Positions 1 to 64,000 of a stretch of 64,000 nt of DNA are shown here, piece after piece (within the stretch, counting starts at the first letter, position 1; each line of letters begins with the position of its first letter). The notes beneath the pieces were generated by a model, which saw only the letters and a program-made list of their open reading frames with translations, did not search any database and was not told the DNA's origin. The stretch spans positions 32,950 through 96,949 of the forward strand of contig CAZLTL010000001.1 of assembly GCA_964562525.1 (NCBI GenBank), in the 5' to 3' direction. This stretch comes from an uncultured bacterium. Its GTDB lineage: Bacteria; Omnitrophota; Omnitrophia; Omnitrophales; Aquincolibacteriaceae. The position numbers were made by a program, and so were the translations under genes.

Positions 1-3000
1 TTTTGCGGCAATTGCCTGAGGCAAAAGGGATAGAGGCTTCGCAAGAATTACATTTTCCTCCCCGTGCACGGAAATTGCCGCCGACCGCTCCGCTGCGCTG
101 CCGACCGGAACTATAAAGACAGGCACACGATTTTGTTTTGCATCCTCGATGAAACCCATGACTTCCGACTTTTGATCGTCAGACACCTGTTCATCTGTCA
201 CCGCGAACAACATACGGATAGCTTTTGGAGAAGTGTAATTCGGCTCATCATCTTTTTTTGTTTTTTCGATAAAAGCCCCAAGCGCATCGGAGAAACTGGT
301 GCCGCCACCGGCCTCAAGTTTTTTGATCAAATCATAAACAATTTTCTTGGAAGATCTTTTTAAAGGATCCGTGTTTTGGGTTGTTTCATGCGAAACCAAA
401 AGTGTCGGGTCATTTTCAAATAAGCCCAACTCAAAACGTAAAGGCTGGTCGCGATACCCCCTCGTTTCTCGCTCTTCGTTATGCTCAAAAAGCGCTTCAA
501 GTAAAACAAACCCGATAAGCTTCGCTAATTTGATCGGCTCACTACCTGGTGTTCCCCATCCCATACTTCCACTGCGATCAAAAATAATACTGATCGACAT
601 GAGCACCGGCAACTTCTTGACCTCATCCACCATCGCAGGCTGCCCCATTGCCGCTTCCACCAAATGATCGTCTCCCAGCGCTTCACCTTCCGTGAAAGGT
701 CCTACCTCGTTTGTCTTACGGACAGGCAATAAAAGCGCATCCAAAAATTCTTTTGTTTCGTCGATCAAACGCTTCACTTCCACTTTTCTTCCGCGTGCAA
801 CCGTCACCTTTTCTTTTTTCCAACTTAAATACTCCTGCCACTCTTTTACTGTAAATCCCCATTTTTTCGCGTCCGCTTCTTCGTCCATGTCAATTGTCAC
901 GCCGGAAGGTTTAAACGGCTGCAGCTTTGATTTCGTCGGCTTACTCGCGGCATCCTCCACGGATCCAATCCCCGTTAAACCGGTTAAGCCGGAAGCCTGT
1001 AAAGGCAAATCAAACCGCGCGCCGTTTCCACCTTCGGAGCTTTCTGCTGGAGATGAAGGCTCGGAACTTTGTCCCGCCGGCTGTCCTGCGCTGCTTGCAC
1101 CCTTTGGTTCTTGTCCGGGCTGATCGGATGATTTCCCTTGTCCTGGTTGTAGTGCGCCTTCGCCCTGCTTCCCTTCAAGGTTTTTCATGGCTTGCTGTAA
1201 GCCTTGCACCGAAGATTGCAAACCTTCCAAAGTCGAGTCCATGTTCTGCGCCGAACCCTGCATTTTTGCGGCTTGATTTTTGAATTCTTGAATGTTCTTT
1301 TGAACCGCTGCCGCTTGCGCCGAAAGAGTCGACACGTCGGGAGAACCTTCAGCCTCAAGATCTTTTGTGATTTGAGCGATTTGCTGTTTAATTTTTGCGG
1401 CCATCTCTTTTAGTTTTGCAGCTTGGTTTTTGAGCTGCTGAGCGTCTTGAGTTGCTTGCTCAGATTGATTTTGGGCTTGAAGCGCGTCCGGAGACCATGG
1501 CTGTTGCGCCGCCGCCTGCTTCGCCTGTTCTTTTGCCGACTGAGCGCCCTGCAAAACACTCCCGGCATCTTGCTGTAAACTTTGTGTGCCTTGGTCCAAG
1601 CTTGAAGCACCCGATTGAAGCGCTTCCGATAAACCGGATTGAGGCTGCTGAGCAGCGGAATCGCCAGCTTGCGAACCCAAACCCGAAGCTTGATTTTGCA
1701 TCTCACTCAAATTTTGACCCATTTGCCCAAGTTGACTTTGAAGCCCTTGAACTTGACTCGACAAACTATTTAATTGTTGCTCCAACCCGGTTAACATTTG
1801 CTGCATTCCTTTTGAGTCAGCGCCGGCTTGCTGCGTCGCGGCATCGCCTCCCATAGATAAAGGATTCTCAGATTGCTGCGGTGAAGGTGCTGATGGATTT
1901 TGGAATGGCTTGAACGGATTTTTATCGCCGGCCTGAGGTTGCTCGGGGTCAGTCTGCCCGGGTTGTCCGGAACCTGAACCGCTTTCCGTACTCGGCTGAG
2001 AGCTCCCTTGTAAAGCTTGCATCATGCCCTCAACGCCGCCTTGACCTCCGGGTTGACCCGCTTCTCCACCTGATTGCCCGGGTTGTCCTGATTGTCCCGG
2101 AGCATTCCCTTGTCCCGCAGAATCCTGCGCGGTTTGCCCTGATTGCATTTGCCCCTGAAATTGATTTTGCGATTGTTGAAGAGAGTTTTCAGCCATCTGT
2201 TGATGCTGTTTATTCATTTCATCTTTCGCGTCTTCTTTAACTTTGTTGGACGCTTCCAATTTCTGCATTTCTTGTTCAAGAGCAAGGTTATAAAGCCGCT
2301 CATAAGCCGGCCAGACTCTCGCGCCAAAAATATTTGTAAATTTTTCTAAGTCCAACTTTCCGCTATCCAGCAATATTTTGCCGGCGCCCCAGCCGCTTTC
2401 TGTTGCGGTTTGAAAATCCCCGAAAGATTTTTGAATTTCTTCAAGCACCGCCCTGTTTTCAAGGCGCGGGTCCTCCGCCACAAAGACCTCTTGTCCGTTC
2501 CGGCTTTCTTTTTTCACATTCACAAACATATATGTCAGCGAATCCAGATACTGGAGATGTAAGGGCATGGATGCCAACTTCGCTTTTGAAAATGAAATCG
2601 GAATTTGCGGTGAGTAGCGATCTTGAAAAACACGATGAATCCAAAGCACGGCACCCTTTTTAAAGGTATCGCTTAAACCTTGCTTAAACCCAAGCTGGGT
2701 TAGCGTCATCTGAATCACATGAGGCAAACTAAAAATATCCCACGCAATTCCGAAAGCCGGATGGTTTAGGATTTTGTCCGCAATGATTCTCTCGGAAGGC
2801 GCGCGCGCGTGATTGGTTCTTCCCAATGCTAAAAGCGCATGACCCAATACTCTTTCGCGCATCGCCGCGACACGATCCTTAAGCTCACCGTCTTCAAAAC
2901 GCGGTCGAAAGTCAGACGGTAAATATTGCAGCTCGCCTGTGCCGCCATCTATACCATTTTGGAAGTGCCAAAAACCACCCGACACAGGGCGCATTTCGAC

Positions 3001-5919
3001 ATGTTCCCCCGCAAGCGAGCTGACATAGCTCTGCAGCTCAGCGAACACTTTTTCCATATGCGGCTTTTCTTCAGGAAGCGGAGCTCCTTGTCGGGAGTCT
3101 AAAGCATCAAAAACAGATTTTAGATAGGCAAGCGTTCCAAATTGCGAATCCGTAATTTGTTTTTCGTAAAGAAATCCGCCCAGCACAATCGCGACCGCTC
3201 GTTGGCCGGCGTAGCGATTTAAAAATGCCGTTGTAGAAAGCCCCGCGGCCTTATAAGCCAAAACAGCTTGGGCATAAAGCCCATCAAAAAAGACTCCGGA
3301 TCCCGCGCCGCCGGCAACGCCTTCCTTTATTTCAAGGCCGGCACCGCCATCGCGGGCAAATTGCCGGCCTTGCTCAAAAAGTGCTTCTAAAGCTTGGTCA
3401 CCAAACTCATCTTTATAATCATCCAACTTTGCCCCTTCAGGCATATGCTCTACGCGTTCAACGACATCAATCGCGTAGGTTAAAAACTCCCATTCCGCAG
3501 GAACCTTCAAAATTCTTCCGCGGCCAGAAATATCATCCGAGAGGTAATGAATAGCTTCATGCTTGATGGTTGAACGTAAAATAAGCTCGCGGTCTTTTTC
3601 AGACTCGGCCCCTTTTACTGTCATTGATTTGGGATTGGGATTCACCTTGATATTCTTAAAAAGAAGGCTGTAGTGCCCCCACGAATTAATGATTTGCGAA
3701 AGGCCTTCAAGCTGATGAAGTGCTTTCTGCTTCCAGCTTTCAATGGGTCCTTCAAAATCATTTGCGGACATTAAATTGCGAATATCGGTGGTTAAAATAT
3801 CTTTGGAAAGCTGGTCCGATAGACGCTCTTGATCCGGTTGGCTGTCAGGGTAAAGCTCTTCTGTAAACTCTTGAATGATGGTTAAACGCAGGGCTTGGTA
3901 ATCTGCATCGCCTTTACCCACACCTAGTGTTTCGATTTCACGCAAAACACTTTGCGCTGATTCATGCCCAACCAGATCAGCCGGCAAGCCATTTGTCGCA
4001 GCATAAGCATCATCGAGCTTCGATTGTCCAATCGTTTTTAATTTGGGTTTATTTAAATCATCCACAATTTGATAAAAATCACCGAGAGCTCCTCGAAACT
4101 CCTCTGCGTCTTCTTGATTGAGAGCATTAAGCATTTCGAGCTTATAAGCATAAAACCGCTCTACGCCTTCTTTAAAATCTTTCGGCACTGCATAAGGAGC
4201 CCTTGCTTCGGAACGTACCAGACCCGACTGAAGCTGATCGCGTGCCGTGCCTGAGCGAGCTGTCCCCCGAACACCCGCCATTGCCGCGCTAATTTCGGAG
4301 CGGCGGTTTTCAGGCGAAGCGAGGCTAGCAACCTCAGGAGCCGTTTGCGAGAGATTGACCATGCGCAAAAATTGCTGCACCTGAGATGATTCAAGCATGG
4401 CGCGACGGTAGGTTTTCTTCGACTCTTTCAAATCAAATCCACCCGCATTCGGCATAATTGACACATATCCGTATCCCGCTGATTTTAATTTCTCTAAAAC
4501 TCCGGCTTGATGAAAACCACCCGCAACCAAAATAGCGTGATTCTGTTTTTTAGCCTGCATTTGCTTTTGCAAGTTTTCAATAAAACCAATTTCCCGTTCT
4601 TCCGCCACTTTGTAAAAATCCAGCGCTTTCAAAAAAGCTTTGTCGAAATTGGCGTCAAAATCAGCACCTTGCAGCTCTTTCCATAGATTGGAAGGTTTAA
4701 TCTCGGAGTTGCGCTGCTTTACTTTTTGCCACTCATCCGATGTCAGCCCCAACAACAAAAGTTTTCTTAGATAAAAAATCTTTCGATAAACACTCAAAAT
4801 AGCTTGCTCTTCCGGCTGAGGTGCCAATTTTGAGACAATTTCCCATGTCAGCTGTTCCATCTCTTTCATCAACGCAGAGGGTTCCACTTCCTGCATCAAA
4901 GCATTCATCCCTGCCCAACGCGTCCACTCAGGGTAATTCTTAAATTCAAAACCCTTGGGCTGCATCTCAAGCACTAACTCTTCCAACACCGCCCGCATCT
5001 GCGACAACTTCGGCGACAATTCACGAATTTGCTTCACTAAACTTTGCGGGGCTTTATTGGACTCAAGCCATTTCACCAAACGCTGCGACTCTATCTCGGC
5101 TAACTCAGGATTAATTTTTCCTTCCATCTCTTTTAGTTTGAAATACCGCACCAGCATCGGATACTCGAATTGGTGCTTGGGGTTAAGCAAATCCATTTGC
5201 AGAGACGCTTGTGCCTGAAGATTGATTTTGTACAAAGTTTCGGGTAAGGCCTGCGCGGCCGTTTCAGCCTGATCCACCGCTTTTAAAAACTGTAAAAGCT
5301 CCGGCTTCAAAACACTTCCCGCTTTTTTCTGAAATAAAACTGATAAGCGATCCATCGCCGCGGCAAGCTCGGTGTCGCGGCTGATCATTTCACGGAAGGT
5401 TGTTAAATTGTCAGCATAGTCCATCGCTGATTCCGCGCCTTGCCCTTCCGCACAATTTTTTTCGCAATTTTGGTCAATCGCCTGATCCAGCAGAAATATT
5501 TCCGCGCCCGTTAACTCGCCTCTTTCGAGCAAGCGCTCACCCACCAATCGGCTGGGCTCAGCCTCTTCGTAGAAGCGGTATAAGTCGGGTTCAAGTTTTT
5601 GAGCTGCGCCTTCAAGCATGAGTAAATTGATTCCATACTCTTGATTTAAAAATGAAATCAAACTGCGAATGTTTTTTTGCACCGGCAAACTTGCGTGGGC
5701 ATCTTGAATTAAAACAACTGACTTGCCATTGATTCCCTCATAACTTGACTGGATGCTGCCGAACTCAGAAGGAATTTGCTGCGGTAAGGTGACGGCATCG
5801 ACCGTGCCTTCCAAGGCTTGCATCACTTGCGACCAAGAAAGGGGTGCATTTTGTGTCATGATAAAAATCACGACCAAAACCAACGCAACTGACTTTTTAA
5901 AACTTGCGATAAACATCAT
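1..5919 (-). CDS. Giant secreted multidomain protein of at least 1973 aa; the C-terminus lies beyond the left edge of the window. It has a signal peptide, a TraB/GumN(Tiki)-like N-terminal region, a HEAIH motif, a Gln/Gly/Ser-rich low-complexity segment with coiled coil, and a VWA domain (MIDAS DRSGSM...GGGT...TDE).
   Basis: I translated the minus strand by hand from the ATG at 5919 (MMFIASFKKSVALVLVVIFIMTQNAPLSWSQ...). The frame stays open to position 1 with no stop. The ORF track omits it because there is no in-window stop codon. The VWA motifs IIFDRSGSMGW, LEAGGGTSF and LFAVTDEQ lie at about 60 to 620. The TraB/GumN-like motifs VVLIQDAHAS and AILVAGGFHQAGVLEKLKSAGYGYV lie at about 4480 to 5740. 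Confidence 0.75.
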   Translation of the reverse strand, partial: MMFIASFKKSVALVLVVIFIMTQNAPLSWSQVMQALEGTVDAVTLPQQIPSEFGSIQSSYEGINGKSVVLIQDAHASLPVQKNIRSLISFLNQEYGINLLMLEGAAQKLEPDLYRFYEEAEPSRLVGERLLERGELTGAEIFLLDQAIDQNCEKNCAEGQGAESAMDYADNLTTFREMISRDTELAAAMDRLSVLFQKKAGSVLKPELLQFLKAVDQAETAAQALPETLYKINLQAQASLQMDLLNPKHQFEYPMLVRYFKLKEMEGKINPELAEIESQRLVKWLESNKAPQSLVKQIRELSPKLSQMRAVLEELVLEMQPKGFEFKNYPEWTRWAGMNALMQEVEPSALMKEMEQLTWEIVSKLAPQPEEQAILSVYRKIFYLRKLLLLGLTSDEWQKVKQRNSEIKPSNLWKELQGADFDANFDKAFLKALDFYKVAEEREIGFIENLQKQMQAKKQNHAILVAGGFHQAGVLEKLKSAGYGYVSIMPNAGGFDLKESKKTYRRAMLESSQVQQFLRMVNLSQTAPEVASLASPENRRSEISAAMAGVRGTARSGTARDQLQSGLVRSEARAPYAVPKDFKEGVERFYAYKLEMLNALNQEDAEEFRGALGDFYQIVDDLNKPKLKTIGQSKLDDAYAATNGLPADLVGHESAQSVLREIETLGVGKGDADYQALRLTIIQEFTEELYPDSQPDQERLSDQLSKDILTTDIRNLMSANDFEGPIESWKQKALHQLEGLSQIINSWGHYSLLFKNIKVNPNPKSMTVKGAESEKDRELILRSTIKHEAIHYLSDDISGRGRILKVPAEWEFLTYAIDVVERVEHMPEGAKLDDYKDEFGDQALEALFEQGRQFARDGGAGLEIKEGVAGGAGSGVFFDGLYAQAVLAYKAAGLSTTAFLNRYAGQRAVAIVLGGFLYEKQITDSQFGTLAYLKSVFDALDSRQGAPLPEEKPHMEKVFAELQSYVSSLAGEHVEMRPVSGGFWHFQNGIDGGTGELQYLPSDFRPRFEDGELKDRVAAMRERVLGHALLALGRTNHARAPSERIIADKILNHPAFGIAWDIFSLPHVIQMTLTQLGFKQGLSDTFKKGAVLWIHRVFQDRYSPQIPISFSKAKLASMPLHLQYLDSLTYMFVNVKKESRNGQEVFVAEDPRLENRAVLEEIQKSFGDFQTATESGWGAGKILLDSGKLDLEKFTNIFGARVWPAYERLYNLALEQEMQKLEASNKVKEDAKDEMNKQHQQMAENSLQQSQNQFQGQMQSGQTAQDSAGQGNAPGQSGQPGQSGGEAGQPGGQGGVEGMMQALQGSSQPSTESGSGSGQPGQTDPEQPQAGDKNPFKPFQNPSAPSPQQSENPLSMGGDAATQQAGADSKGMQQMLTGLEQQLNSLSSQVQGLQSQLGQMGQNLSEMQNQASGLGSQAGDSAAQQPQSGLSEALQSGASSLDQGTQSLQQDAGSVLQGAQSAKEQAKQAAAQQPWSPDALQAQNQSEQATQDAQQLKNQAAKLKEMAAKIKQQIAQITKDLEAEGSPDVSTLSAQAAAVQKNIQEFKNQAAKMQGSAQNMDSTLEGLQSSVQGLQQAMKNLEGKQGEGALQPGQGKSSDQPGQEPKGASSAGQPAGQSSEPSSPAESSEGGNGARFDLPLQASGLTGLTGIGSVEDAASKPTKSKLQPFKPSGVTIDMDEEADAKKWGFTVKEWQEYLSWKKEKVTVARGRKVEVKRLIDETKEFLDALLLPVRKTNEVGPFTEGEALGDDHLVEAAMGQPAMVDEVKKLPVLMSISIIFDRSGSMGWGTPGSEPIKLAKLIGFVLLEALFEHNEERETRGYRDQPLRFELGLFENDPTLLVSHETTQNTDPLKRSSKKIVYDLIKKLEAGGGTSFSDALGAFIEKTKKDDEPNYTSPKAIRMLFAVTDEQVSDDQKSEVMGFIEDAKQNRVPVFIVPVGSAAERSAAISVHGEENVILAKPLSLLPQAIAAK

Positions 5920-6078
5920 GTTTTCTTAAATAGACAGACTCTAAGCTGCATATGTTTAAATTCCTTTAATAAAAGGATGCCCTCTACATCTGCCTATGTC
6001 AAAAAAAACAAGATAACAAATCATAGCAAAAACTATCATTTAAATAATAAATAACGTATTTACTATCAAATAATTAGA

Positions 6079-6102
6079 AAAGGTGAGTTAAAAAACACCT
6101 TC
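6079..6102 (-). terminator. Candidate intrinsic terminator downstream of the yfcH-like gene (stem AAGGTG/CACCTT followed by a T-rich tract on the minus strand).
   Basis: An inverted repeat was seen directly, followed by TTCTAATTATTT on the minus strand. Confidence 0.3.
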
Positions 6103-6132
6103 TTAACTTTGGGAGCTAGGAAGGTTTCTGAG

Positions 6133-7047
6133 CTAGGTTGACAAGGTTGAGAGTAAGGCGGATTCCAAAACAGGATAGCGAAAGTGAAAACCGGCTTTAA
6201 GGATTTTCTTGGGAACGGCACGCTGCCCCCCTAAAAGCATGGATGCCATTTCACCTAAAAGGAGATAGAGCGAAAAAGCAGGCACGGGAGCCCAAGACGG
6301 TCGATCTAAAACTTTGCCGAGCGACGCGCAAAAATCTTTCATCCGAACCGGATTGGGCGCACAAGCATTAAAAGGTCCCGCCACATCCGCTCGCTGAATG
6401 GCAAATAAAATCATTCCGACAAGATCGTGAATGTGAACCCAAGGGAACCATTGCTTGCCGGAACCCAAAGGTCCGCCAATTCCCCACTGAAAAGGCGGAA
6501 TCATTTTTGCCAAAGCGCCCTTTTTTTCTTCCAAAACAATTCCGATGCGCGGCAGAACGACCCGCACACCATGACGCATCGCTTGCAACGCGGCTTCTTC
6601 CCATTCCACGGATAAATCCGCGAGAAAACCATGACCTCGGTGATGCGACTCATCCACTTCACCTTCAGGTACCGATCCGTAAAATCCCACGGCAGACGCA
6701 TTAACAAGCACCTTAGGCTTCAAAGTACACTTTTCAATTGCTTGCACAATGACGCGTGTCGAATCAAGACGGCTCGAGCGCAGTTTTTCCTTTTGCGCAC
6801 GAGTCCATCGTTTATCAGCAATCCCTTCACCGCACAAATTAATGACCGCATCCGCGCCTTCCAAACATGAAGCCCAACTATTTACAGAGCGACCATCCCA
6901 AACAACCGTCTCAACCTGAGAATTGGGCGCCAAATTATTTTTTTTAAATCCGCGCGAAAGTAAAAAAACCTGGTGTCGGCTTTGAACCAAAGCTTGGACT
7001 AAATAAGTCCCCACCAAACCCGTGCCGCCGGCAATAACAACTTTCAT
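6133..7047 (-). CDS. TIGR01777/YfcH-like NAD-dependent epimerase/dehydratase family protein (SDR with a DUF1731-type C-terminus).
   Basis: N-terminus MKVVIAGGTGLVGTYL with a Rossmann GxxGxxG motif. Length 304 aa. Overlaps the upstream SRPBCC gene by 4 nt. Confidence 0.75.
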   Translation of the reverse strand: MKVVIAGGTGLVGTYLVQALVQSRHQVFLLSRGFKKNNLAPNSQVETVVWDGRSVNSWASCLEGADAVINLCGEGIADKRWTRAQKEKLRSSRLDSTRVIVQAIEKCTLKPKVLVNASAVGFYGSVPEGEVDESHHRGHGFLADLSVEWEEAALQAMRHGVRVVLPRIGIVLEEKKGALAKMIPPFQWGIGGPLGSGKQWFPWVHIHDLVGMILFAIQRADVAGPFNACAPNPVRMKDFCASLGKVLDRPSWAPVPAFSLYLLLGEMASMLLGGQRAVPKKILKAGFHFRYPVLESALLSTLST

Positions 7048-7508
7048 GCTGTTCCCTTCTCAAAAAAATCAGCGATCACTGTTTTCCGGTAATTGAAAAT
7101 TTTCTCCACTTCATTTTTTACGAACAACGCTCTCACAATATCTCCTAAGGGTCCCAGCGGAACTTCATATTTCACTTCATCTACCATGAGCGTTCCACCG
7201 TCTTTCGGGATAAAGCGATGCGTGTGAATCCATGTCTTGTAAGGGCCTTTTACCTGAGTATCCGTAAAAAAATGCGGCGGGTCATAATCGGTGATGACAG
7301 TTTGCCATTTCATGGGAATACCATAGAGGCGAATCGTGTAATCAATGACGGTCCCTTTCGCCATGGGAATCGGACTTGGAGTTAAGATTTTAAAACCTAA
7401 ATTAGGGGGCGTGACATGATCCAGGTTTTCAGGCTTTTTAAAAAAATCAAAAACACGATCAACAGAATAAGGTAAAAACTGCTCGCACGCTAACACGTGA
7501 AGGCTCAT
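7044..7508 (-). CDS. SRPBCC (polyketide cyclase/START-like) domain protein.
   Basis: 154 aa with the composition and length typical of Polyketide_cyc2. Translationally coupled to the YfcH-like gene; the two are fused in some genomes. Confidence 0.6.
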   Translation of the reverse strand: MSLHVLACEQFLPYSVDRVFDFFKKPENLDHVTPPNLGFKILTPSPIPMAKGTVIDYTIRLYGIPMKWQTVITDYDPPHFFTDTQVKGPYKTWIHTHRFIPKDGGTLMVDEVKYEVPLGPLGDIVRALFVKNEVEKIFNYRKTVIADFFEKGTA

Positions 7509-8245
7509 GATGCAGTCTTGAGCTTTTCGGCAAGCGTTTGCTGAAGTTGAGCCTGAAAAACTTGCGCTTTTTGCTTAAGCTGCTCAAGGATCACCCCCAC
7601 TTGCGTCTGAACACTTTCAACTACCTGTTCTTTGGAAGGAATGAAAGACTGCCAGCCGGCACTGCGTAAAGCCAAAAGCACAGCATAAACCGCGACATGA
7701 TCCGGAGTTGTGAGCTCCGTTAAATCTGTCTGAGGCGCCTCCACTTTTCGATTTTCGGTCACACGGTCATTACCAAGCTGAGTTTCAAAAACAACACGGT
7801 CCATTTGAAAGCGCACTTTTTCAATTACAAAAGAAACTGAGGGGGCTTTAATGACACCCTCGGAACCGGTCCCCATAACCCGTTTCAAAGGCCTAAGCTC
7901 AAGCACATTTGTTTCCGAAATTGATTTTTTACTCAGATACACTTCATCCACAAAAACTTCGAGACGCTTAATTTTAAAAATCCCTTTGGTTAGGCCGCTC
8001 GCGTCATACTCCGCCGTCACCTTAGAAATTTGAGCAAGCTTATGATCGCCATACCCTTCAAAATTCGAAAGGCGAACATTATGAATCGTCATTTTCTGAG
8101 ACGCGAATCCCCAACGCACCGACCCCACGGATGTCTTCACGCCCAGCCAACGCTCAAACGTGCTCGCGATTAAATAATTACTTCCGAAATAAATTCCCGC
8201 AAAAACCACTACCGCGGCAACAATTAAGCTTCGAATAAATTTCAT
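7505..8245 (-). CDS. Hypothetical membrane-anchored protein (N-terminal TM helix).
   Basis: ORF overlaps its neighbours by 4 nt, indicating operon membership. Hydrophobic N-terminus IVAAVVVFAGIYFG. Confidence 0.55.
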   Translation of the reverse strand: MKFIRSLIVAAVVVFAGIYFGSNYLIASTFERWLGVKTSVGSVRWGFASQKMTIHNVRLSNFEGYGDHKLAQISKVTAEYDASGLTKGIFKIKRLEVFVDEVYLSKKSISETNVLELRPLKRVMGTGSEGVIKAPSVSFVIEKVRFQMDRVVFETQLGNDRVTENRKVEAPQTDLTELTTPDHVAVYAVLLALRSAGWQSFIPSKEQVVESVQTQVGVILEQLKQKAQVFQAQLQQTLAEKLKTAS

Positions 8246-8253
8246 AAACCGTC

Positions 8254-10629
8254 CTATTGAGAATTCGCCGTATTCGAATCGGATTGATTCGAGTTGGATA
8301 AAAAGGCGTTAATCAACCCCGCCGCGATATCCGTTTTACTCGGACTGGCTGACCCGTTTGCGCCGCTCGAAGTTGAAGCTTGAGTACCGGTTAATGCATC
8401 CAACAAACTTGCCGGTTTTTGCTGTGATGGATAAATTTTCACGGGAACAGCACTGTCATCCGTAGGTACCGCCATACCGCCCGCTGCGGAAGCATCCGGG
8501 CTTGAAGCTCCCGTTGTCGTTCCCAAAAGCTGACTTAACCGGTCTACCCGTTGGCTTCCATCCGTCTTTCTTGTAAATTGATCCGCTAAAAGCTGGCCCG
8601 CTTTATTTCTCACAATTTCTGCGAGTAAGTATTGAATATCCGGCAAAATGCTCATCCTTGCCAAAGTGCCAGTCACCGTAAGCGGAATTTGCATTTGGCC
8701 TTGAGAGTTTAAAGTATAAGCAAGTTCATGCACCCGCCCGGCAAGCTCCGCCATAATTTCTTCATGAATCCAAATCGTTGGACGAGCATTGATGCTCCCG
8801 TCTACTCCCACATTCACGGCCCCGCTTACTTTTACGTCAGGAGAGACCACATCAAATTGATTAAACCGAATCGCGCCGCGTTCGATCGAAAAATCCTCAT
8901 CCATCGTCTCAAAAGGAGTGTCGCGACGAGCGCGGCGTTCTTTTAAAGAATCCGACATACGCTGATCCAAAGCGGAACTTAATCCGGGAATGGCGGCAAG
9001 CTTGGATAAAATTTCTTCCAACACATTCATATTCCTTAAAACCGGATCATCCACTCGAAAATGACCCGATCCGGAAAGTGAAGGCAAAATAACTTCCGGA
9101 ACTTTCCCGTTCCCGCCCGCATTAATCTCAAAAGAAAGCGTCCCTTCCATTGCCGGCGCGTCAGGCGAAGCCGGTGGCGGCGCAAGGTCTTTTAAGTTGA
9201 GATTTCGCGCACGCGCTTCCAAACGAAAAACCGGTGCGGTAAAAAGATTTTGGACATTCAGTCGCCCTTCAGCCGGACTGCTGCCCAAACTCATATTCCA
9301 AGCATCCAAACTCAGCTGGTCACCGCGCAGATTGCCGGTGAGTTGAATCTGGTTCAAATCCGAGGGAAGATTTTTCAGACGAATACGCCCTTGATCATAA
9401 CGAAAATCAATATCCCCCAAGGGGGTTTGTCCGGGCTCGAAGCTCAGCCGGCGTATATCAGCATGAACGCGCCCTTGTGGCGCATCAGATAAACCGCTGG
9501 AATAAATCGCGGGAATCTTTGCCGTCATTTCAGCCCAATTAAGTGAGTTGAGATCTAAATCCACCTGCGCCGGCCCTACAATGACACGACCTAAGTTAGA
9601 AGCCTCAGCCTTACCTTGAAAACTCAAATTAGTTGTACTTGAAAAAACAGCCGCCTTGACTTGAACGTCAAAAGGCGCGGAAAGACTCACATTGCTGGCC
9701 TTAACATCCAACTTTTGTACCAATCGGCCTGCATCCAAAGTTTCGACAAAACCATCTTTGAGCAATAAATCCGCGTTAACGGAATCCGGTTTACCATTCC
9801 GTATTTTAAGCTGAGAAATATCCGCCTCCAGCTTTCCACCCCAATCCGTCAGCGGAACATTTTGCATAATTTGGGGCAAACTGCGCACCAACTCATCGCG
9901 CTCAATCAAATCTAAATCTGCTTCCAATCTCAAATCATCCACGCGAATATCCGCGCCCTGATTTTCTAATTTAACCACCCCTCTCAAATTAACGTTTTTC
10001 TTATTTCCAAAAAAAGCACCTGACACGTTAAATTCCATGGGCTTAAAAAGTGAAACATTCTTTACCGTCAGCGCTAGATTTTTTAAATCCAGCTGAAGCG
10101 GCGCAAGCGCAGAGTCATCCTCATAATGGATATCAATATTCTTCAAATCGACTTGCGCAATAAGAAATGAGGAAAGTGCCGGCGCCAATCCATTTGCGGC
10201 GGTGTTCTTTTGCTCACCTGAACTTTGCGTTTCAGATTCAACGCTGACTTGCGGAGGATTAATTCCAAGAACCCTGACAACGCCATCCTCGCCCTTCACC
10301 GCGCGGATTTTGGCGCCATCAATAAAAACCGATCCAACTTGAACACTACGCCGCAAAAGGGGCGCTAATTGCAGTACGGCACCGGCATTCTGAACTTGAA
10401 GCACAGGCTCATCATTGCTTAGAACTTGAACGCCATCCACTTCCAAAGCAAGACCACCGCGCCAAACAAGCGCAATATTGCCGATTTTAACCGCGTGTCC
10501 CAAAGCCTTTGCTGCTTCTTTTTCTATCGTATCGCGGTAACGATTGGCATCAAAAGTAACCGCGAATAAAACAATTCCCGCGGTGATCAAAAAAATCAAA
10601 ACGGTGAGAATAATAATTATTTTTTTCAT
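8254..10629 (-). CDS. AsmA-family protein (outer-membrane biogenesis/lipid transport family).
   Basis: MKKIIIILTVLIFLITAGIVLFAVTFDANRYRDTIEKE is a typical AsmA N-terminal anchor plus domain start. Length 791 aa. Confidence 0.7.
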   Translation of the reverse strand: MKKIIIILTVLIFLITAGIVLFAVTFDANRYRDTIEKEAAKALGHAVKIGNIALVWRGGLALEVDGVQVLSNDEPVLQVQNAGAVLQLAPLLRRSVQVGSVFIDGAKIRAVKGEDGVVRVLGINPPQVSVESETQSSGEQKNTAANGLAPALSSFLIAQVDLKNIDIHYEDDSALAPLQLDLKNLALTVKNVSLFKPMEFNVSGAFFGNKKNVNLRGVVKLENQGADIRVDDLRLEADLDLIERDELVRSLPQIMQNVPLTDWGGKLEADISQLKIRNGKPDSVNADLLLKDGFVETLDAGRLVQKLDVKASNVSLSAPFDVQVKAAVFSSTTNLSFQGKAEASNLGRVIVGPAQVDLDLNSLNWAEMTAKIPAIYSSGLSDAPQGRVHADIRRLSFEPGQTPLGDIDFRYDQGRIRLKNLPSDLNQIQLTGNLRGDQLSLDAWNMSLGSSPAEGRLNVQNLFTAPVFRLEARARNLNLKDLAPPPASPDAPAMEGTLSFEINAGGNGKVPEVILPSLSGSGHFRVDDPVLRNMNVLEEILSKLAAIPGLSSALDQRMSDSLKERRARRDTPFETMDEDFSIERGAIRFNQFDVVSPDVKVSGAVNVGVDGSINARPTIWIHEEIMAELAGRVHELAYTLNSQGQMQIPLTVTGTLARMSILPDIQYLLAEIVRNKAGQLLADQFTRKTDGSQRVDRLSQLLGTTTGASSPDASAAGGMAVPTDDSAVPVKIYPSQQKPASLLDALTGTQASTSSGANGSASPSKTDIAAGLINAFLSNSNQSDSNTANSQ

Positions 10630-10715
10630 AAAACCAACGTAGTTAAAAACGTGACAAGAGCGTGCTCTATTCTAAAGCTTCTGACGCGAGAATCAAGAAG
10701 GGTATTCAGCACTAT

Positions 10716-10750
10716 AAAAATAAAAAAGCCCCCCTCAAATTGAGGAGGGC
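10716..10750 (-). terminator. Rho-independent terminator (GCCCTCCTCAATTTGAGGGGGGC followed by a T-tract on the minus strand) after the small PLDc_N gene.
   Basis: GC-rich hairpin at 10728-10750 with AAAAATAAAAAA at 10716-10727 on the plus strand. Confidence 0.5.
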
Positions 10751-10770
10751 TTTCAAATCAAAGCTGAAAC

Positions 10771-10935
10771 TTATTTTCTTCCGAGAAGCCAATAAAGGAT
10801 CAAACCGATAACAGGAAGAAGAAGAATCAACACAATCCAAAGAACCTTCTTACCCGTAGGCAAACTGCTCTTAAAAACATTGATAATCGCGAGAACGTCC
10901 AAAACCAATACCACTAAACCGAGTAAACCGCTCAT
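10771..10935 (-). CDS. Small (54 aa) membrane protein of the PLDc_N (phospholipase-D N-terminal-like) family. Not in the ORF track.
   Basis: Hand translation gives MSGLLGLVVLVLDVLAIINVFKSSLPTGKKVLWIVLILLLPVIGLILYWLLGRK. The LWIVLILLLPVIG..LYWLLGR signature is typical of the family. Confidence 0.55.
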   Translation of the reverse strand: MSGLLGLVVLVLDVLAIINVFKSSLPTGKKVLWIVLILLLPVIGLILYWLLGRK

Positions 10936-10991
10936 GCAACCTCCTTGATTGAACTGAAAGATTTTCTATTTTAAACGTGAAAATGAAGCCT

Positions 10992-11033
10992 GAAAACAAA
11001 AAAGGCGTGCGGATTACTCCGCACGCCTTTTTC
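10992..11033 (-). terminator. Strong bidirectional Rho-independent terminator (GGCGTGCGGA-ttac-TCCGCACGCC flanked by A/T tracts) at the 3' end of the PKD-repeat gene.
   Basis: Perfect 10-bp GC-rich stem at 11004-11027 with T-tracts on both strands. Confidence 0.65.
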
Positions 11034-11043
11034 TCGGCAAAGA

Positions 11044-13509
11044 TTACTTAGCGTATTTCTTTGCTTTAACTTTAATCAACGGAACCGGACCCGCATTCAC
11101 ATCCGCAACAAACCCGGAGGTTGCTGTCGAACAATGCGTTCCTTTGCCGTCATCAACGGTCAACGAAACATTGTACTGGCCGAACTTGCTGTACGCATGC
11201 TGCGCAGCAGCGCCTTCGCCTGTATTGCCGTCACCGAAGTTCCAAAGATAGCTGAGCTTATCGCCATCCGGATCGGAAGACTGAGCGCCATTGAACTGGC
11301 TCTGTTCTTCCGTGCAGCATACAAGGTTCGGACCTGCGTTCGCAATCGGAGGCGTATTCACGCTTACCGTTGTGTTCGCAGAACCCATACTGCAAGCTGA
11401 ACCCGCGCCGTCATTGGCTGTCACAGTTACAGTATAGTTGCCACCCTGTTTATAAGCGTAGGAAACATTGGATCCGCCTTCGATAGTCGTGCCATCGCCG
11501 AAGTTCCAAGTATACTTAAGCTTATCGCCATCAGGATCATTTGAAGCCGATGCGTCAAGCGATACGGTTTCACCCGTACAAGCATTGCGCGCCTGGTTCA
11601 AGCTCACCATCGGAGCGGAGTTGATGCGTACATTCAAGGCATCCATCGCTGTGGAGCAAGGTGTTCCCTTACCATCATCAACGGTTACGGACGCTGTATA
11701 GCTTCCACCCTTAGCATAAGTATGGCTGACCGACTTACCTTCTTTAACGGTACCGTCGCCCAAGTTCCAAGTGTACTTAGCGCCTTCAGGACCGTTTGCA
11801 TTCAAGGTCACCGCGCCGCCGGAGCAAGAGAAAACATTCTCGCCCGCGTCAACAACCGGAGACTTATTCAAACGCACGGAAACCGTGTCGGTTGAAACAT
11901 TGCAGCCTGCGCCGGAGTTATCCGTTACAGTCAAGCGCGCGGTATATTCACCGGCCTGGCTGTAAACGTGAGTCACTTTTGCGCCTTCAGCTGTTTGGCC
12001 ATCGCCGAAATCCCATGAGTACGCCAAACCATCGTTTTCAGCGTCATAAGATTTGCTGCCGTTAAAAGTGACCGCGTATTCGGCCGCTTGGCTTGTCAAG
12101 CAAAGAGCAACGTCATCGCCTGCAACCGCAACCGGTGCGCTGTTCACTTTAATTTGAGAGCTGCAACCCGCGAGAGAACATTCTGTGTTCTGACCATCAT
12201 TCACCGTAAGAGAAACATTATATGTTCCGCCCTGGGAGAAAGTCTTCGAAACAGAAGCACCTTCCGCTGTCGTACCATCGCCAAAGTTCCAGAGATATCC
12301 AAGTTCTTTGGATTCACCATCGCTCGAACCGACGCCGCTGATTGAAACAGCCTGACCGACGCAAGCAGATTGAGGAACGCTCAAGCCGCAAACCGGAGGT
12401 GTATTCACCAAAACGGATTGGGTAGTTGTTTTCTTTTCGCAATGAAGACCGGAGTTGTCGCTAACAGTCAAGGCCACATTATAACTTCCGCCTTTTCCAT
12501 AAACGTGAGTCACAACCGGTTCTGTGCTGGTAACGCCATCACCAAAGTCCCAAAGATAAGTAATCTTATCTTTGTTGGTGTCATAGGAGTCACGCGCGTC
12601 AAATTCAAATACGTTACATGCGCTTGGTTCCGGAGCCGGAGCAACCGGAGCTTCAAAGCCGCCGCGTTTGAAATAAATCGGAAGAGCATTACCTTTATCA
12701 TCGGTAAACTGAACGCCCGCGTTACCGCGAGTTTGGTTCGTTGTAGTTACCGTGTAAGCCAAACGACGCGCATCATCATTACCGAGAGTCACAGGCGTTT
12801 CAGCCCATTGACCGCTCACGGAATCCGCAACGTCATAAGATTTGCCGGTTGCGCCGTCCTGAAAACGTCCAACGCCGCCGTCTTTATCAAGGTCGAAATT
12901 GCGCGCAACGATATTGGTTACGCCATTCGGAATCGCAGGATAAAAATTGATTTGATCTCCCTTGCGAGGAAGCAAGCGGAAATAAAATTTTTCGCTGAAT
13001 GTTTCAGCGTAGTCCGGAGTGATCTTGAACTTAAACAAGTTCTGGTCATCGCCTTTGGTCGTTTGAACCAAAACGCGAAAACGATAAAAATCACCCACGT
13101 CTTTACCGGTATCAGGCTTAAAGCTGCCAAGCTGTGTCCAAGAACCATCACCCTTGGATGAACCCGCGCCAAAAGTTTCAGAAGCAAGAACTTCTTTACC
13201 TTCAACTGAGAAAACGGTTTCAGTATCAGCAACGGCTTTGCCGAACCCGCCGATAGCGTCAACTTTGCCGGATGCATCCGCGTCATAAACGCTAATGCTT
13301 ACCGCTTCAGTAGAAGCCTTCGGTACGTCAACAAAAAGAGCCATCTGCGTGTCATCTTTGCCACGAAGCGGATCCCCTTCCGGACCGAAAAGGTAAAAAT
13401 ATTCAGCCTTCGAGTTTTCTTTCGGCACTTCATAAGCAAAAGTGCTTACCGGAAAAGCAAGAGACAGAACAAGTAACGGAGCAATAAAGCCCGCAAGTTT
13501 CTTGATCAT
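11044..13509 (-). CDS. Secreted surface protein with multiple PKD repeats.
   Basis: Recurring YxWDFGDG/WNFGDGT signatures occur at least six times, followed by ...SVSDNxG/TVxDGxG. Signal peptide MIKKLAGFIAPLLVLSLAFPVSTFA. The start is set at the internal ATG rather than the track start at 13560. Confidence 0.8.
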   Translation of the reverse strand: MIKKLAGFIAPLLVLSLAFPVSTFAYEVPKENSKAEYFYLFGPEGDPLRGKDDTQMALFVDVPKASTEAVSISVYDADASGKVDAIGGFGKAVADTETVFSVEGKEVLASETFGAGSSKGDGSWTQLGSFKPDTGKDVGDFYRFRVLVQTTKGDDQNLFKFKITPDYAETFSEKFYFRLLPRKGDQINFYPAIPNGVTNIVARNFDLDKDGGVGRFQDGATGKSYDVADSVSGQWAETPVTLGNDDARRLAYTVTTTNQTRGNAGVQFTDDKGNALPIYFKRGGFEAPVAPAPEPSACNVFEFDARDSYDTNKDKITYLWDFGDGVTSTEPVVTHVYGKGGSYNVALTVSDNSGLHCEKKTTTQSVLVNTPPVCGLSVPQSACVGQAVSISGVGSSDGESKELGYLWNFGDGTTAEGASVSKTFSQGGTYNVSLTVNDGQNTECSLAGCSSQIKVNSAPVAVAGDDVALCLTSQAAEYAVTFNGSKSYDAENDGLAYSWDFGDGQTAEGAKVTHVYSQAGEYTARLTVTDNSGAGCNVSTDTVSVRLNKSPVVDAGENVFSCSGGAVTLNANGPEGAKYTWNLGDGTVKEGKSVSHTYAKGGSYTASVTVDDGKGTPCSTAMDALNVRINSAPMVSLNQARNACTGETVSLDASASNDPDGDKLKYTWNFGDGTTIEGGSNVSYAYKQGGNYTVTVTANDGAGSACSMGSANTTVSVNTPPIANAGPNLVCCTEEQSQFNGAQSSDPDGDKLSYLWNFGDGNTGEGAAAQHAYSKFGQYNVSLTVDDGKGTHCSTATSGFVADVNAGPVPLIKVKAKKYAK

Positions 13510-13735
13510 GGAGTAACTCCTGGTTTGGTTATTGGTTTTAGTTCTGATAATTAAGGACAAAATAGTTTTCTGCCCTAAAACTGCTTCTCAGACGCATTTT
13601 TGAAATAAATATTCACTCAAACTTCTAAAAATGAATCTTAAGAGAGGGCATATTGTAGACCAAAAAGAGAAACGGACAAGCAAAATCTAGCTTTGTAGTG
13701 GGGGTAAAATTATTTTTATAGGACGCGGTCAGACT

Positions 13736-14923
13736 CTAAGCGACTTTTTCAGCCTCGGTCATTTTACGCTCAATAATTTCTTTGAGCTTCTCAATCGGCT
13801 TGGCACCAACAAATAGCTCCCCATTAATTAAAAGCGATGGGGTTGATCCCACGCTTTTAGAAAACCCCATCAAAACATCATTTTCAACGATCTTCTTTGT
13901 GGCTTCGTTTTCATAACAAGCATCAAACAGCGGTTGATCCAAACCAAGCTCCCCTGTCATTCTCTTAAAATCTTCCGTTGTCCGTGCTTTTGACGGGTTG
14001 GCAAAAACTAAATTGTGAAATTCCCAAAACTTTCCCTGCGCATGCGCGCATTCCGAAGCAACATGCGCATACGGCGCTTGAGGATGAATCGGCAAAGGAA
14101 AATGACGCCATACCCGTCGAATTTTTCCGGGATAGTCTTGCATCACCTGGTCTAAAGAAGGATTCAGTTTCTGACAGAAAAAACAATGAAAGTCGCTGAA
14201 CTCCACAATCGTCACAGGCGCTTGTTCCGGACCTTGTGCCGGACGCCCCGCCTCAGTAAAGTTAATCCGGCTTTCCAACTCTTCCTTTCTGGCTTTCCGC
14301 TCCGCCGCAAGTTTCGCGGAAAGTTCAGGATCCAGCTTTTCAGCAAAGTAATTGAATGGGCGCATACCCGTAATTTTTTCGCCGTTCATAAAAAAGGTTG
14401 GCGCACCATTCACTCCGCGTGTTTGAGCATCGGCTAAATCTCCAAGCACTTGGCTTCGCCCACGCTCGGTCTGCATACAGGCTTTCAAATCAGCATCGTT
14501 CAGCGCGATAGCTTGAGTCACGGAATCCACCGTCACGCGTTCATTGGCTTGAAAAACATAATCATGAAATTCCCAGAACTTTCCCTGCTCAGCAGCGCAA
14601 ACAGCCGCTTCATGCAAAGGAAATGTTCCCGTGCCCGGTTCGCCCGAAAGCGGAAAATGCCGGAAAGTCATTTGAATTTGATCGGGATATTTTTCGCGCA
14701 ATTCGTTAAAGATAGCCGCCTGCTTTTTGCAATAAGGGCAAAAAAAGTCAGAAAATTGTTCGATCTTCAGCTTGGCTGTTTCAGGCCCCCTTACGAAGGA
14801 AGATACAGAAGCTGGCTCCGTTTTTTCAGATTCCACAGCCGCGGCGGGCTTCGATTCAGCACAACCCGAAAGCAATCCCGCTGCCAAAATTAAAACAGCC
14901 GAGATCGAATTCATTTTCTTCAT
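13736..14923 (-). CDS. Lipoprotein with two tandem DsbA-like thioredoxin domains (thiol:disulfide oxidoreductase).
   Basis: Lipobox LLSGC. Two CxxC motifs (FCPYCKK and FCFFCQK), each in a ~170-aa repeat with FWEFH. Confidence 0.8.
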   Translation of the reverse strand: MKKMNSISAVLILAAGLLSGCAESKPAAAVESEKTEPASVSSFVRGPETAKLKIEQFSDFFCPYCKKQAAIFNELREKYPDQIQMTFRHFPLSGEPGTGTFPLHEAAVCAAEQGKFWEFHDYVFQANERVTVDSVTQAIALNDADLKACMQTERGRSQVLGDLADAQTRGVNGAPTFFMNGEKITGMRPFNYFAEKLDPELSAKLAAERKARKEELESRINFTEAGRPAQGPEQAPVTIVEFSDFHCFFCQKLNPSLDQVMQDYPGKIRRVWRHFPLPIHPQAPYAHVASECAHAQGKFWEFHNLVFANPSKARTTEDFKRMTGELGLDQPLFDACYENEATKKIVENDVLMGFSKSVGSTPSLLINGELFVGAKPIEKLKEIIERKMTEAEKVA

Positions 14924-15033
14924 TTTTCTTCCTTTGAAAATTAAACGGTAATCAGGCAGGCATTATACGGGAAATTGAAGCGAAGTCTATGTGGAGACCG
15001 AAAAACTCAACTCAGAGTCCAACTCGCAAAAAA

Positions 15034-15360
15034 TTAGTTGGCCCGAAAAACCTTAACGGTCACGGACTGCCCATTAGCCCAGGGCCAAATAAAGGAATAA
15101 TAGTAAAGCTCTTCGGAAGCAAGATAATAGAGAGTCTGATCGTCGCGAATGCCGCCGTATTCATTTGCCATTTTCTTATCGTCCGAACTGGGTTTGGCTC
15201 CCGCGGGCTTAACCGGCTTTCCAAAAAAGGTTTCAAGCACTTGATTCACTTTGGGAAGATCAGCAACTTTCACGACAAGCTCAAAATACTCCTCATCATC
15301 GCTACGCAACTCCTGGCAAGGCGCCTTTCGCAATTCTGCCAACAAAAGATCATAACGCAT
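15034..15360 (-). CDS. Hypothetical protein (108 aa).
   Basis: ORF only. Start abuts the end of the upstream gene. Confidence 0.4.
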   Translation of the reverse strand: MRYDLLLAELRKAPCQELRSDDEEYFELVVKVADLPKVNQVLETFFGKPVKPAGAKPSSDDKKMANEYGGIRDDQTLYYLASEELYYYSFIWPWANGQSVTVKVFRAN

Positions 15361-16076
15361 TAGGCTGCCTTTCTCTGTTCAGGCGCGGACAACCGAAGCC
15401 GGTTCTCCTCCTCCTCGATTTTTGAAAAAATACCTTCCAAAGCTCTTTTCGAAACTTCTTCTTCCAAATCAAAGACAGCCTCAGAATTTCTAACGAAAGG
15501 CAGTGACGCGTAAAGAGTCTTGAACTCAATGTACCCCTGCAAAGCCGTCTGACTACTGACGGATCGCTCAATTTCGCGACGAAAGTCTTGTTGCAAACGT
15601 GTCTCCATTTTGCGGCGGAAATACTGTGTTAGCGACCCCTCTTCTATGAGGATTTGCTCGGGCTTTTTTTCAAATTTTAAATCTTCAAGCGCATCTTTCA
15701 TTAAAACCCCGGCCTTCGGCGCGGCAGTTTCCGCCGCACGGTTAAGCCCCATTTGAAAATCATGCCAAAACAAATCAGCATTCAACTTCTTTGAGATTTT
15801 TTCAATTCCTTTGACCGTGTTAGGAACATCAATTCGAAGCTCAGGCTGATGATAAAAGCCGTTTACCTGACTGACTTCAAGCACGGTATTGTCGATCGCC
15901 TGACGCAGCAAATCTTTCATCGTTCGTTCATTCGCGGAATTTCCTTCTCCGCGTCCCTGAAAAAAGAAAATACGGCTGATAAAACCATCCGCCATAAGCA
16001 CAGGCGCAAAAGAAAAAAGAGAGAAACTTAAAAGAACTGCAGCGACGACTTGTCGTCCCATATTTTTAATTTTCAT
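15360..16076 (-). CDS. Secreted protein, possibly DUF4197 family.
   Basis: Signal peptide present. The NRAAETAAPKAGVLMKDALEDL and EGSLTQYF segments are reminiscent of DUF4197. This assignment comes from memory. Confidence 0.45.
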   Translation of the reverse strand: MKIKNMGRQVVAAVLLSFSLFSFAPVLMADGFISRIFFFQGRGEGNSANERTMKDLLRQAIDNTVLEVSQVNGFYHQPELRIDVPNTVKGIEKISKKLNADLFWHDFQMGLNRAAETAAPKAGVLMKDALEDLKFEKKPEQILIEEGSLTQYFRRKMETRLQQDFRREIERSVSSQTALQGYIEFKTLYASLPFVRNSEAVFDLEEEVSKRALEGIFSKIEEEENRLRLSAPEQRKAA

Positions 16077-16246
16077 AACTCACCCGACCTAATTCCCATT
16101 ATAAAAATGTCCGGGAAAAGTATCGGCATCTTTCTCTGAGTTCTGAAGACAGGTAAATAAACACCTCCGCAGCAAATAAGAATAAAAAAGCCTAACCTTT
16201 TTAAAAAGCTTTGAATGTAACGCACAAGCAAGTATTTAAGATTTCT

Positions 16247-16351
16247 CAAAAAGGTTCAGTCGCAAGGCGCAAACGAACGCCCGCGGAGCCGTAGTGAAAC
16301 CCCTACGGCGCACAAGGAAGTGATGTTTGCAAGGCAGCGAATAACCTTTTT
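16247..16351. repeat. Copy A of a ~100-nt conserved structured intergenic element (second copy at 54216-54335).
   Basis: Both copies share a terminal inverted repeat (AAAAAGGTT...AACCTTTTT) and a core (CAAGGCG..GCGGAG..GTAG...TACG.CGCACAAGGAAG.GA..TT.GCAA...AGC). The internal hairpin reads CCGTAG/CTACGG in A and GCGCAG/CTACGC in B, a compensatory change at the closing pair. Confidence 0.6.
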
Positions 16352-16361
16352 CAGGAATCTT

Positions 16362-17216
16362 TTAGCAGGATTTGCGGATGATGAGTTCGGGGGAAACCAC
16401 ACGAGTTACAGGCTCAAGCGATTTTTTTTCAATTTGTTCCATTAAAATCTTAACTGCTTCGCGTCCCATCAGCTCAAGCGGTTGACCGATGGTTGTCAGC
16501 GAGGGTTCAGTGTATTTCCCCTTCCGAATTCCGTCATAACCAATCACCGCGACTTGATCCGGAACCCGAATCCAGTTTTCTTTCAACGCGCGAATCGCGC
16601 CGATGGCAATATCGTCATTCACGCAAATAATCGCACGCGGCAGTTTTTCACATTGATGGATCATATCCAGCATTTTTAAATAGCCGTCTTCTTCAAAAAA
16701 ATAATCGCATTTGCGGTAATGCTCGGGATCAAAAGTCAGCTGATATTGCCCTAAAAGTTCGCGCAACAAATCGTAGCGCTGGCGCGCGTCAAGTGAAGCA
16801 TCATCGGGAGCATGCAACATGCCGATTTTTCTGTATCCGCGGCTGAGCAAATGCCGCATCGCGAGATGAACGCCTTCTTTATTGTCGCAATAAACAATGC
16901 TTGAACGTAGTCCCGGAGTCGGATCATTGATCACAATGACGGGAATCTTTTTTTCATCCAAGGCTTCCGCGATATAACGGTCATGAATGCGCCAGGTAAT
17001 TAAAATTAATGCGTCAATTTGATGCCGGTCTAAAATTTTAAAATCCGGATCGCGATACTCTTCTTCTTTAACCAAAATCAGGCGAAAATCATGCGGTGTC
17101 CCGACAAGCGCGTTGGTCGCTCCGATCAAAAGCTGCGTGAAATAGTCCCCTTTGAAAAGCTCCGGGGTAAAAGCCCCTATCAAGCCGATCGTTAACCGTT
17201 TCTTTGTCTCACTCAT
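16362..17216 (-). CDS. LacI-type periplasmic-binding-fold (Peripla_BP) domain protein lacking the N-terminal HTH.
   Basis: 284 aa that aligns to the ligand-binding core of LacI/GalR regulators (IGLIG...; VIGYDG...TTI). The sequence starts directly in the sugar-binding domain with no HTH and no signal peptide. Confidence 0.6.
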   Translation of the reverse strand: MSETKKRLTIGLIGAFTPELFKGDYFTQLLIGATNALVGTPHDFRLILVKEEEYRDPDFKILDRHQIDALILITWRIHDRYIAEALDEKKIPVIVINDPTPGLRSSIVYCDNKEGVHLAMRHLLSRGYRKIGMLHAPDDASLDARQRYDLLRELLGQYQLTFDPEHYRKCDYFFEEDGYLKMLDMIHQCEKLPRAIICVNDDIAIGAIRALKENWIRVPDQVAVIGYDGIRKGKYTEPSLTTIGQPLELMGREAVKILMEQIEKKSLEPVTRVVSPELIIRKSC

Positions 17217-17280
17217 AGCGTCACTTTCTTCAGACCAGTTTATGAATTCAAAACTGTTTCTTAAGGTTACTCAATGAAAT

Positions 17281-18003
17281 TCAAATACGCAAGCACCGTT
17301 TAGAAAAAGGATGCCAAAAAAAAGCCGGCACTCCGCCTTCAATACTGCCATTTGGACGAACTAAATTGCGAAACAATTCAAAACCGGAAGCATCTTGAAT
17401 AATTGAATTTCGGCTCTCATCGCGAAAAATAAAACAACGATTCGTAGATGTTTCTTTAGATAAAAATTTTTTCATACGCCGCGCCAAAGCTGCGGAATCA
17501 AGTTTATAAAAATCAGTTTTGAGCTTGGACTCCACTCTTCCGAAATCAGCCTCGGTGTGTTTCTCTAATATCCCCCAAAGCGAACCAAACTGGATCAAAC
17601 GCCTTTCGCAAACAGCTTGCTTTGCCGCGTGCCGCGCGAGCAAGCCCGCAAACTCGCTCCAAGTCCGTGGCGCATCTCCTACAAAAAACTGCAGAACTTC
17701 AAACGAGTAATACCCACGCACAACTTCTGACAATTGACGCATCGCACCGGCATAAAAATCTTGAAACGCGCGAAAAATAATTTTCTCATCATCCGTAATC
17801 AAAGAAAAAACACTCAAATTTACCGGCGCGCCGTCAGCGCTCTGCGCCTGATAAAGCACAGCGTCCCCATCGCGCCCCAGCCAACAAAGCGATCCGGGAA
17901 CCAAATTGAGTTCAGGTGGAATAAAAAAAGACTGCTGCTCAAAGAGAGTGAGCGGCTCAATAGGCTTAAGAGCCGGTGATTCATTTTGATCCGGCATATT
18001 CAA
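17281..18003 (-). CDS. Hypothetical protein (240 aa), last gene of a four-gene operon.
   Basis: ORF overlaps the upstream gene by 4 nt. Confidence 0.5.
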   Translation of the reverse strand: MNMPDQNESPALKPIEPLTLFEQQSFFIPPELNLVPGSLCWLGRDGDAVLYQAQSADGAPVNLSVFSLITDDEKIIFRAFQDFYAGAMRQLSEVVRGYYSFEVLQFFVGDAPRTWSEFAGLLARHAAKQAVCERRLIQFGSLWGILEKHTEADFGRVESKLKTDFYKLDSAALARRMKKFLSKETSTNRCFIFRDESRNSIIQDASGFELFRNLVRPNGSIEGGVPAFFWHPFSKRCLRI

Positions 18004-19118
18004 GGCAAAACGACTTGGCGGCTCGGTAATGCTGCCGTTTTTTTTGCCGCCGCCGCCTTAACGGCCTTCTTCTTGCGGATAACTCGAGGATCTTTAAAAA
18101 TCATTTTTTCAACTTGATCTTCGGTCATTTTTTTCTCGGCATAATCAATCCCCAGCGCATTATGGTGGCGGTCTTTCTCGCTTTCCTGCGCGGTATTACC
18201 CGTATCGCCAATTTCGTGCGCGTCGGTCGTTCGACGCGCAAACTCAGCGCCATAGGCTTTTGTAAGCCAATAACTCCAAAAAATATGCCGGATGACGTCA
18301 TACAAAATTTCAGGGTCACGCTTTTGAAGCTTCACGGCGCGCATCTCCGCCTCGCGGCGAAAATGAAGCAGCTTCGGCATTCTTATTAAATTTTGAGAAG
18401 CCAACATCAGATCTGATTCCGTAAATTTAGGCTCAATCATTTCAGCGATAATTCTTAAGTCTTCCGGGTTACCTTCTAAATGAACTTCTCCTTTTTCATT
18501 TTGAACCGAGTGGAACCGGACAGAAATAGGCCAATCGTCGACTAAAAAAACAGCCTTTCCGCTCATGGACAAATTTTTAATCGGCTTATCCTGAAAGATC
18601 CAGTCTTTATAAACACGCGCGCGTTTCAAAACTTGCGCCTTCCAAGAACGAGGATTGCCGTTCAAAAGCAGCCGGGTTTGAAAATCCATTTTAGAGACGG
18701 ATTCAACGCGCTCTTGATCATCACGATCTTCATGCAAAAGCCGCCCACCGCGCGCATTCAATCCGGAAATTTGAACTTGCACCTCGATCCCCTTAAGACT
18801 GATTTGCTTCAAACCTAAGTGAACTTGACTGACAGTTAATTCAAATTCACGCGGATCGAGATAAGGATGTTCAAAGCGGCTAACACCGCGGGCGCGGATA
18901 TTCTTCAGCGCTATGCCCGTTCTTGATAATTTAAACTTTCCATAATCAAAGAAGTTAATTTCAAAACTAGTCCCTTCTGTTTTCTTGACCCACGCTTGCA
19001 ATTGATGATCAAGCCGCGGCTTCAAAATAAGCGCCGCCGTAACAAGCGTCACCACAAAGAGGATGGCTGCGATAATTAAAAGCTGAAAAAATTTGATCAT
19101 ATTGAAGATAGCAATCAA
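18000..19118 (-). CDS. Membrane-anchored protein of unknown function; tandem paralog of the gene at 19122-20276.
   Basis: N-terminal TM helix. The C-terminus has a shared invariant block FWSYWLT..YG.EFARRTTDAHEIGDTGNTAQESEKDRHHNALGIDYA. Confidence 0.65.
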   Translation of the reverse strand: MIAIFNMIKFFQLLIIAAILFVVTLVTAALILKPRLDHQLQAWVKKTEGTSFEINFFDYGKFKLSRTGIALKNIRARGVSRFEHPYLDPREFELTVSQVHLGLKQISLKGIEVQVQISGLNARGGRLLHEDRDDQERVESVSKMDFQTRLLLNGNPRSWKAQVLKRARVYKDWIFQDKPIKNLSMSGKAVFLVDDWPISVRFHSVQNEKGEVHLEGNPEDLRIIAEMIEPKFTESDLMLASQNLIRMPKLLHFRREAEMRAVKLQKRDPEILYDVIRHIFWSYWLTKAYGAEFARRTTDAHEIGDTGNTAQESEKDRHHNALGIDYAEKKMTEDQVEKMIFKDPRVIRKKKAVKAAAAKKTAALPSRQVVLP

Positions 19119-19121
19119 CCC

Positions 19122-20276
19122 TTAAGCAATTTGATTTTGCAAGATACGCGGGTCGGTTAAAATAATTTTCGCGACATCTTGCTCGGAAAGTTTTCGCTGG
19201 GCATATTCAATTCCAAGCGCGTTATTGCGGCGGTCTTTTTCACTTTCCCGCGCGGTATTGGACGCATCCCCGATTTCATGAGCATCCGTCACTCTGCGCG
19301 CAAAATCCGTCCCAAAGGTCTGCGTCAAATAATAACTCCAAAAAACATGTCTGAAAGTGTCATAACTAATTTCCGAACCAAACTGATAGAGCGCTTCCGC
19401 TTTCGCTTCCGCGAGGGTCCGAACATGCAGCAACCGCGGCGTTTTTAAGAAATTCTTGGAAGCAATCCGCACGTCTTCCTCGGTAAATTTAGGTTCAATG
19501 GCGTGGGCGATTTTACGCAAGTCATTTATATCGCCTTCAAGATAAGTCGCCCGATTACGCTCCTTACTCGACGCAAAGTAAACCCGGGTCGTCACGCCAT
19601 CCGTGGCAAATGTCGCGTTCCCGCTCATGTGCACATCCGTCATATGTGCTCCGTTAAAAACCCAACTCTTAAATTGACGCACCCAAACGATAGCCTGCTT
19701 CTTCCATTTCCAAGGTGCCCTGCCAATCGGAATCCAAGCTTGAAAATTCAGTTCTGAAAGGGAATCTAATCTGCGAGGGCTATCCTCCGCTCCGGGGAGA
19801 ACAGCCCCTCCCTGCACATCCAAGCCATGAATATGAAGACCCACGCCCAAGCCCTCACGGAAGTTGCTCTTGAAATAAATCTGTAAAATCGGGATATCCA
19901 TTTCAAATTGGCGGGGCTGAAAATAGGGGTAATCATATCTTATGATCCCGCGCGCGCGCACCTGCTTAAAAACAATTCCTTGGTGGGAAAAACGAAAACC
20001 CCCATATTCAAAAAAGTTAACTTCGAAGTTTCGCCCCTTGGATCGATCCACCCAGCTTTCAATCTTCTGTTTCACGAAAGGTTCAATACCGGAAAAAACA
20101 AAAAAAAGAATACTCGCAACAACAAAAACAAAGCCTAAGCCCGCTCCGATGAAATAAATCTTTTTGCTTAACTTAAAGTCCGGCTTTAATTTAGATTTTT
20201 TATAATGCTTCAGCTCAAACTCATCGTCTTTGCGGGTTTTTCTGTCGATCTCATTCTTTAACTGCGAGTACTTCAC
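19122..20276 (-). CDS. Membrane-anchored protein of unknown function; tandem paralog of the gene at 18000-19118.
   Basis: Same architecture. C-terminal block FWSYYLTQTFGTDFARRVTDAHEIGDASNTARESEKDRRNNALGIEYA. Confidence 0.65.
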   Translation of the reverse strand: MKYSQLKNEIDRKTRKDDEFELKHYKKSKLKPDFKLSKKIYFIGAGLGFVFVVASILFFVFSGIEPFVKQKIESWVDRSKGRNFEVNFFEYGGFRFSHQGIVFKQVRARGIIRYDYPYFQPRQFEMDIPILQIYFKSNFREGLGVGLHIHGLDVQGGAVLPGAEDSPRRLDSLSELNFQAWIPIGRAPWKWKKQAIVWVRQFKSWVFNGAHMTDVHMSGNATFATDGVTTRVYFASSKERNRATYLEGDINDLRKIAHAIEPKFTEEDVRIASKNFLKTPRLLHVRTLAEAKAEALYQFGSEISYDTFRHVFWSYYLTQTFGTDFARRVTDAHEIGDASNTARESEKDRRNNALGIEYAQRKLSEQDVAKIILTDPRILQNQIA

Positions 20277-20326
20277 GCTTAGGCTTCCACAATTATTTTC
20301 ATGTCAAAAAATCCGAATGAACATTT

Positions 20327-20935
20327 TTAGTCATTAAGCTGATCTTCCAATTTAACGGTCAATTCAAAGATTTGCTCAAGCAGATAATTCGGAATCAATT
20401 TGCTGTCGGAACACTCTTTGCGAACCGCGCTGAGGGCTGAAATCGCCCGGCGCAAAACACCATTCCGTTTGGTTTTCTTAAACTCCGTGCTTTCCGTATC
20501 TTGAGTTTCCTCAACGATTTTTTTTACTTTTGCGCGAATTTCTTCCTGTCCTACGCCTCGCTCTAAAACCGATTCCTTCATTTCAGCGAAATCTTCGGCT
20601 GGAATATTCTTATTATTTTTGGCAAGCCGCAAAGTGTTCAGCGCCTCCAAATCCGGAACAGGACGCGCGGTTTCTTTTTCAAAAAACTCGGGCTTGGTTA
20701 GCTTCGGCTCTTCGGTTTCAAGGAAAGCAAAAGATTTGATAATTTTAGAAGCCATCGCTTCTTTCATGCCCAATTCTTTTTTGCAGTAAGTTTCAAAAGC
20801 CAAAAAACCCCAGCTCTTATACATTTTATCTTTATAGATAGTCTGCAAATAACGCCCTAATTCGATCCAAGAAGCTTTATAGCTTTTGGCCGTTTGAAGC
20901 GTTTTGCCGCGGATTTCTTCTTCAATGACTGACAT
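20327..20935 (-). CDS. Hypothetical cytoplasmic protein (202 aa), possibly DNA-binding; first gene of the operon.
   Basis: The KSWGFLAFETYCKKELGMKEAMASKIIKSF segment resembles HTH-like segments of plasmid/phage DNA-binding proteins. This is a weak call. Confidence 0.5.
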   Translation of the reverse strand: MSVIEEEIRGKTLQTAKSYKASWIELGRYLQTIYKDKMYKSWGFLAFETYCKKELGMKEAMASKIIKSFAFLETEEPKLTKPEFFEKETARPVPDLEALNTLRLAKNNKNIPAEDFAEMKESVLERGVGQEEIRAKVKKIVEETQDTESTEFKKTKRNGVLRRAISALSAVRKECSDSKLIPNYLLEQIFELTVKLEDQLND

Positions 20936-20970
20936 GGTTATCTCCTCTAAATTACTTAATACTTAAAACT

Positions 20971-21345
20971 TCATTTTGCTTTTAAATCACCCACCGGAAA
21001 CTGCTCTGTATCCCATGAACAGATGCGCGGAATTCCGGAAGCCATCGTATATTCCAAAAAATAAACTGAAAGCCATTCTTTTCCCGACTTTTTATCACTT
21101 AGAATAAATAGCCCCGGAGCCAATTCAGATTTTTTTTCAAACTCTTTATCGGGGCCTACGTGTTCATGACGAATCGCAATGCTGCCGCCCAGCTTGGTGC
21201 ATGAACTGGATGCCACATAGAAAGAATTCGCCGTCTGATAAAACCCATAAGCAGGGTGGTCTTCCCGAAGCGGAACCTTAACGGAAACAGGCCCGCATCC
21301 CACTAAAGTCAAAATCAAACATAGCCATAGCACTGCTTTTTTCAT
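20971..21345 (-). CDS. Small lipoprotein (124 aa).
   Basis: Lipobox LTLVGCG after a signal peptide. Confidence 0.55.
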   Translation of the reverse strand: MKKAVLWLCLILTLVGCGPVSVKVPLREDHPAYGFYQTANSFYVASSSCTKLGGSIAIRHEHVGPDKEFEKKSELAPGLFILSDKKSGKEWLSVYFLEYTMASGIPRICSWDTEQFPVGDLKAK

Positions 21346-21364
21346 AAAATTGGTTCGGCATTAT

Positions 21365-21403
21365 AGACAGACTGAAGACTGTTGACTACAGACAATAGAC
21401 AAC
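21365..21403. promoter_or_regulatory. Array of five consecutive 7-bp repeats (AGACTGA AGACTGT TGACTAC AGACAAT AGACAAC) in the divergent intergenic region.
   Basis: Seen directly. Extra AGAC half-sites occur at 21365 and 21414. The array sits between the lipoprotein start (minus strand) and the osmC-like start (plus strand). Confidence 0.4.
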
Positions 21404-21440
21404 CCTCGGCTTCAGACGCATAAATTTAAGGAGCATTCCC

Positions 21441-21848
21441 ATGGTTGAAATTGATATTGAGTTTACCGGTAATTTGAGCACAAAACTGACTCACGGGCCT
21501 TCGGGTACTGTTTTGACCACCGATGCCCCAAAAGACAATCAAGGCGAAGGTAAATCCTTTTCTCCGACCGACTTAACCGCCAGCTCGCTGATTGCCTGCA
21601 TGTTGACCATTATGGCGATTTATGCCAAGCGCACGGGGATTGATTTGATGGGTGTAAAAGGCAAAGTGGCTAAGGAAATGACCTCCGCTCCGCCGCGCCG
21701 GATCGCAAAGTTAAGCGTAAACTTTGAAATGCCCAAGCGGCTTTCAGAGGCGGAAAGAAAAGCTCTTGAAACTGCGGCTCTCACCTGCCCTGTGCACAAA
21801 AGCCTGCATCCGGAAATCGATGTTCCGGTTAAGTTCAACTATGTGTGA
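21441..21848 (+). CDS. OsmC/Ohr family peroxiredoxin-like protein.
   Basis: 135 aa with an OsmC-like fold signature and the conserved Cys pair context (SLIACML...LTCPV). Shine-Dalgarno AAGGAG upstream. Confidence 0.75.
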   Translation: MVEIDIEFTGNLSTKLTHGPSGTVLTTDAPKDNQGEGKSFSPTDLTASSLIACMLTIMAIYAKRTGIDLMGVKGKVAKEMTSAPPRRIAKLSVNFEMPKRLSEAERKALETAALTCPVHKSLHPEIDVPVKFNYV

Positions 21849-22561
21849 GAAACAGTTTTCGGTTTGCGTAATTTGAGATTAAGCATTTCAACCATAACCG
21901 AGAAAGCCATCGCGAAATAGATATAACCTTTCGGAATATGATGGTGCAAACCTTCTGCCACCAACGAAACGCCGATTAAGATCAAAAAGCTGAGCGCCAG
22001 CATTTTGATCGTGGGATGACGCTCCACAAATTCACTGATTGCTTTTGAAAAGAAAAGCATAAACACAACCGCGATCATCACCGCAATAATCATCACCGGA
22101 ATATGGTCTGCCATCCCGATCGCGGTAATCACGGAATCAAGCGAGAAAACAATATCAAGCACCGCGATCTGCAAAATGACCGACACAAACTGAGATGAAG
22201 CTTTCGCTTTAATTTCTTCAGCTTCATGCGTTTCAAGTGTGTCATGAATTTCATGCGTGCTTTTCCCAAGAAGAAACAGGCCTCCCAACAAAAGCACCAA
22301 GTCGCGCCCCGTCACATCATGATTTAGCACATTAAAAAGCGGCTGCGTAAGCTTCATCACCCAAACAATCGAGCATAAAAGCCCGATACGCGTCACCATC
22401 GCGAGAGCAAGACCCCAAACCCGGGCTTTTTGCCTTTCTTCAGGGGGAAGCTTCCCCGCCATGATTGAGATAAAAATAATGTTATCAATGCCCAAAACAA
22501 TTTCGAGTACCGTCAAGGTGACCAGTGCGATTAAATTTTCAACGCTCAGCAATTCCAGCAT
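21839..22561 (-). CDS. TerC-family integral membrane protein.
   Basis: The LEIVLGIDNIIFISIMAGKLP segment is the TerC hallmark. Multiple TM segments. Confidence 0.8.
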   Translation of the reverse strand: MLELLSVENLIALVTLTVLEIVLGIDNIIFISIMAGKLPPEERQKARVWGLALAMVTRIGLLCSIVWVMKLTQPLFNVLNHDVTGRDLVLLLGGLFLLGKSTHEIHDTLETHEAEEIKAKASSQFVSVILQIAVLDIVFSLDSVITAIGMADHIPVMIIAVMIAVVFMLFFSKAISEFVERHPTIKMLALSFLILIGVSLVAEGLHHHIPKGYIYFAMAFSVMVEMLNLKLRKPKTVSHT

Positions 22562-24367
22562 TTATTTCCCCTCTAGCTTGCTTTGTAACTTTTCCAACTC
22601 ACCGCTCAGCTTGATCCATTCTTCTTCGGATTCTTTAATCTGCGATTCTAAAGCTTTGATCTTGTTCATTTTTTCCTGCGAAAAATTGAACGAGTCTTCT
22701 TCCAACTTCTTCTTATCTTTCTGCAGCCTTTCAATCCGGCTTTCCGCCTTATTCGCCTGAATTTTGGTCGAAGTCATTTTCTTGCGAATCTCCTGCTTTT
22801 TATCATCTTCGGCATTCTGCACAGGCTCGATTTTCTTTTCGACCGGAGCTTCCTGCGGAGCGGACGAGAACGAAGCATCGCCGTCATGTTTGGTTTCAAG
22901 CGAATAAACATAATCTTCGTAAGTGCCGGGATATTTTTTTACCGCGCCGTCTTTGACTTCAATAATTTGATCCGCGATCATATTCACGAAAGTGCGGTCA
23001 TGCGAAATAAAGAAAATGGTGCCGTTAAACTTTTTGAGCGCGCGCCCCAAAGCTTCAACGGTTTCAAAGTCTAAATGGTTAGTCGGTTCGTCCAAAAGCA
23101 AAACGTCATTTTTATCCAAAAGTAATCCGGCCAAAATCACTCGGGCACGCTCGCCCCCTGAAAGAAGCGGGATTTTTTTCTGAACATCATCGCCTTTAAA
23201 AAGAAAGCAACCCGCCAAATCTAAAATATCCTGCATCGAAACGCCTTGAGCGGCATGGCGCGATAAATGCGAAATCACGGTATCTTCCTTGTGCAAGGTT
23301 TGAAAAACATGCTGCGCGTAACAAGCCACTTTCAGCTGATAACCCCATTTAAAAGCGCCGGCCTTAGGCGGTAAATCCGCTGTGATCGTTCTTAAAAAAG
23401 TCGTCTTTCCCTGACCGTTGTCTCCCAAAATCGCCACTTTTGAGCCACGCTCCACATCAAAATTAATTTTGGAAGCAATCAATTTATCCGGATAACCGAT
23501 TGAAAGATCTTGGCAATCCAGCGCCACCCCGCCTTTAAGCTCAACCTGCGGAATACGAATATTCATCGCGCCGGCCATTTGCGCAACCTCAATCGTGCTC
23601 AACTTATTTAATGCCTTGAGCCTGGACTGCGCTCGAGCAGCGGTCGATGCCTTCGCTTTAAAACGATCCACGAAAGCCTGCATCTCGGCTTTTTTCTTTT
23701 CAATGCCTTTGTTATAAGCCTCAACTTGGCGGATATTTTCTGATTTAAATTGAAAATACTCTTCGACATCTCCCGGATAAAGCGTGGCTTTGCCATAATC
23801 AATTTCTAAAGTGTGGTCACAAGTTTTTTTCAAAAATTCACGATCATGCGAAACAATCAAATAACCGCCGCGGAACTCCTGCAAAAAATGCTCAAGCAAA
23901 ATCAAGGTAGAAAGATCGAGGTAATTGGTCGGTTCATCCAGAATCAAATAGTTGGGATTCTTAAGCAGCATCGATGCCAATTTAACGCGCGTGCGAAACC
24001 CACCTGAAAGCTCGCCAATTGGCATATGAAACTTGTCATAATCAATTTCAAAGCGGTGGCATATTTCACCGCATTCCCATTCTTCGCGCTGGGTATAACG
24101 CACCAAAAACTCTGCGACGGTTTCTTCTACCTTATAAGGATCATGCTGCTCTAAATAAGCCAAGCGCAAATCAGAGTTGCGAATGATTTGGCCCGAATCT
24201 TTTTCTTCAGTGCCCATAATAATTTTACAAAGCGTGGATTTACCGGCGCCATTACGCCCAATCACGCCAATTTTCTGGTCGCTTCCGAAAGAAGCCGTGC
24301 AGTCGTCCAAAAGAACGCGCGCACCGTAAGTCTTCCTCAAATTTTGAACCTGCAACATGACCGGCAT
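22562..24367 (-). CDS. ABC-F family ATPase (two ABC cassettes plus a C-terminal coiled-coil/charged tail).
   Basis: Two Walker A motifs (GRNGAGKST and GDNGQGKTT) and two LSGG signatures. The start is set at the ATG with an AGGTGA Shine-Dalgarno rather than the GTG of the track. Confidence 0.85.
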   Translation of the reverse strand: MPVMLQVQNLRKTYGARVLLDDCTASFGSDQKIGVIGRNGAGKSTLCKIIMGTEEKDSGQIIRNSDLRLAYLEQHDPYKVEETVAEFLVRYTQREEWECGEICHRFEIDYDKFHMPIGELSGGFRTRVKLASMLLKNPNYLILDEPTNYLDLSTLILLEHFLQEFRGGYLIVSHDREFLKKTCDHTLEIDYGKATLYPGDVEEYFQFKSENIRQVEAYNKGIEKKKAEMQAFVDRFKAKASTAARAQSRLKALNKLSTIEVAQMAGAMNIRIPQVELKGGVALDCQDLSIGYPDKLIASKINFDVERGSKVAILGDNGQGKTTFLRTITADLPPKAGAFKWGYQLKVACYAQHVFQTLHKEDTVISHLSRHAAQGVSMQDILDLAGCFLFKGDDVQKKIPLLSGGERARVILAGLLLDKNDVLLLDEPTNHLDFETVEALGRALKKFNGTIFFISHDRTFVNMIADQIIEVKDGAVKKYPGTYEDYVYSLETKHDGDASFSSAPQEAPVEKKIEPVQNAEDDKKQEIRKKMTSTKIQANKAESRIERLQKDKKKLEEDSFNFSQEKMNKIKALESQIKESEEEWIKLSGELEKLQSKLEGK

Positions 24368-24465
24368 TTCTTCACCTTTCACTCTGGGCTAATGCCCAAC
24401 CGCGGAACCTTAAAATTTTATGAAACAAAACTCAATCTCATGCGTCTTACTTAAAAGAGAAAGCG

Positions 24466-24471
24466 TATAAT
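24466..24471 (+). promoter_or_regulatory. TATAAT -10-like box 9 nt upstream of the ydbH-like start codon, with no Shine-Dalgarno; candidate near-leaderless promoter.
   Basis: gcgTATAATagtgaacttATG seen directly. Confidence 0.25.
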
Positions 24472-24480
24472 AGTGAACTT

Positions 24481-25332
24481 ATGAAGATTTTGAAAGTTTT
24501 GCTTTTGGGAGTTCTGGTTGGGTTGCTTTCAGCCGCAGCCGGAGGTGTGTATTTATGGTCAAAAAGAATTCCTCTATTGGAGAAAACCGTTAATCAGGCA
24601 GCCCATGAATTATTCGAAGGGACCTTGCGTCTTAAGAGCGTGGATATCAAGAGCGGCAAATTACTCATTCAAGGGCTTGAAGGCATCATGACCATGGACA
24701 CACGCAAAGTTCCGATTCAAATCGAAAAGCTGGAAACCGAAACACCGCTATGGGAGTCTCTTTTGACCAGTCGCAGTGAAATTCGCTTTCACGGCTTCCG
24801 CCCCCAAAACGCCGAACAAAGCACGCCGCTCTCTGGCATTCTACGCCTTCGCGGAGGAAAGACTCAATCTGTGAGCCTGCGCACCCAGCTCAACCGGGTT
24901 TGGATCGAAGACTATGCTTGGATTGACCCTGCCAGCTTTGACGGCTTACGCGGTTTTGTTTCCGGAAACATCCGCTTAAAAATTGACTCCTCTGAAAAAG
25001 CAATGTTTGAAATTGACCTCAAGTCCGAACCCGAAGGCGGCGAAGTCCCAGCGCGGTTCCTTGAATTCGCTCTACCCTATTTACCCAAAGCACAAAACAC
25101 CAAAGAACTGCGAAACCGAATTCAAAAAGTGGAAGGGGTTAAATTTGTCAACAGCATCATTTCCGCGAAAACAACCGAACCCGGAAAAATTCAGGCCGAA
25201 ATGAAAATGCTTTTCCCCGAAATCAACATCAACCTTAACCTGAATCTGACGATACTGGTGGATGAAGAACACGCATTTTTGCGCGCCTTCAAACTATTCG
25301 GCCTATTTAAAATTCAAGCAGGTGCTAAATGA
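24481..25332 (+). CDS. Membrane-anchored protein, possibly a short YdbH-like (DctA-YdbH domain) protein.
   Basis: N-terminal TM helix. Sits immediately upstream of ynbE-like and ydbL-like genes, mirroring the E. coli ydbH-ynbE-ydbL arrangement. The call rests mainly on this context. Confidence 0.4.
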   Translation: MKILKVLLLGVLVGLLSAAAGGVYLWSKRIPLLEKTVNQAAHELFEGTLRLKSVDIKSGKLLIQGLEGIMTMDTRKVPIQIEKLETETPLWESLLTSRSEIRFHGFRPQNAEQSTPLSGILRLRGGKTQSVSLRTQLNRVWIEDYAWIDPASFDGLRGFVSGNIRLKIDSSEKAMFEIDLKSEPEGGEVPARFLEFALPYLPKAQNTKELRNRIQKVEGVKFVNSIISAKTTEPGKIQAEMKMLFPEININLNLNLTILVDEEHAFLRAFKLFGLFKIQAGAK

Positions 25333-25508
25333 AAAAGCTGTTCTTATTATTCGGGGTAATGCTCGCGCTAAGCGGGTGCACCATCAAAGCTGTCGGTGAT
25401 CCAAACCGGCCGATTACGATTAACGCCAATGTCGTCGTGGATATCCGCGGACTCAAACAAACCGCCAACAACATCGAAGATATGGTTGCCCAAGGAGGCC
25501 AAAAATGA
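25329..25508 (+). CDS. YnbE-like small lipoprotein (59 aa). Not in the ORF track.
   Basis: Hand translation gives MKKLFLLFGVMLALSGCTIKAVGDPNRPITINANVVVDIRGLKQTANNIEDMVAQGGQK. Lipobox LSGC and a PItIN motif. ATGA overlaps with both neighbours. Confidence 0.55.
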   Translation: MKKLFLLFGVMLALSGCTIKAVGDPNRPITINANVVVDIRGLKQTANNIEDMVAQGGQK

Positions 25509-25843
25509 AAAAGATATTGTCATTCATCGCTATCGCTTCGCTTGTTTCTCAAATCGGTTTCGCCGCGAATTATGACATTCGCGAAATGACGCCTGAAGTT
25601 AAAAACGCACTCTCAGGAAGACAAGCGCGCTATGCGGAACTTCAGAGCGCGAAACGCGCGGGAGCAATACAGGAAAACAATGAAGGCTTGGTGAGCGGAA
25701 ACTCTCCGCTTGTGAATCCAGAAAACCGCGACCGTCTTGTTATCTACCGTGCCATCGCCGATCAAAATGGTTTAGGCGCGGGTGGGCTAGATCAAATTAA
25801 ACGCGCTTTTGCTGAAACGATCCGCGAACGCGAGAACCGCTAA
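25505..25843 (+). CDS. YdbL-like (DUF1318) periplasmic protein.
   Basis: Signal peptide, 112 aa. Has the ...RAGAIQENNEGLV...NRDRLVIYRAIA motif pattern of DUF1318. Third gene of the trio. Confidence 0.5.
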   Translation: MKKILSFIAIASLVSQIGFAANYDIREMTPEVKNALSGRQARYAELQSAKRAGAIQENNEGLVSGNSPLVNPENRDRLVIYRAIADQNGLGAGGLDQIKRAFAETIRERENR

Positions 25844-25887
25844 TTTAAAACCTTCCTAATTCCGGAAGTTAGGAAGATAGGGGCATT

Positions 25888-26685
25888 CTAGATTTTAAGA
25901 TCGGCCGGAAGCTCAGCGATATACGAACGGATTTCCCCCGTCATCGGGTGCGGGAAAGAAACGCTGGCAGAATGCAGCGCGGGTCTCGGAAAAGTTTTAT
26001 CCTCCGGCAAACCATACTTTGCGTCACCCGCCAGAGGAAAGCCTTTCGCCGCGCATTGAACACGGATTTGATGCGACCGCCCCGTCTCCAGCTCAACTTC
26101 CACCAAAGTCAATTTTTTTCCGTTCTTTTCCGCATAACGCAGCGGCTTCAAACTTAAAATCGCTTCTTTCGCGCCATGGGTCCGGGGCGAAACAACTTTG
26201 ACGGTATTTTTCGCTTCATCTTTTAAAAGCCAATGCACCCACTTTTGCGGATCTCGAATCGCGCCATGCAGCCACGCCAAATAAGTACGGCGAATTTCAT
26301 TTTCGCGCAAAGCTTCGGATAAACGGCTCGCGGATTTAGTGCGCTTCGCGAAAATCATAATCCCGGAAGTATTGCGGTCAAGCCGGTGAATCGTTCCGAC
26401 ATAATGCCGGCCAAAATGAACGCGCAGCCACTCCACCATGGTCGGAGATCCGGAAGCATCCTCCTGAGATAAAAGCCCCGCGGGCTTATCGACAACGATT
26501 AAATGCGAATCTTCAAAAATAATTTTGGGTTTCGTAACAGGGTCCGGAGCATGCAGTTTTTTCTGATAAGGCGAGTTCGCTACGGCTTTGGCAGCGTTGT
26601 TAATCTTATGCTGCTCCCGTTGAAACTCAGCATGCGCGACAACGCGGCGCTGCTGTTTCATTTTTCGGCTGACGCGCTGTTTCAA
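25888..26685 (-). CDS. RluA-family pseudouridine synthase.
   Basis: Catalytic motif HRLDRNTSGIMIFAK. Confidence 0.8.
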   Translation of the reverse strand: MKQRVSRKMKQQRRVVAHAEFQREQHKINNAAKAVANSPYQKKLHAPDPVTKPKIIFEDSHLIVVDKPAGLLSQEDASGSPTMVEWLRVHFGRHYVGTIHRLDRNTSGIMIFAKRTKSASRLSEALRENEIRRTYLAWLHGAIRDPQKWVHWLLKDEAKNTVKVVSPRTHGAKEAILSLKPLRYAEKNGKKLTLVEVELETGRSHQIRVQCAAKGFPLAGDAKYGLPEDKTFPRPALHSASVSFPHPMTGEIRSYIAELPADLKI

Positions 26686-28007
26686 AGGTTTTTAAGCAGA
26701 ATGTTAGACGGAGAACTTGCCACCGCACGACGGATTTCGGCAACAGAAGATTTCAATTTCAAAAGCAAAGCGGGCTCTTCAACGCCAAGGTCAGCGGCGC
26801 CCTCATCATCCCACGCCGTCAAAACAAAAAGCACGGTTAAATCCGCGACATCGCGCGCGGGCTGATAAAGTTCGGTATTTTTATTTTGGTCTTCAACCGG
26901 CGACAACACGCCCGCCTTTTCCAATTTCTCAGCGACAGTCCGCACAAGGCGGATAGGAACTTCAAACTTCTCCGCAAACGCATGAATTTCGAGCGGCTTT
27001 TCTCCGTCACAAAACCGTTTCACCGCGGCTTGCGTTAAAAGCAAAGCGATCGATTTTTGAAGCGAAAGACTTGCCTTGCGGCTCTCTTCTTCAAATTCAT
27101 ACGTTTCTTCATTTTGATGCGCGAAAGCCAACTCAGCTCCATAAAGCACAATTTGCCAAGACAATTGGAGCCACACCAAGAAAAGCGGCAGGGCTGCGAA
27201 GCTTCCGTAAATCGCACCGAAATTCGACGCCACCATTTGTGATTTGATGTAGAGAACCTGCACGAGCTGATAAATCGTTCCGGCAACAATGCCGCCCACC
27301 AAAGCCGAGCGCTTCTTAACACGCGTATTCGGCATCACAACATAAAGAAAAGTGAGCAAAAGCCAAAAAATAGCGTAGGGTAAAAAACTTAAACATTTGA
27401 TTGCCCATGGCCCAATAATTTGTCCGGCTTGCCCGATATGCGCCATGATATTGGTCACTTGTGTTGAAATAAAAACCGTCAAACTTCCGGATAAAATAAC
27501 AAGCACCGGACAAATCAGCATAATGGCGAGATAGTCGGCTAGTTTGCGCGCCATCGTACGTTCTTTTTGAACCGCAAAAATATGATTAAATGACTTCTCA
27601 ATATTTTGCAAAACCTGAATCACTGTCCAAAACAAGATCAAAATACCGATTCCGGCAATAACACCGCCCTTGGTGTTTTGCAGCATCGACTCGGAAAATT
27701 GCACTACTTTTTGAATCACCTCTTGCTGTCCATCCATTTCCATCAGGCGGTCATGCAACATTTTTTCGAAGCCAAATCCCTTGGCAATACCGAAAGCCAT
27801 CGCGAATACAGGCACAATCGAAAGCATGCTGAAAAAAGTCAGGGCGGAAGCGTGCAAAGTACATTTGTCCTTATCAAATTCTTTAAAAGACAAGATCGAA
27901 ATTCGAAGCGCCCTCAGCAAAAAGGACTTCGGCTTGGAAAGTTTGCGCGCCCGAACGCGCCACATATCACGGGAAAGAAATTGAATGATTTTCGCCATAA
28001 GTGGCAA
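26682..28007 (-). CDS. YihY/BrkB (virulence factor BrkB/RNase BN-like) family membrane protein with a C-terminal extension.
   Basis: The LHASALTFFSMLSIVPVFAMAFGI segment is typical of the YihY family. Multiple TM helices. 441 aa. Confidence 0.7.
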   Translation of the reverse strand: MPLMAKIIQFLSRDMWRVRARKLSKPKSFLLRALRISILSFKEFDKDKCTLHASALTFFSMLSIVPVFAMAFGIAKGFGFEKMLHDRLMEMDGQQEVIQKVVQFSESMLQNTKGGVIAGIGILILFWTVIQVLQNIEKSFNHIFAVQKERTMARKLADYLAIMLICPVLVILSGSLTVFISTQVTNIMAHIGQAGQIIGPWAIKCLSFLPYAIFWLLLTFLYVVMPNTRVKKRSALVGGIVAGTIYQLVQVLYIKSQMVASNFGAIYGSFAALPLFLVWLQLSWQIVLYGAELAFAHQNEETYEFEEESRKASLSLQKSIALLLTQAAVKRFCDGEKPLEIHAFAEKFEVPIRLVRTVAEKLEKAGVLSPVEDQNKNTELYQPARDVADLTVLFVLTAWDDEGAADLGVEEPALLLKLKSSVAEIRRAVASSPSNILLKNL

Positions 28008-28161
28008 TCTACCACAAAAAGCTCTGAACTCAAAAATCAGAAATCAAAACCAGAGATTAATACCCAGCGCTTACAAACTTCCCGGAAGCAAGCCGGCATC
28101 GGCCTTCCGCTTTGGTTTTGAGTTTTGATCTTTGAACTCTAATCTGCTATCATTCCGCCCT

Positions 28162-29802
28162 ATGTTAACAGCCAATGGCGTCACAATTCAGTTTGGTCAG
28201 CGGGTTCTTTTCGATAATGTGAACCTCGCTTTTTCACCCGGCAACTGCTATGCCATAATCGGCGCGAACGGTTCCGGCAAGTCGACCTTCATGAAGGTGC
28301 TTGCGGGTGATCTCGAGCCCACAGCGGGTTCCGTTTCACTCGGCCCCAATGAGCGTCTTTCGATGCTGCGTCAAGATCAGTTCGCTTTTGACGAGCACAC
28401 TCCCGTCAACACCGTCATCATGGGACATAAAAAACTTTATTCCGTGATCCAAGAAAAAGATGCCATTTACGCCAAACCTGATTTTAGCGATGCGGACGGC
28501 GCACGCGCGGCGGAACTTGAAAGTTTATTTGCCGAAATGGATGGTTGGAACGCGGAAGCCGAAGCTGAAAAATTACTTAGTGAGCTTGGCATCGCAGAAA
28601 AATTTCACCGCGTTCAGATGAAAAATCTCGAAAGCGATCAAAAAGTGCGTGTGCTTTTAGCGCAAGCTCTTTTCGGCAATCCCGATGTTTTGCTCTTGGA
28701 CGAACCGACCAACCATCTTGACGTTGAAACTGCCATGTGGCTTGAAAATTTTTTAGCTGAATTTAAAAACACCGCCATCGTGGTTTCGCATGATCGCCAT
28801 TTTCTCGATCAAGTCAGCACGCATACTTGCGACATTGATTTCGGGAAAATCACTTTTTTCTCGGGTAACTATTCTTTCTGGAAAGAGTCGAGCGAACTGG
28901 CTTTACGGCAAAAATCCGATAAGAATAAAAAAATGGAAGATAAACGCGCTGAACTCCAATCTTTTATCGCCCGCTTCAGCGCGAATGCTTCCAAAGCAAG
29001 ACAAGCCACTTCACGTAAAAAGATGCTCGAAAAACTGACGCTTGAAGATATCAAGCCCTCAAGCCGCAAATATCCGTTCATTGGTTTCAATTGCGAGCGC
29101 GAAGCCGGCAATGATTTACTCGCCATTGATAAACTCAGCAAATCCATTGACGGAAAATTGATGTTCAAAAACCTCAATTTTGAAATTCACAAGGGCGACA
29201 AGATCGCTTTTTTCGGAAGAAATGACTTGGCGCGCACCACTCTCTTTCAAGTTTTAGCGGAAGAAATCCCCGCGGATTCCGGGACTTTTAAATGGGGCGC
29301 TTCCACAACCCGCTCTTACTTTCCGAAAGACAATAAAAAATATTTCGATGTCGATCTCTCCCTGATTGATTGGTTGAGACAATTCTCAAAAGAAACCCAC
29401 GAACAGTTTATCCGCGGATTTTTGGGACGCATGCTTTTCACGGGTGAAGAATCATTGAAAAAAGTAAATGTCCTTTCGGGCGGCGAACGCGTGCGCATGA
29501 TGCTTTCCAAAATGATGCTTGTGAACGCCAACGTGCTGATCATGGACGAACCAACCAACCATTTGGATTTGGAATCGATCAGCGCTTTAAACGACGGGCT
29601 TCAGAAATTTAAAGGTACTTTGCTTTTCTCGACGCAAGACCATCAATTCATTCAAACCGTCGCTAACCGCATCATCGAGATTACCCCACTTGGATATATA
29701 GACAAGAGCGGCGTTACATTGGATGACTATTTGGCTGATCCTGAAATTCAAGCCAAACGCACCGCCCTCTACGCCGATTCCTCTGTCCAAGCTCAAGCTT
29801 GA
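28162..29802 (+). CDS. ABC-F family ATPase (second paralog).
   Basis: Walker A motifs GANGSGKST and GRNDLARTT, and two LSGGE signatures. The start is set at the ATG (MLTANGVTIQF). Confidence 0.85.
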   Translation: MLTANGVTIQFGQRVLFDNVNLAFSPGNCYAIIGANGSGKSTFMKVLAGDLEPTAGSVSLGPNERLSMLRQDQFAFDEHTPVNTVIMGHKKLYSVIQEKDAIYAKPDFSDADGARAAELESLFAEMDGWNAEAEAEKLLSELGIAEKFHRVQMKNLESDQKVRVLLAQALFGNPDVLLLDEPTNHLDVETAMWLENFLAEFKNTAIVVSHDRHFLDQVSTHTCDIDFGKITFFSGNYSFWKESSELALRQKSDKNKKMEDKRAELQSFIARFSANASKARQATSRKKMLEKLTLEDIKPSSRKYPFIGFNCEREAGNDLLAIDKLSKSIDGKLMFKNLNFEIHKGDKIAFFGRNDLARTTLFQVLAEEIPADSGTFKWGASTTRSYFPKDNKKYFDVDLSLIDWLRQFSKETHEQFIRGFLGRMLFTGEESLKKVNVLSGGERVRMMLSKMMLVNANVLIMDEPTNHLDLESISALNDGLQKFKGTLLFSTQDHQFIQTVANRIIEITPLGYIDKSGVTLDDYLADPEIQAKRTALYADSSVQAQA

Positions 29803-29834
29803 GATCTGCGTGTTTTGGGTCGATATTTAGACCT

Positions 29835-31556
29835 ATGATCAAAACAAAATTTATTTTGGTTGTTTTAGGTCTTTGTTTAGCCATCGCCACCCCCGCCCGG
29901 TCGGCAGAGGATGCAGACTTCGCCTCAGCCGATACAAACATTGCTTCGCAAATAGAAATCCTCAAAAACCAAAATAAAAAAACCATCGCCTTGCCCCCCC
30001 CCGTTTCAATCGAAGAAAAAACATCTCAAGAACCTGACTCAAAACCCTCAGAAGGAAAACTTCTTGTCAAAAAAATCGTCTTTGAGGGCAATCAAATTTT
30101 GTCAGCCACCGATCTCTCCGCTGTAACTCGCGAAGCAGAAGGACAATCACTCACCTTTGATGAACTTAAAGCTGTCGCAGCAAAAGTTACGGCGCTTTAC
30201 CGCTCCCGCGGTTATTTGATTTCAAGGGCTTTTTTACCGCCGCAGAAAATTCAAAGCGGTATTGTTATCATTCAAATTCTCGAGGGCAAAGCCGGCAAAA
30301 TTAAGGTGGAAGATAACCGCTGGTTTAAAGATAAGATTTACGAGCGCTTCTTTAAAAATCTGAATACCGACAATCCTTTTCAGTACAGTGACTTGGAGTC
30401 CTCCCTTTACTTTTTAAACGAAAAGGAAGACCGTCGCGCCAAAGCTTATCTTGAGCCGGGACAAGAACCCGGCACTACGGATATCACGCTTAAAGCTCAA
30501 GAGAAATTTCCGCTCCATTTGAGTTACGAGTTTAATAATCGCGGCTCACGGTTCACGCATCGTGCCCGGCAAATGGCTCATTTAAGACACACCAATTTAT
30601 TTGGATTTGATGACGTCCTGAACGCGGGATTTTCTTTAGCTGAACAGTCTGCCTTTCAGGCGGCATGGACTCAGTATGTTTTGCCAATTCAGCAAACCGG
30701 AACGGAATTGGGTCTCAATTGGAGCTACGCTCGCACACACCTCGCAAAGCACTTGCGGAACTTTAATATCGAAGGACGTTATTTTGAGATCACACCGAAT
30801 ATCACTCAATCCATTATCCGTCGCCGCACTTTTTCTTTTGACTGGTCAGCCGCGTTTGAGATCAAAGATTCTAAATCAACCGTAGCTAACCTCAAGACGA
30901 GCTTTGACCGCATGCGCGTCATTAAAACAGGTCCACGCTTAACCCATCAAGACCGTTGGGGCAAAACCATTTTTTCAGCGGACACGCATGTCGGACTTGG
31001 AAATTTTATGGGGTCACTTGAAAGCGATGATCCCAACGCCAGCCGCAATGGCGCAGGCGGAAGTTTTGTTTATTATTCCGGCTCTTTAGCGCGGTTCAAC
31101 CGCCTCCCTCTCAACTCTTTCCTCATTTTGAGAGCAGAGGCGCAATGGTCACCTGTCACGCTCACATCACTTGAACAATTTCGTGCGGGAGGAATGTATT
31201 CGGTACGCGGCTATCCCGAATCCGACAGCGCCGGAGACCGAGGCTATGTCACATCGGCGGAAATTAACTTCCCTGTACCGCTTATTCCCAAAGATTTAAA
31301 AATGCCGGGTATCCGCAAAAAATACAGCGAGGTTTTTCGTTTGGCGGGATTTTATGATTTAGGCGCAACCGAAAACAGGTCCAGACAAACACCGGCGGAA
31401 GTAAAAAACCATTTCCTAATGGGGGCGGGCTTCGGTGTTCGCGTCAATCTCGATCAATACCTCAGTATGGTGATTGATTTTGGTTATCCTGTCGGAGATG
31501 AGTCAACCGACAAAGACCAGCCTCAAATTCATTTCTCAGTCAAAGCCGGCTTTTAA
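29835..31556 (+). CDS. TpsB (ShlB/FhaC/HecB family) two-partner-secretion outer-membrane transporter.
   Basis: Signal peptide, a POTRA region and a C-terminal beta-barrel ending in ...FSVKAGF. Family-typical size. Confidence 0.75.
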   Translation: MIKTKFILVVLGLCLAIATPARSAEDADFASADTNIASQIEILKNQNKKTIALPPPVSIEEKTSQEPDSKPSEGKLLVKKIVFEGNQILSATDLSAVTREAEGQSLTFDELKAVAAKVTALYRSRGYLISRAFLPPQKIQSGIVIIQILEGKAGKIKVEDNRWFKDKIYERFFKNLNTDNPFQYSDLESSLYFLNEKEDRRAKAYLEPGQEPGTTDITLKAQEKFPLHLSYEFNNRGSRFTHRARQMAHLRHTNLFGFDDVLNAGFSLAEQSAFQAAWTQYVLPIQQTGTELGLNWSYARTHLAKHLRNFNIEGRYFEITPNITQSIIRRRTFSFDWSAAFEIKDSKSTVANLKTSFDRMRVIKTGPRLTHQDRWGKTIFSADTHVGLGNFMGSLESDDPNASRNGAGGSFVYYSGSLARFNRLPLNSFLILRAEAQWSPVTLTSLEQFRAGGMYSVRGYPESDSAGDRGYVTSAEINFPVPLIPKDLKMPGIRKKYSEVFRLAGFYDLGATENRSRQTPAEVKNHFLMGAGFGVRVNLDQYLSMVIDFGYPVGDESTDKDQPQIHFSVKAGF

Positions 31557-34500
31557 ACAAGTTCGGCTTCATCGCCGTTAACCTGCATGCCATTGGCTTC
31601 CTGCAAATTACCTTGCTTCACTTCAAACAGGTTATTGGAAAGAATGATCGGAGCATTGGGGTTGATTGACTCAGAAAAACCGCCACTTTCCTCGTTCGTG
31701 TTTTCATTATCTGAATTTTCTGTATCTTGCGGCTCTGGCTGGTCATTGCTGAATTGTGTATTTGAAAAATCACTTCCCGAAAAACTATTGGTGTCTGTTC
31801 CGCCGCTCGTTACAAACGGTGCCAATGACCGCTGAATTTCATTTTCACGGTTTGCTGTTTCCGCCGGTGTCACTTCGGTATTCGAAGGCGGAGGAGGAGT
31901 AAACCAACCCGTCGTTCCTCCTAAGTTAATTGAATTGGCTGGATCAAGCGGTAAAGTGAGGCCACTGGAATTATCCGTAATTGTGCCGTCTTGAATACTC
32001 AAATAATTACCCGTAAAAGTCGCGGCGTTCGTGAGATCAAATGTTCCGGCGCCGTTCAACACAAGGCGGTCGTCCTCATCAAGCCCGTCTAATGTCAGTG
32101 AATTCGTCACAGTTTGAGTGTTTCCCGAGGCAAGCGACAAAGTCCGTGAAGCCTCATCATTCGTCGCATCAGCTTTGGTGAGATTATAAAAAGTCGTGTT
32201 TCCTGAAATCGCTTGGTCACTTCCATCCAAAGTTACTGTTCCGGTTCCCGCGGTAAATGTTCCGCCTGTGCGGCCAAAATCTCCCGCAACATTCATACTA
32301 GCGGGCGCGACAAAAGTCCCGGCCGATTGCGTGAATGAATTATTCAAATCCAAGTCCGATGCCGCGGTAAAGGTTCCCGAACCGCTGATCACTAAATTAA
32401 AATAATCATTAGCTCCAAAATCTTTCAGCGTACGGCTGCCGCTGCCCGTGTAATTCCATGTTCCGGAATCAGTATCATTGTTGGTCAGCCCTGTAATGGT
32501 TTCCGATCCGATAAGCTGAACTGTTCCATCATTCGAAAATGTTGCACCGGTCATCCACCAACTAAACCCGTTTAAATTGAATGTTCCGGCAGAGTTTGTA
32601 AAACTGCTACCAACATTCATCGCATCGAGCAGACGCAAAGTACCGGTACCGGAATGGGCAATACCACTAAAAACTTGTCCGCCGGATGTAATATTTTGCG
32701 TTCCGGCGCCATTTAAAACGATTGTTCCTGTATTCGTAACTCCACCGGCGGATCCTCCCGCGCCACCCGAATTTCCACCTTGTGCACCTGTGGTTCCGCC
32801 AGACAAAGTAATATTGCCGCTGACTTGGACTTTTTCATTTCCGGCATCTAACGTCGCAGCGCCGCCATTTCCGCCTGCACCACCAAGCCCTCCGCCATAA
32901 TCATTTCCCATATAATTCACACTATTTCCAGTTGTGCCGCCGCTCCCTCCATTGCCTGCGACAACATTTAAGTTGCCTGTAACTGATGTTATTCCGCTTC
33001 CGGCAATATAAGTAGCACTAGCTCCATTCACCCCTGCGGAACCATCTGATCCGCTGTTACAGATGTTGATATCACAAACCGCATCGGTTCCGGATGTCCC
33101 ATCGGTGCCATTTCCGGCCATAATTGTTAAACCGCCATTCAAATTCTGATTACCGCTGCGGGCAGTATAATTCCCACCGCTTACGGTCGTTAAACCGCCT
33201 ACCGTTGTTTGCAATCCATTCGCATCATAATTTCCGGCTGAGTTTGTAAACGCTCCGGTAACAGTAAGATTATTGCCGGTTAGCTGTAAAGTTCCGGCAC
33301 CGCTATGCTGCAGCGCAGCAAAACTTTTTCCACCACTATCCAACGTCTGAGTTCCCGAAGCTTTATCAAAAATAGCAGTTCCTGAGTTAGACATCGTAAT
33401 TCCGGAACCCAAACTAACGTTGCCTCCATAATTTTGAACTCGTGAATTTACATTAAACGCCCCGCTTGTTACGCTAAAATCACCGTCCAGATCCAAATTA
33501 TCAACAAGCCGCAATGTTCCCGAACCGGAGTATTTGAGACTGCCAAGATTTTCACTATTTGAAGTAATATTTTGCGTTCCCGAACCATTCATCAATAAAG
33601 TACCGGTATAAGTATTAACCCCCTGAGCTCCCCCTGCCCCACCTGCGCCACCAGCGTTATTGTCGAAGCTACTTCCGTCGCTGCCCTGACTGCCATTCGT
33701 TGACGCCACCAAAGTAATGTTCCCTGTCACCCTTACTTTTTCATCTCCTGCATTCAACGTCGCATTTCCTCCCGTGCCGCCCGCACCCCCAGCACCTCCG
33801 CTACCCCCATTAGAATTTCCGCCGGTTCCACCATTTCCACCGGATCCCGATTGAATAATCAAATTTGTCGTTGTCGTAATACCCGAACCGGCTGTATATG
33901 TTGCGCTTACACCGGATGTTCCATCAGAACCTGCCGCGCCACCATCTTGCGCATGCTGGCCATCCGTCCCGCTGTTTCCGCTACTTGCAAGAATACTTAA
34001 CCCGCCATTCAAATTTTGGTTCCCAGTACCAGCTGTATAAGTTCCTCCGCTAACAGTCGTTAACCCACTCACTGTTGTCTGCAAACCATTTGCATTATAT
34101 GTTCCGGATGAATTAGTAAATGCACCTGTCACAGTAAGGTTATTTCCGGTCAATTGTAAAGTTCCCGCGCCAGCATGCTGAACCTCAGCAAAAATTTTTC
34201 CGCCGCTATTTAATGTCTGAGTTCCGGAAGCCTTATCAAAAATAGCATTGCCCGCGTTGGAAAGCGTAATTCCCGAACCCAAACTTACATTGCCGCCATA
34301 GTTTTGTGTCTGCGAGTTCGCATTAAATGTTCCGCTTGTCACACTCAAGTTACCATTCATATCCAAATCGTCCGTAAGCCGTAAAGTTCCTGCGCCCGAA
34401 TACGTTAAATTCGCACTAACGCTCGCTGAATTACCTGTAGTTAAATTTTGGATTCCTGATCCGTTTAAAGTGATCTCTCCCGTCGTCACTGCGGAACCAC

Positions 34501-36358
34501 CCGCACCACCGGCTTGATAGTTATAGCCATCTGAATAGTCACTTCCGGCAGATCCCGAATTAAGAGTCAAATTACCGGTAATCGTCGTGTTTGCTGAGGC
34601 GTTAAATCCAGCTGAGCCCCCGGTTCCCCCAGTATAATTAAGGCCAGAGCTACCGCCACTGCCTCCTTGCGCAGATAGGCTGCCCGAGATTGTCAGCGTT
34701 CCTTCATTGCCGATCAAAGCATTTCCTCCGTCAGTACCACCACTAGCCACAACATTTAAACCTGCGCCGGCATTTAAAACAGCATCCCCGCTAAATGCGG
34801 CGGTTGCGCCAGAACTTATACTTAACGAGGCATTTCCGCCGTTGAAAGTACCTGCACCATCTCCGTTATACTTCCCTTCCGAAGCGCTTAAGAGCAAACT
34901 TGTCGCACTTAAACTTGCTCCGCTTGCAATAGTCAAGCTCGCTCCACCTGCGCTCTGATCACGGCTTGACGCATAAATTCCAAGTGCCCCGGTTGTTAAA
35001 TCTCCCGAGTTAAGAGTCAGCGTCGTCCCTGTAGCAGAATAGTATGAATCACCATTTAAAATGTAGCTCCCACTTCTGATGCTGAGTGAATTGCTAGTGA
35101 TATCATTGTGCCCCACAAACTCTGTGCTTGAATAGGAGGCATAAAGTGTGAGGTCGACGACACCTGAAATCGTCCGCAAAGTCGGCCCGCTTCCGGCGAG
35201 ATCGGGGTTTTGACTTGAATAAATGGTTAGGTTATATCCTTGTCCTAGAATTGATGTTCCTTCTTGCATATAGAAAACACCATTACCATCGCACGCGCTG
35301 CCACCTTCCGAACAATCTCCATCACTATCAAGATCGGCCCCTAATATAATCGCATTACCAAGATAAATATCCGAAGTCACAATCAAATCACCGGTATCAT
35401 AAATGTTCGAGCCAATGCTTCCGCCAATTTCAGCGGCGCCGTCTAAATTGTCAAAATGAGCATTTCCACCCAGCAGGGCTCCTGAGGTTCTGAATGTGTA
35501 AGCTTTTTCACTAAATTTATTGGTATTGATCGTTCCGCTATTTTCGACTGCCCCGTTCGAAACAAATTCGACAACGCCGTCTCTCTCAACCATACGCGTC
35601 GCCTCAATAATGCCGGTATTGTTCACAAGTGTATCAAGCGTGACATTGATGTCTTTCGCGGTCAGCATTACCTTTCCGCCATTCGCTCGCAGAGTTCCGC
35701 TATTTTCAATCAAAGAATTTGCCGTACCTTCATCGACAACCAAATTGATTGATCCGTTGTTATCAAAAGAAATTGTTTGCTTCGATCCCGAACCCAGGAC
35801 AACTCGCCCAAGATTCGCTTCCAAGACGCCTTTGTTTTGAATTTGTTCAGCAAGAAAAACAATGTTCGTCGCGCTAATATTCGCCTCATTCAAAATCTTT
35901 CCAATTTCACTTCCCAATACTTTTTGAAATTCATAGTTACCGGATTGAAAGTTTTCTTTTGAAATATCAAGCGTAGAAGCAATTAATGAAGCGATATCGA
36001 TTTGTGCATTCGCGTGAAAGTTAATTCCGTTTGTGTTCACAAGAAAAACAATTCCATTTGAATAAAGCGCGCCCCAAATATCGGTAGCACTTCCACCTAA
36101 GACACGGTTTAATATGCTGCTTGTTTCGTTCGGCAAGATAAACCGCACTGATTGATCCGCACCGATTGAAAAACTATCCCAATCAATTGTGGCGTGATCA
36201 GGGGCATTGATAACAAGAATATTCGGATCCGTTGTATCCACCGTGACACCTTCACTCGCAGTCATACCGCTGGGCAATTGCTGCGCCATCACAGGCTGAA
36301 TAGCCATAAAAAAGACAAGCACCAAACTGAGTAATGATCTTATTCTTTTCAAAAACAA
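31553..36358 (-). CDS. TpsA-type exoprotein of 1601 aa: an N-terminal TPS (haemagglutination-activity) secretion domain followed by a Gly/Ser/Thr-rich beta-helical repeat region and an acidic low-complexity C-terminal tail.
   Basis: TPS-domain motifs SILNRVLGGSATDIWGALYSNGIVFLVNTNGINF. Signal peptide MFLKRIRSLLSLVLVFFMAIQPVMA, assuming a TTG start. Three tandem ~290-aa units. Confidence 0.85.
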   Translation of the reverse strand: MFLKRIRSLLSLVLVFFMAIQPVMAQQLPSGMTASEGVTVDTTDPNILVINAPDHATIDWDSFSIGADQSVRFILPNETSSILNRVLGGSATDIWGALYSNGIVFLVNTNGINFHANAQIDIASLIASTLDISKENFQSGNYEFQKVLGSEIGKILNEANISATNIVFLAEQIQNKGVLEANLGRVVLGSGSKQTISFDNNGSINLVVDEGTANSLIENSGTLRANGGKVMLTAKDINVTLDTLVNNTGIIEATRMVERDGVVEFVSNGAVENSGTINTNKFSEKAYTFRTSGALLGGNAHFDNLDGAAEIGGSIGSNIYDTGDLIVTSDIYLGNAIILGADLDSDGDCSEGGSACDGNGVFYMQEGTSILGQGYNLTIYSSQNPDLAGSGPTLRTISGVVDLTLYASYSSTEFVGHNDITSNSLSIRSGSYILNGDSYYSATGTTLTLNSGDLTTGALGIYASSRDQSAGGASLTIASGASLSATSLLLSASEGKYNGDGAGTFNGGNASLSISSGATAAFSGDAVLNAGAGLNVVASGGTDGGNALIGNEGTLTISGSLSAQGGSGGSSGLNYTGGTGGSAGFNASANTTITGNLTLNSGSAGSDYSDGYNYQAGGAGGSAVTTGEITLNGSGIQNLTTGNSASVSANLTYSGAGTLRLTDDLDMNGNLSVTSGTFNANSQTQNYGGNVSLGSGITLSNAGNAIFDKASGTQTLNSGGKIFAEVQHAGAGTLQLTGNNLTVTGAFTNSSGTYNANGLQTTVSGLTTVSGGTYTAGTGNQNLNGGLSILASSGNSGTDGQHAQDGGAAGSDGTSGVSATYTAGSGITTTTNLIIQSGSGGNGGTGGNSNGGSGGAGGAGGTGGNATLNAGDEKVRVTGNITLVASTNGSQGSDGSSFDNNAGGAGGAGGAQGVNTYTGTLLMNGSGTQNITSNSENLGSLKYSGSGTLRLVDNLDLDGDFSVTSGAFNVNSRVQNYGGNVSLGSGITMSNSGTAIFDKASGTQTLDSGGKSFAALQHSGAGTLQLTGNNLTVTGAFTNSAGNYDANGLQTTVGGLTTVSGGNYTARSGNQNLNGGLTIMAGNGTDGTSGTDAVCDINICNSGSDGSAGVNGASATYIAGSGITSVTGNLNVVAGNGGSGGTTGNSVNYMGNDYGGGLGGAGGNGGAATLDAGNEKVQVSGNITLSGGTTGAQGGNSGGAGGSAGGVTNTGTIVLNGAGTQNITSGGQVFSGIAHSGTGTLRLLDAMNVGSSFTNSAGTFNLNGFSWWMTGATFSNDGTVQLIGSETITGLTNNDTDSGTWNYTGSGSRTLKDFGANDYFNLVISGSGTFTAASDLDLNNSFTQSAGTFVAPASMNVAGDFGRTGGTFTAGTGTVTLDGSDQAISGNTTFYNLTKADATNDEASRTLSLASGNTQTVTNSLTLDGLDEDDRLVLNGAGTFDLTNAATFTGNYLSIQDGTITDNSSGLTLPLDPANSINLGGTTGWFTPPPPSNTEVTPAETANRENEIQRSLAPFVTSGGTDTNSFSGSDFSNTQFSNDQPEPQDTENSDNENTNEESGGFSESINPNAPIILSNNLFEVKQGNLQEANGMQVNGDEAELV
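32609..34390. repeat. Intragenic tandem repeat: about 2.05 copies of a ~870-bp unit (~80% nt identity) inside tpsA.
   Basis: Protein units begin GTLRLTDDLD (aa 657), GTLRLVDNLD (aa 947) and GTLRLLDAMN (aa 1239). The DNA similarity has an offset of about 860-870 nt (for example 33190 aligns with 34050). Confidence 0.8.
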
Positions 36359-36564
36359 ACGAATGCTCCCCTTTAAACTAGTTATTTAGTAAGTGTCCGG
36401 GCACAATACAAAAGTAACATCAATGCATATAAAAACAATACTTCTTATAACTTTTAATAACATTGATTAAGTCTAATTATTCCAATATGTTAGGTTAATT
36501 GACGAAAAATGACCTAAGAAGCTGTTACTGACATCTTCACCCCAGATACGGGATCTGGGATGGG

Positions 36565-37365
36565 TTAGGTTTCGAAAAAGCGCTTAAGCTCGGCGGGTAG
36601 CGGAGAGCGAAAGGAAATTTTTTCTTTCGTTACGGGATGCGTAAATTCAAGCAAACAAGCGTGCAAAGCAAGGCGGCGCAATCCAACCGTTTCAGCCATC
36701 CAGTCCTGCCAGCCATGATGAACATAATGGTCATAAATTTTCAAATCGATGTACATTTTATCGCCTGCAATCGGGCAACCGATGGATTTCAAGTGCACAC
36801 GCAATTGATGCGTTTTTCCGGTATGAGCCACAAGCCTCAAAAGACTGTATTTGCCGCGCGTTTCCAATAATTCATATTCCGTTTCAGCGCTTTTACCTTC
36901 GGGATGTGGTTCATAGATGTGGCACAATAAATCTCTGCGCCCCTTAATAGGTTCGCGAATGAATCCATGCTTTTCAGCCGGAACACCCAAAACAATCGCC
37001 TGATATTCTTTGCGGACTTTTTTATCTTGTAGCGCGGAGCCGAGTTTCCCTGCCATTTCTTCATTGCGCGCGACCATGATCAAACCGCTAGTTTCGGAAT
37101 CAAGCCTATTGGCGAGATGCATTTTCTGACCGTAATCGCGCTCAAGAAAAGAAAGTAAATTGCGCGTTTGAAAACGGCTCACGGCATGTACGGGAAAAGG
37201 CGAACCTTTGACAACGATGAGCAAATCGGCGTCTTCAAAAATGACGTCGTATTTCTCGTCCATGTAAAGATCTTCGTCTTTACGAAGCGGCGGCAAGCCC
37301 GGACGGCCTTCAGCTCTCACCCGAATCTCTTTGTTCATTTCATCCATAGAAAAAAATTGTACCAT
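36565..37365 (-). CDS. RluA-family pseudouridine synthase (second paralog).
   Basis: Catalytic motif HRLDSETSGLIMVARN. Confidence 0.8.
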   Translation of the reverse strand: MVQFFSMDEMNKEIRVRAEGRPGLPPLRKDEDLYMDEKYDVIFEDADLLIVVKGSPFPVHAVSRFQTRNLLSFLERDYGQKMHLANRLDSETSGLIMVARNEEMAGKLGSALQDKKVRKEYQAIVLGVPAEKHGFIREPIKGRRDLLCHIYEPHPEGKSAETEYELLETRGKYSLLRLVAHTGKTHQLRVHLKSIGCPIAGDKMYIDLKIYDHYVHHGWQDWMAETVGLRRLALHACLLEFTHPVTKEKISFRSPLPAELKRFFET

Positions 37366-37412
37366 GACGAACCACTAGTTTATAATTCCCGCGCAAAGCC
37401 GATAAAGGAATC

Positions 37413-37610
37413 ATGCCTGCTTTAAAAAATCATAACTCGGTCCTTTTCAACGTCTTCATGACGGCATTTTTATTTTTGATCATTTATTTAACTTTGATAT
37501 TTCCGAGTCCGATTCAAAAATCCATTTTAAACAATCTTGAAACAACAGAGCTGACTCAAATTCAAAACGGAGGCCCGCGAACAACTCCTCTTTTAAGGAA
37601 TTTACGCTAA
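37413..37610 (+). CDS. Possible small membrane protein (65 aa) overlapping the pilZ-domain gene start.
   Basis: Hydrophobic segment FNVFMTAFLFLIIYLTLIF. ATG overlaps the downstream gene. No other support. Confidence 0.2.
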   Translation: MPALKNHNSVLFNVFMTAFLFLIIYLTLIFPSPIQKSILNNLETTELTQIQNGGPRTTPLLRNLR

Positions 37611-38422
37611 TGCCCCCTCTCAAAACACAACGCGCCTGCATCCGCCTCCCTTGTGAAATCCAGGCAGAAATCAAATTTTCCGGCGGCAACTCTTTTGTAA
37701 CGAAAAAAGCAATCATCAGCAATGTCAGCACTACCGGCATTCAAATTCTCTCCCCCTCATTTGTTGCGACAGGGCAAAAACTAACCGCTTGCTTCAAGAT
37801 TCCCGGACAATCAAAGGAAACATACAACGCTGAAATCATGCGAATTGAGAGCCTTCAGGGACGCATGATCGGCCATTATCCCTACGCGCTGGGCGCGCGA
37901 TTCATCGATTTTAAACCCAAACAAGAAAAGAAAATTACAAGCTATATTACCGGAAAAATCTCATGCCGCTCTTGGAGGAACACCCTAACTTGGCTTTTCT
38001 TGTTTTTGGCAGGCTCAGAATTAGGTCGAGTTGTTGTTCACACCTATTTAAATCAAAAAGCACTCCAACCTTCAGCGTGGGAGCTGGCAGCGCCTTTTGT
38101 CTGCGCATTATTTGGGGCGGGATTCTTGCTTACCGCGGCATCGGCATTTCTAAACAGAAAAAGCTTTACGGCCTTGGGGCTTATTTTTACAAGCGCAGGA
38201 ATAATCTTGGCAACCGCGCGCGTGGCGCTCAAAGCACCGCTTCTATTTGCAAGTGAAACAGGCGCTTTTATCTGGAGCTACGAGGTTATTATCTTTGCGG
38301 TTCAGGTCATGCTGATCGTGACGCTAATTAAACTTAAAAACTACTTCAAAAAAATGGAAATGGTTCTAGCAAACGAAAAAATATCTCCCGCTTCCGGCCG
38401 CCCCACCTTTACGATTCTCTGA
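37610..38422 (+). CDS. PilZ-domain (c-di-GMP-binding) protein with a C-terminal polytopic membrane region.
   Basis: RxxxR motif (QRACIRL) followed by (D/N)xSxxG (NVSTTG). Four predicted TM helices in the C-terminal half. Confidence 0.6.
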   Translation: MPPLKTQRACIRLPCEIQAEIKFSGGNSFVTKKAIISNVSTTGIQILSPSFVATGQKLTACFKIPGQSKETYNAEIMRIESLQGRMIGHYPYALGARFIDFKPKQEKKITSYITGKISCRSWRNTLTWLFLFLAGSELGRVVVHTYLNQKALQPSAWELAAPFVCALFGAGFLLTAASAFLNRKSFTALGLIFTSAGIILATARVALKAPLLFASETGAFIWSYEVIIFAVQVMLIVTLIKLKNYFKKMEMVLANEKISPASGRPTFTIL

Positions 38423-38506
38423 TATACAGCAGATTACAAATAGCAGTTGGGCTGTTTGCCGGTTGCGTTTTACGCAGAGGCTCAAAAAGCAGCTCTGAGC
38501 AAAAAA

Positions 38507-38773
38507 TCACCGCTGGGCGGACCATTCTTCGGGAGTATGCGTACGCATGGAGAAAGCATGAACCGCTTCTTTCACCGGAGCAATCGCTTGATAAACAAGC
38601 TGATGCCGCTGCACCAATCCTAAGCCATTAAACTTAGGCGCAACGATCAGCGCCATAAAATGACCGCCATCCGCGCCATGTCCGGCGTGTCCCGCACTCT
38701 GATCAACGATTTCTACAATTTCAGCATCCGTTGCTTCGCGAATCATTTTTTGCATTTGCTCAACGATATTCAT
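38507..38773 (-). CDS. BolA-family protein.
   Basis: 88 aa with the BolA-like pattern (...MIREA....VEIVDQSAGHAGHG...). Confidence 0.65.
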   Translation of the reverse strand: MNIVEQMQKMIREATDAEIVEIVDQSAGHAGHGADGGHFMALIVAPKFNGLGLVQRHQLVYQAIAPVKEAVHAFSMRTHTPEEWSAQR

Positions 38774-38790
38774 AAAACTCCTTCTCCGGT

Positions 38791-39027
38791 CTAAAGTCCT
38801 TTATGTGTTCCATCACAAAAAGGCGCCTTCGCGCTCTTTTTGCAGTTGCACCAAGCGACCCGTTTTTTTTCGGTAACAGTTTCAATGATGGGTTTCAGCC
38901 CCGAACCGGCATGCGATCCATCACAATAGGGTTGTTTCTTGGATTGCCCACAAGCACACCAAGCATACTTTCCCGGCTCCACTTCCATCACACAAGGCTT
39001 ACGGTCATAAATAACAGGTTCTGTCAT
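38791..39027 (-). CDS. CDGSH iron-sulfur domain protein (two CDGSH motifs).
   Basis: CACGQSKKQPYCDGSH and CNCKKSAKAPFCDGTH. Confidence 0.8.
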   Translation of the reverse strand: MTEPVIYDRKPCVMEVEPGKYAWCACGQSKKQPYCDGSHAGSGLKPIIETVTEKKRVAWCNCKKSAKAPFCDGTHKGL

Positions 39028-39028
39028 T

Positions 39029-39526
39029 TTACTTTTCCTCCTTTACCGGAACAAATTTAAGCGCGGCAGAATTCATACAATATCTTTCATAAGTCGGCGG
39101 TGGTCCGTCATTAAAAACATGCCCCAAATGACTTTCACAGCGAGGGCACAAAACCTCTGTCCGCTCCATTCCGTGGCTCTTGTCTGTTTTGGTTTCAACG
39201 CGGTCTTTTCCCACGGGACAAAAAAAGCTGGGCCAACCTGTGCCTGAATCAAATTTATGCTCAGAAGAAAAAATTTCCATTCCACACGCCGCGCACACAT
39301 AACTGCCATCGCGGTGATTATTCCAGTGCTCTCCGGTAAACGCGCGCTCTGTTCCCTTTTCGCGCAAAATACGGTATTGCTCCGGCGTTAACTCCTTCTT
39401 CCATTCCGCGTCCGACTTATTCATTTTTTCAGCCATAGCCACTCCGCCAAATTGGATCACTAATAAAATAAAAAATAACCCAAAAGCCAATTTCTCGGCT
39501 TTAAAACCAAATTGATGTTTCATCAA
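39029..39526 (-). CDS. msrB: Peptide-methionine (R)-S-oxide reductase MsrB with an N-terminal signal/anchor (periplasmic-type).
   Basis: Zn-binding CxxC pairs (CAACG and CPRC) and the active-site region GWPSF...[10 protein letters not shown]. Hydrophobic leader [20 protein letters not shown]. Confidence 0.85.
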
Positions 39527-40995
39527 ACCTCCGCCACTTCTCGCAAAGCCTGGTTAGGCTGAGGAGCTTGAAGCGATCGCAGAAGCTTATCATGCCTTTT
39601 CTGCAAAGATGAATCATAGCGGTATTTTGGTAAATAAGTCTGATAATTGCAAAAGATAAAAAATAAAACAAAAAAGCAAAAGGAGCGCCTTAAACTCTGA
39701 AACTTTCCGCCCTGCCAATCCTGAACAAAACGATCCACAGCGCAAGACGCAAAGATAATCCAGATGGGATGAAGAGGTAAACGATAATCGGCCGTTACAA
39801 AGGTTAACATTAAGGCCAAAATATAAAAAACCGCGAGCCCTTTAAGCAAGGACACCGCCGGACGAGTATCTCTGCTTAAATACAACCAGCCCAAAAGCGC
39901 CAGAGGAGCAAGCCAGCCATAAGAAACAAGAGGTAAGCCTAAAACAAAGGAATAACGCCGCCAATATTCATAATTTTGATTATTCGCAACTTCATAAGTA
40001 TTCCATATCAGGAAAAATTTCTTCATTTCAAGCTGGATCCAACGCCAAGGGTTTTCAAAAATAGTGTCGGCTGTTTTTTTAAGCCAAAACAAATTCAGAT
40101 CTCGTATGCTCAAGGTCCGTCCAAGATCTTTCTCAGCAATTTGACGAGCATCCACGGTATGCCCCACCGCAGAAGCTCGAATCCCCTCCGCTTTTCGATA
40201 AGTTCCATTGGCTTGAGGATGATTCCCCATATAAAAATGAATTCCGGTTTCCGGAGCGGAGATTTCATGCGGCGAAACAATTCCATGAGTCCGAATCCCT
40301 GCGGACTTAAACCATTGGCTCGAAATAAAAATGACCGCGCCCGATGACATCACAAAAATAAAAACCGCAACAATCAACTTTCTTCCGCCTGACAAAGACT
40401 GATTTTTTATCAAGGTCACAATCATCCATGGCCATACCAGCAAAAGCTGCATTCGCAGCAAACACGCCGCAGCATATCCCGCGCCCGCAACAAACCAATT
40501 CAACAGCGAAGCGCCGCGCAAGCCCTGAGTCAAAGCCCAAAGAGCAAAAATCCAAAGCGAGTTAGTTAAAGAAGCTTTGATTAATATCGCATCAAAATAA
40601 ATAAACACGCCGCACAAAGCCGCCATAACGCCGGCAAACCAGCCCGCACGATTTCCAAAAAGATTCCGGCTAATTTGCTGCAACAAGCCGCAAGACAAAG
40701 CTCCCAAAAGAATCTGCGCGATTCGGGGCAATATCAGCTCATAGCCCGCCGCGAAATGAAAAAGCGACAAAAACCAAACATAAATCGGCAAAAGCCCAAC
40801 AATCGGAACTTTTCCTTCATAGACTCCCGTAGCAAATGCTCGCGCCAAAGTATCAAAATAAATTCCATCGTTTAATTGGTGTTCATAGCTGAGCAAAGGG
40901 AGCAGACAAGCGAGATGAAGCATACGAATGGCCAACGCTAGGCCCAAAACACTCCAAAACGCCGATATTTTTTTAAGACTAATAAAAAGCGACAT
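39523..40995 (-). CDS. Polytopic membrane protein, probably a GT39/GT83-like (ArnT/PMT-type) glycosyltransferase.
   Basis: 490 aa with many TM helices. The N-terminal region ([10 protein letters not shown]...[12 protein letters not shown]) resembles PMT_2-family proteins. Call made from memory. Confidence 0.45.
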
Positions 40996-41156
40996 AAACT
41001 CCTTATCGAATAGGGGTAATATACTGAATCTCTTCTTTTTGAGGTCTAAAATGTCATTTTTTCACTAATATCTTTGACCTAGCAGATTAAAACCACTTTC
41101 GTTATACTTTCCGCTCACAACCTATTAAAGAGCCTTATGTTAGATCTTAAAAAAAG

Positions 41157-41184
41157 TGTGAATAACCCCCTTGCTTCCGGCGTC
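41157..41184 (+). promoter_or_regulatory. Candidate ECF-sigma-type promoter (GAATAAC -35-like AAC element and a CGTC -10 element) upstream of the ECF sigma gene; possibly autoregulatory.
   Basis: tgtGAATAACccccttgcttccggCGTCat lies 26 nt upstream of the ATG. Confidence 0.3.
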
Positions 41185-41209
41185 ATAAACGTGCGGATGG
41201 ATTGTCTTT

Positions 41210-41770
41210 ATGCGTGAAGATCCCGACTTTAGCCTTGTTCAGCAAGCTCAGGCGGGTAATCAAGCTGCGTTTAGCACCTTATTCCGCAAGTATTACAACA
41301 TGGTTTATGCCGTTGCGTATGGTGTTCTGAACCGCCGTGAAGAGTCGCAAGATGTGACTCAGGACGTTTTAATCAAGGTTCACCGCGATATTCAAAAGTT
41401 TAAAGGCGACTCCAAGTTTAAAACTTGGCTTTACCGGGTTACGGTGAATGCGGCGATTGATTCGGTGCGTCGGCGCAAAGAGGCTGAACCGATTGAAAAT
41501 GTAGGCGATTTTTTGGCTTCAAATACGCTTGACCCAAGACGCGCCGCCTCGCAAGCCGAACTCAAAGTAAGGATGCAAGAAGCTTTGCAGAAGATTTCGG
41601 CCGAACACCGCGCCGTGCTTGTTTTGAGAGAATGGGAAAACTTGAGCTATGAAGAGATTGCTGAGACGTTGCAACTCGAGGCCGGGACTGTGATGTCACG
41701 CATTTTTTACGCTCGCAAAGCCTTGGCCAAAGTCTTAGGGATTGAGTATCAGGAAGCAGAAATAAAGTAG
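41210..41770 (+). CDS. ECF (sigma-70 family, group 4) RNA polymerase sigma factor.
   Basis: Sigma region 2 (FSTLFRKYYNMVYAVAYGVL...DVTQDVLIKVHR) and region 4 (LSYEEIAETLQLEAGTVMSRIFYARKAL). Confidence 0.85.
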   Translation: MREDPDFSLVQQAQAGNQAAFSTLFRKYYNMVYAVAYGVLNRREESQDVTQDVLIKVHRDIQKFKGDSKFKTWLYRVTVNAAIDSVRRRKEAEPIENVGDFLASNTLDPRRAASQAELKVRMQEALQKISAEHRAVLVLREWENLSYEEIAETLQLEAGTVMSRIFYARKALAKVLGIEYQEAEIK

Positions 41771-41773
41771 TTT

Positions 41774-42220
41774 ATGGATCAATTTAAAAATGTTTACAAA
41801 AATTGGATGCGTGAGGAAGTTGAAAGTGCAGAGGTGCAATCCGCGAAGGATGCCTTTTTAGCGAAGCACTTCCCTCCTAAACCGGTCACAGCGGCAGGTG
41901 CTTACTGGGGCGCGCCGGCATTCCGCCTTGCTTTAGTCGGTTGTATGGCACTTTTATTAGTGCTAAAAATTAACCCTCTTGATCACGCCACAGTTTCGAA
42001 TCCGGAAGTCGCTCAGATTTTGTCGGTTGAGTCTCAGCCGGCGGCGGTTCAAGAAGCACCTCAAGCAGCTTCTTCGATTGTTGAAGAAAGCACCGAGCCC
42101 TACCCGATACAAACCCAAATTAAAAAATTAGGCAGCCAAATGGGCGCTACCGTGGCTTATCAAAAAAGTTTTCCTGATGCTCAAATTACCGTCGTGTGGG
42201 TCTTTCCCAAGGGAGTTTAA
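41774..42220 (+). CDS. Probable cognate anti-sigma factor (single TM helix).
   Basis: Lies immediately downstream (4-nt gap) of the ECF sigma gene. Central TM helix AFRLALVGCMALLLVL. Confidence 0.45.
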   Translation: MDQFKNVYKNWMREEVESAEVQSAKDAFLAKHFPPKPVTAAGAYWGAPAFRLALVGCMALLLVLKINPLDHATVSNPEVAQILSVESQPAAVQEAPQAASSIVEESTEPYPIQTQIKKLGSQMGATVAYQKSFPDAQITVVWVFPKGV

Positions 42221-42225
42221 AAAAC

Positions 42226-42669
42226 ATGATTAAAAAACTGACTGCAACCTTTTGCCTTTTAGCCTTCCTGCTGCAGCCTTCTATTTTGCAGGCCCAAAAC
42301 AGCAACCGTATGATTGTCACTATGGTTGTTGCTTCCAATGAAGGAAGCGACTTCAACTTAGATAATGATGCTTACCGCGATAAGCTCTTGAAGCTTTTCT
42401 CTTACAGTTCCTACACTCAAAAGGACCTCAAAAAGCTGGATATGACCTTGGGTGAAACCCAAAGCTTGGATCTTCTGGAAGGATACGCGCTCCAGCTTAC
42501 TCTGAAAGAGGACAAAGGCTCCTCGATTGTGGCAAGAGCTGTCATTACGAAAAATAACAAAAGTTATATCGATACCGAGCTTTCCATAGCAAAACCTGGC
42601 GTTTTTTTTATGGGAGGCCCGACTCTGTCGACCGGGGACCTGATTCTAATTCTAGAAAATGGCTATTAA
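42226..42669 (+). CDS. Secreted protein of unknown function, third gene of the ECF cluster.
   Basis: Signal peptide MIKKLTATFCLLAFLLQPSILQA. Start set at the internal ATG. Confidence 0.5.
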   Translation: MIKKLTATFCLLAFLLQPSILQAQNSNRMIVTMVVASNEGSDFNLDNDAYRDKLLKLFSYSSYTQKDLKKLDMTLGETQSLDLLEGYALQLTLKEDKGSSIVARAVITKNNKSYIDTELSIAKPGVFFMGGPTLSTGDLILILENGY

Positions 42670-42776
42670 GCAGCAGTATTAAAAAAAATTCAAAAATTTC
42701 CTTCTAAAAACTTTTGAATACATTTAAAATGCCGCTCGTCTTAAAGACAGATAATTCCAAAATGGAGGACAATTGA

Positions 42777-43376
42777 ATGAAGAATTTTAAGAATTTGATG
42801 TTTCTTGCTTTCGCACTTGCCTTGATCGCAGGGGCTTTCTCTCCTGTTGCTCTTGCTGCCAACGAGTTGGTTGTAGCCGATTTTGATTCCGGTGATAAGC
42901 CGAACAATTTGGGTGGAGACTTTGGATCTTGGAATAAGGATCCTAACGATGACACTCAGACTGCAAGCATGTCTTTTGAAGCTGATGACGCACTCGGCAA
43001 TGCTGCCGGTTACGCTCTTAAGCTTGATTATGACGTTGATTCTCCGAATCCGGCCTATAACGGTCTTTGGATGAAGTTTAATGGTCAGAACGCAACTGAA
43101 TACAATACTTTGAACTTCTATGTTCGCGGTGAAGGTCTCAACAACTACACCAAGCGCATTAAGCTCGAAGTGAAGGACATGAACAACCGTCCTTCTCCGT
43201 ATATCGTTAGCGGTATCACGGAAACATGGCAGAAGATTTCGATTCCTTTCGAAAAATTCCGCCGTATCCAGGACTGGTCCGCTTTGAATGAATTCGTTAT
43301 CGTTTTCGACGATATCAATTCAAACCCGAAGCAGGGCACGATTTTGATCGACCAGATCACTCTTTCAAAAGAATAA
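42777..43376 (+). CDS. Secreted beta-rich domain protein of unknown function; paralog of the C-terminal domain of the gene at 56216-56986.
   Basis: Signal peptide and a GGAGGA Shine-Dalgarno. About 65% identity over ~165 aa with the other copy (ADFDSGDKPNNLGGDFGSWNKDP...YVRGEGLNNYTKRIK...VIVFDDINSNPKQGTILIDQIT). Confidence 0.7.
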   Translation: MKNFKNLMFLAFALALIAGAFSPVALAANELVVADFDSGDKPNNLGGDFGSWNKDPNDDTQTASMSFEADDALGNAAGYALKLDYDVDSPNPAYNGLWMKFNGQNATEYNTLNFYVRGEGLNNYTKRIKLEVKDMNNRPSPYIVSGITETWQKISIPFEKFRRIQDWSALNEFVIVFDDINSNPKQGTILIDQITLSKE

Positions 43377-43391
43377 TCTTCTTTTAAGATA

Positions 43392-43427
43392 GAAAAAACC
43401 CCGTACGAAAGTACGGGGTTTTTTTAT
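43392..43427 (+). terminator. Rho-independent terminator (CCCCGTAC-gaaa-GTACGGGG followed by T7).
   Basis: Perfect 8-bp GC-rich stem with a tetraloop and a T-tract, directly after the stop at 43376. Confidence 0.75.
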
Positions 43428-43522
43428 GTCTAAAACCTTTGCTTAAGATCAGAACTTAAAAATCAAAATTCAAGGTCATAACTCAAAAGCATTCAGACTT
43501 CTGACAACCTCTAGCTTCTGAT

Positions 43523-44152
43523 TTATGTCTCTGCTTTCTGATCCTTGCTCTTTGAACTGACTTCCTTCTTCTTCCCCGCCAGCATCTGAAAGAACTTCTT
43601 AATAAACCGAAAAATCTTGGGTATGAGCCAAATAATCAAAGCCGCAAAAACAAAAACCGCAGCTAAAGCAATCATCGGGTGATTAAAAACAAGCCACAGC
43701 ATTCCCAAAACAATGCCGTCCTCGGCAACGCTGGCCGCGGAATTCGAAAATGGCTCAGGCGAGGTGTTTATGACGACGCGGGTTCCAGCTTTACCCAAGT
43801 GGGCATTGAGGCTGGCCGCGCCCGCGATTGCGGCTACCGTATATTGCAAACTTTCGGGCGATCCGGAAAAAGCCATGGAAGCCAAGGCGGCTCCGCCCGC
43901 CGGACGAATCAATGTATGAACCGAATCCCAAGCGGAATCGAGAAAAGGAATCTTATCAATTACAAACTCAACAAGGTAAAGCAGGACAGCAAAAAAGATG
44001 ACAATCGGGTTGCCTAATATATCCATTTGTCCCGGCAAAACAACCCAATGGAGGCGATGCGCAATACCCAATGCAGCCGCAGTTAAATAGAGGTTTAACC
44101 CCGTTGCCCAGCCTCCTCCAATTGCCAAAGCCATTGCCTGTAAAGATTCCAT
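43523..44152 (-). CDS. DUF4126-family integral membrane protein.
   Basis: The MESLQAMALAIGGGWATGLNLYLTAAALG and ...EFVIDKIPFLDSAWD segments are typical of DUF4126. Start set at the internal ATG. Confidence 0.55.
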   Translation of the reverse strand: MESLQAMALAIGGGWATGLNLYLTAAALGIAHRLHWVVLPGQMDILGNPIVIFFAVLLYLVEFVIDKIPFLDSAWDSVHTLIRPAGGAALASMAFSGSPESLQYTVAAIAGAASLNAHLGKAGTRVVINTSPEPFSNSAASVAEDGIVLGMLWLVFNHPMIALAAVFVFAALIIWLIPKIFRFIKKFFQMLAGKKKEVSSKSKDQKAET

Positions 44153-44315
44153 GGGTATGCTTCCTCCTGTTTTACTGCACCATGATAGATCAGCGCCCAA
44201 GAAAGTAAAAGCGGATGAATGAATTTTAATTTCCCAGCTTAAAACTTTATAAATCTTAGTTGGGTCTCGCTTTTAATTCAGGTAGAATAATCACTCATTT
44301 TTAGGAGTTTTAGCC

Positions 44316-47300
44316 ATGTCTGAAGTTAACTTAGAAAAAGCACTTGGGTTGGTCAACGGTCATAACTCAAGCAAATCTCAAGACAAAAAAACATACCAGC
44401 TCATTAACCAAAAGTTGGCGGCTTTGGGCTGCCCGGTTTTCCGTGATGAGCTCGGCACAGTAAAACTCCGCGAGAAAAGCACTCATGGTTCAGCTCCCGC
44501 CGATCTTTGTCCGGCGGATAAGCGCGTCCAAAATTTTTTACATGACTATCTTAAAGATGTTTGCGGAAGCCAAACTCCGAAACTGCCGCACCGAACACTC
44601 ATCTTAGACCGGCACGGCATCGCGCGCGCACTTTCATTGCCGCCCGATCAGGATTCTTTTACCTCAGATGTCATTCGCTCTTACCGCATTCAACAGGGTG
44701 TCTTGCACAATCCGGCCAATGACCGCCGCACAACACAAGGTGTCTTTCACGTCACGGAAGGCGGGTTGCCGATTCCGGATGATAAAAAAGCGGTTCCTAA
44801 AAAAGTTTTTGCGGCATTACTGAATGCAGCGCTCTGCGCGCCTAAAAACCTACTCCAGCTCCCATTTACTTCTTCGCAAAAAGATCAGGCCGAAGCATTC
44901 GTGTCCTTGCTGCTGCGTCCGATTATCTGCCCGGAAGTGCCGGGATATATTCCTGAAAAGTCGATGGAAATTCGCTTTGTCGCGCCTGGCAATCTGGTCA
45001 GCAATCTCGACTTTGTCGAATCGATCTTCGGCAATGCAGGCGATCCTTATCTTCCCGAAAATAATTCCGCGCTGGATGTCGAACACTGGAGCGGGCATAC
45101 AGGCTATGTTCTTTTAGCGCCGCATCTCACAAAATTAACCAAAAAAGAGCTCGGACTTCCTCACTTTGACAATGCGACTGAACGTCAAAAACACGACGGC
45201 ATGTGCTGGAAAAAACCGGAAGAGCTTTACAATGACGGTTCCGCTTTCAAAGTGACCTGCCGTGATGAGCGCGGAGTCATCGTAACCATCATTGCGGACA
45301 ATTATTACGGTTATTGCAAAAAGGAAGTTAAAACTCAAATCAGTTATGCGGCTAATTTATTCGGCATCGCTGAAGAAGAGCATGCTGGCGGAGCGCTTGC
45401 TTTCGCAGGTTATGACTTGGGAGATCAATTCGACCTGAGCCCTGCCTTGGTTCGAAACCCAACCACGTTTGATGAAATGAGCCGCATTTTCGCATCCATT
45501 ATGGATTTGCAGCCTGAGGGTTACGGAATTGATAAGAAAAACAAAGACATTCTCTATGTTCCTGAAAATGCGCGCTTCAATATGCACCTTCAAACCGTAA
45601 GCTGGGAAAGAAACGAAAAAATCCAGACGATTCATCTCAAGGCATACCATCATTACATTTTGCCTTCGGGTTATAAGATCACACTGCGCAAGCGCATTGA
45701 CGGAAAAACATGGTATCTCGTCGGAATTGCGCCTGAAGGCACTCTCTGTCATAAACCCTGCACGGTTTCAGGCGGCGGAAAATCTGAAATTTCTAAATCG
45801 ATTATGGATGCCGTCGTGCCGAGCTCTTTCTATGTCAACAATCTGACCAAAGATTTAGACATGGTCGAAGAGATTATGCGCCATGACTTTACAAAACGTT
45901 ATCGCGACACTTCAAAAAACAAACCCAAAAGCCGGCCCATCCTTAGCCCGGACCGCTCGCTCGGCTCCGTCATTAAGCTGTTTTCAGCCTCCCCCGAATA
46001 TACGGATGAATACAACGCGTGGATCAACTCACTCATCCCCTCAATCAAAGATTTGATTTACCTTATCAAATGCTATTACAGAAATGAATGGGGACAGAAT
46101 TGGCGCGAACATTTCACCGTGGATATCATGAATGGTTATTTGGGCCATGAACTTAAGCTCGATGGCCGCAAAGTGGTTTCAAGTTATTTACGCGTCGGCT
46201 ATGAACCGGATGGCACACGCCGTGTTTTCCGTGTTAGACAAGATTTTACGGCAGCTCAAAAGCTCCAAGTGGAAGATGATATCACTGCCTCAGCGCTTGT
46301 TCCGGCATCCAGCATTAAACATTTGAATCCGGAATATAAAAATCCCAGCGTCAAAGTTGTCCAAAATTGTGAATACCGTCTTTTTCAACGCCCCGATGAC
46401 GCGATTCACCGCGGTTACGATAAACAGGCTGAGCTCGATCTTTCCAGCCCTAACACTTTTCTTTCGAATTATGAGCCGCTTACCCAAAAAGCCGTGCATG
46501 AAATTATCGAAGATGCAATCGGGTTTGATAGTTATACCGATGCCGTCAAAAATATGCTGACCGACTTTATGAAAAACGAGACCTCGGAATTTGCCGCGAC
46601 ACCTTCCCATCCGCGAATTGTGGATGGCAAGCCGTCCAAAAATCCGCGCTACTTGCAAACGCGCATGGATGTTACCAATCCGAAGCTAAAGTACCTTTGT
46701 GAAATTGGAACAAGAATTTCGCGCAAAGTTCCGCCTTCGGAACCGCTGACTTTTACGGTCAATGCCATTTTGGCGGGGCGGCGCAACAATCCTCCAGAGC
46801 CCAAACACGGCATTAAACCGCTCGCGGTTTACAATCCTATTCATTATCAGGAATTGCCGGAGCTCTTCATGGATTTTGTTTCGAGTGTCACGGGTAAATC
46901 CCCATCGACAACCGGGTTTGGTTCGGAGGGAGCCCTCACAAAAGGTCCTTTCAACGCACTGTTCCCTTCGGCGGATTTAAACAATGCTTTTCTTTCTTTT
47001 ATTTTGGGAGATTACGCCGGCTTCTCATCAGCCGCGGGCTATGTCGGGCCTCAATACCGCGTTGAGCATGACATTAGCTTGCTGGTCCCGGAGATCTGGT
47101 GCCGCCTTACGGCCGCGGAGCGCGACCCTAACTATCTCATCCGTGAAGGTCATCTCGAACCGGTAAAAGATTTTGAGCACAAGGGAGTCAAAGTTCCGGC
47201 CAGCATCTTGGGCTATCGAATTACCTATAAATTCGTGAATTACTTTTTAGGTCGAATTTTCAACAACCCCAACTTTGTTTTCCCTGAAGCAATGCTTCGT

Positions 47301-47813
47301 CCGGAAACGCAAAGCATGGATACATTCATTGAAGGTATCGATAACCTCATGCAAACCCACGAGCAAGTCGCACGGCATTATTTGAATGACGGCAGCGTCG
47401 AGACACTTGTTCCGCCGCTTAAAGCACTGATTCACATTATGGCGCACGGCAACTACAATGGCATGGATCGACACAGCCCTGAATTTAGAAAAATGTTCAG
47501 CCGCGATGCTGTTGTCAAATCCGACTGGTATCAAGCCCGCCTCAAAAAGAAACAAAATTGGGATTTATGGCTTTGGCAGCGGCATGAAGAAACGCTGCTT
47601 AAATATTCCGCGGAGTGTGAAGATCCGCAGCTTGTAAAAAAACTAAAAATTGAAGCCAAACTCAAGCAGGCGCGAGCTGAAATCAAACGTATCAGTTCGG
47701 AGAGCTATCTCGCTGAATTGACAGGAACGATTGGGTCGGATGTGATGTTTCAGGTTCCGGGCGCAAAACATCCGCATTTATCTCATCAGGAAAAACTCGC
47801 TGCCGCGCGGTAA
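44316..47813 (+). CDS. Very large (1165 aa) cytoplasmic enzyme; candidate PPi-dependent phosphoenolpyruvate carboxykinase (PPi-PEPCK).
   Basis: Size matches the ~130-kDa PPi-PEPCK family. The segment YLVGIAPEGTLCHKPCTVSGGGKSEI aligns with the GTP-PEPCK P-loop region (lGItnPeG...AFPSACGKTN). Confidence 0.45.
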   Translation: MSEVNLEKALGLVNGHNSSKSQDKKTYQLINQKLAALGCPVFRDELGTVKLREKSTHGSAPADLCPADKRVQNFLHDYLKDVCGSQTPKLPHRTLILDRHGIARALSLPPDQDSFTSDVIRSYRIQQGVLHNPANDRRTTQGVFHVTEGGLPIPDDKKAVPKKVFAALLNAALCAPKNLLQLPFTSSQKDQAEAFVSLLLRPIICPEVPGYIPEKSMEIRFVAPGNLVSNLDFVESIFGNAGDPYLPENNSALDVEHWSGHTGYVLLAPHLTKLTKKELGLPHFDNATERQKHDGMCWKKPEELYNDGSAFKVTCRDERGVIVTIIADNYYGYCKKEVKTQISYAANLFGIAEEEHAGGALAFAGYDLGDQFDLSPALVRNPTTFDEMSRIFASIMDLQPEGYGIDKKNKDILYVPENARFNMHLQTVSWERNEKIQTIHLKAYHHYILPSGYKITLRKRIDGKTWYLVGIAPEGTLCHKPCTVSGGGKSEISKSIMDAVVPSSFYVNNLTKDLDMVEEIMRHDFTKRYRDTSKNKPKSRPILSPDRSLGSVIKLFSASPEYTDEYNAWINSLIPSIKDLIYLIKCYYRNEWGQNWREHFTVDIMNGYLGHELKLDGRKVVSSYLRVGYEPDGTRRVFRVRQDFTAAQKLQVEDDITASALVPASSIKHLNPEYKNPSVKVVQNCEYRLFQRPDDAIHRGYDKQAELDLSSPNTFLSNYEPLTQKAVHEIIEDAIGFDSYTDAVKNMLTDFMKNETSEFAATPSHPRIVDGKPSKNPRYLQTRMDVTNPKLKYLCEIGTRISRKVPPSEPLTFTVNAILAGRRNNPPEPKHGIKPLAVYNPIHYQELPELFMDFVSSVTGKSPSTTGFGSEGALTKGPFNALFPSADLNNAFLSFILGDYAGFSSAAGYVGPQYRVEHDISLLVPEIWCRLTAAERDPNYLIREGHLEPVKDFEHKGVKVPASILGYRITYKFVNYFLGRIFNNPNFVFPEAMLRPETQSMDTFIEGIDNLMQTHEQVARHYLNDGSVETLVPPLKALIHIMAHGNYNGMDRHSPEFRKMFSRDAVVKSDWYQARLKKKQNWDLWLWQRHEETLLKYSAECEDPQLVKKLKIEAKLKQARAEIKRISSESYLAELTGTIGSDVMFQVPGAKHPHLSHQEKLAAAR

Positions 47814-48743
47814 ATGGCAAAGCATAAACCCTATCGCATTGTTGTTTATGCTCTCGCGCGTGGCGTTGCGGCTTTTTTTTACCTATTCCCGCGCGCTTTC
47901 CTTCTCGCATTTGCGCGCTTCTTGGGTTCGTTTGTTTTTTGGGCCGTTCCAAAACACCGCCGCGAAGTCCTACGCAATCTGACGACGGCTTTTGGAAACA
48001 GAAAGACACCTCAGGAAATTCGCCGCTTATCTCAAAGCGTTTTTCAACATCTCGCTCAAACCGCTTTTGAAGTTTTACAATTTCCAAAATGGAAGCACTA
48101 TCCCCTGGAAGAAATTATTGAATTCGGCGACGCGCCGGATCGATATCGCGCGCTTTTAAGCGAAGGCAAAGGGCTGATCACCATCACATCCCATATCGGC
48201 AACTGGGAGCTTCTGGGCGGCATCCCCTCCATGAAAGGTTTTAAAAGCAAAGCCATCGCACGGCGTCTTCGCTACCCCCGTTTTCAAAACTGGGTTGAAA
48301 GCTTAAGAAACTCTATCGGCGTTGAACTGATTTACCGCGATGATTCACCCAAAAAAATTTTTCAATGTCTCAAAAGCGGCGAAGCACTCGGCCTCTTGCC
48401 CGATCAAGATATTGCAGGGCTTAAAGGCGTATTCGTTGATTTCTTCGGCAAACCAGCGCATACCAGCATCGCCCCCGTAAAACTTTCTTTAGCGACAGGC
48501 GCTCCGATCGCATGCGTGTTTTTGATACGCTTGCCGCATGACCGTTATAAGATTTTTTTCAGCGATGTCCTTCGTCCCAAGATTGAAACAACTGAAGCCG
48601 AGGCGCTGCAAAAATACACCGCGCTATGGATGAAAGATGTAGAAGAAATTATTCGGCAATATCCGGATCAGTGGGGATGGATGCATAACCGCTGGAAAAC
48701 CCAACCCAGGCTCACTGAAAATGTCTCGTCTGCTGCGTTATAA
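47814..48743 (+). CDS. LpxL/LpxM/LpxP-family lipid A biosynthesis (lauroyl/myristoyl) acyltransferase.
   Basis: The HIGNWELLG segment matches the HX4D/E-type acyltransferase motif of the family. N-terminal membrane anchor. 309 aa. Confidence 0.7.
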   Translation: MAKHKPYRIVVYALARGVAAFFYLFPRAFLLAFARFLGSFVFWAVPKHRREVLRNLTTAFGNRKTPQEIRRLSQSVFQHLAQTAFEVLQFPKWKHYPLEEIIEFGDAPDRYRALLSEGKGLITITSHIGNWELLGGIPSMKGFKSKAIARRLRYPRFQNWVESLRNSIGVELIYRDDSPKKIFQCLKSGEALGLLPDQDIAGLKGVFVDFFGKPAHTSIAPVKLSLATGAPIACVFLIRLPHDRYKIFFSDVLRPKIETTEAEALQKYTALWMKDVEEIIRQYPDQWGWMHNRWKTQPRLTENVSSAAL

Positions 48744-48847
48744 ACTCGCTTCTTTGTGCGACATACTTTTAACAGTATGTCTCCGCAGGCGCTCGTTTAT
48801 GCCTGGCATCCAAAACATTTTGATTGAGCCCAATCACAGAAAATATT

Positions 48848-49951
48848 ATGCAAGTTAACGGAAAGCCGCAACGCACAATTTGGCAGCACCCGGAAAAGAA
48901 AAACTGTGTATGCATTATTGACCAGCGTTTTCTACCGCATGAATTTAAAACAGTCGAACTTTTCACGGTTGAAGGTGTTTTTAAGGCCATCGCGGATATG
49001 CAGGTTCGCGGCGCACCACTGATTGGCGTTACCGCTGCTTTCGGAGTTTATCTTGCAACCGCGACCGCTCCGCAAAACGGCTATGACGATTTTATTGAAC
49101 AAGCTGCAAAAAAATTAGTCTCCGCCCGCCCCACGGCGGTTAATTTAGCTTGGGCAGTCAACAAGCAAATGCGCCTTTTAAGCCAGCAGCCGTCCTTAGC
49201 GGAAAAACAAAAAACAGCTCTTGCAAATGCGCTGCGAATGGCAGAAGAGGATGTTGAAATTTGTCGGCAAATCGGCGTGCATGGACTCAAGCTGATTCAA
49301 GATATTTATGTTCAAAAAAAACAAACTGTCCATATTTTGACACATTGCAACGCGGGCTGGCTAGCCTGTGTTGATTGGGGCACCGCGACTTCACCGATTT
49401 ACCAGGCATTTCAAGCCGGAATCCCTATTCATGTATGGGTAGATGAAACCCGTCCCCGTAATCAAGGAGCATCGCTAACGGCCTGGGAACTCGGGCAGCA
49501 GAACGTTCCGCACACTTTAATCGCCGACAACACCGGCGGACACTTAATGCAGCACGGCAAAGTAGACTTGGTCATCGTCGGCACCGATCGCACCACCCGC
49601 ACCGGCGATGTCGCAAATAAAATTGGGACTTATCTCAAAGCCCTTGCCGCAAAAGATAATGATGTGCCCTTTTATGTCGCCGCGCCGTCTTCAAGCATTG
49701 ATTGGAGCTTGCGCGACGGAATCAAAGAAATTGAAATTGAAGAGCGCGGCTCGGAAGAAGTCCGAAAAATAACAGGCTTAACGGAAAACGGAAAAACAAC
49801 CGAGGTGTTGATCTGCCCGCCTTCAACACCCGCAATCAATTATGGGTTTGATGTTACACCGGCAAGACTCATCAGCGGCATCATCACCGAACGAGGAACC
49901 GCCGCGGCTTCCGAAGCGTCCTTGGTCAAACTTTTCCCTGAGCAAGCCTGA
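48848..49951 (+). CDS. mtnA: S-methyl-5-thioribose-1-phosphate isomerase (MtnA; eIF-2B alpha/beta/delta family).
   Basis: The RGAPLIGVTAAFGVYLA, ...GTDR... and ...NKIGTY... segments fit the family. Start set at ATG MQVNGK. Confidence 0.75.
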   Translation: MQVNGKPQRTIWQHPEKKNCVCIIDQRFLPHEFKTVELFTVEGVFKAIADMQVRGAPLIGVTAAFGVYLATATAPQNGYDDFIEQAAKKLVSARPTAVNLAWAVNKQMRLLSQQPSLAEKQKTALANALRMAEEDVEICRQIGVHGLKLIQDIYVQKKQTVHILTHCNAGWLACVDWGTATSPIYQAFQAGIPIHVWVDETRPRNQGASLTAWELGQQNVPHTLIADNTGGHLMQHGKVDLVIVGTDRTTRTGDVANKIGTYLKALAAKDNDVPFYVAAPSSSIDWSLRDGIKEIEIEERGSEEVRKITGLTENGKTTEVLICPPSTPAINYGFDVTPARLISGIITERGTAAASEASLVKLFPEQA

Positions 49952-50544
49952 TGCGCGACGAAGGTGTTATTAAATTCAGCTGCAATTGGAAAAAAACAGA
50001 AGCTTTGCCTGAAATTCGCACCCAAGAACTGATTCAAATGCGGCAAAAACTTTTCACCCAAAGATGGATAGGTGTTTATCCCGACGGAATTGGCTATGGA
50101 AATTTAAGCCTTCTGCTGGAACCTGAAAAACAATTTGTCATCAGCGGTTCACAAACAGGACATCTTAGCGAAGTAACCCCGCAGCATTTTTCACTCGTAA
50201 CATCTTATTCCGTTGCCAGAAACCAAATCAGCTGCCGCGGCCCCATCCAAGCGTCTTCTGAATCGCTAACGCATGCCATGATTTATGAAACTTTCATCGG
50301 GGTGAAAGCGGTGATTCATATTCATTCTCCGATTCTGTGGAAGCAACTACTAAACAAAGTCCCCACCACCGGCGCGGAAGTCCCCTACGGCACACCTCAA
50401 ATGGCAAGTGAAATTAGGCGCCTTGCCAAAGAATCAGACTTGAAACAATCCCGAATTCTTGTCATGGCAGGACACGAAGACGGCATCATTGCGTTCGACA
50501 CAACCCTTGAAGCCACATTCAATCGGCTGATCAAGCTTGTTTAA
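49951..50544 (+). CDS. Class II aldolase/adducin-family protein, probably methylthioribulose-1-phosphate dehydratase (MtnB).
   Basis: Motifs GYGNLS, ASSESLTHAMIYE (the PSSE..H..IY pattern) and VIHIHSP (the Zn-binding HxH). TGATG overlap with mtnA. Confidence 0.55.
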   Translation: MRDEGVIKFSCNWKKTEALPEIRTQELIQMRQKLFTQRWIGVYPDGIGYGNLSLLLEPEKQFVISGSQTGHLSEVTPQHFSLVTSYSVARNQISCRGPIQASSESLTHAMIYETFIGVKAVIHIHSPILWKQLLNKVPTTGAEVPYGTPQMASEIRRLAKESDLKQSRILVMAGHEDGIIAFDTTLEATFNRLIKLV

Positions 50545-50573
50545 CTCGTCCCCCACGCTCAATCAAATGCAGT

Positions 50574-50597
50574 CCAAAAATCTCCATATTGGAGATC
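50574..50597 (-). terminator. Candidate terminator for clpB (ATCTCCA-tat-TGGAGAT followed by T5 on the minus strand).
   Basis: 7-bp stem followed by TTTTT on the minus strand, 15 nt after the clpB stop. Confidence 0.45.
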
Positions 50598-50610
50598 GAA
50601 CAACACCCGG

Positions 50611-53190
50611 TCACTTCAGAACAAGCTCTCCTTTTGCTGCATCGACCGTAACCTTGGAATGATCCGTCACTTTCCCTTTCATGATGGCGCGCGCTAATTT
50701 GGTTTCAAGCTCACGCTGCAACAAACGCTTGAGGGGGCGCGCACCGAATGCGGGATCATACCCATGCGCCAAAAAATATTCTTTCGCCGCAGGCGTGACT
50801 TCAATTTTAATTTGCCGTTCTTCCAGCCTTTTGGACAAGCTTGCCACCAGTAAATCGATCATCGAGAAGATTTGATCTTTATCCAGAGGCTTGAAAAGCA
50901 CGGTTTCATCCACGCGATTTAAGAACTCCGGGCGAAAGGCTTTGCGCAATTCATCCATCACTTTTTTGCGAGCTCCTTCATCAATTTCACCTTTGTCCGA
51001 AATCGCTTCGAGCAAATACCCTGACCCTAAATTACTGGTCATAATGACTACCGTGTTTTTAAAATCAACGGTCCTTCCTTGAGAATCCGTTAATCTGCCG
51101 TCATCTAAAAGCTGAAGGAGCAAATCAAATACTTCGGGATGGGCTTTTTCAATTTCATCGAAAAGAATGACCGAGTAAGGTTTACGCCGTACCGCTTCGG
51201 TTAATTGCCCGCCTTCGTCATAGCCCACATACCCCGGAGGTGCGCCGATCAATTTGGAAACGGAATGTTTTTCCATGAACTCACTCATATCAATCCGCAC
51301 TAAATTTTCTTCGCTATCAAAAAGAGACTCCGCCAAAGCTTTCGCCAACTCGGTTTTTCCTACACCTGTGGGCCCTAGAAAGATAAAGGAACCCAAAGGG
51401 CGCTTGGGGTCTTTAATCCCTGCGCGAGCGCGCAAAACAGCATCCGCGACGGCCTGAACGGCTTCTTCTTGCCCAATCACACGCTGATGTAAAATGGACG
51501 GCAATTTTAAAATGCGTTCTTTTTCGCTTTCCATCAGCTTGGCAACGGGAATACCGGTCCACTTCGCAACAATTTCCGAAATTTCATCTTCGGTCACTTC
51601 CTCGCGCAGCAAACGATTTTCACCTTTTTTAAGCCGCAATTCTTCGTCTTTCAGTTTTTTCTCTAAAGACGGAAGCTTGCCGTGCTTCAGTTCAGCGACT
51701 TTTTCAAGCTGATAATTTCGTTCTGCCGACTCCATTTCAACGCGCATTTTTTCAATTTCATTTTTCAATGCACGCGTTGACTCAATTTCTTTCTTCTCCT
51801 GATTCCAGCGCAGCTCCATCGCCTTCTTTTTTTCAGAATAATCCGCTAGCTCTTTTTCTAAAGCTTTTAGGCGAGCCAAGCTCGCGTCATCTTTTTCTTT
51901 TTTTAGCGCCGCCTTTTCAATTTCAAGCTGCATTACTTTACGCGAAACTTCATCCAGCTCTGTCGGCATGGACTCCATTTCCGTTTTAATCAACGAGCAA
52001 GCTTCATCGACCAAATCAATCGCCTTATCGGGCAGAAAACGGTCGGAAATATACCGGTTGGAAAGCACTGCGCTTGCAACCAAAGCCTGATCTTGAATGC
52101 GCACACCGTGAAACAACTCAAAGCGCTCTTTAATTCCGCGCAAAATCGAAATCGTATCTTCAACCGTTGGCGCATCCACGGTCACGGGCTGAAACCGGCG
52201 CTCCAAAGCCGCGTCTTTTTCGATGTATTTGCGGTATTCATCCAAAGTCGTCGCGCCGATGCAATGCAATTCTCCGCGCGCCAGCATGGGCTTGAGCATA
52301 TTCCCCGCATCCATCGCGCCTTCGGTTTTTCCCGCTCCCACAATGGTATGGAGCTCATCAATAAAAAGAATGATTTTACCTTCGCTTTTTTTAACTTCAT
52401 TCAAAACAGCCTTCAATCTTTCTTCAAATTCTCCGCGGTATTTGGCTCCGGCAACGAGCGCGCCTAAATCCAAAGAGAAAACAAGCTTATCTTGCAAACC
52501 CTCAGGAACATCGCGGCGCACAATGCGCTGCGCTAATCCTTCCACGATGGCGGTTTTTCCAACCCCAGGCTCACCGATGAGCACCGGGTTGTTTTTGGTT
52601 TTACGCGACAAAATACGAATAGCCCGACGGATTTCATCGTCCCGACCAATCACCGGATCCAGCTTACCTTTGCGGGCCTCTCCGACAAGCTCACGTCCAT
52701 ATTTTTCCAAAACGTTATAGGTGCTTTCGGGGTCCTGGGTCGTAACACGCTGATTTCCACGAATCGAAGCAAGCGCCTGCATACACTTAGCTTTACTTAC
52801 ACCGTGACGAACCAAAACAGCTCCGGCCGGGGACTTGACGGAAGGTTCTAATGCGGCAAGTAGCAAATGCTCCGCGGAAACATACTCATCCTTGAAGTTC
52901 GTCGCTTCTTTTTCAGCTTGAACCAATGTTTGATTCAGTTCATCCGATAAATAAACTTTTCCACCCGAAACGCGCGGCAACTTTTGAACTTCACGCTCAA
53001 AGTCTTCACTCAAAACAGCCGTCCCCACGCCTAGCTTCTTGATAACGGCAGGCACAATTCCCTCCGCATTCTGCAAAAGGGCAGAGAAAAGATGCACACC
53101 CTCGATTTGAGCATTGCCCGAATCGGTGGCCTTGCGCTGGGCGGCTGAAAGAGCTTCTTGAACCTGTACAGTATAACGATTTAAATCCAT
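50611..53190 (-). CDS. clpB: ClpB disaggregase chaperone (AAA+, two NBDs with an M-domain coiled coil).
   Basis: N-terminus [18 protein letters not shown]. Walker A motifs [15 protein letters not shown] and [15 protein letters not shown]. Long coiled coil between the NBDs. The track start at 53244 is probably a spurious upstream extension. Confidence 0.9.
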
Positions 53191-53406
53191 AAAATAGTCC
53201 TGCTTTCCGGAATCCTGAAATGGAATCCAATATAATAGGAACACATTTCATACCACTTGCGCTAAGGGAGAAATGCTCGTTCGCGCATGAATATGTGCCA
53301 AATCGGATCACTCCCGTGACGGATTGAACCGCTTTAATTTTGGTTGATTTATGCTCGAGAATGAATAGGATGATCTCAACGTTTTAATTTTCATTGGGGG
53401 CCTTCT

Positions 53407-53748
53407 ATGAAACGAATCATTTCTTGTGCTTTGATCTTCAGCATCGTTTTTGCTCCGGTTGCTTTCGCCGAATCCTTCACCTCGGTAAAACCAAGTTCCT
53501 GGGCCAAGCAAGAAAGCTATGGTGATAAAACCGTCCACAAGCTCGGTTTTGGGCTTCTCAATATCACGGTGGGTTGGGTTGCCATCCCTTTCCAAATTAG
53601 TAAGCATATGGACACCAACCCTTATACCGGATTAGCCAAAGGGCTTTGGCTCACTGCAACCAACACCGTCGGAGGAGTTTTGCATACCGCCACTTTTCCG
53701 ATTCCTTTAGATATTCCCCTTCCGGCCGGCGGCGTTCAGTTTGAGTAA
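53407..53748 (+). CDS. Small secreted protein (113 aa); tandem paralog of the next gene; possibly TIGR04073 (exosortase-system-associated) family.
   Basis: Signal peptide. Shared motifs with its neighbour: E(S/T)YG(D/E)KT, ...G..N.(T/L)(V/L)GW(V/T)AI and T(A/G)..(V/I)..(A/V)TFPIP(L/V)D. The family name comes from memory only. Confidence 0.55.
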   Translation: MKRIISCALIFSIVFAPVAFAESFTSVKPSSWAKQESYGDKTVHKLGFGLLNITVGWVAIPFQISKHMDTNPYTGLAKGLWLTATNTVGGVLHTATFPIPLDIPLPAGGVQFE

Positions 53749-54187
53749 TTTTATGAAAAAAACATTTTTTTTCTTATTTGTAGCGATTGTTCTAATCAGC
53801 CAAAACAGCTGGTCTTCCCCCTGGGCGGAAAAAGAAACTTATGGCGAAAAAACAGGCGGCAAAGCCGTGTTCGGTGTCAAAAATACGCTGTTAGGTTGGA
53901 CAGCTATTTTTACTGAAACCGTTAAATACCAGTATTACCTTGAGAAAAAAGAAGGTTGGGAAGGTTTTTGCTATGGAATTTCAAAGTCCGTTCTTTATAC
54001 GGCAACCGGCGCAATTCAATTAGTCACCTTCCCGATTCCGGTTGATTTTCCTAATATGGGCGAAGGAGTTTTACATTCATCGGTAAAAGAACAAGCTGAA
54101 CGCGAACAGGGCAAAAAAGCAACCCCGGATGAATTAGCGCAGCAAGCTGAAGAAGCTATTGCGACGGAACAAGCAACGCCCGCTTAG
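53741..54187 (+). CDS. Small secreted protein (148 aa); tandem paralog of the previous gene, with a Glu/Ala-rich C-terminal tail.
   Basis: As above. Overlaps the previous gene by 8 nt. Confidence 0.55.
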   Translation: MSNFMKKTFFFLFVAIVLISQNSWSSPWAEKETYGEKTGGKAVFGVKNTLLGWTAIFTETVKYQYYLEKKEGWEGFCYGISKSVLYTATGAIQLVTFPIPVDFPNMGEGVLHSSVKEQAEREQGKKATPDELAQQAEEAIATEQATPA

Positions 54188-54215
54188 AGACCGCTTCGAC
54201 TCCCTCTGCTAATCC

Positions 54216-54335
54216 AAAAAGGTTTAGTTGTAGTTGCGACCATAAACAAGGCGTGAATGAGCGCATGCGGAGGCGCAGTAAAAGCTACGCCGCACAAGGA
54301 AGCGAAATTCGCAACGAAGCAGATACCCCTTTTTC
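54216..54335. repeat. Copy B of the ~100-nt conserved structured intergenic element (copy A at 16247-16351), with an 18-nt insertion near its 5' end.
   Basis: See copy A. Lies between two convergent gene ends. Confidence 0.6.
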
Positions 54336-55362
54336 AATGAGGATGGTTTTTCTCAAATAGGTAATGGCAAACATACCATTCATTACCCTGGTTATACCGA
54401 AAAAGCTCTGAACAAGCTAAGAAGAATACACGCCAATAATGGAACCACTTCAGGGATTGACCTTCCCCATAGGTTTTCTCAAAAAGCTCAAGGATTGACT
54501 TTTTCCGCTGATCCGCCCGTTTGAGCCAAGCTTCGCAGGTCCGGTGGTAATGCATTCCGGACACTTTCCAAGTTTTTATCACTTTCAAGTGGCGGTCAAA
54601 ATGACGGAATAAATTTTCGGACGGCATAATTCCACCGCTAAAAAAATAAGTCGCCATCCATGACGAAGGATCAGGATCAAAAGGGTAGGAATACTCCCGA
54701 TGGCAGAAAATATGCACAAACATTTTACCGTCCGGCGCCAGCCAACTCGCGATTTTTTCAAAAAGCAATTCGTAATTCCGCAAATGTTCAAACATTTCAA
54801 CGGAAACAACGCGGTCAAACTGGGCTCCGGATTCAAAATGATTAATATCCGCGGTGATTACTTCTAAATTAGTCAATCCTTCCGCCTGAGCCGCTTGATC
54901 AATCCAAGCCTTCTGTGTTTTGGAGTTGGAAACCGCCGTGATCTTTGCCCTAGGAAATTGTCGCGCCATTTCTAAGCTAAGCGAACCCCAGCCGCAGCCT
55001 AACTCAAGCACGCGCTGCCCATCCGCGATTTCAGCCCTTTGGATCGTCAAACGCAGCATGGCTGATTCCGAATCATCCAAATCCGCTTCCGCAACAGCCC
55101 AATTGCCGCTGCTATACTTCATGTAACGGCCCAAAACTTGGCAGAAAAAATCAGACGGAACTTCATAATGCTGCTGATTCGCCGAATCCGTCATCACCGC
55201 GATGGGGCTTTGTTTGAGTTTTTCAACCCACTGCGCCTGAAACCCCTTCGCTGCCGACGTCTCCAGTTTTTGCAGACGGTCTTTCAGCTGACGGCGAATT
55301 CCCGCGCGCAGCACACAATCCGGCAATATTCCTTTTGCGATTGCTTGATCCAGCCAACTCAT
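54334..55362 (-). CDS. cfa: Cyclopropane-fatty-acyl-phospholipid synthase family SAM-dependent methyltransferase.
   Basis: SAM motif VLELGCGWGSLSLEMAR plus the characteristic CFA-synthase C-terminal region. Confidence 0.8.
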   Translation of the reverse strand: MSWLDQAIAKGILPDCVLRAGIRRQLKDRLQKLETSAAKGFQAQWVEKLKQSPIAVMTDSANQQHYEVPSDFFCQVLGRYMKYSSGNWAVAEADLDDSESAMLRLTIQRAEIADGQRVLELGCGWGSLSLEMARQFPRAKITAVSNSKTQKAWIDQAAQAEGLTNLEVITADINHFESGAQFDRVVSVEMFEHLRNYELLFEKIASWLAPDGKMFVHIFCHREYSYPFDPDPSSWMATYFFSGGIMPSENLFRHFDRHLKVIKTWKVSGMHYHRTCEAWLKRADQRKKSILELFEKTYGEGQSLKWFHYWRVFFLACSELFRYNQGNEWYVCHYLFEKNHPH

Positions 55363-55375
55363 ATCATTGCCTCTT

Positions 55376-56155
55376 CTATTGCTTGGGAAACCATGGAAAA
55401 AAAACGGGCGTCACACGTTGATACTCAGTGTACTCTGCAGACCGCGTTTTCACTGCCTGTTGCTCCGAAAGTGGCACGCCGCTCACTTTGTTTAAAAAAT
55501 AATACATTAAAATCGGGCACATTAGAGCAATCCATCCGCCCGCATGCGGTAAAGCTAAAAAAGCATAGGCCACCCAATTCAGCCATTCAAAAAAGTAATT
55601 AGGGTGCCGCGAGTAATTCCAAAAACCGACACGACAAACACGTCCCTGATTCAATTTATCCTTCTTAAATTGATAAAGCTGATAATCTGACAGCGCCTCA
55701 CCTATAAAAGCACAAAGCCATATCAAAAATCCCGCGGTCTGCCAAACACCCCAAACATGCCGCGAACTTGAAAACAAGATTAAGAACGGAAAAGAAAATA
55801 CCCAAGCCGCGACTCCCTGCTGAAAATAAAAAATAAGCATTTTCTTTTTTTCCACGGCACCCCATTTCAACCTTAAGGCACGATACCGAGGGTCTTCTCC
55901 ATGCCCACGTGCGCGACTCCCTATATGCGCGGCCAATCGAAAAGCCCACAAACCAACCAAAGCTAAATAGGCATAATTCGCTGTGTAAAATTGTCCAAAA
56001 AAAATAAAGTAGAAAAGTGCCGCAGCAAAAATAAAGAGGCTCCAAAAAATATCAACTATGGATGTTTTCTGAAAGCGGTACGCGGCAATCCAGGTGAGAA
56101 AAGCGAGCCACTGAATTAAGAGCAGCCCATATGCGGCTAAAATAAAAGAAGTCAT
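55376..56155 (-). CDS. DUF1295-family membrane protein (commonly linked to cfa).
   Basis: Polytopic. The ...NYSRHPNYFFEWLNW... segment is typical of DUF1295 and the ICMT-like fold. Confidence 0.65.
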   Translation of the reverse strand: MTSFILAAYGLLLIQWLAFLTWIAAYRFQKTSIVDIFWSLFIFAAALFYFIFFGQFYTANYAYLALVGLWAFRLAAHIGSRARGHGEDPRYRALRLKWGAVEKKKMLIFYFQQGVAAWVFSFPFLILFSSSRHVWGVWQTAGFLIWLCAFIGEALSDYQLYQFKKDKLNQGRVCRVGFWNYSRHPNYFFEWLNWVAYAFLALPHAGGWIALMCPILMYYFLNKVSGVPLSEQQAVKTRSAEYTEYQRVTPVFFPWFPKQ

Positions 56156-56215
56156 TGCACCTTATAAAAAAAGGCGGAAGGAATTACCCTCCCGCCGAAG
56201 AATCAATTCGCCTGA

Positions 56216-56986
56216 TTATTTTTTTTCAAATGTAATTTGATCAACCAAAATAGTCCCCTGCTTGGGGTCTGAATTCATGTCGTCAAACACAATCACAAAT
56301 TCACCCATGGAAGACCAGTTTTGAATTTTGCGGAAACGCTCAAAAGGAACCTGCACCTTTTGCCATGATTCTGTAATCCCGCTGATAATATAGGGCGATG
56401 CTAAATTAGACGAGTCTTTCAGCTCCACTTTGATACGTTTCGTAAAGTTATTTAATCCTTCGCCACGAACATAAAAAGAAAGGGTGTTGTACGCGGACGC
56501 GTTAACCTCATCCAATTTCATCCAAAATCCGTTATAAGCAGGGCTATCAGATTCAACGTCATAATCAAGCTTGAGAGAGTATCCGTCTGAATCACCCAGC
56601 GCATCGTCCGTTTCAAATGAAATCGTGCATCCTTGAGTCGTATCCTCAGGATCTTTGTTCCAAGCCCCAAAATCTCCGCCTATATTGCTGGGTTTATCGC
56701 CGGTGTCAAAATCAGCGATCACGAGCTGATTCTCGGAAGAAACCGGAACAACTGCCGCCGCGGGCACGGGCGAGACTTGGTCTATAAGAACAGCATCCGA
56801 GCTCGTATTAAAAGCGCTCACGCTGGGTTTTAAAACTTCTTCAGCACCGCCTGAGTTTGCGGCGGACGAGGCTTGTTCCGGCGTCGTGTTTTGCGATGAA
56901 GACTTTAAGCGCGGATAAATAGCTATAGCTAGAAAAATAACGCAAATAACAAAAAAAGAGACAAGTCCAACAATTTGCTTCTTCAT
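56216..56986 (-). CDS. Membrane-anchored/secreted protein; its C-terminal ~165 aa is a paralog of the gene at 42777-43376.
   Basis: Signal anchor and a Ser/Ala-rich linker, then the conserved domain (ADFDTGDKPSNIGGDFGAWNKDP...YVRGEGLNNFTKRIK...VIVFDDMNSDPKQGTILVDQIT). Confidence 0.7.
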   Translation of the reverse strand: MKKQIVGLVSFFVICVIFLAIAIYPRLKSSSQNTTPEQASSAANSGGAEEVLKPSVSAFNTSSDAVLIDQVSPVPAAAVVPVSSENQLVIADFDTGDKPSNIGGDFGAWNKDPEDTTQGCTISFETDDALGDSDGYSLKLDYDVESDSPAYNGFWMKLDEVNASAYNTLSFYVRGEGLNNFTKRIKVELKDSSNLASPYIISGITESWQKVQVPFERFRKIQNWSSMGEFVIVFDDMNSDPKQGTILVDQITFEKK

Positions 56987-57113
56987 AATGACTCCTTTTT
57001 CTAAACAACTTAAAAGATACTATACCCCTGAAGCACGAGAGGAACAAGCCACAACTCTTCATTATAAAGGATGAGAAATCGCCCCCGATTATGATATACT
57101 TTCGCTTCTTCAA

Positions 57114-57187
57114 CGGGACGTGGCTCAGCCTGGTAGAGCACACGCTTGGGGTGCGTGGGGTCGTGGGTTCGAATCCCGCCGTCCCGA
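57114..57187 (+). tRNA. tRNA-Pro (anticodon GGG).
   Basis: Hand-folded cloverleaf: acceptor CGGGACG/CGTCCCG (the C1-G72 pair typical of bacterial tRNA-Pro); D stem GCTC/GAGC; anticodon stem CACGC/GCGTG with loop TTGGGGT; T arm GTGGG-TTCGAAT-CCCGC; discriminator A. Confidence 0.85.
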
Positions 57188-57198
57188 AAAATACTCCG

Positions 57199-57281
57199 CT
57201 TACCCAACCTATTCCTATTAAAAAATTCAAACAGTCGATGCTTCGCTCGAAACTCATTTTTTAATGGGATAGGTTGGCAAC
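57199..57281. other. Long imperfect inverted repeat (CCAACCTATTCCTATTAAAAAA ... TTTTTTAATGGGATAGGTTGG) with a ~35-nt loop immediately 3' of the tRNA.
   Basis: Seen directly. About 19 of 21 positions are complementary. Confidence 0.4.
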
Positions 57282-57405
57282 GCTCCGTTAGGGCTTTGCT
57301 CTGCGACCAAAGGGCGCCTCGCACGTTGGAATTTTGCTAGTCGTAAAATGTGGCAAGGGATTCGAAGTGAGCGACGACAAAATTATCCCTCTAAAACTCA
57401 CCCTC

Positions 57406-57434
57406 TTGCGTACTTCTTATCCACAGCGTAGCAT
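57406..57434 (+). promoter_or_regulatory. Candidate sigma-70 promoter TTGCGT-17 nt-TAGCAT ending 8 nt before the start codon of the LMF-like gene; candidate leaderless transcript.
   Basis: Seen directly. No Shine-Dalgarno between the -10 element and the ATG at 57443. Confidence 0.25.
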
Positions 57435-57442
57435 AATGACTC

Positions 57443-58900
57443 ATGGAAACTTACTTCGGCAGTTTTCAAATCGCCCGCATCCTGATCTGGCGGGTTTTAG
57501 CGGGGGTTTATTTCGTCGCCTTCATTTCCGCTTTGAATCAATTCCCAACTCTTTTGGGCTCGAGCGGCTTTTTGCCGGCCCCTGAATTTATCCGCCATGT
57601 TCCGTTTAAAAATGCTCCCGGCCTTTTTTATCTGCATTATTCCGACACGTTTCTTGCGGCAATATGCTGGATCGGAATTTTAATTTCATCATTAACCTTG
57701 ATAGGAATTACTGAAAAAGGCCCTTGGTGGCTAATCACCATCGCCTGGCTAACGCTTTGGGTTTTGTATCTTTCAATTGTGAATGTGGGACAAACTTTTT
57801 ACGGTTTCGGCTGGGAGTCCATGATTCTGGAAGCCGGGTTTTTCGCATCCTTTTTAGGTTCACCGCGTCTAGCCTCATCTGTGGTTCCCATTTTAATTTT
57901 GCGCTGGATGCTTTTCCGAACCGAGTTGGGCGCAGGACTTATTAAATTACGCGGTGACACCTGCTGGCGCGATCTCACTTGCTTGCAATATCACTACGAA
58001 ACTCAACCCATGCCCAATACCTTAAGCTGGTTTTTCCATCAATTGCCGGGTTGGTTTCAAAAGTGGAGCGTGGTCTTCAGCCACTTCGTGCAATTGATTG
58101 TTCCTTTCGGCCTTTTCGCGCCGCAAGGCATCGCCGCCGTTTCGGGTCTTTTGATTATTCTTCATCAGCTGATTTTGATTATCAGCGGTAATTACTCGTG
58201 GCTGAACTGGCTCACTGTCGTCCTGGGGCTTTCCGCTTTCAGCGACTCATTCTTTAATTTGTTCTCTGTCAAAACCTGGAACGCAACCATGCGATCACTG
58301 CCTTACAATTGCATAATTGGCGCATTGGCATTACTCACAATCGCATTAAGCATACAGCCCACATTGAATTTATTTTCAAAGCGGCAGCTGATGAATTTCC
58401 GTTATAACCCTTTGCATTTAATCGGAAGCTATGGTGCTTTTGGCAGTGTGACTAAAGAGCGTTATGAAATTGTCCTCGAGGGCACTCAGGATGCTGCTCT
58501 TACAGCTTCTACAATTTGGCAAGAGTATGAATTCAAAGCTAAGCCCGGTGATGTTAAAAGAAGCCCCCCTCAATTTGCACCCTATCACCTGCGGCTGGAC
58601 TGGCTCATGTGGTTTCTACCTTTCTCCGTTCAAGTAACACCACAAGGCTTAAATGTCCCCGGCTATGAAAGATGGTATTTGAGGTTTGTTTACAAACTAT
58701 TACAAGCGGAGCCGCGAACACTGAAACTAATAAAAAATTCACCCTTTAAAAAGGACAAGCCCCAATTCATCCGTGCCCGCTATTACCGGTACCACTTTAC
58801 GACTCCGCAAGAGCGAACAGCTACAGGAGCCTGGTGGAAACGCACTTTGATCGGAGAATACATGCCGCCAGTAAAGGCGGAAAATTTACAAAAACTCTAG
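57443..58900 (+). CDS. Polytopic membrane protein, lipase-maturation-factor (LMF/DUF1222)-like.
   Basis: The N-terminal region FQIARILIWRVLAGVYFVAFISALNQFPTLLGSSGFLP resembles the LMF family. Many TM helices. 485 aa. Call made from memory. Confidence 0.45.
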   Translation: METYFGSFQIARILIWRVLAGVYFVAFISALNQFPTLLGSSGFLPAPEFIRHVPFKNAPGLFYLHYSDTFLAAICWIGILISSLTLIGITEKGPWWLITIAWLTLWVLYLSIVNVGQTFYGFGWESMILEAGFFASFLGSPRLASSVVPILILRWMLFRTELGAGLIKLRGDTCWRDLTCLQYHYETQPMPNTLSWFFHQLPGWFQKWSVVFSHFVQLIVPFGLFAPQGIAAVSGLLIILHQLILIISGNYSWLNWLTVVLGLSAFSDSFFNLFSVKTWNATMRSLPYNCIIGALALLTIALSIQPTLNLFSKRQLMNFRYNPLHLIGSYGAFGSVTKERYEIVLEGTQDAALTASTIWQEYEFKAKPGDVKRSPPQFAPYHLRLDWLMWFLPFSVQVTPQGLNVPGYERWYLRFVYKLLQAEPRTLKLIKNSPFKKDKPQFIRARYYRYHFTTPQERTATGAWWKRTLIGEYMPPVKAENLQKL

Positions 58901-59003
58901 GACGCAACCTCAGTTCTCTGAGTTAGTATTTCCCTGCTTTAGAAACGCTTTCAACTAAAGCTTACAACCCAGATTGACGAAGGTTTTTGAGATTAGCCTA
59001 AAG

Positions 59004-60818
59004 TTAACGCACTGCTGTTGGAGCTATTGAAATGAAGCTGTATTTTATTTTTTTCTGCGCTAAGACATAGGCTATCGATTTAGGATCAGTACTCGTGCGC
59101 CAATTCTGCTGCCAATAAATAACTCCATCTATGCCGTCAAATGTGGGGTTAACGCCGATATTCATTTGATGCTTCTCACCCAAAACTGACAAAGTAACTA
59201 CAACACTCTCGCTCACGCCAACTTTGACTCGGTCAACACTGTGAATCGGAGATGTTATCAGCGCCACGAGTGCCTCTCTCGTTTTCCGGCCGTCCACATT
59301 ATTAATCAATTTACTAATCCCCATATAAATTGAATAGGTCATATCAGGCTCGGTAGTAGAGGTTGGTAAGGGAGGTATATTACTCTCTGATAGGCTAGCT
59401 ATTCCAGACTCTAAAAATTCAGGGTATGGATTTTCAACCGCGCCTGTTATAGCGCGCCGCATATGCATAGCGTTAGGAATGACCATAATTCCGACATTAT
59501 ATTCGTCAGTGGCACGGAAAGTAATTACATCTTCATATGAAAGTCCGTCAGAGCTTAATTTTTTAACGTCAAAAAAAAGCACGGGGCCGTCTTGATGCTC
59601 AAACTGATAATGCACTTTATATCCCGCGCCGAGCTCCTGCTCTAAAAGAGCCTGGAATGCTTTAGCTCTGCGATCAGTTAACCCTCCCAATGGCGATGGC
59701 ATACCCGGAATTAAAATCGATCTTGGCACTTTAAACTGGTCCGATAACCTTCTGTTATACTCCTCTAATAATTTCTTTTTTAACTCCTCATCCTTCACGT
59801 GTTTTTCTAAGCTGCTTTTGTACCCTTCTAGATTTGTAAGCACGGGCGTATTCAGCCCCATTTTGCGAGAGTTTGCAATTAATGCATTCTCAATCACTCT
59901 CACACCCGCCTTGGCCGCTTCATGCGGTGTCATTGTTTCAATTTTCTTGGCTGTGGCATCAATTCTCAGCTGTGTTTTAGCCGCTAAGTTTGCCGTGGTG
60001 ATTGCCAGCGCCGCCTTCGCGTCTCTTTCTATGTCGAGATAAATTTTGGCATCTCTTGTCTTTTGTATTGCGCTGTTTTTTAGAGCAAGTTTTTTCTCTA
60101 AGGTTCCCTCTAAACGCTCGATTGATTTTTCCTTGGCAAGATAATCTGACTTCAAACTACGATAGAGTTTTTGTGAGGCAGCGCTCAGCTGATCAAATGC
60201 GATCACGGCTCCGGTTCTCCTGTTTATAAAAAGTGCCGCCATCTGATCTTCTAAAGACTTTAATTCTGCTTTTGATTTATTTACGGCATCAAGAGCTTTT
60301 TGCCAAACCTCTGTCGCTTTGGTTTCAGCAGCTTCAGCCTTCGCAACAGCTTCTACCACTGCAGGCGATGTCGCTGTAGAAGTTGCTGAACTAGTCAGAT
60401 TCGAAGCTTGTCTGTTTGCATCGCGAGCAATGGCCTCTTCTTGGACAGCTAGTCTCTCTATTTCTGCCGCAGTTTTGACAGCCGCATCCGCAATTCGTTC
60501 GATCGCTCTTGCTTTTTCAAGCTCAGAAAAAAGAGCTCCCAATTCCTCGTCAGATAACATATCTTGTGCCGCGGCTGTTACCACAGAAGCCGCTGCCGAA
60601 CTTAATGCACCCCCTGAAAAACTAAGTTCGTTTTGGCTTTCTGAAGCTCCCACAACAAGATCAGAGTTTGTTTTATTCGGCTGATCAATTGAAACAGCTT
60701 GCTGATTACTAGTCGAATCTGTCGGCGCCAGAAAATCAGCCGCACATAAGGGCGCTTGAAGAAACGTCACATTCACACAGAGAATGATGGCAATTACTTT
60801 TAAGATACATTTCTTCAT
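59004..60818 (-). CDS. Secreted protein (604 aa) with an Ala-rich coiled-coil N-terminal half and a globular C-terminal domain of unknown function.
   Basis: Signal peptide MKKCILKVIAIILCVNVTFLQAPLCAA. Heptad-like Ala/Glu/Lys-rich region. Confidence 0.6.
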   Translation of the reverse strand: MKKCILKVIAIILCVNVTFLQAPLCAADFLAPTDSTSNQQAVSIDQPNKTNSDLVVGASESQNELSFSGGALSSAAASVVTAAAQDMLSDEELGALFSELEKARAIERIADAAVKTAAEIERLAVQEEAIARDANRQASNLTSSATSTATSPAVVEAVAKAEAAETKATEVWQKALDAVNKSKAELKSLEDQMAALFINRRTGAVIAFDQLSAASQKLYRSLKSDYLAKEKSIERLEGTLEKKLALKNSAIQKTRDAKIYLDIERDAKAALAITTANLAAKTQLRIDATAKKIETMTPHEAAKAGVRVIENALIANSRKMGLNTPVLTNLEGYKSSLEKHVKDEELKKKLLEEYNRRLSDQFKVPRSILIPGMPSPLGGLTDRRAKAFQALLEQELGAGYKVHYQFEHQDGPVLFFDVKKLSSDGLSYEDVITFRATDEYNVGIMVIPNAMHMRRAITGAVENPYPEFLESGIASLSESNIPPLPTSTTEPDMTYSIYMGISKLINNVDGRKTREALVALITSPIHSVDRVKVGVSESVVVTLSVLGEKHQMNIGVNPTFDGIDGVIYWQQNWRTSTDPKSIAYVLAQKKIKYSFISIAPTAVR

Positions 60819-61019
60819 TTGATTCTCCCCTTATTGTTTCCCATAATCTTTATTTGCTTATTTAGAAAGTACAATCAAGAGTAGCTAATATCAATGCGCT
60901 AAGAGTAAATGATCGAAGGAACTAGTTTGTTAATGGAAATTAATTCAGAAGCGCTCAATACCGCTGGCTTTTATATGAGCGCTAAATGTTTTCTATGAAT
61001 CGACCCCAAGAGCAGACTT

Positions 61020-61478
61020 TCAATGCCCGGAGTGATAAGGATGGTTTTTGAGGATGGAAATAGCGCGGTAGATTTGTTCCACTGCCACAACCGAAGCAAG
61101 CTCATGCGGTAAAGTCATGGGGCCGAAAGACCAAATCAATTGAGGCTGAATTTGATTCATTTGCTCCGGAGTGAGGCCGTTAGGGCCGCCGATCCAAATC
61201 GTCAAACTTTTCGCACCAGAATCACACACCTTCTGAAAGCGTGCAGCCAAATCTTCACTTGAAAGCATTTTGCTTTTTTTCTCACGCTCACAAATCCAGA
61301 TTGCTCCGGACTGCTTTAACAAAACGTTAAAGGGCATCGGCAGAGCTTCAAAGGCATAGTCATGACCTATTCTGTCCGCATACTTGGCAAACAATTCCCC
61401 CGCGGAAGATTCCTTAAAAACCTTCGCTGAATTTTTTAACCTTGTTTCAGCCCAGCCTAATCCAATGATAATTTTCAT
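61020..61478 (-). CDS. rlmH: 23S rRNA (pseudouridine1915-N3)-methyltransferase RlmH (SPOUT family).
   Basis: 152 aa beginning MKIIIGLGWAETRLK..., with a SPOUT C-terminus. Confidence 0.8.
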   Translation of the reverse strand: MKIIIGLGWAETRLKNSAKVFKESSAGELFAKYADRIGHDYAFEALPMPFNVLLKQSGAIWICEREKKSKMLSSEDLAARFQKVCDSGAKSLTIWIGGPNGLTPEQMNQIQPQLIWSFGPMTLPHELASVVAVEQIYRAISILKNHPYHSGH

Positions 61479-61579
61479 AATTTAAATATATGCAGTTACG
61501 CTCAACACAGAGCTTCAAATTATAAAGTGTGGGGTATCGCTAGCAGTTACGGTTGCGTGAAACGCAGAGTACACATATA

Positions 61580-61620
61580 AAGAAAAAGGCCGCGCACGGT
61601 TTCCCGCGCGCGGCTTTTTA
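61580..61620 (-). terminator. Bidirectional Rho-independent terminator (GCCGCGCACGG-ttt-CCCGCGCGCGGC flanked by T/A tracts) after the HU gene.
   Basis: GC-rich stem at 61588-61614 with T-tracts on both strands. Confidence 0.7.
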
Positions 61621-61631
61621 ACTAAGAAATC

Positions 61632-61904
61632 TTAGTTAACAGCTTTTTTAAGAGCTTTTCCTGCTGTGAAAGCGGGAACTTTGCATGCTTTGATCTTGAT
61701 GGACGCGCCCGTCTGAGGGTTGCGGCCTGTGCGCGCCTTGCGGCTGCGAACTTTGAAAGTACCAAAACCGATAAGAGCAACATTCTTGCCCTTTTTCAAA
61801 GAAGCCTGGATGCTGTCAAATGCAGCATTGAGGGCTTCAGCAGCTTTTGCTTTTGAAAGCTGGGTTTTCTTTGCGATTGCTTCTGTGAGTTCTGCTTTAT
61901 TCAC
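61632..61904 (-). CDS. hup: HU-family nucleoid DNA-binding protein.
   Basis: MNKAELTEAIAKKTQLSKAKAAEALNAAFDSI...GFGTFKVRSRKARTGRNPQTG is the classic HU sequence. Confidence 0.9.
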   Translation of the reverse strand: MNKAELTEAIAKKTQLSKAKAAEALNAAFDSIQASLKKGKNVALIGFGTFKVRSRKARTGRNPQTGASIKIKACKVPAFTAGKALKKAVN

Positions 61905-61971
61905 TTTATTCTCTCCTGTTAATCCGCAAACCGCTTAAGTGCGGTCTGTGGCTTGATTGTTGATCAAATCT

Positions 61972-62982
61972 TTAGTACTGCTTCCACTCTTCTTGAGCGT
62001 CGCGATTGAGAAGATCCGAAACAGCCTGCTTGGGATCTTTGTCTTTACACAAAATGTTGTAAACCTCTTCCATAATCGGAATCAAAATACCTTCACGCTG
62101 GCACAGCTCATGCACCGCTTCGGCGGAATCCACGCCTTCGGCGACCATTTCCATATCCTTCAAAATATCTTTTATTTTGCGGCCCTTACCGAGCTCACGG
62201 CCCACGCGCAAGTTGCGACCATGCTGAGAAAAACAAGTGGTCATTAAATCGCCTGCACCGGAAAGACCAAAGAAAGTCGTCGGGTTGGCTCCCAGCTTCA
62301 CGCCCAAACGGCTCATTTCAAAAAGCCCGCGAGTCAATAATCCGGACTTCGTGTTATCGCCAAAACCCAAACCATCGCAAACACCCGCCGCAACGGCGAT
62401 CACATTTTTAAGCGCTCCGCCTAATTCAACGCCCACCGCATCATTTTGAACATAAATTCTGAAAAACTTATCGCGGAACACACTCTGAACCTTAATTGCG
62501 TATTCAGGCTGCTTCGAAGCGGCAACCACCAAAGTCGGAATACCGCGGGAAACCTCTTCTGCGTGGGAAGGACCGCTTAAAATGACAAGGGGCACGTCGC
62601 CCAACTCGGCATAAACCACCTGGGAGGGACGCATACATGTTCCCTTTTCAATCCCTTTCGCGACGCTGACAAAAATCTTTTTACCGCGCAAAAGCGGACG
62701 AACCTTTTTCAGCACTCCCCGGACAAATTGGGTGGGAACGGCAATCACGATTAAATCAGAAAAAGAAAGAGCTTCATTCAGATCAGCGGAAAGACGAACA
62801 TTTTGAGGAAGCGGAACCCCCGGTAAAAACTTAAAGTTTTCCCGGCGCTCTTTCATTTGGGCGGCGTAATCAGCAAATGCAGACCAAAGGAGAACTTCAT
62901 TGCCACGACGCGCGTTCACAAGCGCGAGCGCTGTTCCCCATCCGCCATCCCCTAAAACAGTAACTCGTTCTGCTGCGGACAT
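61972..62982 (-). CDS. gpsA: NAD(P)H-dependent glycerol-3-phosphate dehydrogenase GpsA.
   Basis: N-terminus MSAAERVTVLGDGGWGTALA, a Rossmann motif, at the internal ATG. The track start at 63087 is probably an upstream extension. Confidence 0.85.
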   Translation of the reverse strand: MSAAERVTVLGDGGWGTALALVNARRGNEVLLWSAFADYAAQMKERRENFKFLPGVPLPQNVRLSADLNEALSFSDLIVIAVPTQFVRGVLKKVRPLLRGKKIFVSVAKGIEKGTCMRPSQVVYAELGDVPLVILSGPSHAEEVSRGIPTLVVAASKQPEYAIKVQSVFRDKFFRIYVQNDAVGVELGGALKNVIAVAAGVCDGLGFGDNTKSGLLTRGLFEMSRLGVKLGANPTTFFGLSGAGDLMTTCFSQHGRNLRVGRELGKGRKIKDILKDMEMVAEGVDSAEAVHELCQREGILIPIMEEVYNILCKDKDPKQAVSDLLNRDAQEEWKQY

Positions 62983-63136
62983 CTCTTCCTTTTGGATTAC
63001 GGTTGAGCGACAGCTCAGAGCCGAAACAAGAACACCCCACGGAAACGCCCATGGGACAAGGATTTCAAGGCGGTGGTACTTTAACACTCCTCAATGAAGG
63101 CGTCAAAATTTTTTTACGAATTTTTTTTAAAAATTT

Positions 63137-63559
63137 TTATTTGGAAGAATCAAGCAATCCAAAAACAGTCACTTTGGATTCAACTTCATCGGGAACGCGG
63201 CAAGGTTTCATTTCGCGATCAACAAAAACATGCACCGTGTAACCTTGCGTGAGTATTTTTTGGTTCGCGGAATTTAAAATCACATATTCAAAACGGATGG
63301 TGCTCGGTGTGAACTTACTCACGCTGGTGCGCACAATCAATTCATCGTCATAGGTGGAAGCGGCAATATATTTCGCGTGCGCTTCAATCACCGGAAGAAA
63401 AATGCCTTTTTTTTCGCATTCCGTATAGGGAAGACCCAGCGCGCGAAAATATTCGGTCCGCGCCGCTTCAAACCAAACAAAGTAATTCGCATAATAGCTA
63501 ACGCCCATGCGGTCCGTATCACGGTAAATCACGCGCGTTCGGTAATCAAAATACTGCAT
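63137..63559 (-). CDS. Acyl-CoA thioesterase of the 4HBT/YbgC-like hotdog family.
   Basis: 140 aa with a hotdog-fold pattern (...RDTDRMGVSYYANYFVWFEAARTEYF...). Confidence 0.65.
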   Translation of the reverse strand: MQYFDYRTRVIYRDTDRMGVSYYANYFVWFEAARTEYFRALGLPYTECEKKGIFLPVIEAHAKYIAASTYDDELIVRTSVSKFTPSTIRFEYVILNSANQKILTQGYTVHVFVDREMKPCRVPDEVESKVTVFGLLDSSK

Positions 63560-64000
63560 CAGCTGAACAAGCCCTTTTTATGCTTTGCTTTTTCTCCGCG
63601 CTCCTTAGCGAACTCTTCCAACAGCTCTTTTTCGCGCTTTGAAAGTTTGGTAGGCACTTCAATTTGAACATGAACATAAAGATCGCCACGTCTGTCAGGC
63701 GAGCGAACAAAAGGAATACCGGCATTTTCTATTTTCAAAGCACGTCCGGGAACCGTTCCGGCGGGAACATGCAGCTCCCGTTCTTTTTCCAATGTTGGCA
63801 CCGGAATCACTCCTCCTAAAACAGCGACGGTATAAGGAATGCTCCACTCAAAGTGCACATCTTCATGATTGCGTTCAAATAAGTCATGCTTCTTAAGCAA
63901 AACCTGAACATACAAATCACCGCGCGGACCGCCATTGACGCCGGCTTCACCTTCCCCTGAGATTTTTAATCTGGAGCCATGATCCATACCTGCCGGTATT
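63559..64000 (-). CDS. dnaJ: Molecular chaperone DnaJ, C-terminal part only (the N-terminus lies beyond the right edge).
   Basis: IPAGMDHGSRLKISGEGEAGVNGGPRGDLYVQV...VPTLEKERELHVPAGTVPGRALKIENAGIP matches DnaJ C-terminal domains CTD I/II. Confidence 0.8.
   Translation of the reverse strand, partial: IPAGMDHGSRLKISGEGEAGVNGGPRGDLYVQVLLKKHDLFERNHEDVHFEWSIPYTVAVLGGVIPVPTLEKERELHVPAGTVPGRALKIENAGIPFVRSPDRRGDLYVHVQIEVPTKLSKREKELLEEFAKERGEKAKHKKGLFS

Follow-up and report, generated by a model that had tools for sequence, protein, structure and literature searches.

A toxin-free two-partner secretion pair in tail-to-tail order, with a variable fibre-like passenger, in an uncultured Omnitrophota bacterium

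A two-partner secretion pair and its closest described relatives

Among two-partner secretion (TPS, type Vb) systems, FHA/FhaC and CdiA/CdiB belong to the first TPS-domain subfamily, and HMW1, HxuA and EtpA to the second. In the 64,000-nucleotide stretch of DNA analysed here (the window), which comes from an uncultured Omnitrophota bacterium, we found a real and fairly ordinary system of this kind, consisting of a transporter and a large, toxin-free, fibre-like surface protein (Table 1). Altogether, the pair is probably a functional toxin-free type Vb system that has a putative adhesin or fibre as its passenger and an inherited inverted layout. New here are the hypervariability of that passenger and a conserved motif of ~35 residues that follows its acidic tail.

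Table 1. Features of the tpsB/tpsA locus and its flanks (positions counted from the first nucleotide of the window)
Feature	Position	Strand	Description or basis
ABC-F ATPase gene	28132..29802	+	left flank, outside the system; Pfam, NF011646 1.6e-201
Promoter-like element	29799..29827	+	TTGAGA-17 nt-GATATT; consensus scan
tpsB	29835..31556	+	Omp85-family TpsB transporter, 573 aa, ATG start
tpsB/tpsA overlap	31553..31556		4 nt, TTAA within ttTTAAac
tpsA	31553..36358	-	1601-aa secreted passenger, TTG start; ORF, translation, TPS domain
C-terminal tail of TpsA	31556..31900	-	aa ~1487-1601
C-terminal beta-helix block of TpsA	31901..32791	-	aa ~1190-1486, ends GWFTPPPPS; AlphaFold
Tandem passenger modules	32804..34582	-	n=2, ~300 aa each; internal BLAST, AlphaFold model of aa 560-1200
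TPS secretion domain of TpsA	35525..36283	-	aa 26-278; PF05860, TIGR01901, PDB matches
tpsA upstream region	36359..36564	-	AT-rich; promoter-like TCGTCA-18-AATAAT at 36505..36476
RluA-family pseudouridine synthase gene (rluA)	36565..37365	-	right flank, outside the system

TpsB consists of a signal peptide (MIKTKFILVVLGLCLAIATPARS|AE), a POTRA region and a ShlB-type barrel. When the profile searches proposed with the original prediction were run, PF03865 (ShlB; 5.4e-31, 108.6 bits, cut-off 22.7) and PF08479 (POTRA_2; 8.5e-21, score 74, cut-off 24) both scored above their cut-offs in TpsB, which also matched Pfam Omp85 (1e-11), and PF05860 (TPS; 1.9e-23, 84.1 bits, cut-off 33.5) scored above its own at aa 26-278 of TpsA, with TIGR01901 in agreement (2.3e-17, 62.7 vs a cut-off of 29.1). 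The assignment of the two genes to a type Vb pair was thereby upheld. A motif search placed an L6 motif, VRGY, at aa 457 of TpsB, the last residue of the transporter is aromatic (F573), and its top PDB sequence match is CdiB (6wim, 4e-16). In TpsA, a Sec signal peptide (M-FLKRIRSLLSLVLVFFMAIQPVMA|QQ, recognised by inspection only) precedes the TPS domain.

By sequence, this domain matches the structures of the HMW1A/HMW1B (Haemophilus influenzae), HxuA/HxuB and EtpA/EtpB systems (EtpA 8vba, 2.8e-31; HxuA 4i84, 3e-30; HMW1 2odl, 5.8e-20), and since all its significant PDB sequence matches lie in that group, we classify it as being of the HMW1/HxuA/EtpA type. The transporter gene is placed 3' of its passenger gene tpsA, the order also seen in hmw1A-hmw1B, and the passenger is predicted to be a non-toxic beta-helix, as in HMW1, HxuA and EtpA. 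Unlike in that group, however, the two genes are convergent instead of forming one operon, and outside the TPS domain the passenger sequences are unrelated. A scan of most window ORFs of 150 aa or longer revealed no HMW1C/EtpC-type (GT41) glycosyltransferase, TpsA shows no enrichment in N-x-S/T sequons (35 vs 37.4 +/- 5.2 in shuffles), and its C-terminal motif lacks the Cys pair of the disulfide-loop anchor of HMW1 and HxuA, the only Cys residues of the protein being at aa 349/356 and 1095/1100. The locus thus shares the TPS subfamily of the HMW1-type three-gene system while lacking its glycosyltransferase, sequon richness and disulfide anchor.

With FHA/FhaC of Bordetella and with CdiA/CdiB, the pair shares an Omp85-family TpsB that carries POTRA domains and the L6 motif VRGY, as well as a large beta-helical exoprotein whose C-terminal region is of low complexity and contains proline. 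In contrast to FHA and CdiA, TpsA has LNRV (aa 83) and NTNGI (aa 108) in place of the NPNL...NPNGI pair, contains no Fil_haemagg/FHA repeats, and comes without a VENN motif, toxin or immunity gene, while its TPS domain matches no FHA-type structure by sequence at E<=1. A CDI system (CdiB/CdiA/CdiI) was therefore rejected, given that the VENN motif and toxin, the downstream immunity gene and the FHA repeats are all lacking.

Passenger variability and the genomic site

Between relatives whose genomic backgrounds are nearly identical, the TpsA passenger is hypervariable. Compared with L128, another assembly, aa 1-200 of TpsA are 96-97% identical but aa 300-1300 only 21-36%, when TpsB is 78% and the flanking proteins are 92-98% identical. 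Compared with L001, a further assembly of the window lineage, passenger-core DNA is 57-80% identical in a mosaic pattern, the 750 bp across the tpsB/tpsA junction are 95-99% identical, and rluA is 79-89% identical. The pair is missing from one closely related lineage, L125-L127, which is otherwise fully syntenic with the window and in which the ABC-F gene abuts rluA convergently, with a 4-nt TTAA overlap.

The pair is thus present in some genomes and absent from others at a site that is otherwise identical, TpsB (78% identity) and TpsA diverge far more than the flanks, and the identity to L001 is mosaic, all of which could suggest that the pair arrived recently as a mobile cassette between ABC-F and rluA, instead of being an ancestral resident that was lost once. 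We consider this unlikely, as neither direct nor inverted repeats of at least 7 nt flank the pair, as no integrase or transposase was found nearby, and as the GC content (0.46-0.47) matches that of the flanks (0.45). In addition, the occupied L005 branches outside the others in a tree of flanking housekeeping proteins (like our other trees, a simple neighbour-joining tree on few taxa), which makes it an outgroup to both empty and occupied close relatives and favours a single loss of the pair over two gains at the same site.

The site also bears on how tpsB is expressed. The original prediction had tpsB apparently co-transcribed with the upstream ABC-F gene, which now looks doubtful: the adjacency is found only in the window's genus-level group, the upstream neighbour is divergent elsewhere, so that tpsB cannot share its transcript there, and a promoter-like element overlaps the ABC-F stop codon and stops 7 nt short of the tpsB ATG. 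Elements of the form TTGNNN-17-GATAWT lie 4-12 nt before this ATG in 3/3 ABC-F-linked loci, L128 and L005 carry TTGNNN-17-GATAAT upstream of tpsB, and L002 and L003, where the upstream neighbours are divergent, have -10-like boxes near the ATG. All of these elements are consensus matches only, and in a consensus promoter scan such sites were no commoner in the region than expected by chance. The link between ABC-F and tpsB looks positional; tpsB probably has its own promoter close to its ATG, and read-through from ABC-F may occur. On the other side of the pair, the region upstream of tpsA is ~90% conserved with L128, has no Rfam match and contains a hairpin (CCCAGATacgggATCTGGG) that adjoins the rluA stop.

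The TpsA passenger and its conserved C-terminus

Internal BLAST revealed two modules in TpsA (aa ~593-883 and ~877-1185) that are 60-61% identical, each with a beta-solenoid block first and a Gly-rich stretch after it, and a degenerate third copy lies at aa ~1207-1404. The tandem modules lie in the hypervariable part of TpsA, as seen in identity profiles against L001 and L128. In the AlphaFold model of aa 560-1200, the beta-solenoid blocks are predicted with a pLDDT of 70-80 and the Gly-rich stretches with values below 50. The long Gly-rich beta-helix that had been proposed for TpsA is thus supported for its solenoid blocks, but the Gly-rich stretches themselves have no confident model. The C-terminal beta-helix block is modelled with a pLDDT above 90 over most of its length, and modules related to it occur in other Omnitrophota and in CPR proteins. 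Taken together, the AlphaFold blocks and the internal ~300-aa repeats point to a long, repetitive beta-helical passenger.

In the model of the last 412 aa, a beta-helix gives way to a disordered tail and a terminal hairpin. Along the tail, a Pro-rich linker and a short helix are followed by a disordered, acidic Ser/Asn/Glu-rich spacer of ~60 aa and then by the conserved terminal motif (NAPIILSNNLFEVKQGNLQEANGMQVNGDEAELV), with a beta-hairpin predicted at its end. The acidic stretch was therefore described correctly at the outset, but TpsA does not end in it. This motif is common to the window and L001, L005, P0121, L010 and L024, it was not found in the 118 other TpsA hits, and its similarity across two subtypes exceeds that of shuffled sequences (p = 0.0005-0.002).

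Other Omnitrophota TpsA proteins, P0003 and P0004 (loci L002 and L003), have TPS domains 39-52% identical to that of the window in the best alignment, and their loci share its TpsB clade (42-46% identity) and its convergent layout. They differ from the window in their passenger, which is a YNCE/lactonase-type beta-propeller instead of a beta-helix, in having neither acidic tail nor C-terminal motif, and in their genomic sites. Since the motif is lacking in these TpsA proteins of the same TpsB clade, secretion does not depend on it.

The C-termini of HMW1 and HxuA stay periplasmic or locked in the TpsB pore (PMC5422565). By analogy, we propose that the distinct C-terminal motif of TpsA, behind its flexible acidic spacer, could likewise anchor the fibre at the transporter or in the periplasm, although the absence of Cys from the motif, unlike in the HMW1/HxuA anchor, counts against this reading. 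As for the steps before, tpsA would have a promoter of its own and its product would be exported by Sec, after which the POTRA domains of TpsB would recognise the HMW1/HxuA/EtpA-type TPS domain and the barrel would thread the protein through, so that outside the cell it may fold into a beta-solenoid fibre of ~1200 residues built from the duplicated ~300-aa modules. Its putative role would most likely be that of a surface-exposed adhesin or fibre with a rapidly diversifying exposed core.

That TpsA is instead a secreted non-adhesin (acting in HxuA-like ligand capture, as an ice-binding or coat fibre, or as a carbohydrate-active beta-helix enzyme) appears quite unlikely to us. HxuA is indeed among the closest matches of the TPS domain, the top Foldseek rows for the C-terminal beta-helix block include ice-binding proteins, pectate lyases and tailspikes, and neither a Pfam adhesin repeat nor any other known adhesin repeat was detected in the passenger. 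Yet these Foldseek matches against the PDB are all non-significant (E>=0.3, TM<=0.27) and reflect generic beta-helices only, the pair has no linked TonB-dependent receptor or other partner gene, and the fast-diversifying exposed core suits a contact surface better than an enzyme.

Tail-to-tail gene order and the toxin question

Both ORFs were found where the original prediction had placed them, tpsB on the plus and tpsA on the minus strand, so that the two genes are adjacent, convergent and overlapping by 4 nt (ggcTTTTAAAca). The stop codons, which had been said to overlap by this length, share only 2 nt, the TAA of tpsB being at 31554-31556 and that of tpsA being the reverse complement of 31553-31555. 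The mechanical ORF of tpsB (29799..31556, plus strand) opens at TTG 29799, but ATG 29835 is the likely start; no Shine-Dalgarno sequence was found in the tpsB start region, and an AGGGGAG Shine-Dalgarno sequence lies 8 nt ahead of the tpsA start at 36358. Since the identical 4-nt overlap is present in L001 and L128, the layout is not an assembly artefact.

Convergence had been contrasted with the co-directional tpsBA operons of canonical TPS systems. It is not peculiar to this locus but turned out to be a trait of a clade, passed down within a small group of relatives: six Omnitrophota lineages within a single TpsB clade share it (the convergent loci being those of the window, L001 and L128, of L005, of L002, of L003 and of L009; in L005 and L009, two of the six lineages, tpsA runs off the contig), and it is kept down to ~42% TpsB identity. 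In the sister branch (L007, L010, L024), tpsA comes first and tpsB lies behind it in the same orientation, with gaps of 13-28 nt. The tail-to-tail order probably arose by inversion relative to this order and has been inherited since. In our survey of TpsB loci, TPS pairs that are not codirectional were common.

The convergent overlap might be read as a regulatory device, in which antisense transcripts, through interference or RNA duplexes, couple or balance TpsA and TpsB. The junction has no hairpin, terminator-like site or intergenic space, and because there is no room for a terminator each transcript would run antisense into the other gene; the conservation of convergence over so much TpsB divergence and the high junction identity to L001, which could reflect nucleotide-level constraint, fit this reading as well. 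We nevertheless judge it to be improbable. The overlap itself is limited to the window's closest relatives (L001, L128) and is not conserved, as a spacer of 138 nt, with a strong hairpin in it, separates the genes in the more distant syntenic relative L005 and one of 139 nt does so in L002; the pair is codirectional in the sister branch; and, given the mosaic pattern, recombination explains the junction identity equally well. Other convergent pairs in these genomes have gaps down to ~7 nt, and since the unrelated ABC-F and rluA genes overlap by the same TTAA where the cassette is lacking, the overlap looks like general gene packing. Both the overlap and the ABC-F adjacency would then be by-products of tight packing.

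The junction also leaves no place for an immunity gene, in agreement with what had been predicted: the tpsA stop abuts tpsB, and past it the minus strand carries only antisense ORFs of 30-57 aa inside tpsB. Likewise, the predicted lack of a toxin boundary was borne out, as a motif search found no VENN or pretoxin motif in TpsA, Pfam found no PF05594/PF13332 (FHA-1/FHA-2, Fil_haemagg) repeats in it and no toxin or other domain at E<=5 in any passenger or C-terminal segment, and the last 122 aa had no PDB sequence match at E<=10. It is extremely improbable that TpsA nonetheless belongs with the polymorphic toxins or CDI-like effectors and has toxin and immunity parts so novel that current profiles miss them. 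Polymorphic toxins do have a similar design, in which the N-terminus is conserved and the remainder varies, and the last 122 aa are nearly without relatives (4 hits in 1.84 billion representatives). Yet TpsA lacks a VENN-like boundary, FHA-1/FHA-2 repeats and a downstream same-strand ORF, the TPS domain is not of the CdiA/FHA/ShlA type, the tail is modelled as disordered with a short hairpin and no globular domain, and it is the beta-helix shaft that varies and the extreme C-terminus that is conserved.

A convergent two-partner secretion pair without a toxin module

The original prediction described tpsB and tpsA as a convergent two-partner secretion (TPS, type Vb) pair with overlapping stop codons and no toxin/immunity module, and each of these points held up in our analyses. 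The ORFs and the junction sequence (ggcTTTTAAAca) confirmed the arrangement: since the tpsB stop TAA lies at 31554-31556 on the plus strand and the tpsA stop TAA is read from 31555 down to 31553 on the minus strand, the genes overlap by 4 nt and their stop codons share 2 nt. Translation of tpsB most plausibly starts at ATG 29835, which yields a typical signal peptide (MIKTKFILVVLGLCLAIATPARS/AE), while tpsA starts at TTG 36358, with AGGGGAG 8 nt upstream and a signal peptide at the TpsA N-terminus. No convincing hairpin or terminator was detected where the two genes meet.

Coordinates of the features discussed, in the window and in compared contigs (L handles)
Feature	Sequence	Position	Strand	Remark
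ORF leaving the left window end	window	1..5925	-	at least 1975 aa, no Pfam match at 1e-4
PKD protein	window	11044..13560	-	838 aa, six PKD domains
DUF6973 paralogs	window	18000..19118 and 19122..20276	-	two, in tandem
ABC-F ATPase paralogs	window	22562..24382 and 28132..29802	- and +	around the cassette
RluA-family pseudouridine synthase paralogs	window	25888..26685 and 36565..37365	- and -	around the cassette, 30% identical
tpsB frame	window	29799..31556	+	ORF
tpsA frame	window	31553..36358	-	ORF
Cassette (tpsB and tpsA)	window	~29803..36564
Short hairpin	window	36540..36560		beside the rluA stop
PilZ-domain protein gene	window	37610..38422	+	two genes from tpsA
Giant gene	L002	1-5169	-	product 5205 aa, faint HEAT_2 match only, convergent TPS pair of this Omnitrophota MAG ~5 kb away
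Hairpin between tpsB and its convergent ORF	L005	11750-11795
Two tandem tpsA genes	L122	3856-9915		9.9-kb contig, no adjacent tpsB, AbiEii gene nearby
ABC-F/rluA overlap	L125	11635-11638		TTAA
ABC-F/rluA overlap	L126	10223-10226		TTAA
ABC-F/rluA overlap	L127	6217-6220		TTAA

Family searches bore out the TPS identity of both partners. TpsB matched ShlB (PF03865, 5.4e-31) and POTRA_2 (PF08479, 8.5e-21), both well over the curated cut-offs; it has VRGY as its L6 motif (aa 457) and ends in Phe, and its top solved-structure relative by sequence is CdiB (6wim, 4e-16). TpsA aa 26-278 form a TPS domain (PF05860, 1.9e-23; TIGR01901 also matched) with the motifs LNRV and NTNGI rather than NPNL and NPNGI. 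In sequence searches, the sole significant solved relatives of this domain were EtpA, HxuA and HMW1, which are members of a second TPS-domain subfamily (PMC5422565), and no FHA, ShlA or CdiA-type structure was matched. The window pair should behave as a classical type Vb pair; it does not belong to the CDI systems, and the HMW1/HxuA/EtpA group is nearest to it by TPS domain, tpsA-then-tpsB order and distinct C-terminal element. The C-terminus of HMW1 and HxuA remains periplasmic, with a disulfide loop locking it in the TpsB pore (PMC5422565), whereas that of the window TpsA has no Cys pair. Unlike in an HMW1-type system, no linked GT41 glycosyltransferase gene was found among the window ORFs scanned, and since TpsA sequons are not enriched either, HMW1C-type glycosylation of TpsA was dropped.

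The TpsA passenger contains two tandem modules (residues ~593-883 and ~877-1185) that are 60-61% identical, followed by a third, degenerate copy (~1207-1404). Modelling of aa 560-1200, at lower confidence (mean pLDDT 61), gives each module a short-strand beta-solenoid block (pLDDT 70-80) and then a Gly-rich stretch without a confident model. AlphaFold modelled the last 412 aa (mean pLDDT 78.7) as a confident beta-helix to ~aa 1490, a short helix, ~60 residues with pLDDT <50 and a terminal beta-hairpin. In the sequence, the beta-helix terminates in GWFTPPPPS (aa 1486), followed by ~80 acidic Ser/Asn/Glu-rich residues and the C-terminal end NAPIILSNNLFEVKQGNLQEANGMQVNGDEAELV.

Several searches supported the no-toxin, no-immunity reading. 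Pfam detected no Fil_haemagg repeats or PT-VENN in TpsA, and five passenger and C-terminal segments searched at E<=5 gave no family besides a sub-threshold PATR match and one spurious match. A motif search detected no VENN-like strings, the last 122 aa had no match among PDB sequences at E<=10, and Foldseek of the C-terminal model against the PDB returned generic beta-helices only (E>=0.3). No same-strand ORF lies 3' of the tpsA stop, where just 30-57 aa ORFs are found antisense within tpsB.

Convergence across relatives and transcription of tpsB

The nearest TpsA relatives come from Candidatus Omnitrophota MAGs. One of them, P0002 (81% identical, locus L001), displays the same rluA, tpsA, convergent tpsB order with the 4-nt overlap. 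P0004 (L002) and P0003 (L003/L004) have the TPS domain in common with TpsA, with beta-propeller passengers at other genomic sites, and a convergent tpsB lies directly downstream of each (gaps of 139 and 11 nt, respectively). At loci L005 and L009, a large convergent ORF beside tpsB leaves the contig end: with window TpsA, the L005 ORF shares 58% identity over aa 577-1601 and 45% over aa 138-459, while the L009 ORF matches the beta-helix more weakly and resembles a propeller at its end.

Neighbour joining of the TpsB sequences groups (window, L005) and ((L003, L002), L009), every member being convergent. Their sister group (L007, L024, L010) is tpsA then tpsB throughout, with gaps of 13-28 nt, and the outgroups L011 and L012 are tpsB then tpsA. 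Throughout the window's TpsB clade, tpsB lies 3' of tpsA. The convergent layout is thus a trait of this clade: an inversion retained even as the TpsB sequences drifted apart to ~42% identity.

Using a TpsB alignment and local TPS and TpsB HMMs, we surveyed GTDB species representatives for pairs within 2 kb. The 85 sources, some of them redundant in that they repeat a contig or lineage, included 16 codirectional pairs with tpsA then tpsB, 16 with tpsB then tpsA plus two further ones that overlap, 14 divergent pairs (mostly cyanobacterial), eight convergent pairs and two fusions, while 27 sources had no tpsA inside 2 kb; therefore, non-operonic TPS layouts are not rare outside model systems. Apparent fusions occur in Okeania sp. 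MAGs (L073 and L082, cyanobacteria), where single ~1620-aa ORFs match both the TPS-domain and the TpsB HMMs. Among the matches listed from a metagenome scan with the TpsB alignment, we found distant TpsB relatives only (<=32% identity); no convergent pair and no copy of the C-terminal motif described below was among them. On the contigs of the proteins P0005-P0008, we detected no adjacent TpsB; among these loci, L121 looks like a frameshifted passenger and L122 has the tandem tpsA genes.

The original prediction also stressed co-transcription of tpsB with the ABC-F gene, an emphasis that the comparison does not support. The gene upstream of tpsB is divergent at L002, L003 and L009, and tpsB therefore cannot share its transcript there; adjacency to ABC-F is a local feature. 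In addition, all three ABC-F-linked loci display TTGNNN, 17 nt and GATAWT (TTGAGA…GATATT in the window, TTGCCC…GATAAT in its relative L128 and TTGAGC…GATAAT in L005); 4-12 nt separate the -10-like box from the tpsB ATG, and the gene has no Shine-Dalgarno sequence. At L002 and L003, -10-like boxes lie 0-16 nt from the ATG. These elements, which are consensus matches only, suggest that tpsB is transcribed from a promoter of its own, into an mRNA that has no leader or a very short one; read-through from ABC-F is conceivable as well. Upstream of tpsA, 206 AT-rich nt with a promoter-like site are ~90% conserved with L128, and an Rfam scan of the tpsA leader for a riboswitch (e.g. c-di-GMP) or other element gave no match.

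A variable passenger in a presence/absence cassette

The window ABC-F protein sits in a 90%-identity cluster, and we compared the contigs bearing its members. L128 is fully syntenic: tpsB and tpsA are present and overlap in the same way (TTTTAAAC). L125, L126 and L127, mutually 99-100% identical in the three flanking proteins compared, are also fully syntenic, yet lack both tpsB and tpsA: ABC-F and rluA converge directly with a 4-nt TTAA overlap like that of tpsB and tpsA, and another convergent pair in these contigs is ~7 nt apart. Thus, the tpsB/tpsA overlap is ordinary gene packing of the lineage, and convergent genes in these genomes generally seem to be packed very tightly. The weight originally placed on the stop overlap is unsupported. 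The overlap is absent in the syntenic L005 (ABC-F 91%, BrkB 70% and rluA paralog 73% identical), where a 138-nt spacer with a strong hairpin (CCAGATCCCGGATCGAGTA…TACTCGGTCCGGGATCTGG) separates the convergent genes. The arm sequence of this hairpin repeats elsewhere in the window at chance level only. In the window and L128, a short related hairpin (CCCAGATacgggATCTGGG) adjoins the rluA stop; both hairpins are possible terminators.

Insertion of the cassette as a mobile element found no support in its boundaries, composition or phylogeny: no repeats of >=7 nt flank it, and its GC content equals that of the flanks. The ABC-F/BrkB/RluA tree places the occupied L005 as outgroup to both the empty lineage and the window/L128 pair, which is occupied; a single loss is therefore a more parsimonious history than gain at the same site twice. 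L127 and L007 come from the same MAG (UBA2337), which has lost the convergent pair at the ABC-F/rluA site and keeps a codirectional pair elsewhere. The locus shows a TPS pair that appears and disappears at one fixed place in the chromosome.

Between the window and L128, ABC-F (96%), BrkB (92%) and the RluA paralog (98%) are nearly identical and TpsB is 78% identical, while TpsA identity varies along the protein: 96-97% over aa 1-200, 21-36% over aa 300-1300 and 57-58% over aa ~1340-1535. DNA identity to L001 is mosaic: it reaches 95-99% over 31100-31850 (tpsB 3' end, junction and tpsA 3' end), compared with 79-89% for rluA and 57-80% for the passenger core. Together, these patterns point to recombination and/or diversifying selection acting on a probably exposed TpsA shaft, as expected for a contact surface; the L001 mosaic may reflect recombination or nucleotide-level constraint.

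A rare C-terminal motif and the Omnitrophota setting

After its long acidic disordered spacer, TpsA ends in a cysteine-free motif of ~35 residues (…PI.IS..LFEV..G.L.EA…..G(D/E).(A/I/V)EL(V/I)-COOH), also kept in L001, in L005 (…NVPIFISKKLLNIHAGALPEANKIKISGETIELI) and in the fragment P0121 (…NVPIYISKSLFEVREGDLPEATEVQFSGDTIELI). More divergent forms end the codirectional relatives L010 (…GPIFG…AGHAIMSGDGVELVS) and L024 (…GPIYG…AGHIILHPGGVELVP), and shuffle tests supported similarity between the window/L005 type and the L010 motif (p=0.0005-0.002). The ending is absent from all 118 other TpsA matches; EL[VIL] closes only 9 of 1608 background ORFs, five of which are motif-bearing TpsA proteins. 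With phmmer, the last 122 aa matched four proteins among 1.84 billion representatives, and a motif-alignment search of a 5.8-billion-protein collection gave a single word-sharing candidate and zero scored matches. The motif thus appears to be very rare.

Since beta-propeller-type TpsA proteins served by the same TpsB clade lack the motif, it is not required for secretion. We regard as rather unlikely the following reading: the motif would be a new TpsA retention element plugging or docking the clade's TpsB, so that ultra-small Omnitrophota cells would keep the hypervariable fibre on their surface, where it could mediate attachment to hosts or prey, with the conserved tail-to-tail layout and the leaderless or short-leader tpsB transcript being part of separate partner expression.

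Omnitrophota are uncultured and mostly ultra-small, and host-dependent or predatory lifestyles are suspected. Published work on them centres on giant unannotated proteins as possible adhesins (PMC10066038; bioRxiv 10.1101/2023.11.21.568195); two-partner secretion is not mentioned in either paper, where adhesion concerns giant ORFs only. The locus indicates that Omnitrophota also rely on a classical secretion pair, one that is experimentally tractable, for display of a predicted fast-evolving fibre, and its two genes (6.7 kb) make it a compact candidate for cell-cell attachment. It belongs to an already known kind of system and leaves the general picture of type Vb secretion unchanged. What it adds is modestly interesting: for TPS biology, a clade stably inheriting a convergent, probably two-promoter layout and a C-terminal motif, rare but conserved, that may serve as a disulfide-free retention element; in addition, a presence/absence cassette whose passenger is hypervariable.

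Elsewhere in the window, the ORF leaving the left end encodes a large unannotated protein like those reported from Omnitrophota, and the six-PKD protein and the DUF6973 paralogs may be further surface or secreted proteins.

Follow-up and report, generated by a model that had tools for sequence, protein, structure and literature searches.

Two genes converge at this locus in the 64-kb window (the whole stretch of DNA analysed here), namely the second of two paralogous genes for small proteins, with a hydrophobic N-terminus, and, on the opposite strand, cfa, a gene of the cyclopropane-fatty-acyl-phospholipid synthase family (Table 1). The window cfa protein shares 79 % identity with its homologue in the Omnitrophota genome GFS_12873, where synteny is conserved, which assigns the window to an Omnitrophota organism, and the gene order around cfa and the small-protein genes is also kept in the loci L077–L083. 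Between the small-protein ORF and cfa lies an intergenic gap of 146 nt that houses the region 54216–54335, which the original prediction had described as the second copy (copy B) of a structured element, filling the whole gap between the convergent gene ends and overlapping the cfa stop codon. Both statements hold: copy B lies 17 nt from the stop of the small-protein ORF, the end of cfa lies inside it, and the TGA at 54336–54334 is the conserved TGA of the element itself. Copy B spans an outer stem, an A-run, both arms, the core, the apical hairpin, a U-run and the closing strand of the outer stem. The conserved strand, co-oriented with the gene, is the reverse complement of the one that had been quoted.

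The window was searched, with filters off, using the covariance model R1, which was built from 45 family members including the window copies A and C, with copy B left out. Exactly three copies (A, B, and C) were found; the top score elsewhere was 15.4 bits, and the reverse strand of copy A reached 18.2 bits. Copy B scores lowest of the three and carries two inserted stretches in its 3′ arm relative to the model. That copies A and B are the same element, as had been proposed, is borne out by the R1 matches to both, by a MAFFT alignment (copy A 16242–16352) with 78 % column identity and a single 16-column gap, and by a shared 18-mer, CTACGSCGCACAAGGAAG, which occurs twice in the window (in copies A and B) where 0.03 occurrences would be expected. 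Copy C had been missed; it was first located by a mismatch search with a looser motif, on the other strand, near 48781–48806. Copy A begins 2 nt within or past the TAA stop codon of a LacI-like gene (16362–17216, minus strand), while copy C sits between an acyltransferase gene (47814–48743, plus strand) and an mtnA-like gene, the acyltransferase ORF extending 36 nt (its last 12 codons) into the element. Each time, the orientation of the copy is that of the local gene strand, despite a strand flip within 6 kb, which argues against a purely replication-linked orientation.

Table 1. Position and strand of the three window copies, of the genes next to copy B, and of the parts of copy B.
Feature	Position	Strand	Basis
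Copy B, whole element	54204–54346	−	covariance model R1: 69.7 bits, E=5e-17, model positions 1–127
Copy A	16236–16363	−	covariance model R1: 118.7 bits
Copy C	48706–48833	+	covariance model R1: 108.7 bits
cfa, cyclopropane-fatty-acyl-phospholipid synthase family; upstream gene of copy B	54334–55362	−	ORF; homologues with Pfam PF02353
Convergent small-protein gene, second of two paralogues, hydrophobic N-terminus	53741–54187	+	ORF
cfa stop TGA = conserved TGA of the element's cTGAaaaag 5′ end (catTGAaaaagg)	54334–54336	−	ORF; sequence
A5 tract of the 5′ arm; pairs with U5; reads T5 after the hairpin on the plus strand	54330–54334	−	sequence
Core CTTCCTTGTGCG, apical hairpin GCGTAGCTTTTACTGCGC, and CTCCGCATGCG	54262–54302	−	exact pattern match
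16-nt insertion, lineage-specific (sense TTTATGGTCGCAACTA; plus strand TAGTTGCGACCATAAA)	54231–54246	−	gap versus copy A and versus L083
U5 (T5) tract, 3′ side of the copy B hairpin	54216–54220	−	sequence
Decayed outer stem GGATTAG of copy B	54209–54215	−	sequence

Beyond the window, a scan of 185,579 species genomes with the pattern CTTCYTTGTGCG-N16–24-CTCCGCNNGCG returned 76 loci, about 55 of which are true members; high-GC matches, for example, in Streptomyces and Polyangium, look like chance and were set aside. When R1 was run over 465 kb (the pattern loci plus the window), it recovered 76 copies, about 16 of which had been missed by the exact pattern. Many copies per genome are present in four Candidatus Omnitrophota (UBA2337, GFS_12873, GFS_2494, and SRP135725_co2_92), and the density in this phylum of approximately one copy per 20–25 kb agrees with the three copies per 64 kb in the window. 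Further members were found in Auribacterota, in one Planctomycetia genome and in others, and a variant that shares the core but has different arms occurs in Geobacter/Geobacteraceae as well as in one Nitrospirae and one Bdellovibrionales genome. The family is an ancient and dispersed group of imperfect palindromes of ~127 nt, present in several bacterial phyla. At gathering thresholds, Rfam 15 returned only tRNAs, both for the window and for 16 loci, and when four element regions were scanned by E-value, nothing but sub-threshold chance matches emerged. The best of these, to PrrB/RsmZ (18.7 versus 44 bits), lies on the reverse strand of a Geobacter copy and was rejected, as the GGA motifs there would be paired. 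No sequence match to the family was detected in plasmid, phage and E. coli collections (5,426 E. coli genomes), the single pattern match in viral contigs is not a family member, and literature searches with the core sequence strings yielded nothing relevant.

The Geobacter form was listed in 2009 as 'predicted short RNA elements' (Gmet_R1001–R1024 and GSU0160.1; Aklujkar et al., BMC Microbiol 9:109, PMC2700814, Additional file 4). These were described as intergenic and multi-copy, with 24 in G. metallireducens, and placed 5′ of genes; one of them lies between the co-transcribed dapAB and dapL (PMC2700814). The alignment printed in that paper matches the Geobacter-type loci L011, L025, and L032, and loci of this type are scored at 36–64 bits by the Omnitrophota-built R1. 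Both types have in common the core TTGTGCG, a GC-rich apical palindrome, CCTCCGCG, CCATCT in the 5′ arm, GCCTTGA.CTTG in the 3′ arm, and a length of ~112–127 nt. In Geobacter, however, the apical palindrome is fixed (GRCGTAGCGCTGCTACGCC), whereas the apical stem covaries and its loop varies in Omnitrophota, and the polarity of the homopolymer helix is opposite, with a U-run on the 5′ side and an A-run on the 3′ side of the gene strand; not all of the family therefore has a U-tract behind the hairpin. The palindrome that defines the Geobacter elements is absent from the window copies, which have GGCGTAGCTTTTACTGCGCC (copy B) and GCCGTAGGGGTTTCACTACGGC (copy A) at the same position and between the same flanks, and these copies accordingly belong to a sister subfamily rather than to the Geobacter one. 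Omnitrophota and Geobacter types are two subfamilies of one family, and a Deltaproteobacteria genome (L072) contains both. New relative to the 2009 description are the anchoring to stop codons, the structural covariation, the spread across phyla, and the selection on orthologous copies, as set out below.

For the 45-copy alignment, RNAalifold predicts one long irregular hairpin with 43 pairs. In counts made on alignments that are partly fitted to the model, 92 % of the cells are paired (35–50 % with partners slid by 1–3 columns), both sides have changed in 29 of the 43 pairs, and 292 cells are compensatory as compared to 78±8 after shuffling, with none of 500 shuffles as high. The rod begins with an outer stem of 7–10 bp that is copy-specific yet self-complementary (7.6 of 11 possible Watson–Crick pairs versus 4.4±1.4 in controls in which the 5′ and 3′ flanks come from different copies) and has a weak family consensus, AACCGCTG/GAGCGGTT. 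Further inward follow a conserved G⋅G mismatch and the A5:U5 helix (R1 pairs positions 15–20 with 118–123), then a helix formed by CATCTG, which is present in both arms, with a conserved tandem U⋅C/C⋅U mismatch, then a variable and strongly covarying helix, and finally the near-invariant core CUUCCUUGUGCG ... CCUCCGCGGGCG, predicted to form a helix with U⋅C mismatches and three invariant U⋅G pairs, with the apical hairpin as the innermost part of the rod. Columns of the core and apical region (CTTCCTTGTGCG..CTCCGCATGCG) are invariant in 45–53 copies, and copy B matches the family pattern exactly at 54302–54262 (minus strand), with CTTCYTTGTGCG, the apical hairpin, and CTCCGCNNGCG. Fold-back copying of the upstream flank seems a less likely origin of the outer stems, since in the cleanest pair of sites the empty one (L039, compared with the filled site L071) contains neither arm and a weak stem consensus exists; the stems are better read as a fast-evolving part of the element. 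Among the variable cells, G⋅U is not enriched relative to A⋅C (32 versus 66). This is not what a sense-strand RNA usually shows; a DNA hairpin or templated correction between the arms would be in keeping with it.

Copy B itself departs from this picture in several respects. An insertion in it had been predicted, and it is present, but its length is 16 nt rather than 18 nt when measured against copy A as well as against the orthologous element L083. The insertion contains TCGCAAC, reverse-complementary to the GTTGCGA of the 5′ arm, and adjoins a tandem duplication of CAACTA; in the minimum-free-energy fold of copy B, GUUGCGA is paired with UCGCAAC, so that the insertion captures the 5′ strand of the variable helix. 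The insertion looks like the product of a template-switch event. With a z-score of −1.1 to −1.7, the fold of copy B is no better than that of shuffled sequence, as compared to −43.2 kcal/mol and z=−3.5 for copy A.

A comparison of relatives, suggested by the original prediction for presence or absence of the insertion, was unambiguous. Three close relatives were taken from the 90 %-identity cluster of the window cfa protein. In L083 (GCA_020049755.1), the element at the cfa locus is canonical (132 bits), lacks the insertion and has a perfect outer stem, GCTCATT/AATGAGC, the cfa stop again being the element's own TGA (GCT CAT TGA). Copy B is identical to it at 111 of 127 positions, with 71 % identity at the 4-fold sites of cfa, and differs by the 16-nt insertion, a change of CGCGGG to CGCATG in the core, and the damaged outer stem. 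An insertion-like cattGGTCGCAAatca is found in L082, but about 50 nt are gone between CCTTGT direct repeats and the remainder scores only 23 bits; in L081, the closest relative of L083 (4-fold identity 0.80), the element is absent and a gap of just 24 nt is left. At the same locus, L077 has a different filler of 125 nt, and the genes abut in L078 and L079. Copy B is hence a partly decayed and degenerating member of the family, as seen from its insertion, its broken pairs and the loss or deletion in close relatives, and with the element lost, replaced or deleted in L081, L082, L077, L078, and L079, at least this copy is dispensable. Taken by itself, it is an ordinary degenerating copy, while the family as a whole is a poorly known variant of intergenic palindromic repeats.

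In 59 of 71 scorable copies, which come from loci chosen by the core pattern, the element lies on the coding strand of the upstream gene (opposite in the other 12), and in 54 of these 59 co-oriented copies the last base of the upstream stop codon falls −15 to +3 nt from model position 1 (most often −2/−3). The hairpin thus starts on the upstream gene's stop codon or within ~3 nt of it. About seven copies, copy B and L083 among them, supply the stop through their own TGA, with the 5′ outer arm as coding sequence; relative to the model start of copy B, the cfa stop ends 13 nt inside, which is one of the recurrent positions in the family. Downstream, the spacer ranges from 3 to 340 nt, and copies with spacers of more than 100 nt are still flush with the upstream stop. 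Where the downstream gene is co-directional, it starts within 60 nt of the element in 31 of 48 cases, and its purine-rich ribosome-binding spacer and start mostly lie 13–40 nt past the hairpin. All three stop codons are used at the element (TAA 27, TGA 17, and TAG 7), so that a DNA target triplet does not explain the anchoring. A TAA/TTAA target-site duplication was considered and rejected, as the TTAA often seen behind the outer stem is the helix partner of the stop codon, and TGA and TAG occur as stops too. Likewise rejected was an outward promoter: the 3′ end carries a −35-like TTGAnn, but only one consensus match was found (copy C), and other copies have no consistent −10 box or spacing.

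Orthologous elements are 0.83–0.97 identical as compared to 0.45–0.67 at the 4-fold sites of the adjacent genes. For example, the element is 95 % identical between L063 and L070 (53 % at 4-fold sites), 90 % between L007 and L041 (51 %), 83 % between L026 and L063 (50 %), and 97 % between L011 and L072, a pair of the Geobacter type (67 %). Over 11 comparisons, 29 pair-preserving double changes were counted between orthologues, on a model-fitted alignment that leans toward structure. Copies at fixed loci are under purifying selection. Within genomes, pairs of copies reach a maximum identity of 0.85 with no near-identical paralogues, and the mean identity is the same within (0.65–0.67) as between genomes (0.66), which points to an ancient spread followed by maintenance in place. 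The family does not behave as an active MITE or REPIN and is not recently mobile.

These data bear directly on the view, raised in the original prediction as a REP-like origin, that the family is selfish non-autonomous mobile DNA (MITE-, REP- or REPIN-like) devoid of a host function, in which mobilisation as single-stranded DNA, by a transposase supplied in trans, would require the hairpin and sites behind stop codons would be tolerated insertions. Numerous dispersed copies in at least five phyla would agree with this, as would filled and empty orthologous sites (L071 versus L039, L049 versus L068, and L083 versus L081), decay by insertion and internal deletion (copy B, L082, and L079), elements that supply the ends of ORFs (copy C, and cfa in copy B and L083), and the A⋅C to G⋅U ratio, which fits a hairpin at the DNA level. 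At the site of copy C, moreover, GFS_12873 (L079) retains only an internally deleted remnant (with GTTTATGCCTGGCAT in common) that now codes for the acyltransferase C-terminus. Set against this are the missing recent burst (within-genome identity at or below 85 %, and equal to that between genomes), orthologues conserved far above silent sites with copy-specific stems kept by compensatory change, ends with neither a constant terminal inverted repeat nor a consistent target-site duplication, anchoring to any of three stop codons even with long spacers, which a DNA target leaves unexplained, and the collections that returned no plasmid, phage or E. coli match and none of substance in viral contigs. 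In kind, the REP-like comparison is nearer than the terminator reading discussed next, but given the absence of recent mobility and the purifying selection, a purely selfish family appears improbable.

For copy B, a bidirectional terminator had been considered most plausible. For this copy, such a role is structurally possible, with U5 on both strands between convergent gene ends, and several features would extend the idea to the family as a set of ancestrally related intrinsic (bidirectional) terminators and nothing more: approximately 85 % of the Omnitrophota copies have A4–6 before and T4–6 after the hairpin, the hairpin can be strong (−43 kcal/mol and z=−3.5 in copy A), and the elements come after stop codons. 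Yet 31 of the 48 co-directional genes start no more than 60 nt away, which leaves no room for a promoter; on the gene strand, Geobacter-type copies carry the U-run on the 5′ side and the A-run on the 3′ side; and the U-run is missing in several Omnitrophota copies, for example L063, L070, L009, and L022. Moreover, one Geobacter copy is crossed by the joint transcript of dapAB and dapL (PMC2700814). Pairing extends to the U-run as well, with the helix running 8–10 bp further, and invariant internal loops together with a rod of 43 pairs exceed what termination needs. Finally, only three copies are present per 64 kb (~55 genes), a consensus terminator scan called none of the three window copies, and the fold of copy B (z of −1.1 and −1.7) does not surpass that of shuffled sequence. 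With the U-run absent or reversed in Geobacter-type and some Omnitrophota copies, termination cannot be the common mechanism, and intercistronic placement, reversed Geobacter polarity, dapAB–dapL co-transcription and loops that termination does not need indicate that it is not a conserved property of the family. We regard the terminator reading of the family as a whole as unlikely.

We tentatively favour, at slightly less than even confidence, a reading in which the element is a co-transcribed hairpin that forms a structured 3′ end or an intercistronic boundary of the upstream mRNA, a role at the RNA level that we infer from position and orientation. The element would be transcribed as the tail of the upstream mRNA, and the hairpin, flush with the stop codon, could provide a structured 3′ end or a boundary between cistrons that leaves no single-stranded linker open to endonucleases and blocks 3′-to-5′ exonucleases after termination or processing. 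Ribosomes reaching the stop might be slowed by the hairpin, and the conserved loops may serve as a docking site for a widely conserved protein. In Omnitrophota, the U-run after the hairpin may additionally permit termination or attenuation of transcription, and at the cfa locus, where the genes converge and U5 is present on both strands, it could act in both directions. Observations that speak for read-through and for such a role include the downstream gene's own ribosome-binding spacer, the co-transcription of dapAB and dapL, and the precedent of REPs; the low G⋅U content, the opposite orientation in 12 of 71 copies, and the losses at the copy B locus count against it.

The same placement would also suit an element that is read by the terminating ribosome, that is, a translational brake or coupling device rather than a protector of the 3′ end. 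Pyrimidine loops resembling anti-Shine–Dalgarno sequences (CUUCCUU and CCUCC) would then tune termination, and the stop would be held near the downstream start for re-initiation. In most copies, the stop indeed lies within ~3 nt of the stem, even with a long downstream spacer, and sometimes the stop or the last codons are inside the stem; with the downstream ribosome-binding spacer and start 13–40 nt beyond the hairpin's 3′ base, the rod brings the stop close to the start. The near-invariance of the core from Omnitrophota to Geobacter further suggests a universal partner. About one third of the copies (including copy B), however, have a convergent or no nearby downstream gene, in the predicted rod, pairing takes up most of the pyrimidine motifs, and the helicase activity of the ribosome ordinarily unwinds stems of this kind. 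A precedent is provided by E. coli, in which REP hairpins lying under 16 nt away from a stop codon reduce translation (Liang et al. 2015, cited via PMC12306157). On balance, a ribosome-read device seems possible but doubtful.

More speculatively, and with similarly restrained confidence, the family might represent an unrecognised class of cis-acting structured RNAs, a stop-anchored rod that works with the translation-termination machinery and whose near-invariant core holds pyrimidine-rich loops resembling anti-Shine–Dalgarno sequences. It would fix the fate of the ribosome and mRNA after termination, be it stalling, recycling, re-initiation at the next cistron or hand-over to nucleases. Such a class would span Omnitrophota, Desulfobacterota (Geobacter), Nitrospirae, and Bdellovibrionales and, by extrapolation, concern about a hundred or more genes per genome.

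The roles of REP, ERIC, and Correia sequences are still debated, and these are usually treated as lineage-specific selfish DNA. The near-identity of the core across phyla, the selection in place, and the near single-nucleotide placement at stop codons make the present family testable and point to a conserved partner acting in trans and to a function where translation termination meets formation of the mRNA 3′ end. As the Geobacter relatives are cultivable and genetically tractable and transcriptome data exist for them, a function could be assigned quickly and might then be carried over to uncultivated Omnitrophota, in which the element would concern roughly a hundred or more genes per genome if the density holds. 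In addition, a covariance model of the family would improve annotation, as Rfam has no entry for it.

Compared with known systems, most Omnitrophota copies (copy B included) resemble Rho-independent terminators in their 5′ A-tract and 3′ U-tract, but the hairpin is approximately five times longer than in the usual terminator, and its helix takes in the U-tract and extends past it. Conserved motifs, the frequent location between closely spaced co-directional genes, and the reversed polarity in Geobacter are also unlike such terminators. Integron attC sites have the end boxes R′′ RYYYAAC and R′ GTTRRRY and occur in arrays of promoterless cassettes; membership was rejected, as the ends of the present element read cTGAAAAAG and CTTTTTGAg and its flanking genes are housekeeping genes (cfa, mtnA-like, and clpB). 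MITE membership was likewise rejected on account of varying outer stems, the lack of a consistent duplication at filled versus empty sites, and within-genome identities of at most 0.85. Closer in behaviour are ERIC/IRU sequences of enterobacteria and Correia elements of Neisseria, which are ~100–150 bp imperfect palindromes located in intergenic regions that are transcribed. They share transcripts with the flanking genes, affect mRNA processing and stability in an orientation-dependent way, and form length variants via internal insertions or deletions. Their terminal inverted repeats are constant, their target duplications are TA, and near-identical copies are numerous; in the present family, the outer stems differ from copy to copy, recent copies are lacking and the anchoring to stop codons is strict, and the E. 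coli collection, which includes ERIC copies, contained no sequence similar to it.

With the REP/BIME sequences of E. coli and its relatives, which stabilise upstream mRNA, the family shares the nature of a dispersed palindrome in transcribed intergenic regions and 3′ UTRs. REPs, however, are simple stem-loops of 20–40 nt, often in alternating clusters, as opposed to a single rod of ~127 nt with conserved internal loops. REPs are marked by a GTAG or CGTC tag and linked to RAYT transposases (PMC3733652), and ~11 % of the putative E. coli REPs lie no more than 15 nt from a stop (PMC12306157), as compared to ~90 % in the 127-nt family. REP/REPIN membership was rejected in view of the ~127-nt rod and the missing terminal tag, GTAG being present only inside some apical stems (GCGTAG versus GCGTAT). 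Summed up, REP, ERIC, and Correia sequences are the closest known kinds in behaviour, and membership in each fails on size, end motifs, sequence or copy similarity.

A third copy of the hairpin element in the window, copy C, lies at the end of an acyltransferase gene, whose reading frame covers the first 36 nt of the element (Table), so that the last 12 codons of the acyltransferase (LTENVSSAAL) are encoded by copy C itself. At the orthologous site of the Omnitrophota genome GFS_12873 only a remnant of the element with an internal deletion is left, which has GTTTATGCCTGGCAT in common with copy C and likewise provides the C-terminus of the acyltransferase. Upstream of the latter gene lies an ORF of 1165 aa, which, judged by eye from its sequence, we take to resemble PPi-dependent phosphoenolpyruvate carboxykinase.

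In an alignment of 45 element copies (A3), the core below the apical hairpin is invariant except at columns 53 and 89, where CTTCC...CGCGGG and CTTCT...CGCAGG alternate and thus exchange C-G for U-A (U-A in 7 of the 45 copies, U.G in a further two). This covariation supports the view that the two core strands pair. Outside the core, copy B, located at the cfa stop codon, carries a 16-nt insertion adjoined by a tandem duplication of CAACTA. Within this insertion lies TCGCAAC, whose reverse complement, GTTGCGA, occurs in the 5′ arm of copy B itself. The insertion looks like the product of a hairpin-templated (template-switch) event; in the predicted fold of copy B, the 5′ strand of the variable helix is drawn into a new pairing with it.

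Among close relatives, the cfa locus is found in several states: the element bears an internal deletion between CCTTGT direct repeats (L082, 2695-2788), is absent (L081, 2817-2840), or has an unrelated 125-nt filler in its place that holds the palindrome CCTGCCTGCCGGCAGGCAGG (L077, 2990-3114). The small paralogous proteins beside cfa, for which no Pfam hit is on record, keep their position in all relatives examined (L077-L083).

Elsewhere in the window, repeat units of 38-65 nt (families D3, D4, D5, and D8) recur between 11123 and 12582 at a spacing of 246-276 nt or multiples thereof and probably reflect a gene for a protein with tandem domains of about 88 aa. Two pairs of direct repeats, 33096-33395/33966-34265 (300 nt, 75% identical, 870 nt apart) and 18085-18311/19147-19373 (227 nt, 71% identical, 1062 nt apart), are likely tandem paralogous genes. 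At the gathering threshold, Rfam returned nothing besides a tRNA gene across the whole window.

Table. Positions of the features discussed (window coordinates unless a locus is named).
Feature	Position	Strand	Remark
1165-aa ORF	44316-47813	+	upstream of acyltransferase gene
Acyltransferase ORF	47814-48743	+	3′ end inside copy C
Copy C of element	48706-48833	+	overlooked in first sequence-only reading
Small paralogous protein, 113 aa	53407-53748	+	hydrophobic N-terminus
Small paralogous protein, 148 aa	53741-54187	+	hydrophobic N-terminus; adjacent to preceding
16-nt insertion in copy B	54231-54246		
tRNA gene	57114-57187	+	Rfam, 63 bits
Element remnant, orthologous to copy C site	L079 6735-6800		Omnitrophota genome GFS_12873

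Copies of the Geobacter subfamily have a homopolymer helix with CTTTT as its 5′ side and AAAAA as its 3′ side (L025, 1952-2077; L011, 624-749), an arrangement shared by the predicted short RNA elements Gmet_R1001-R1024 (PMC2700814, Additional file 4). Both types occur 4 kb apart in one deltaproteobacterial genome, SKS4.bin43 (L072, 3441-3566 and 7458-7583), as one Geobacter-type copy and one Omnitrophota-like copy with the A-run 5′ and the U-run 3′. Between the Geobacter and Omnitrophota subfamilies, the homopolymer helix is retained, whereas its polarity is flipped.
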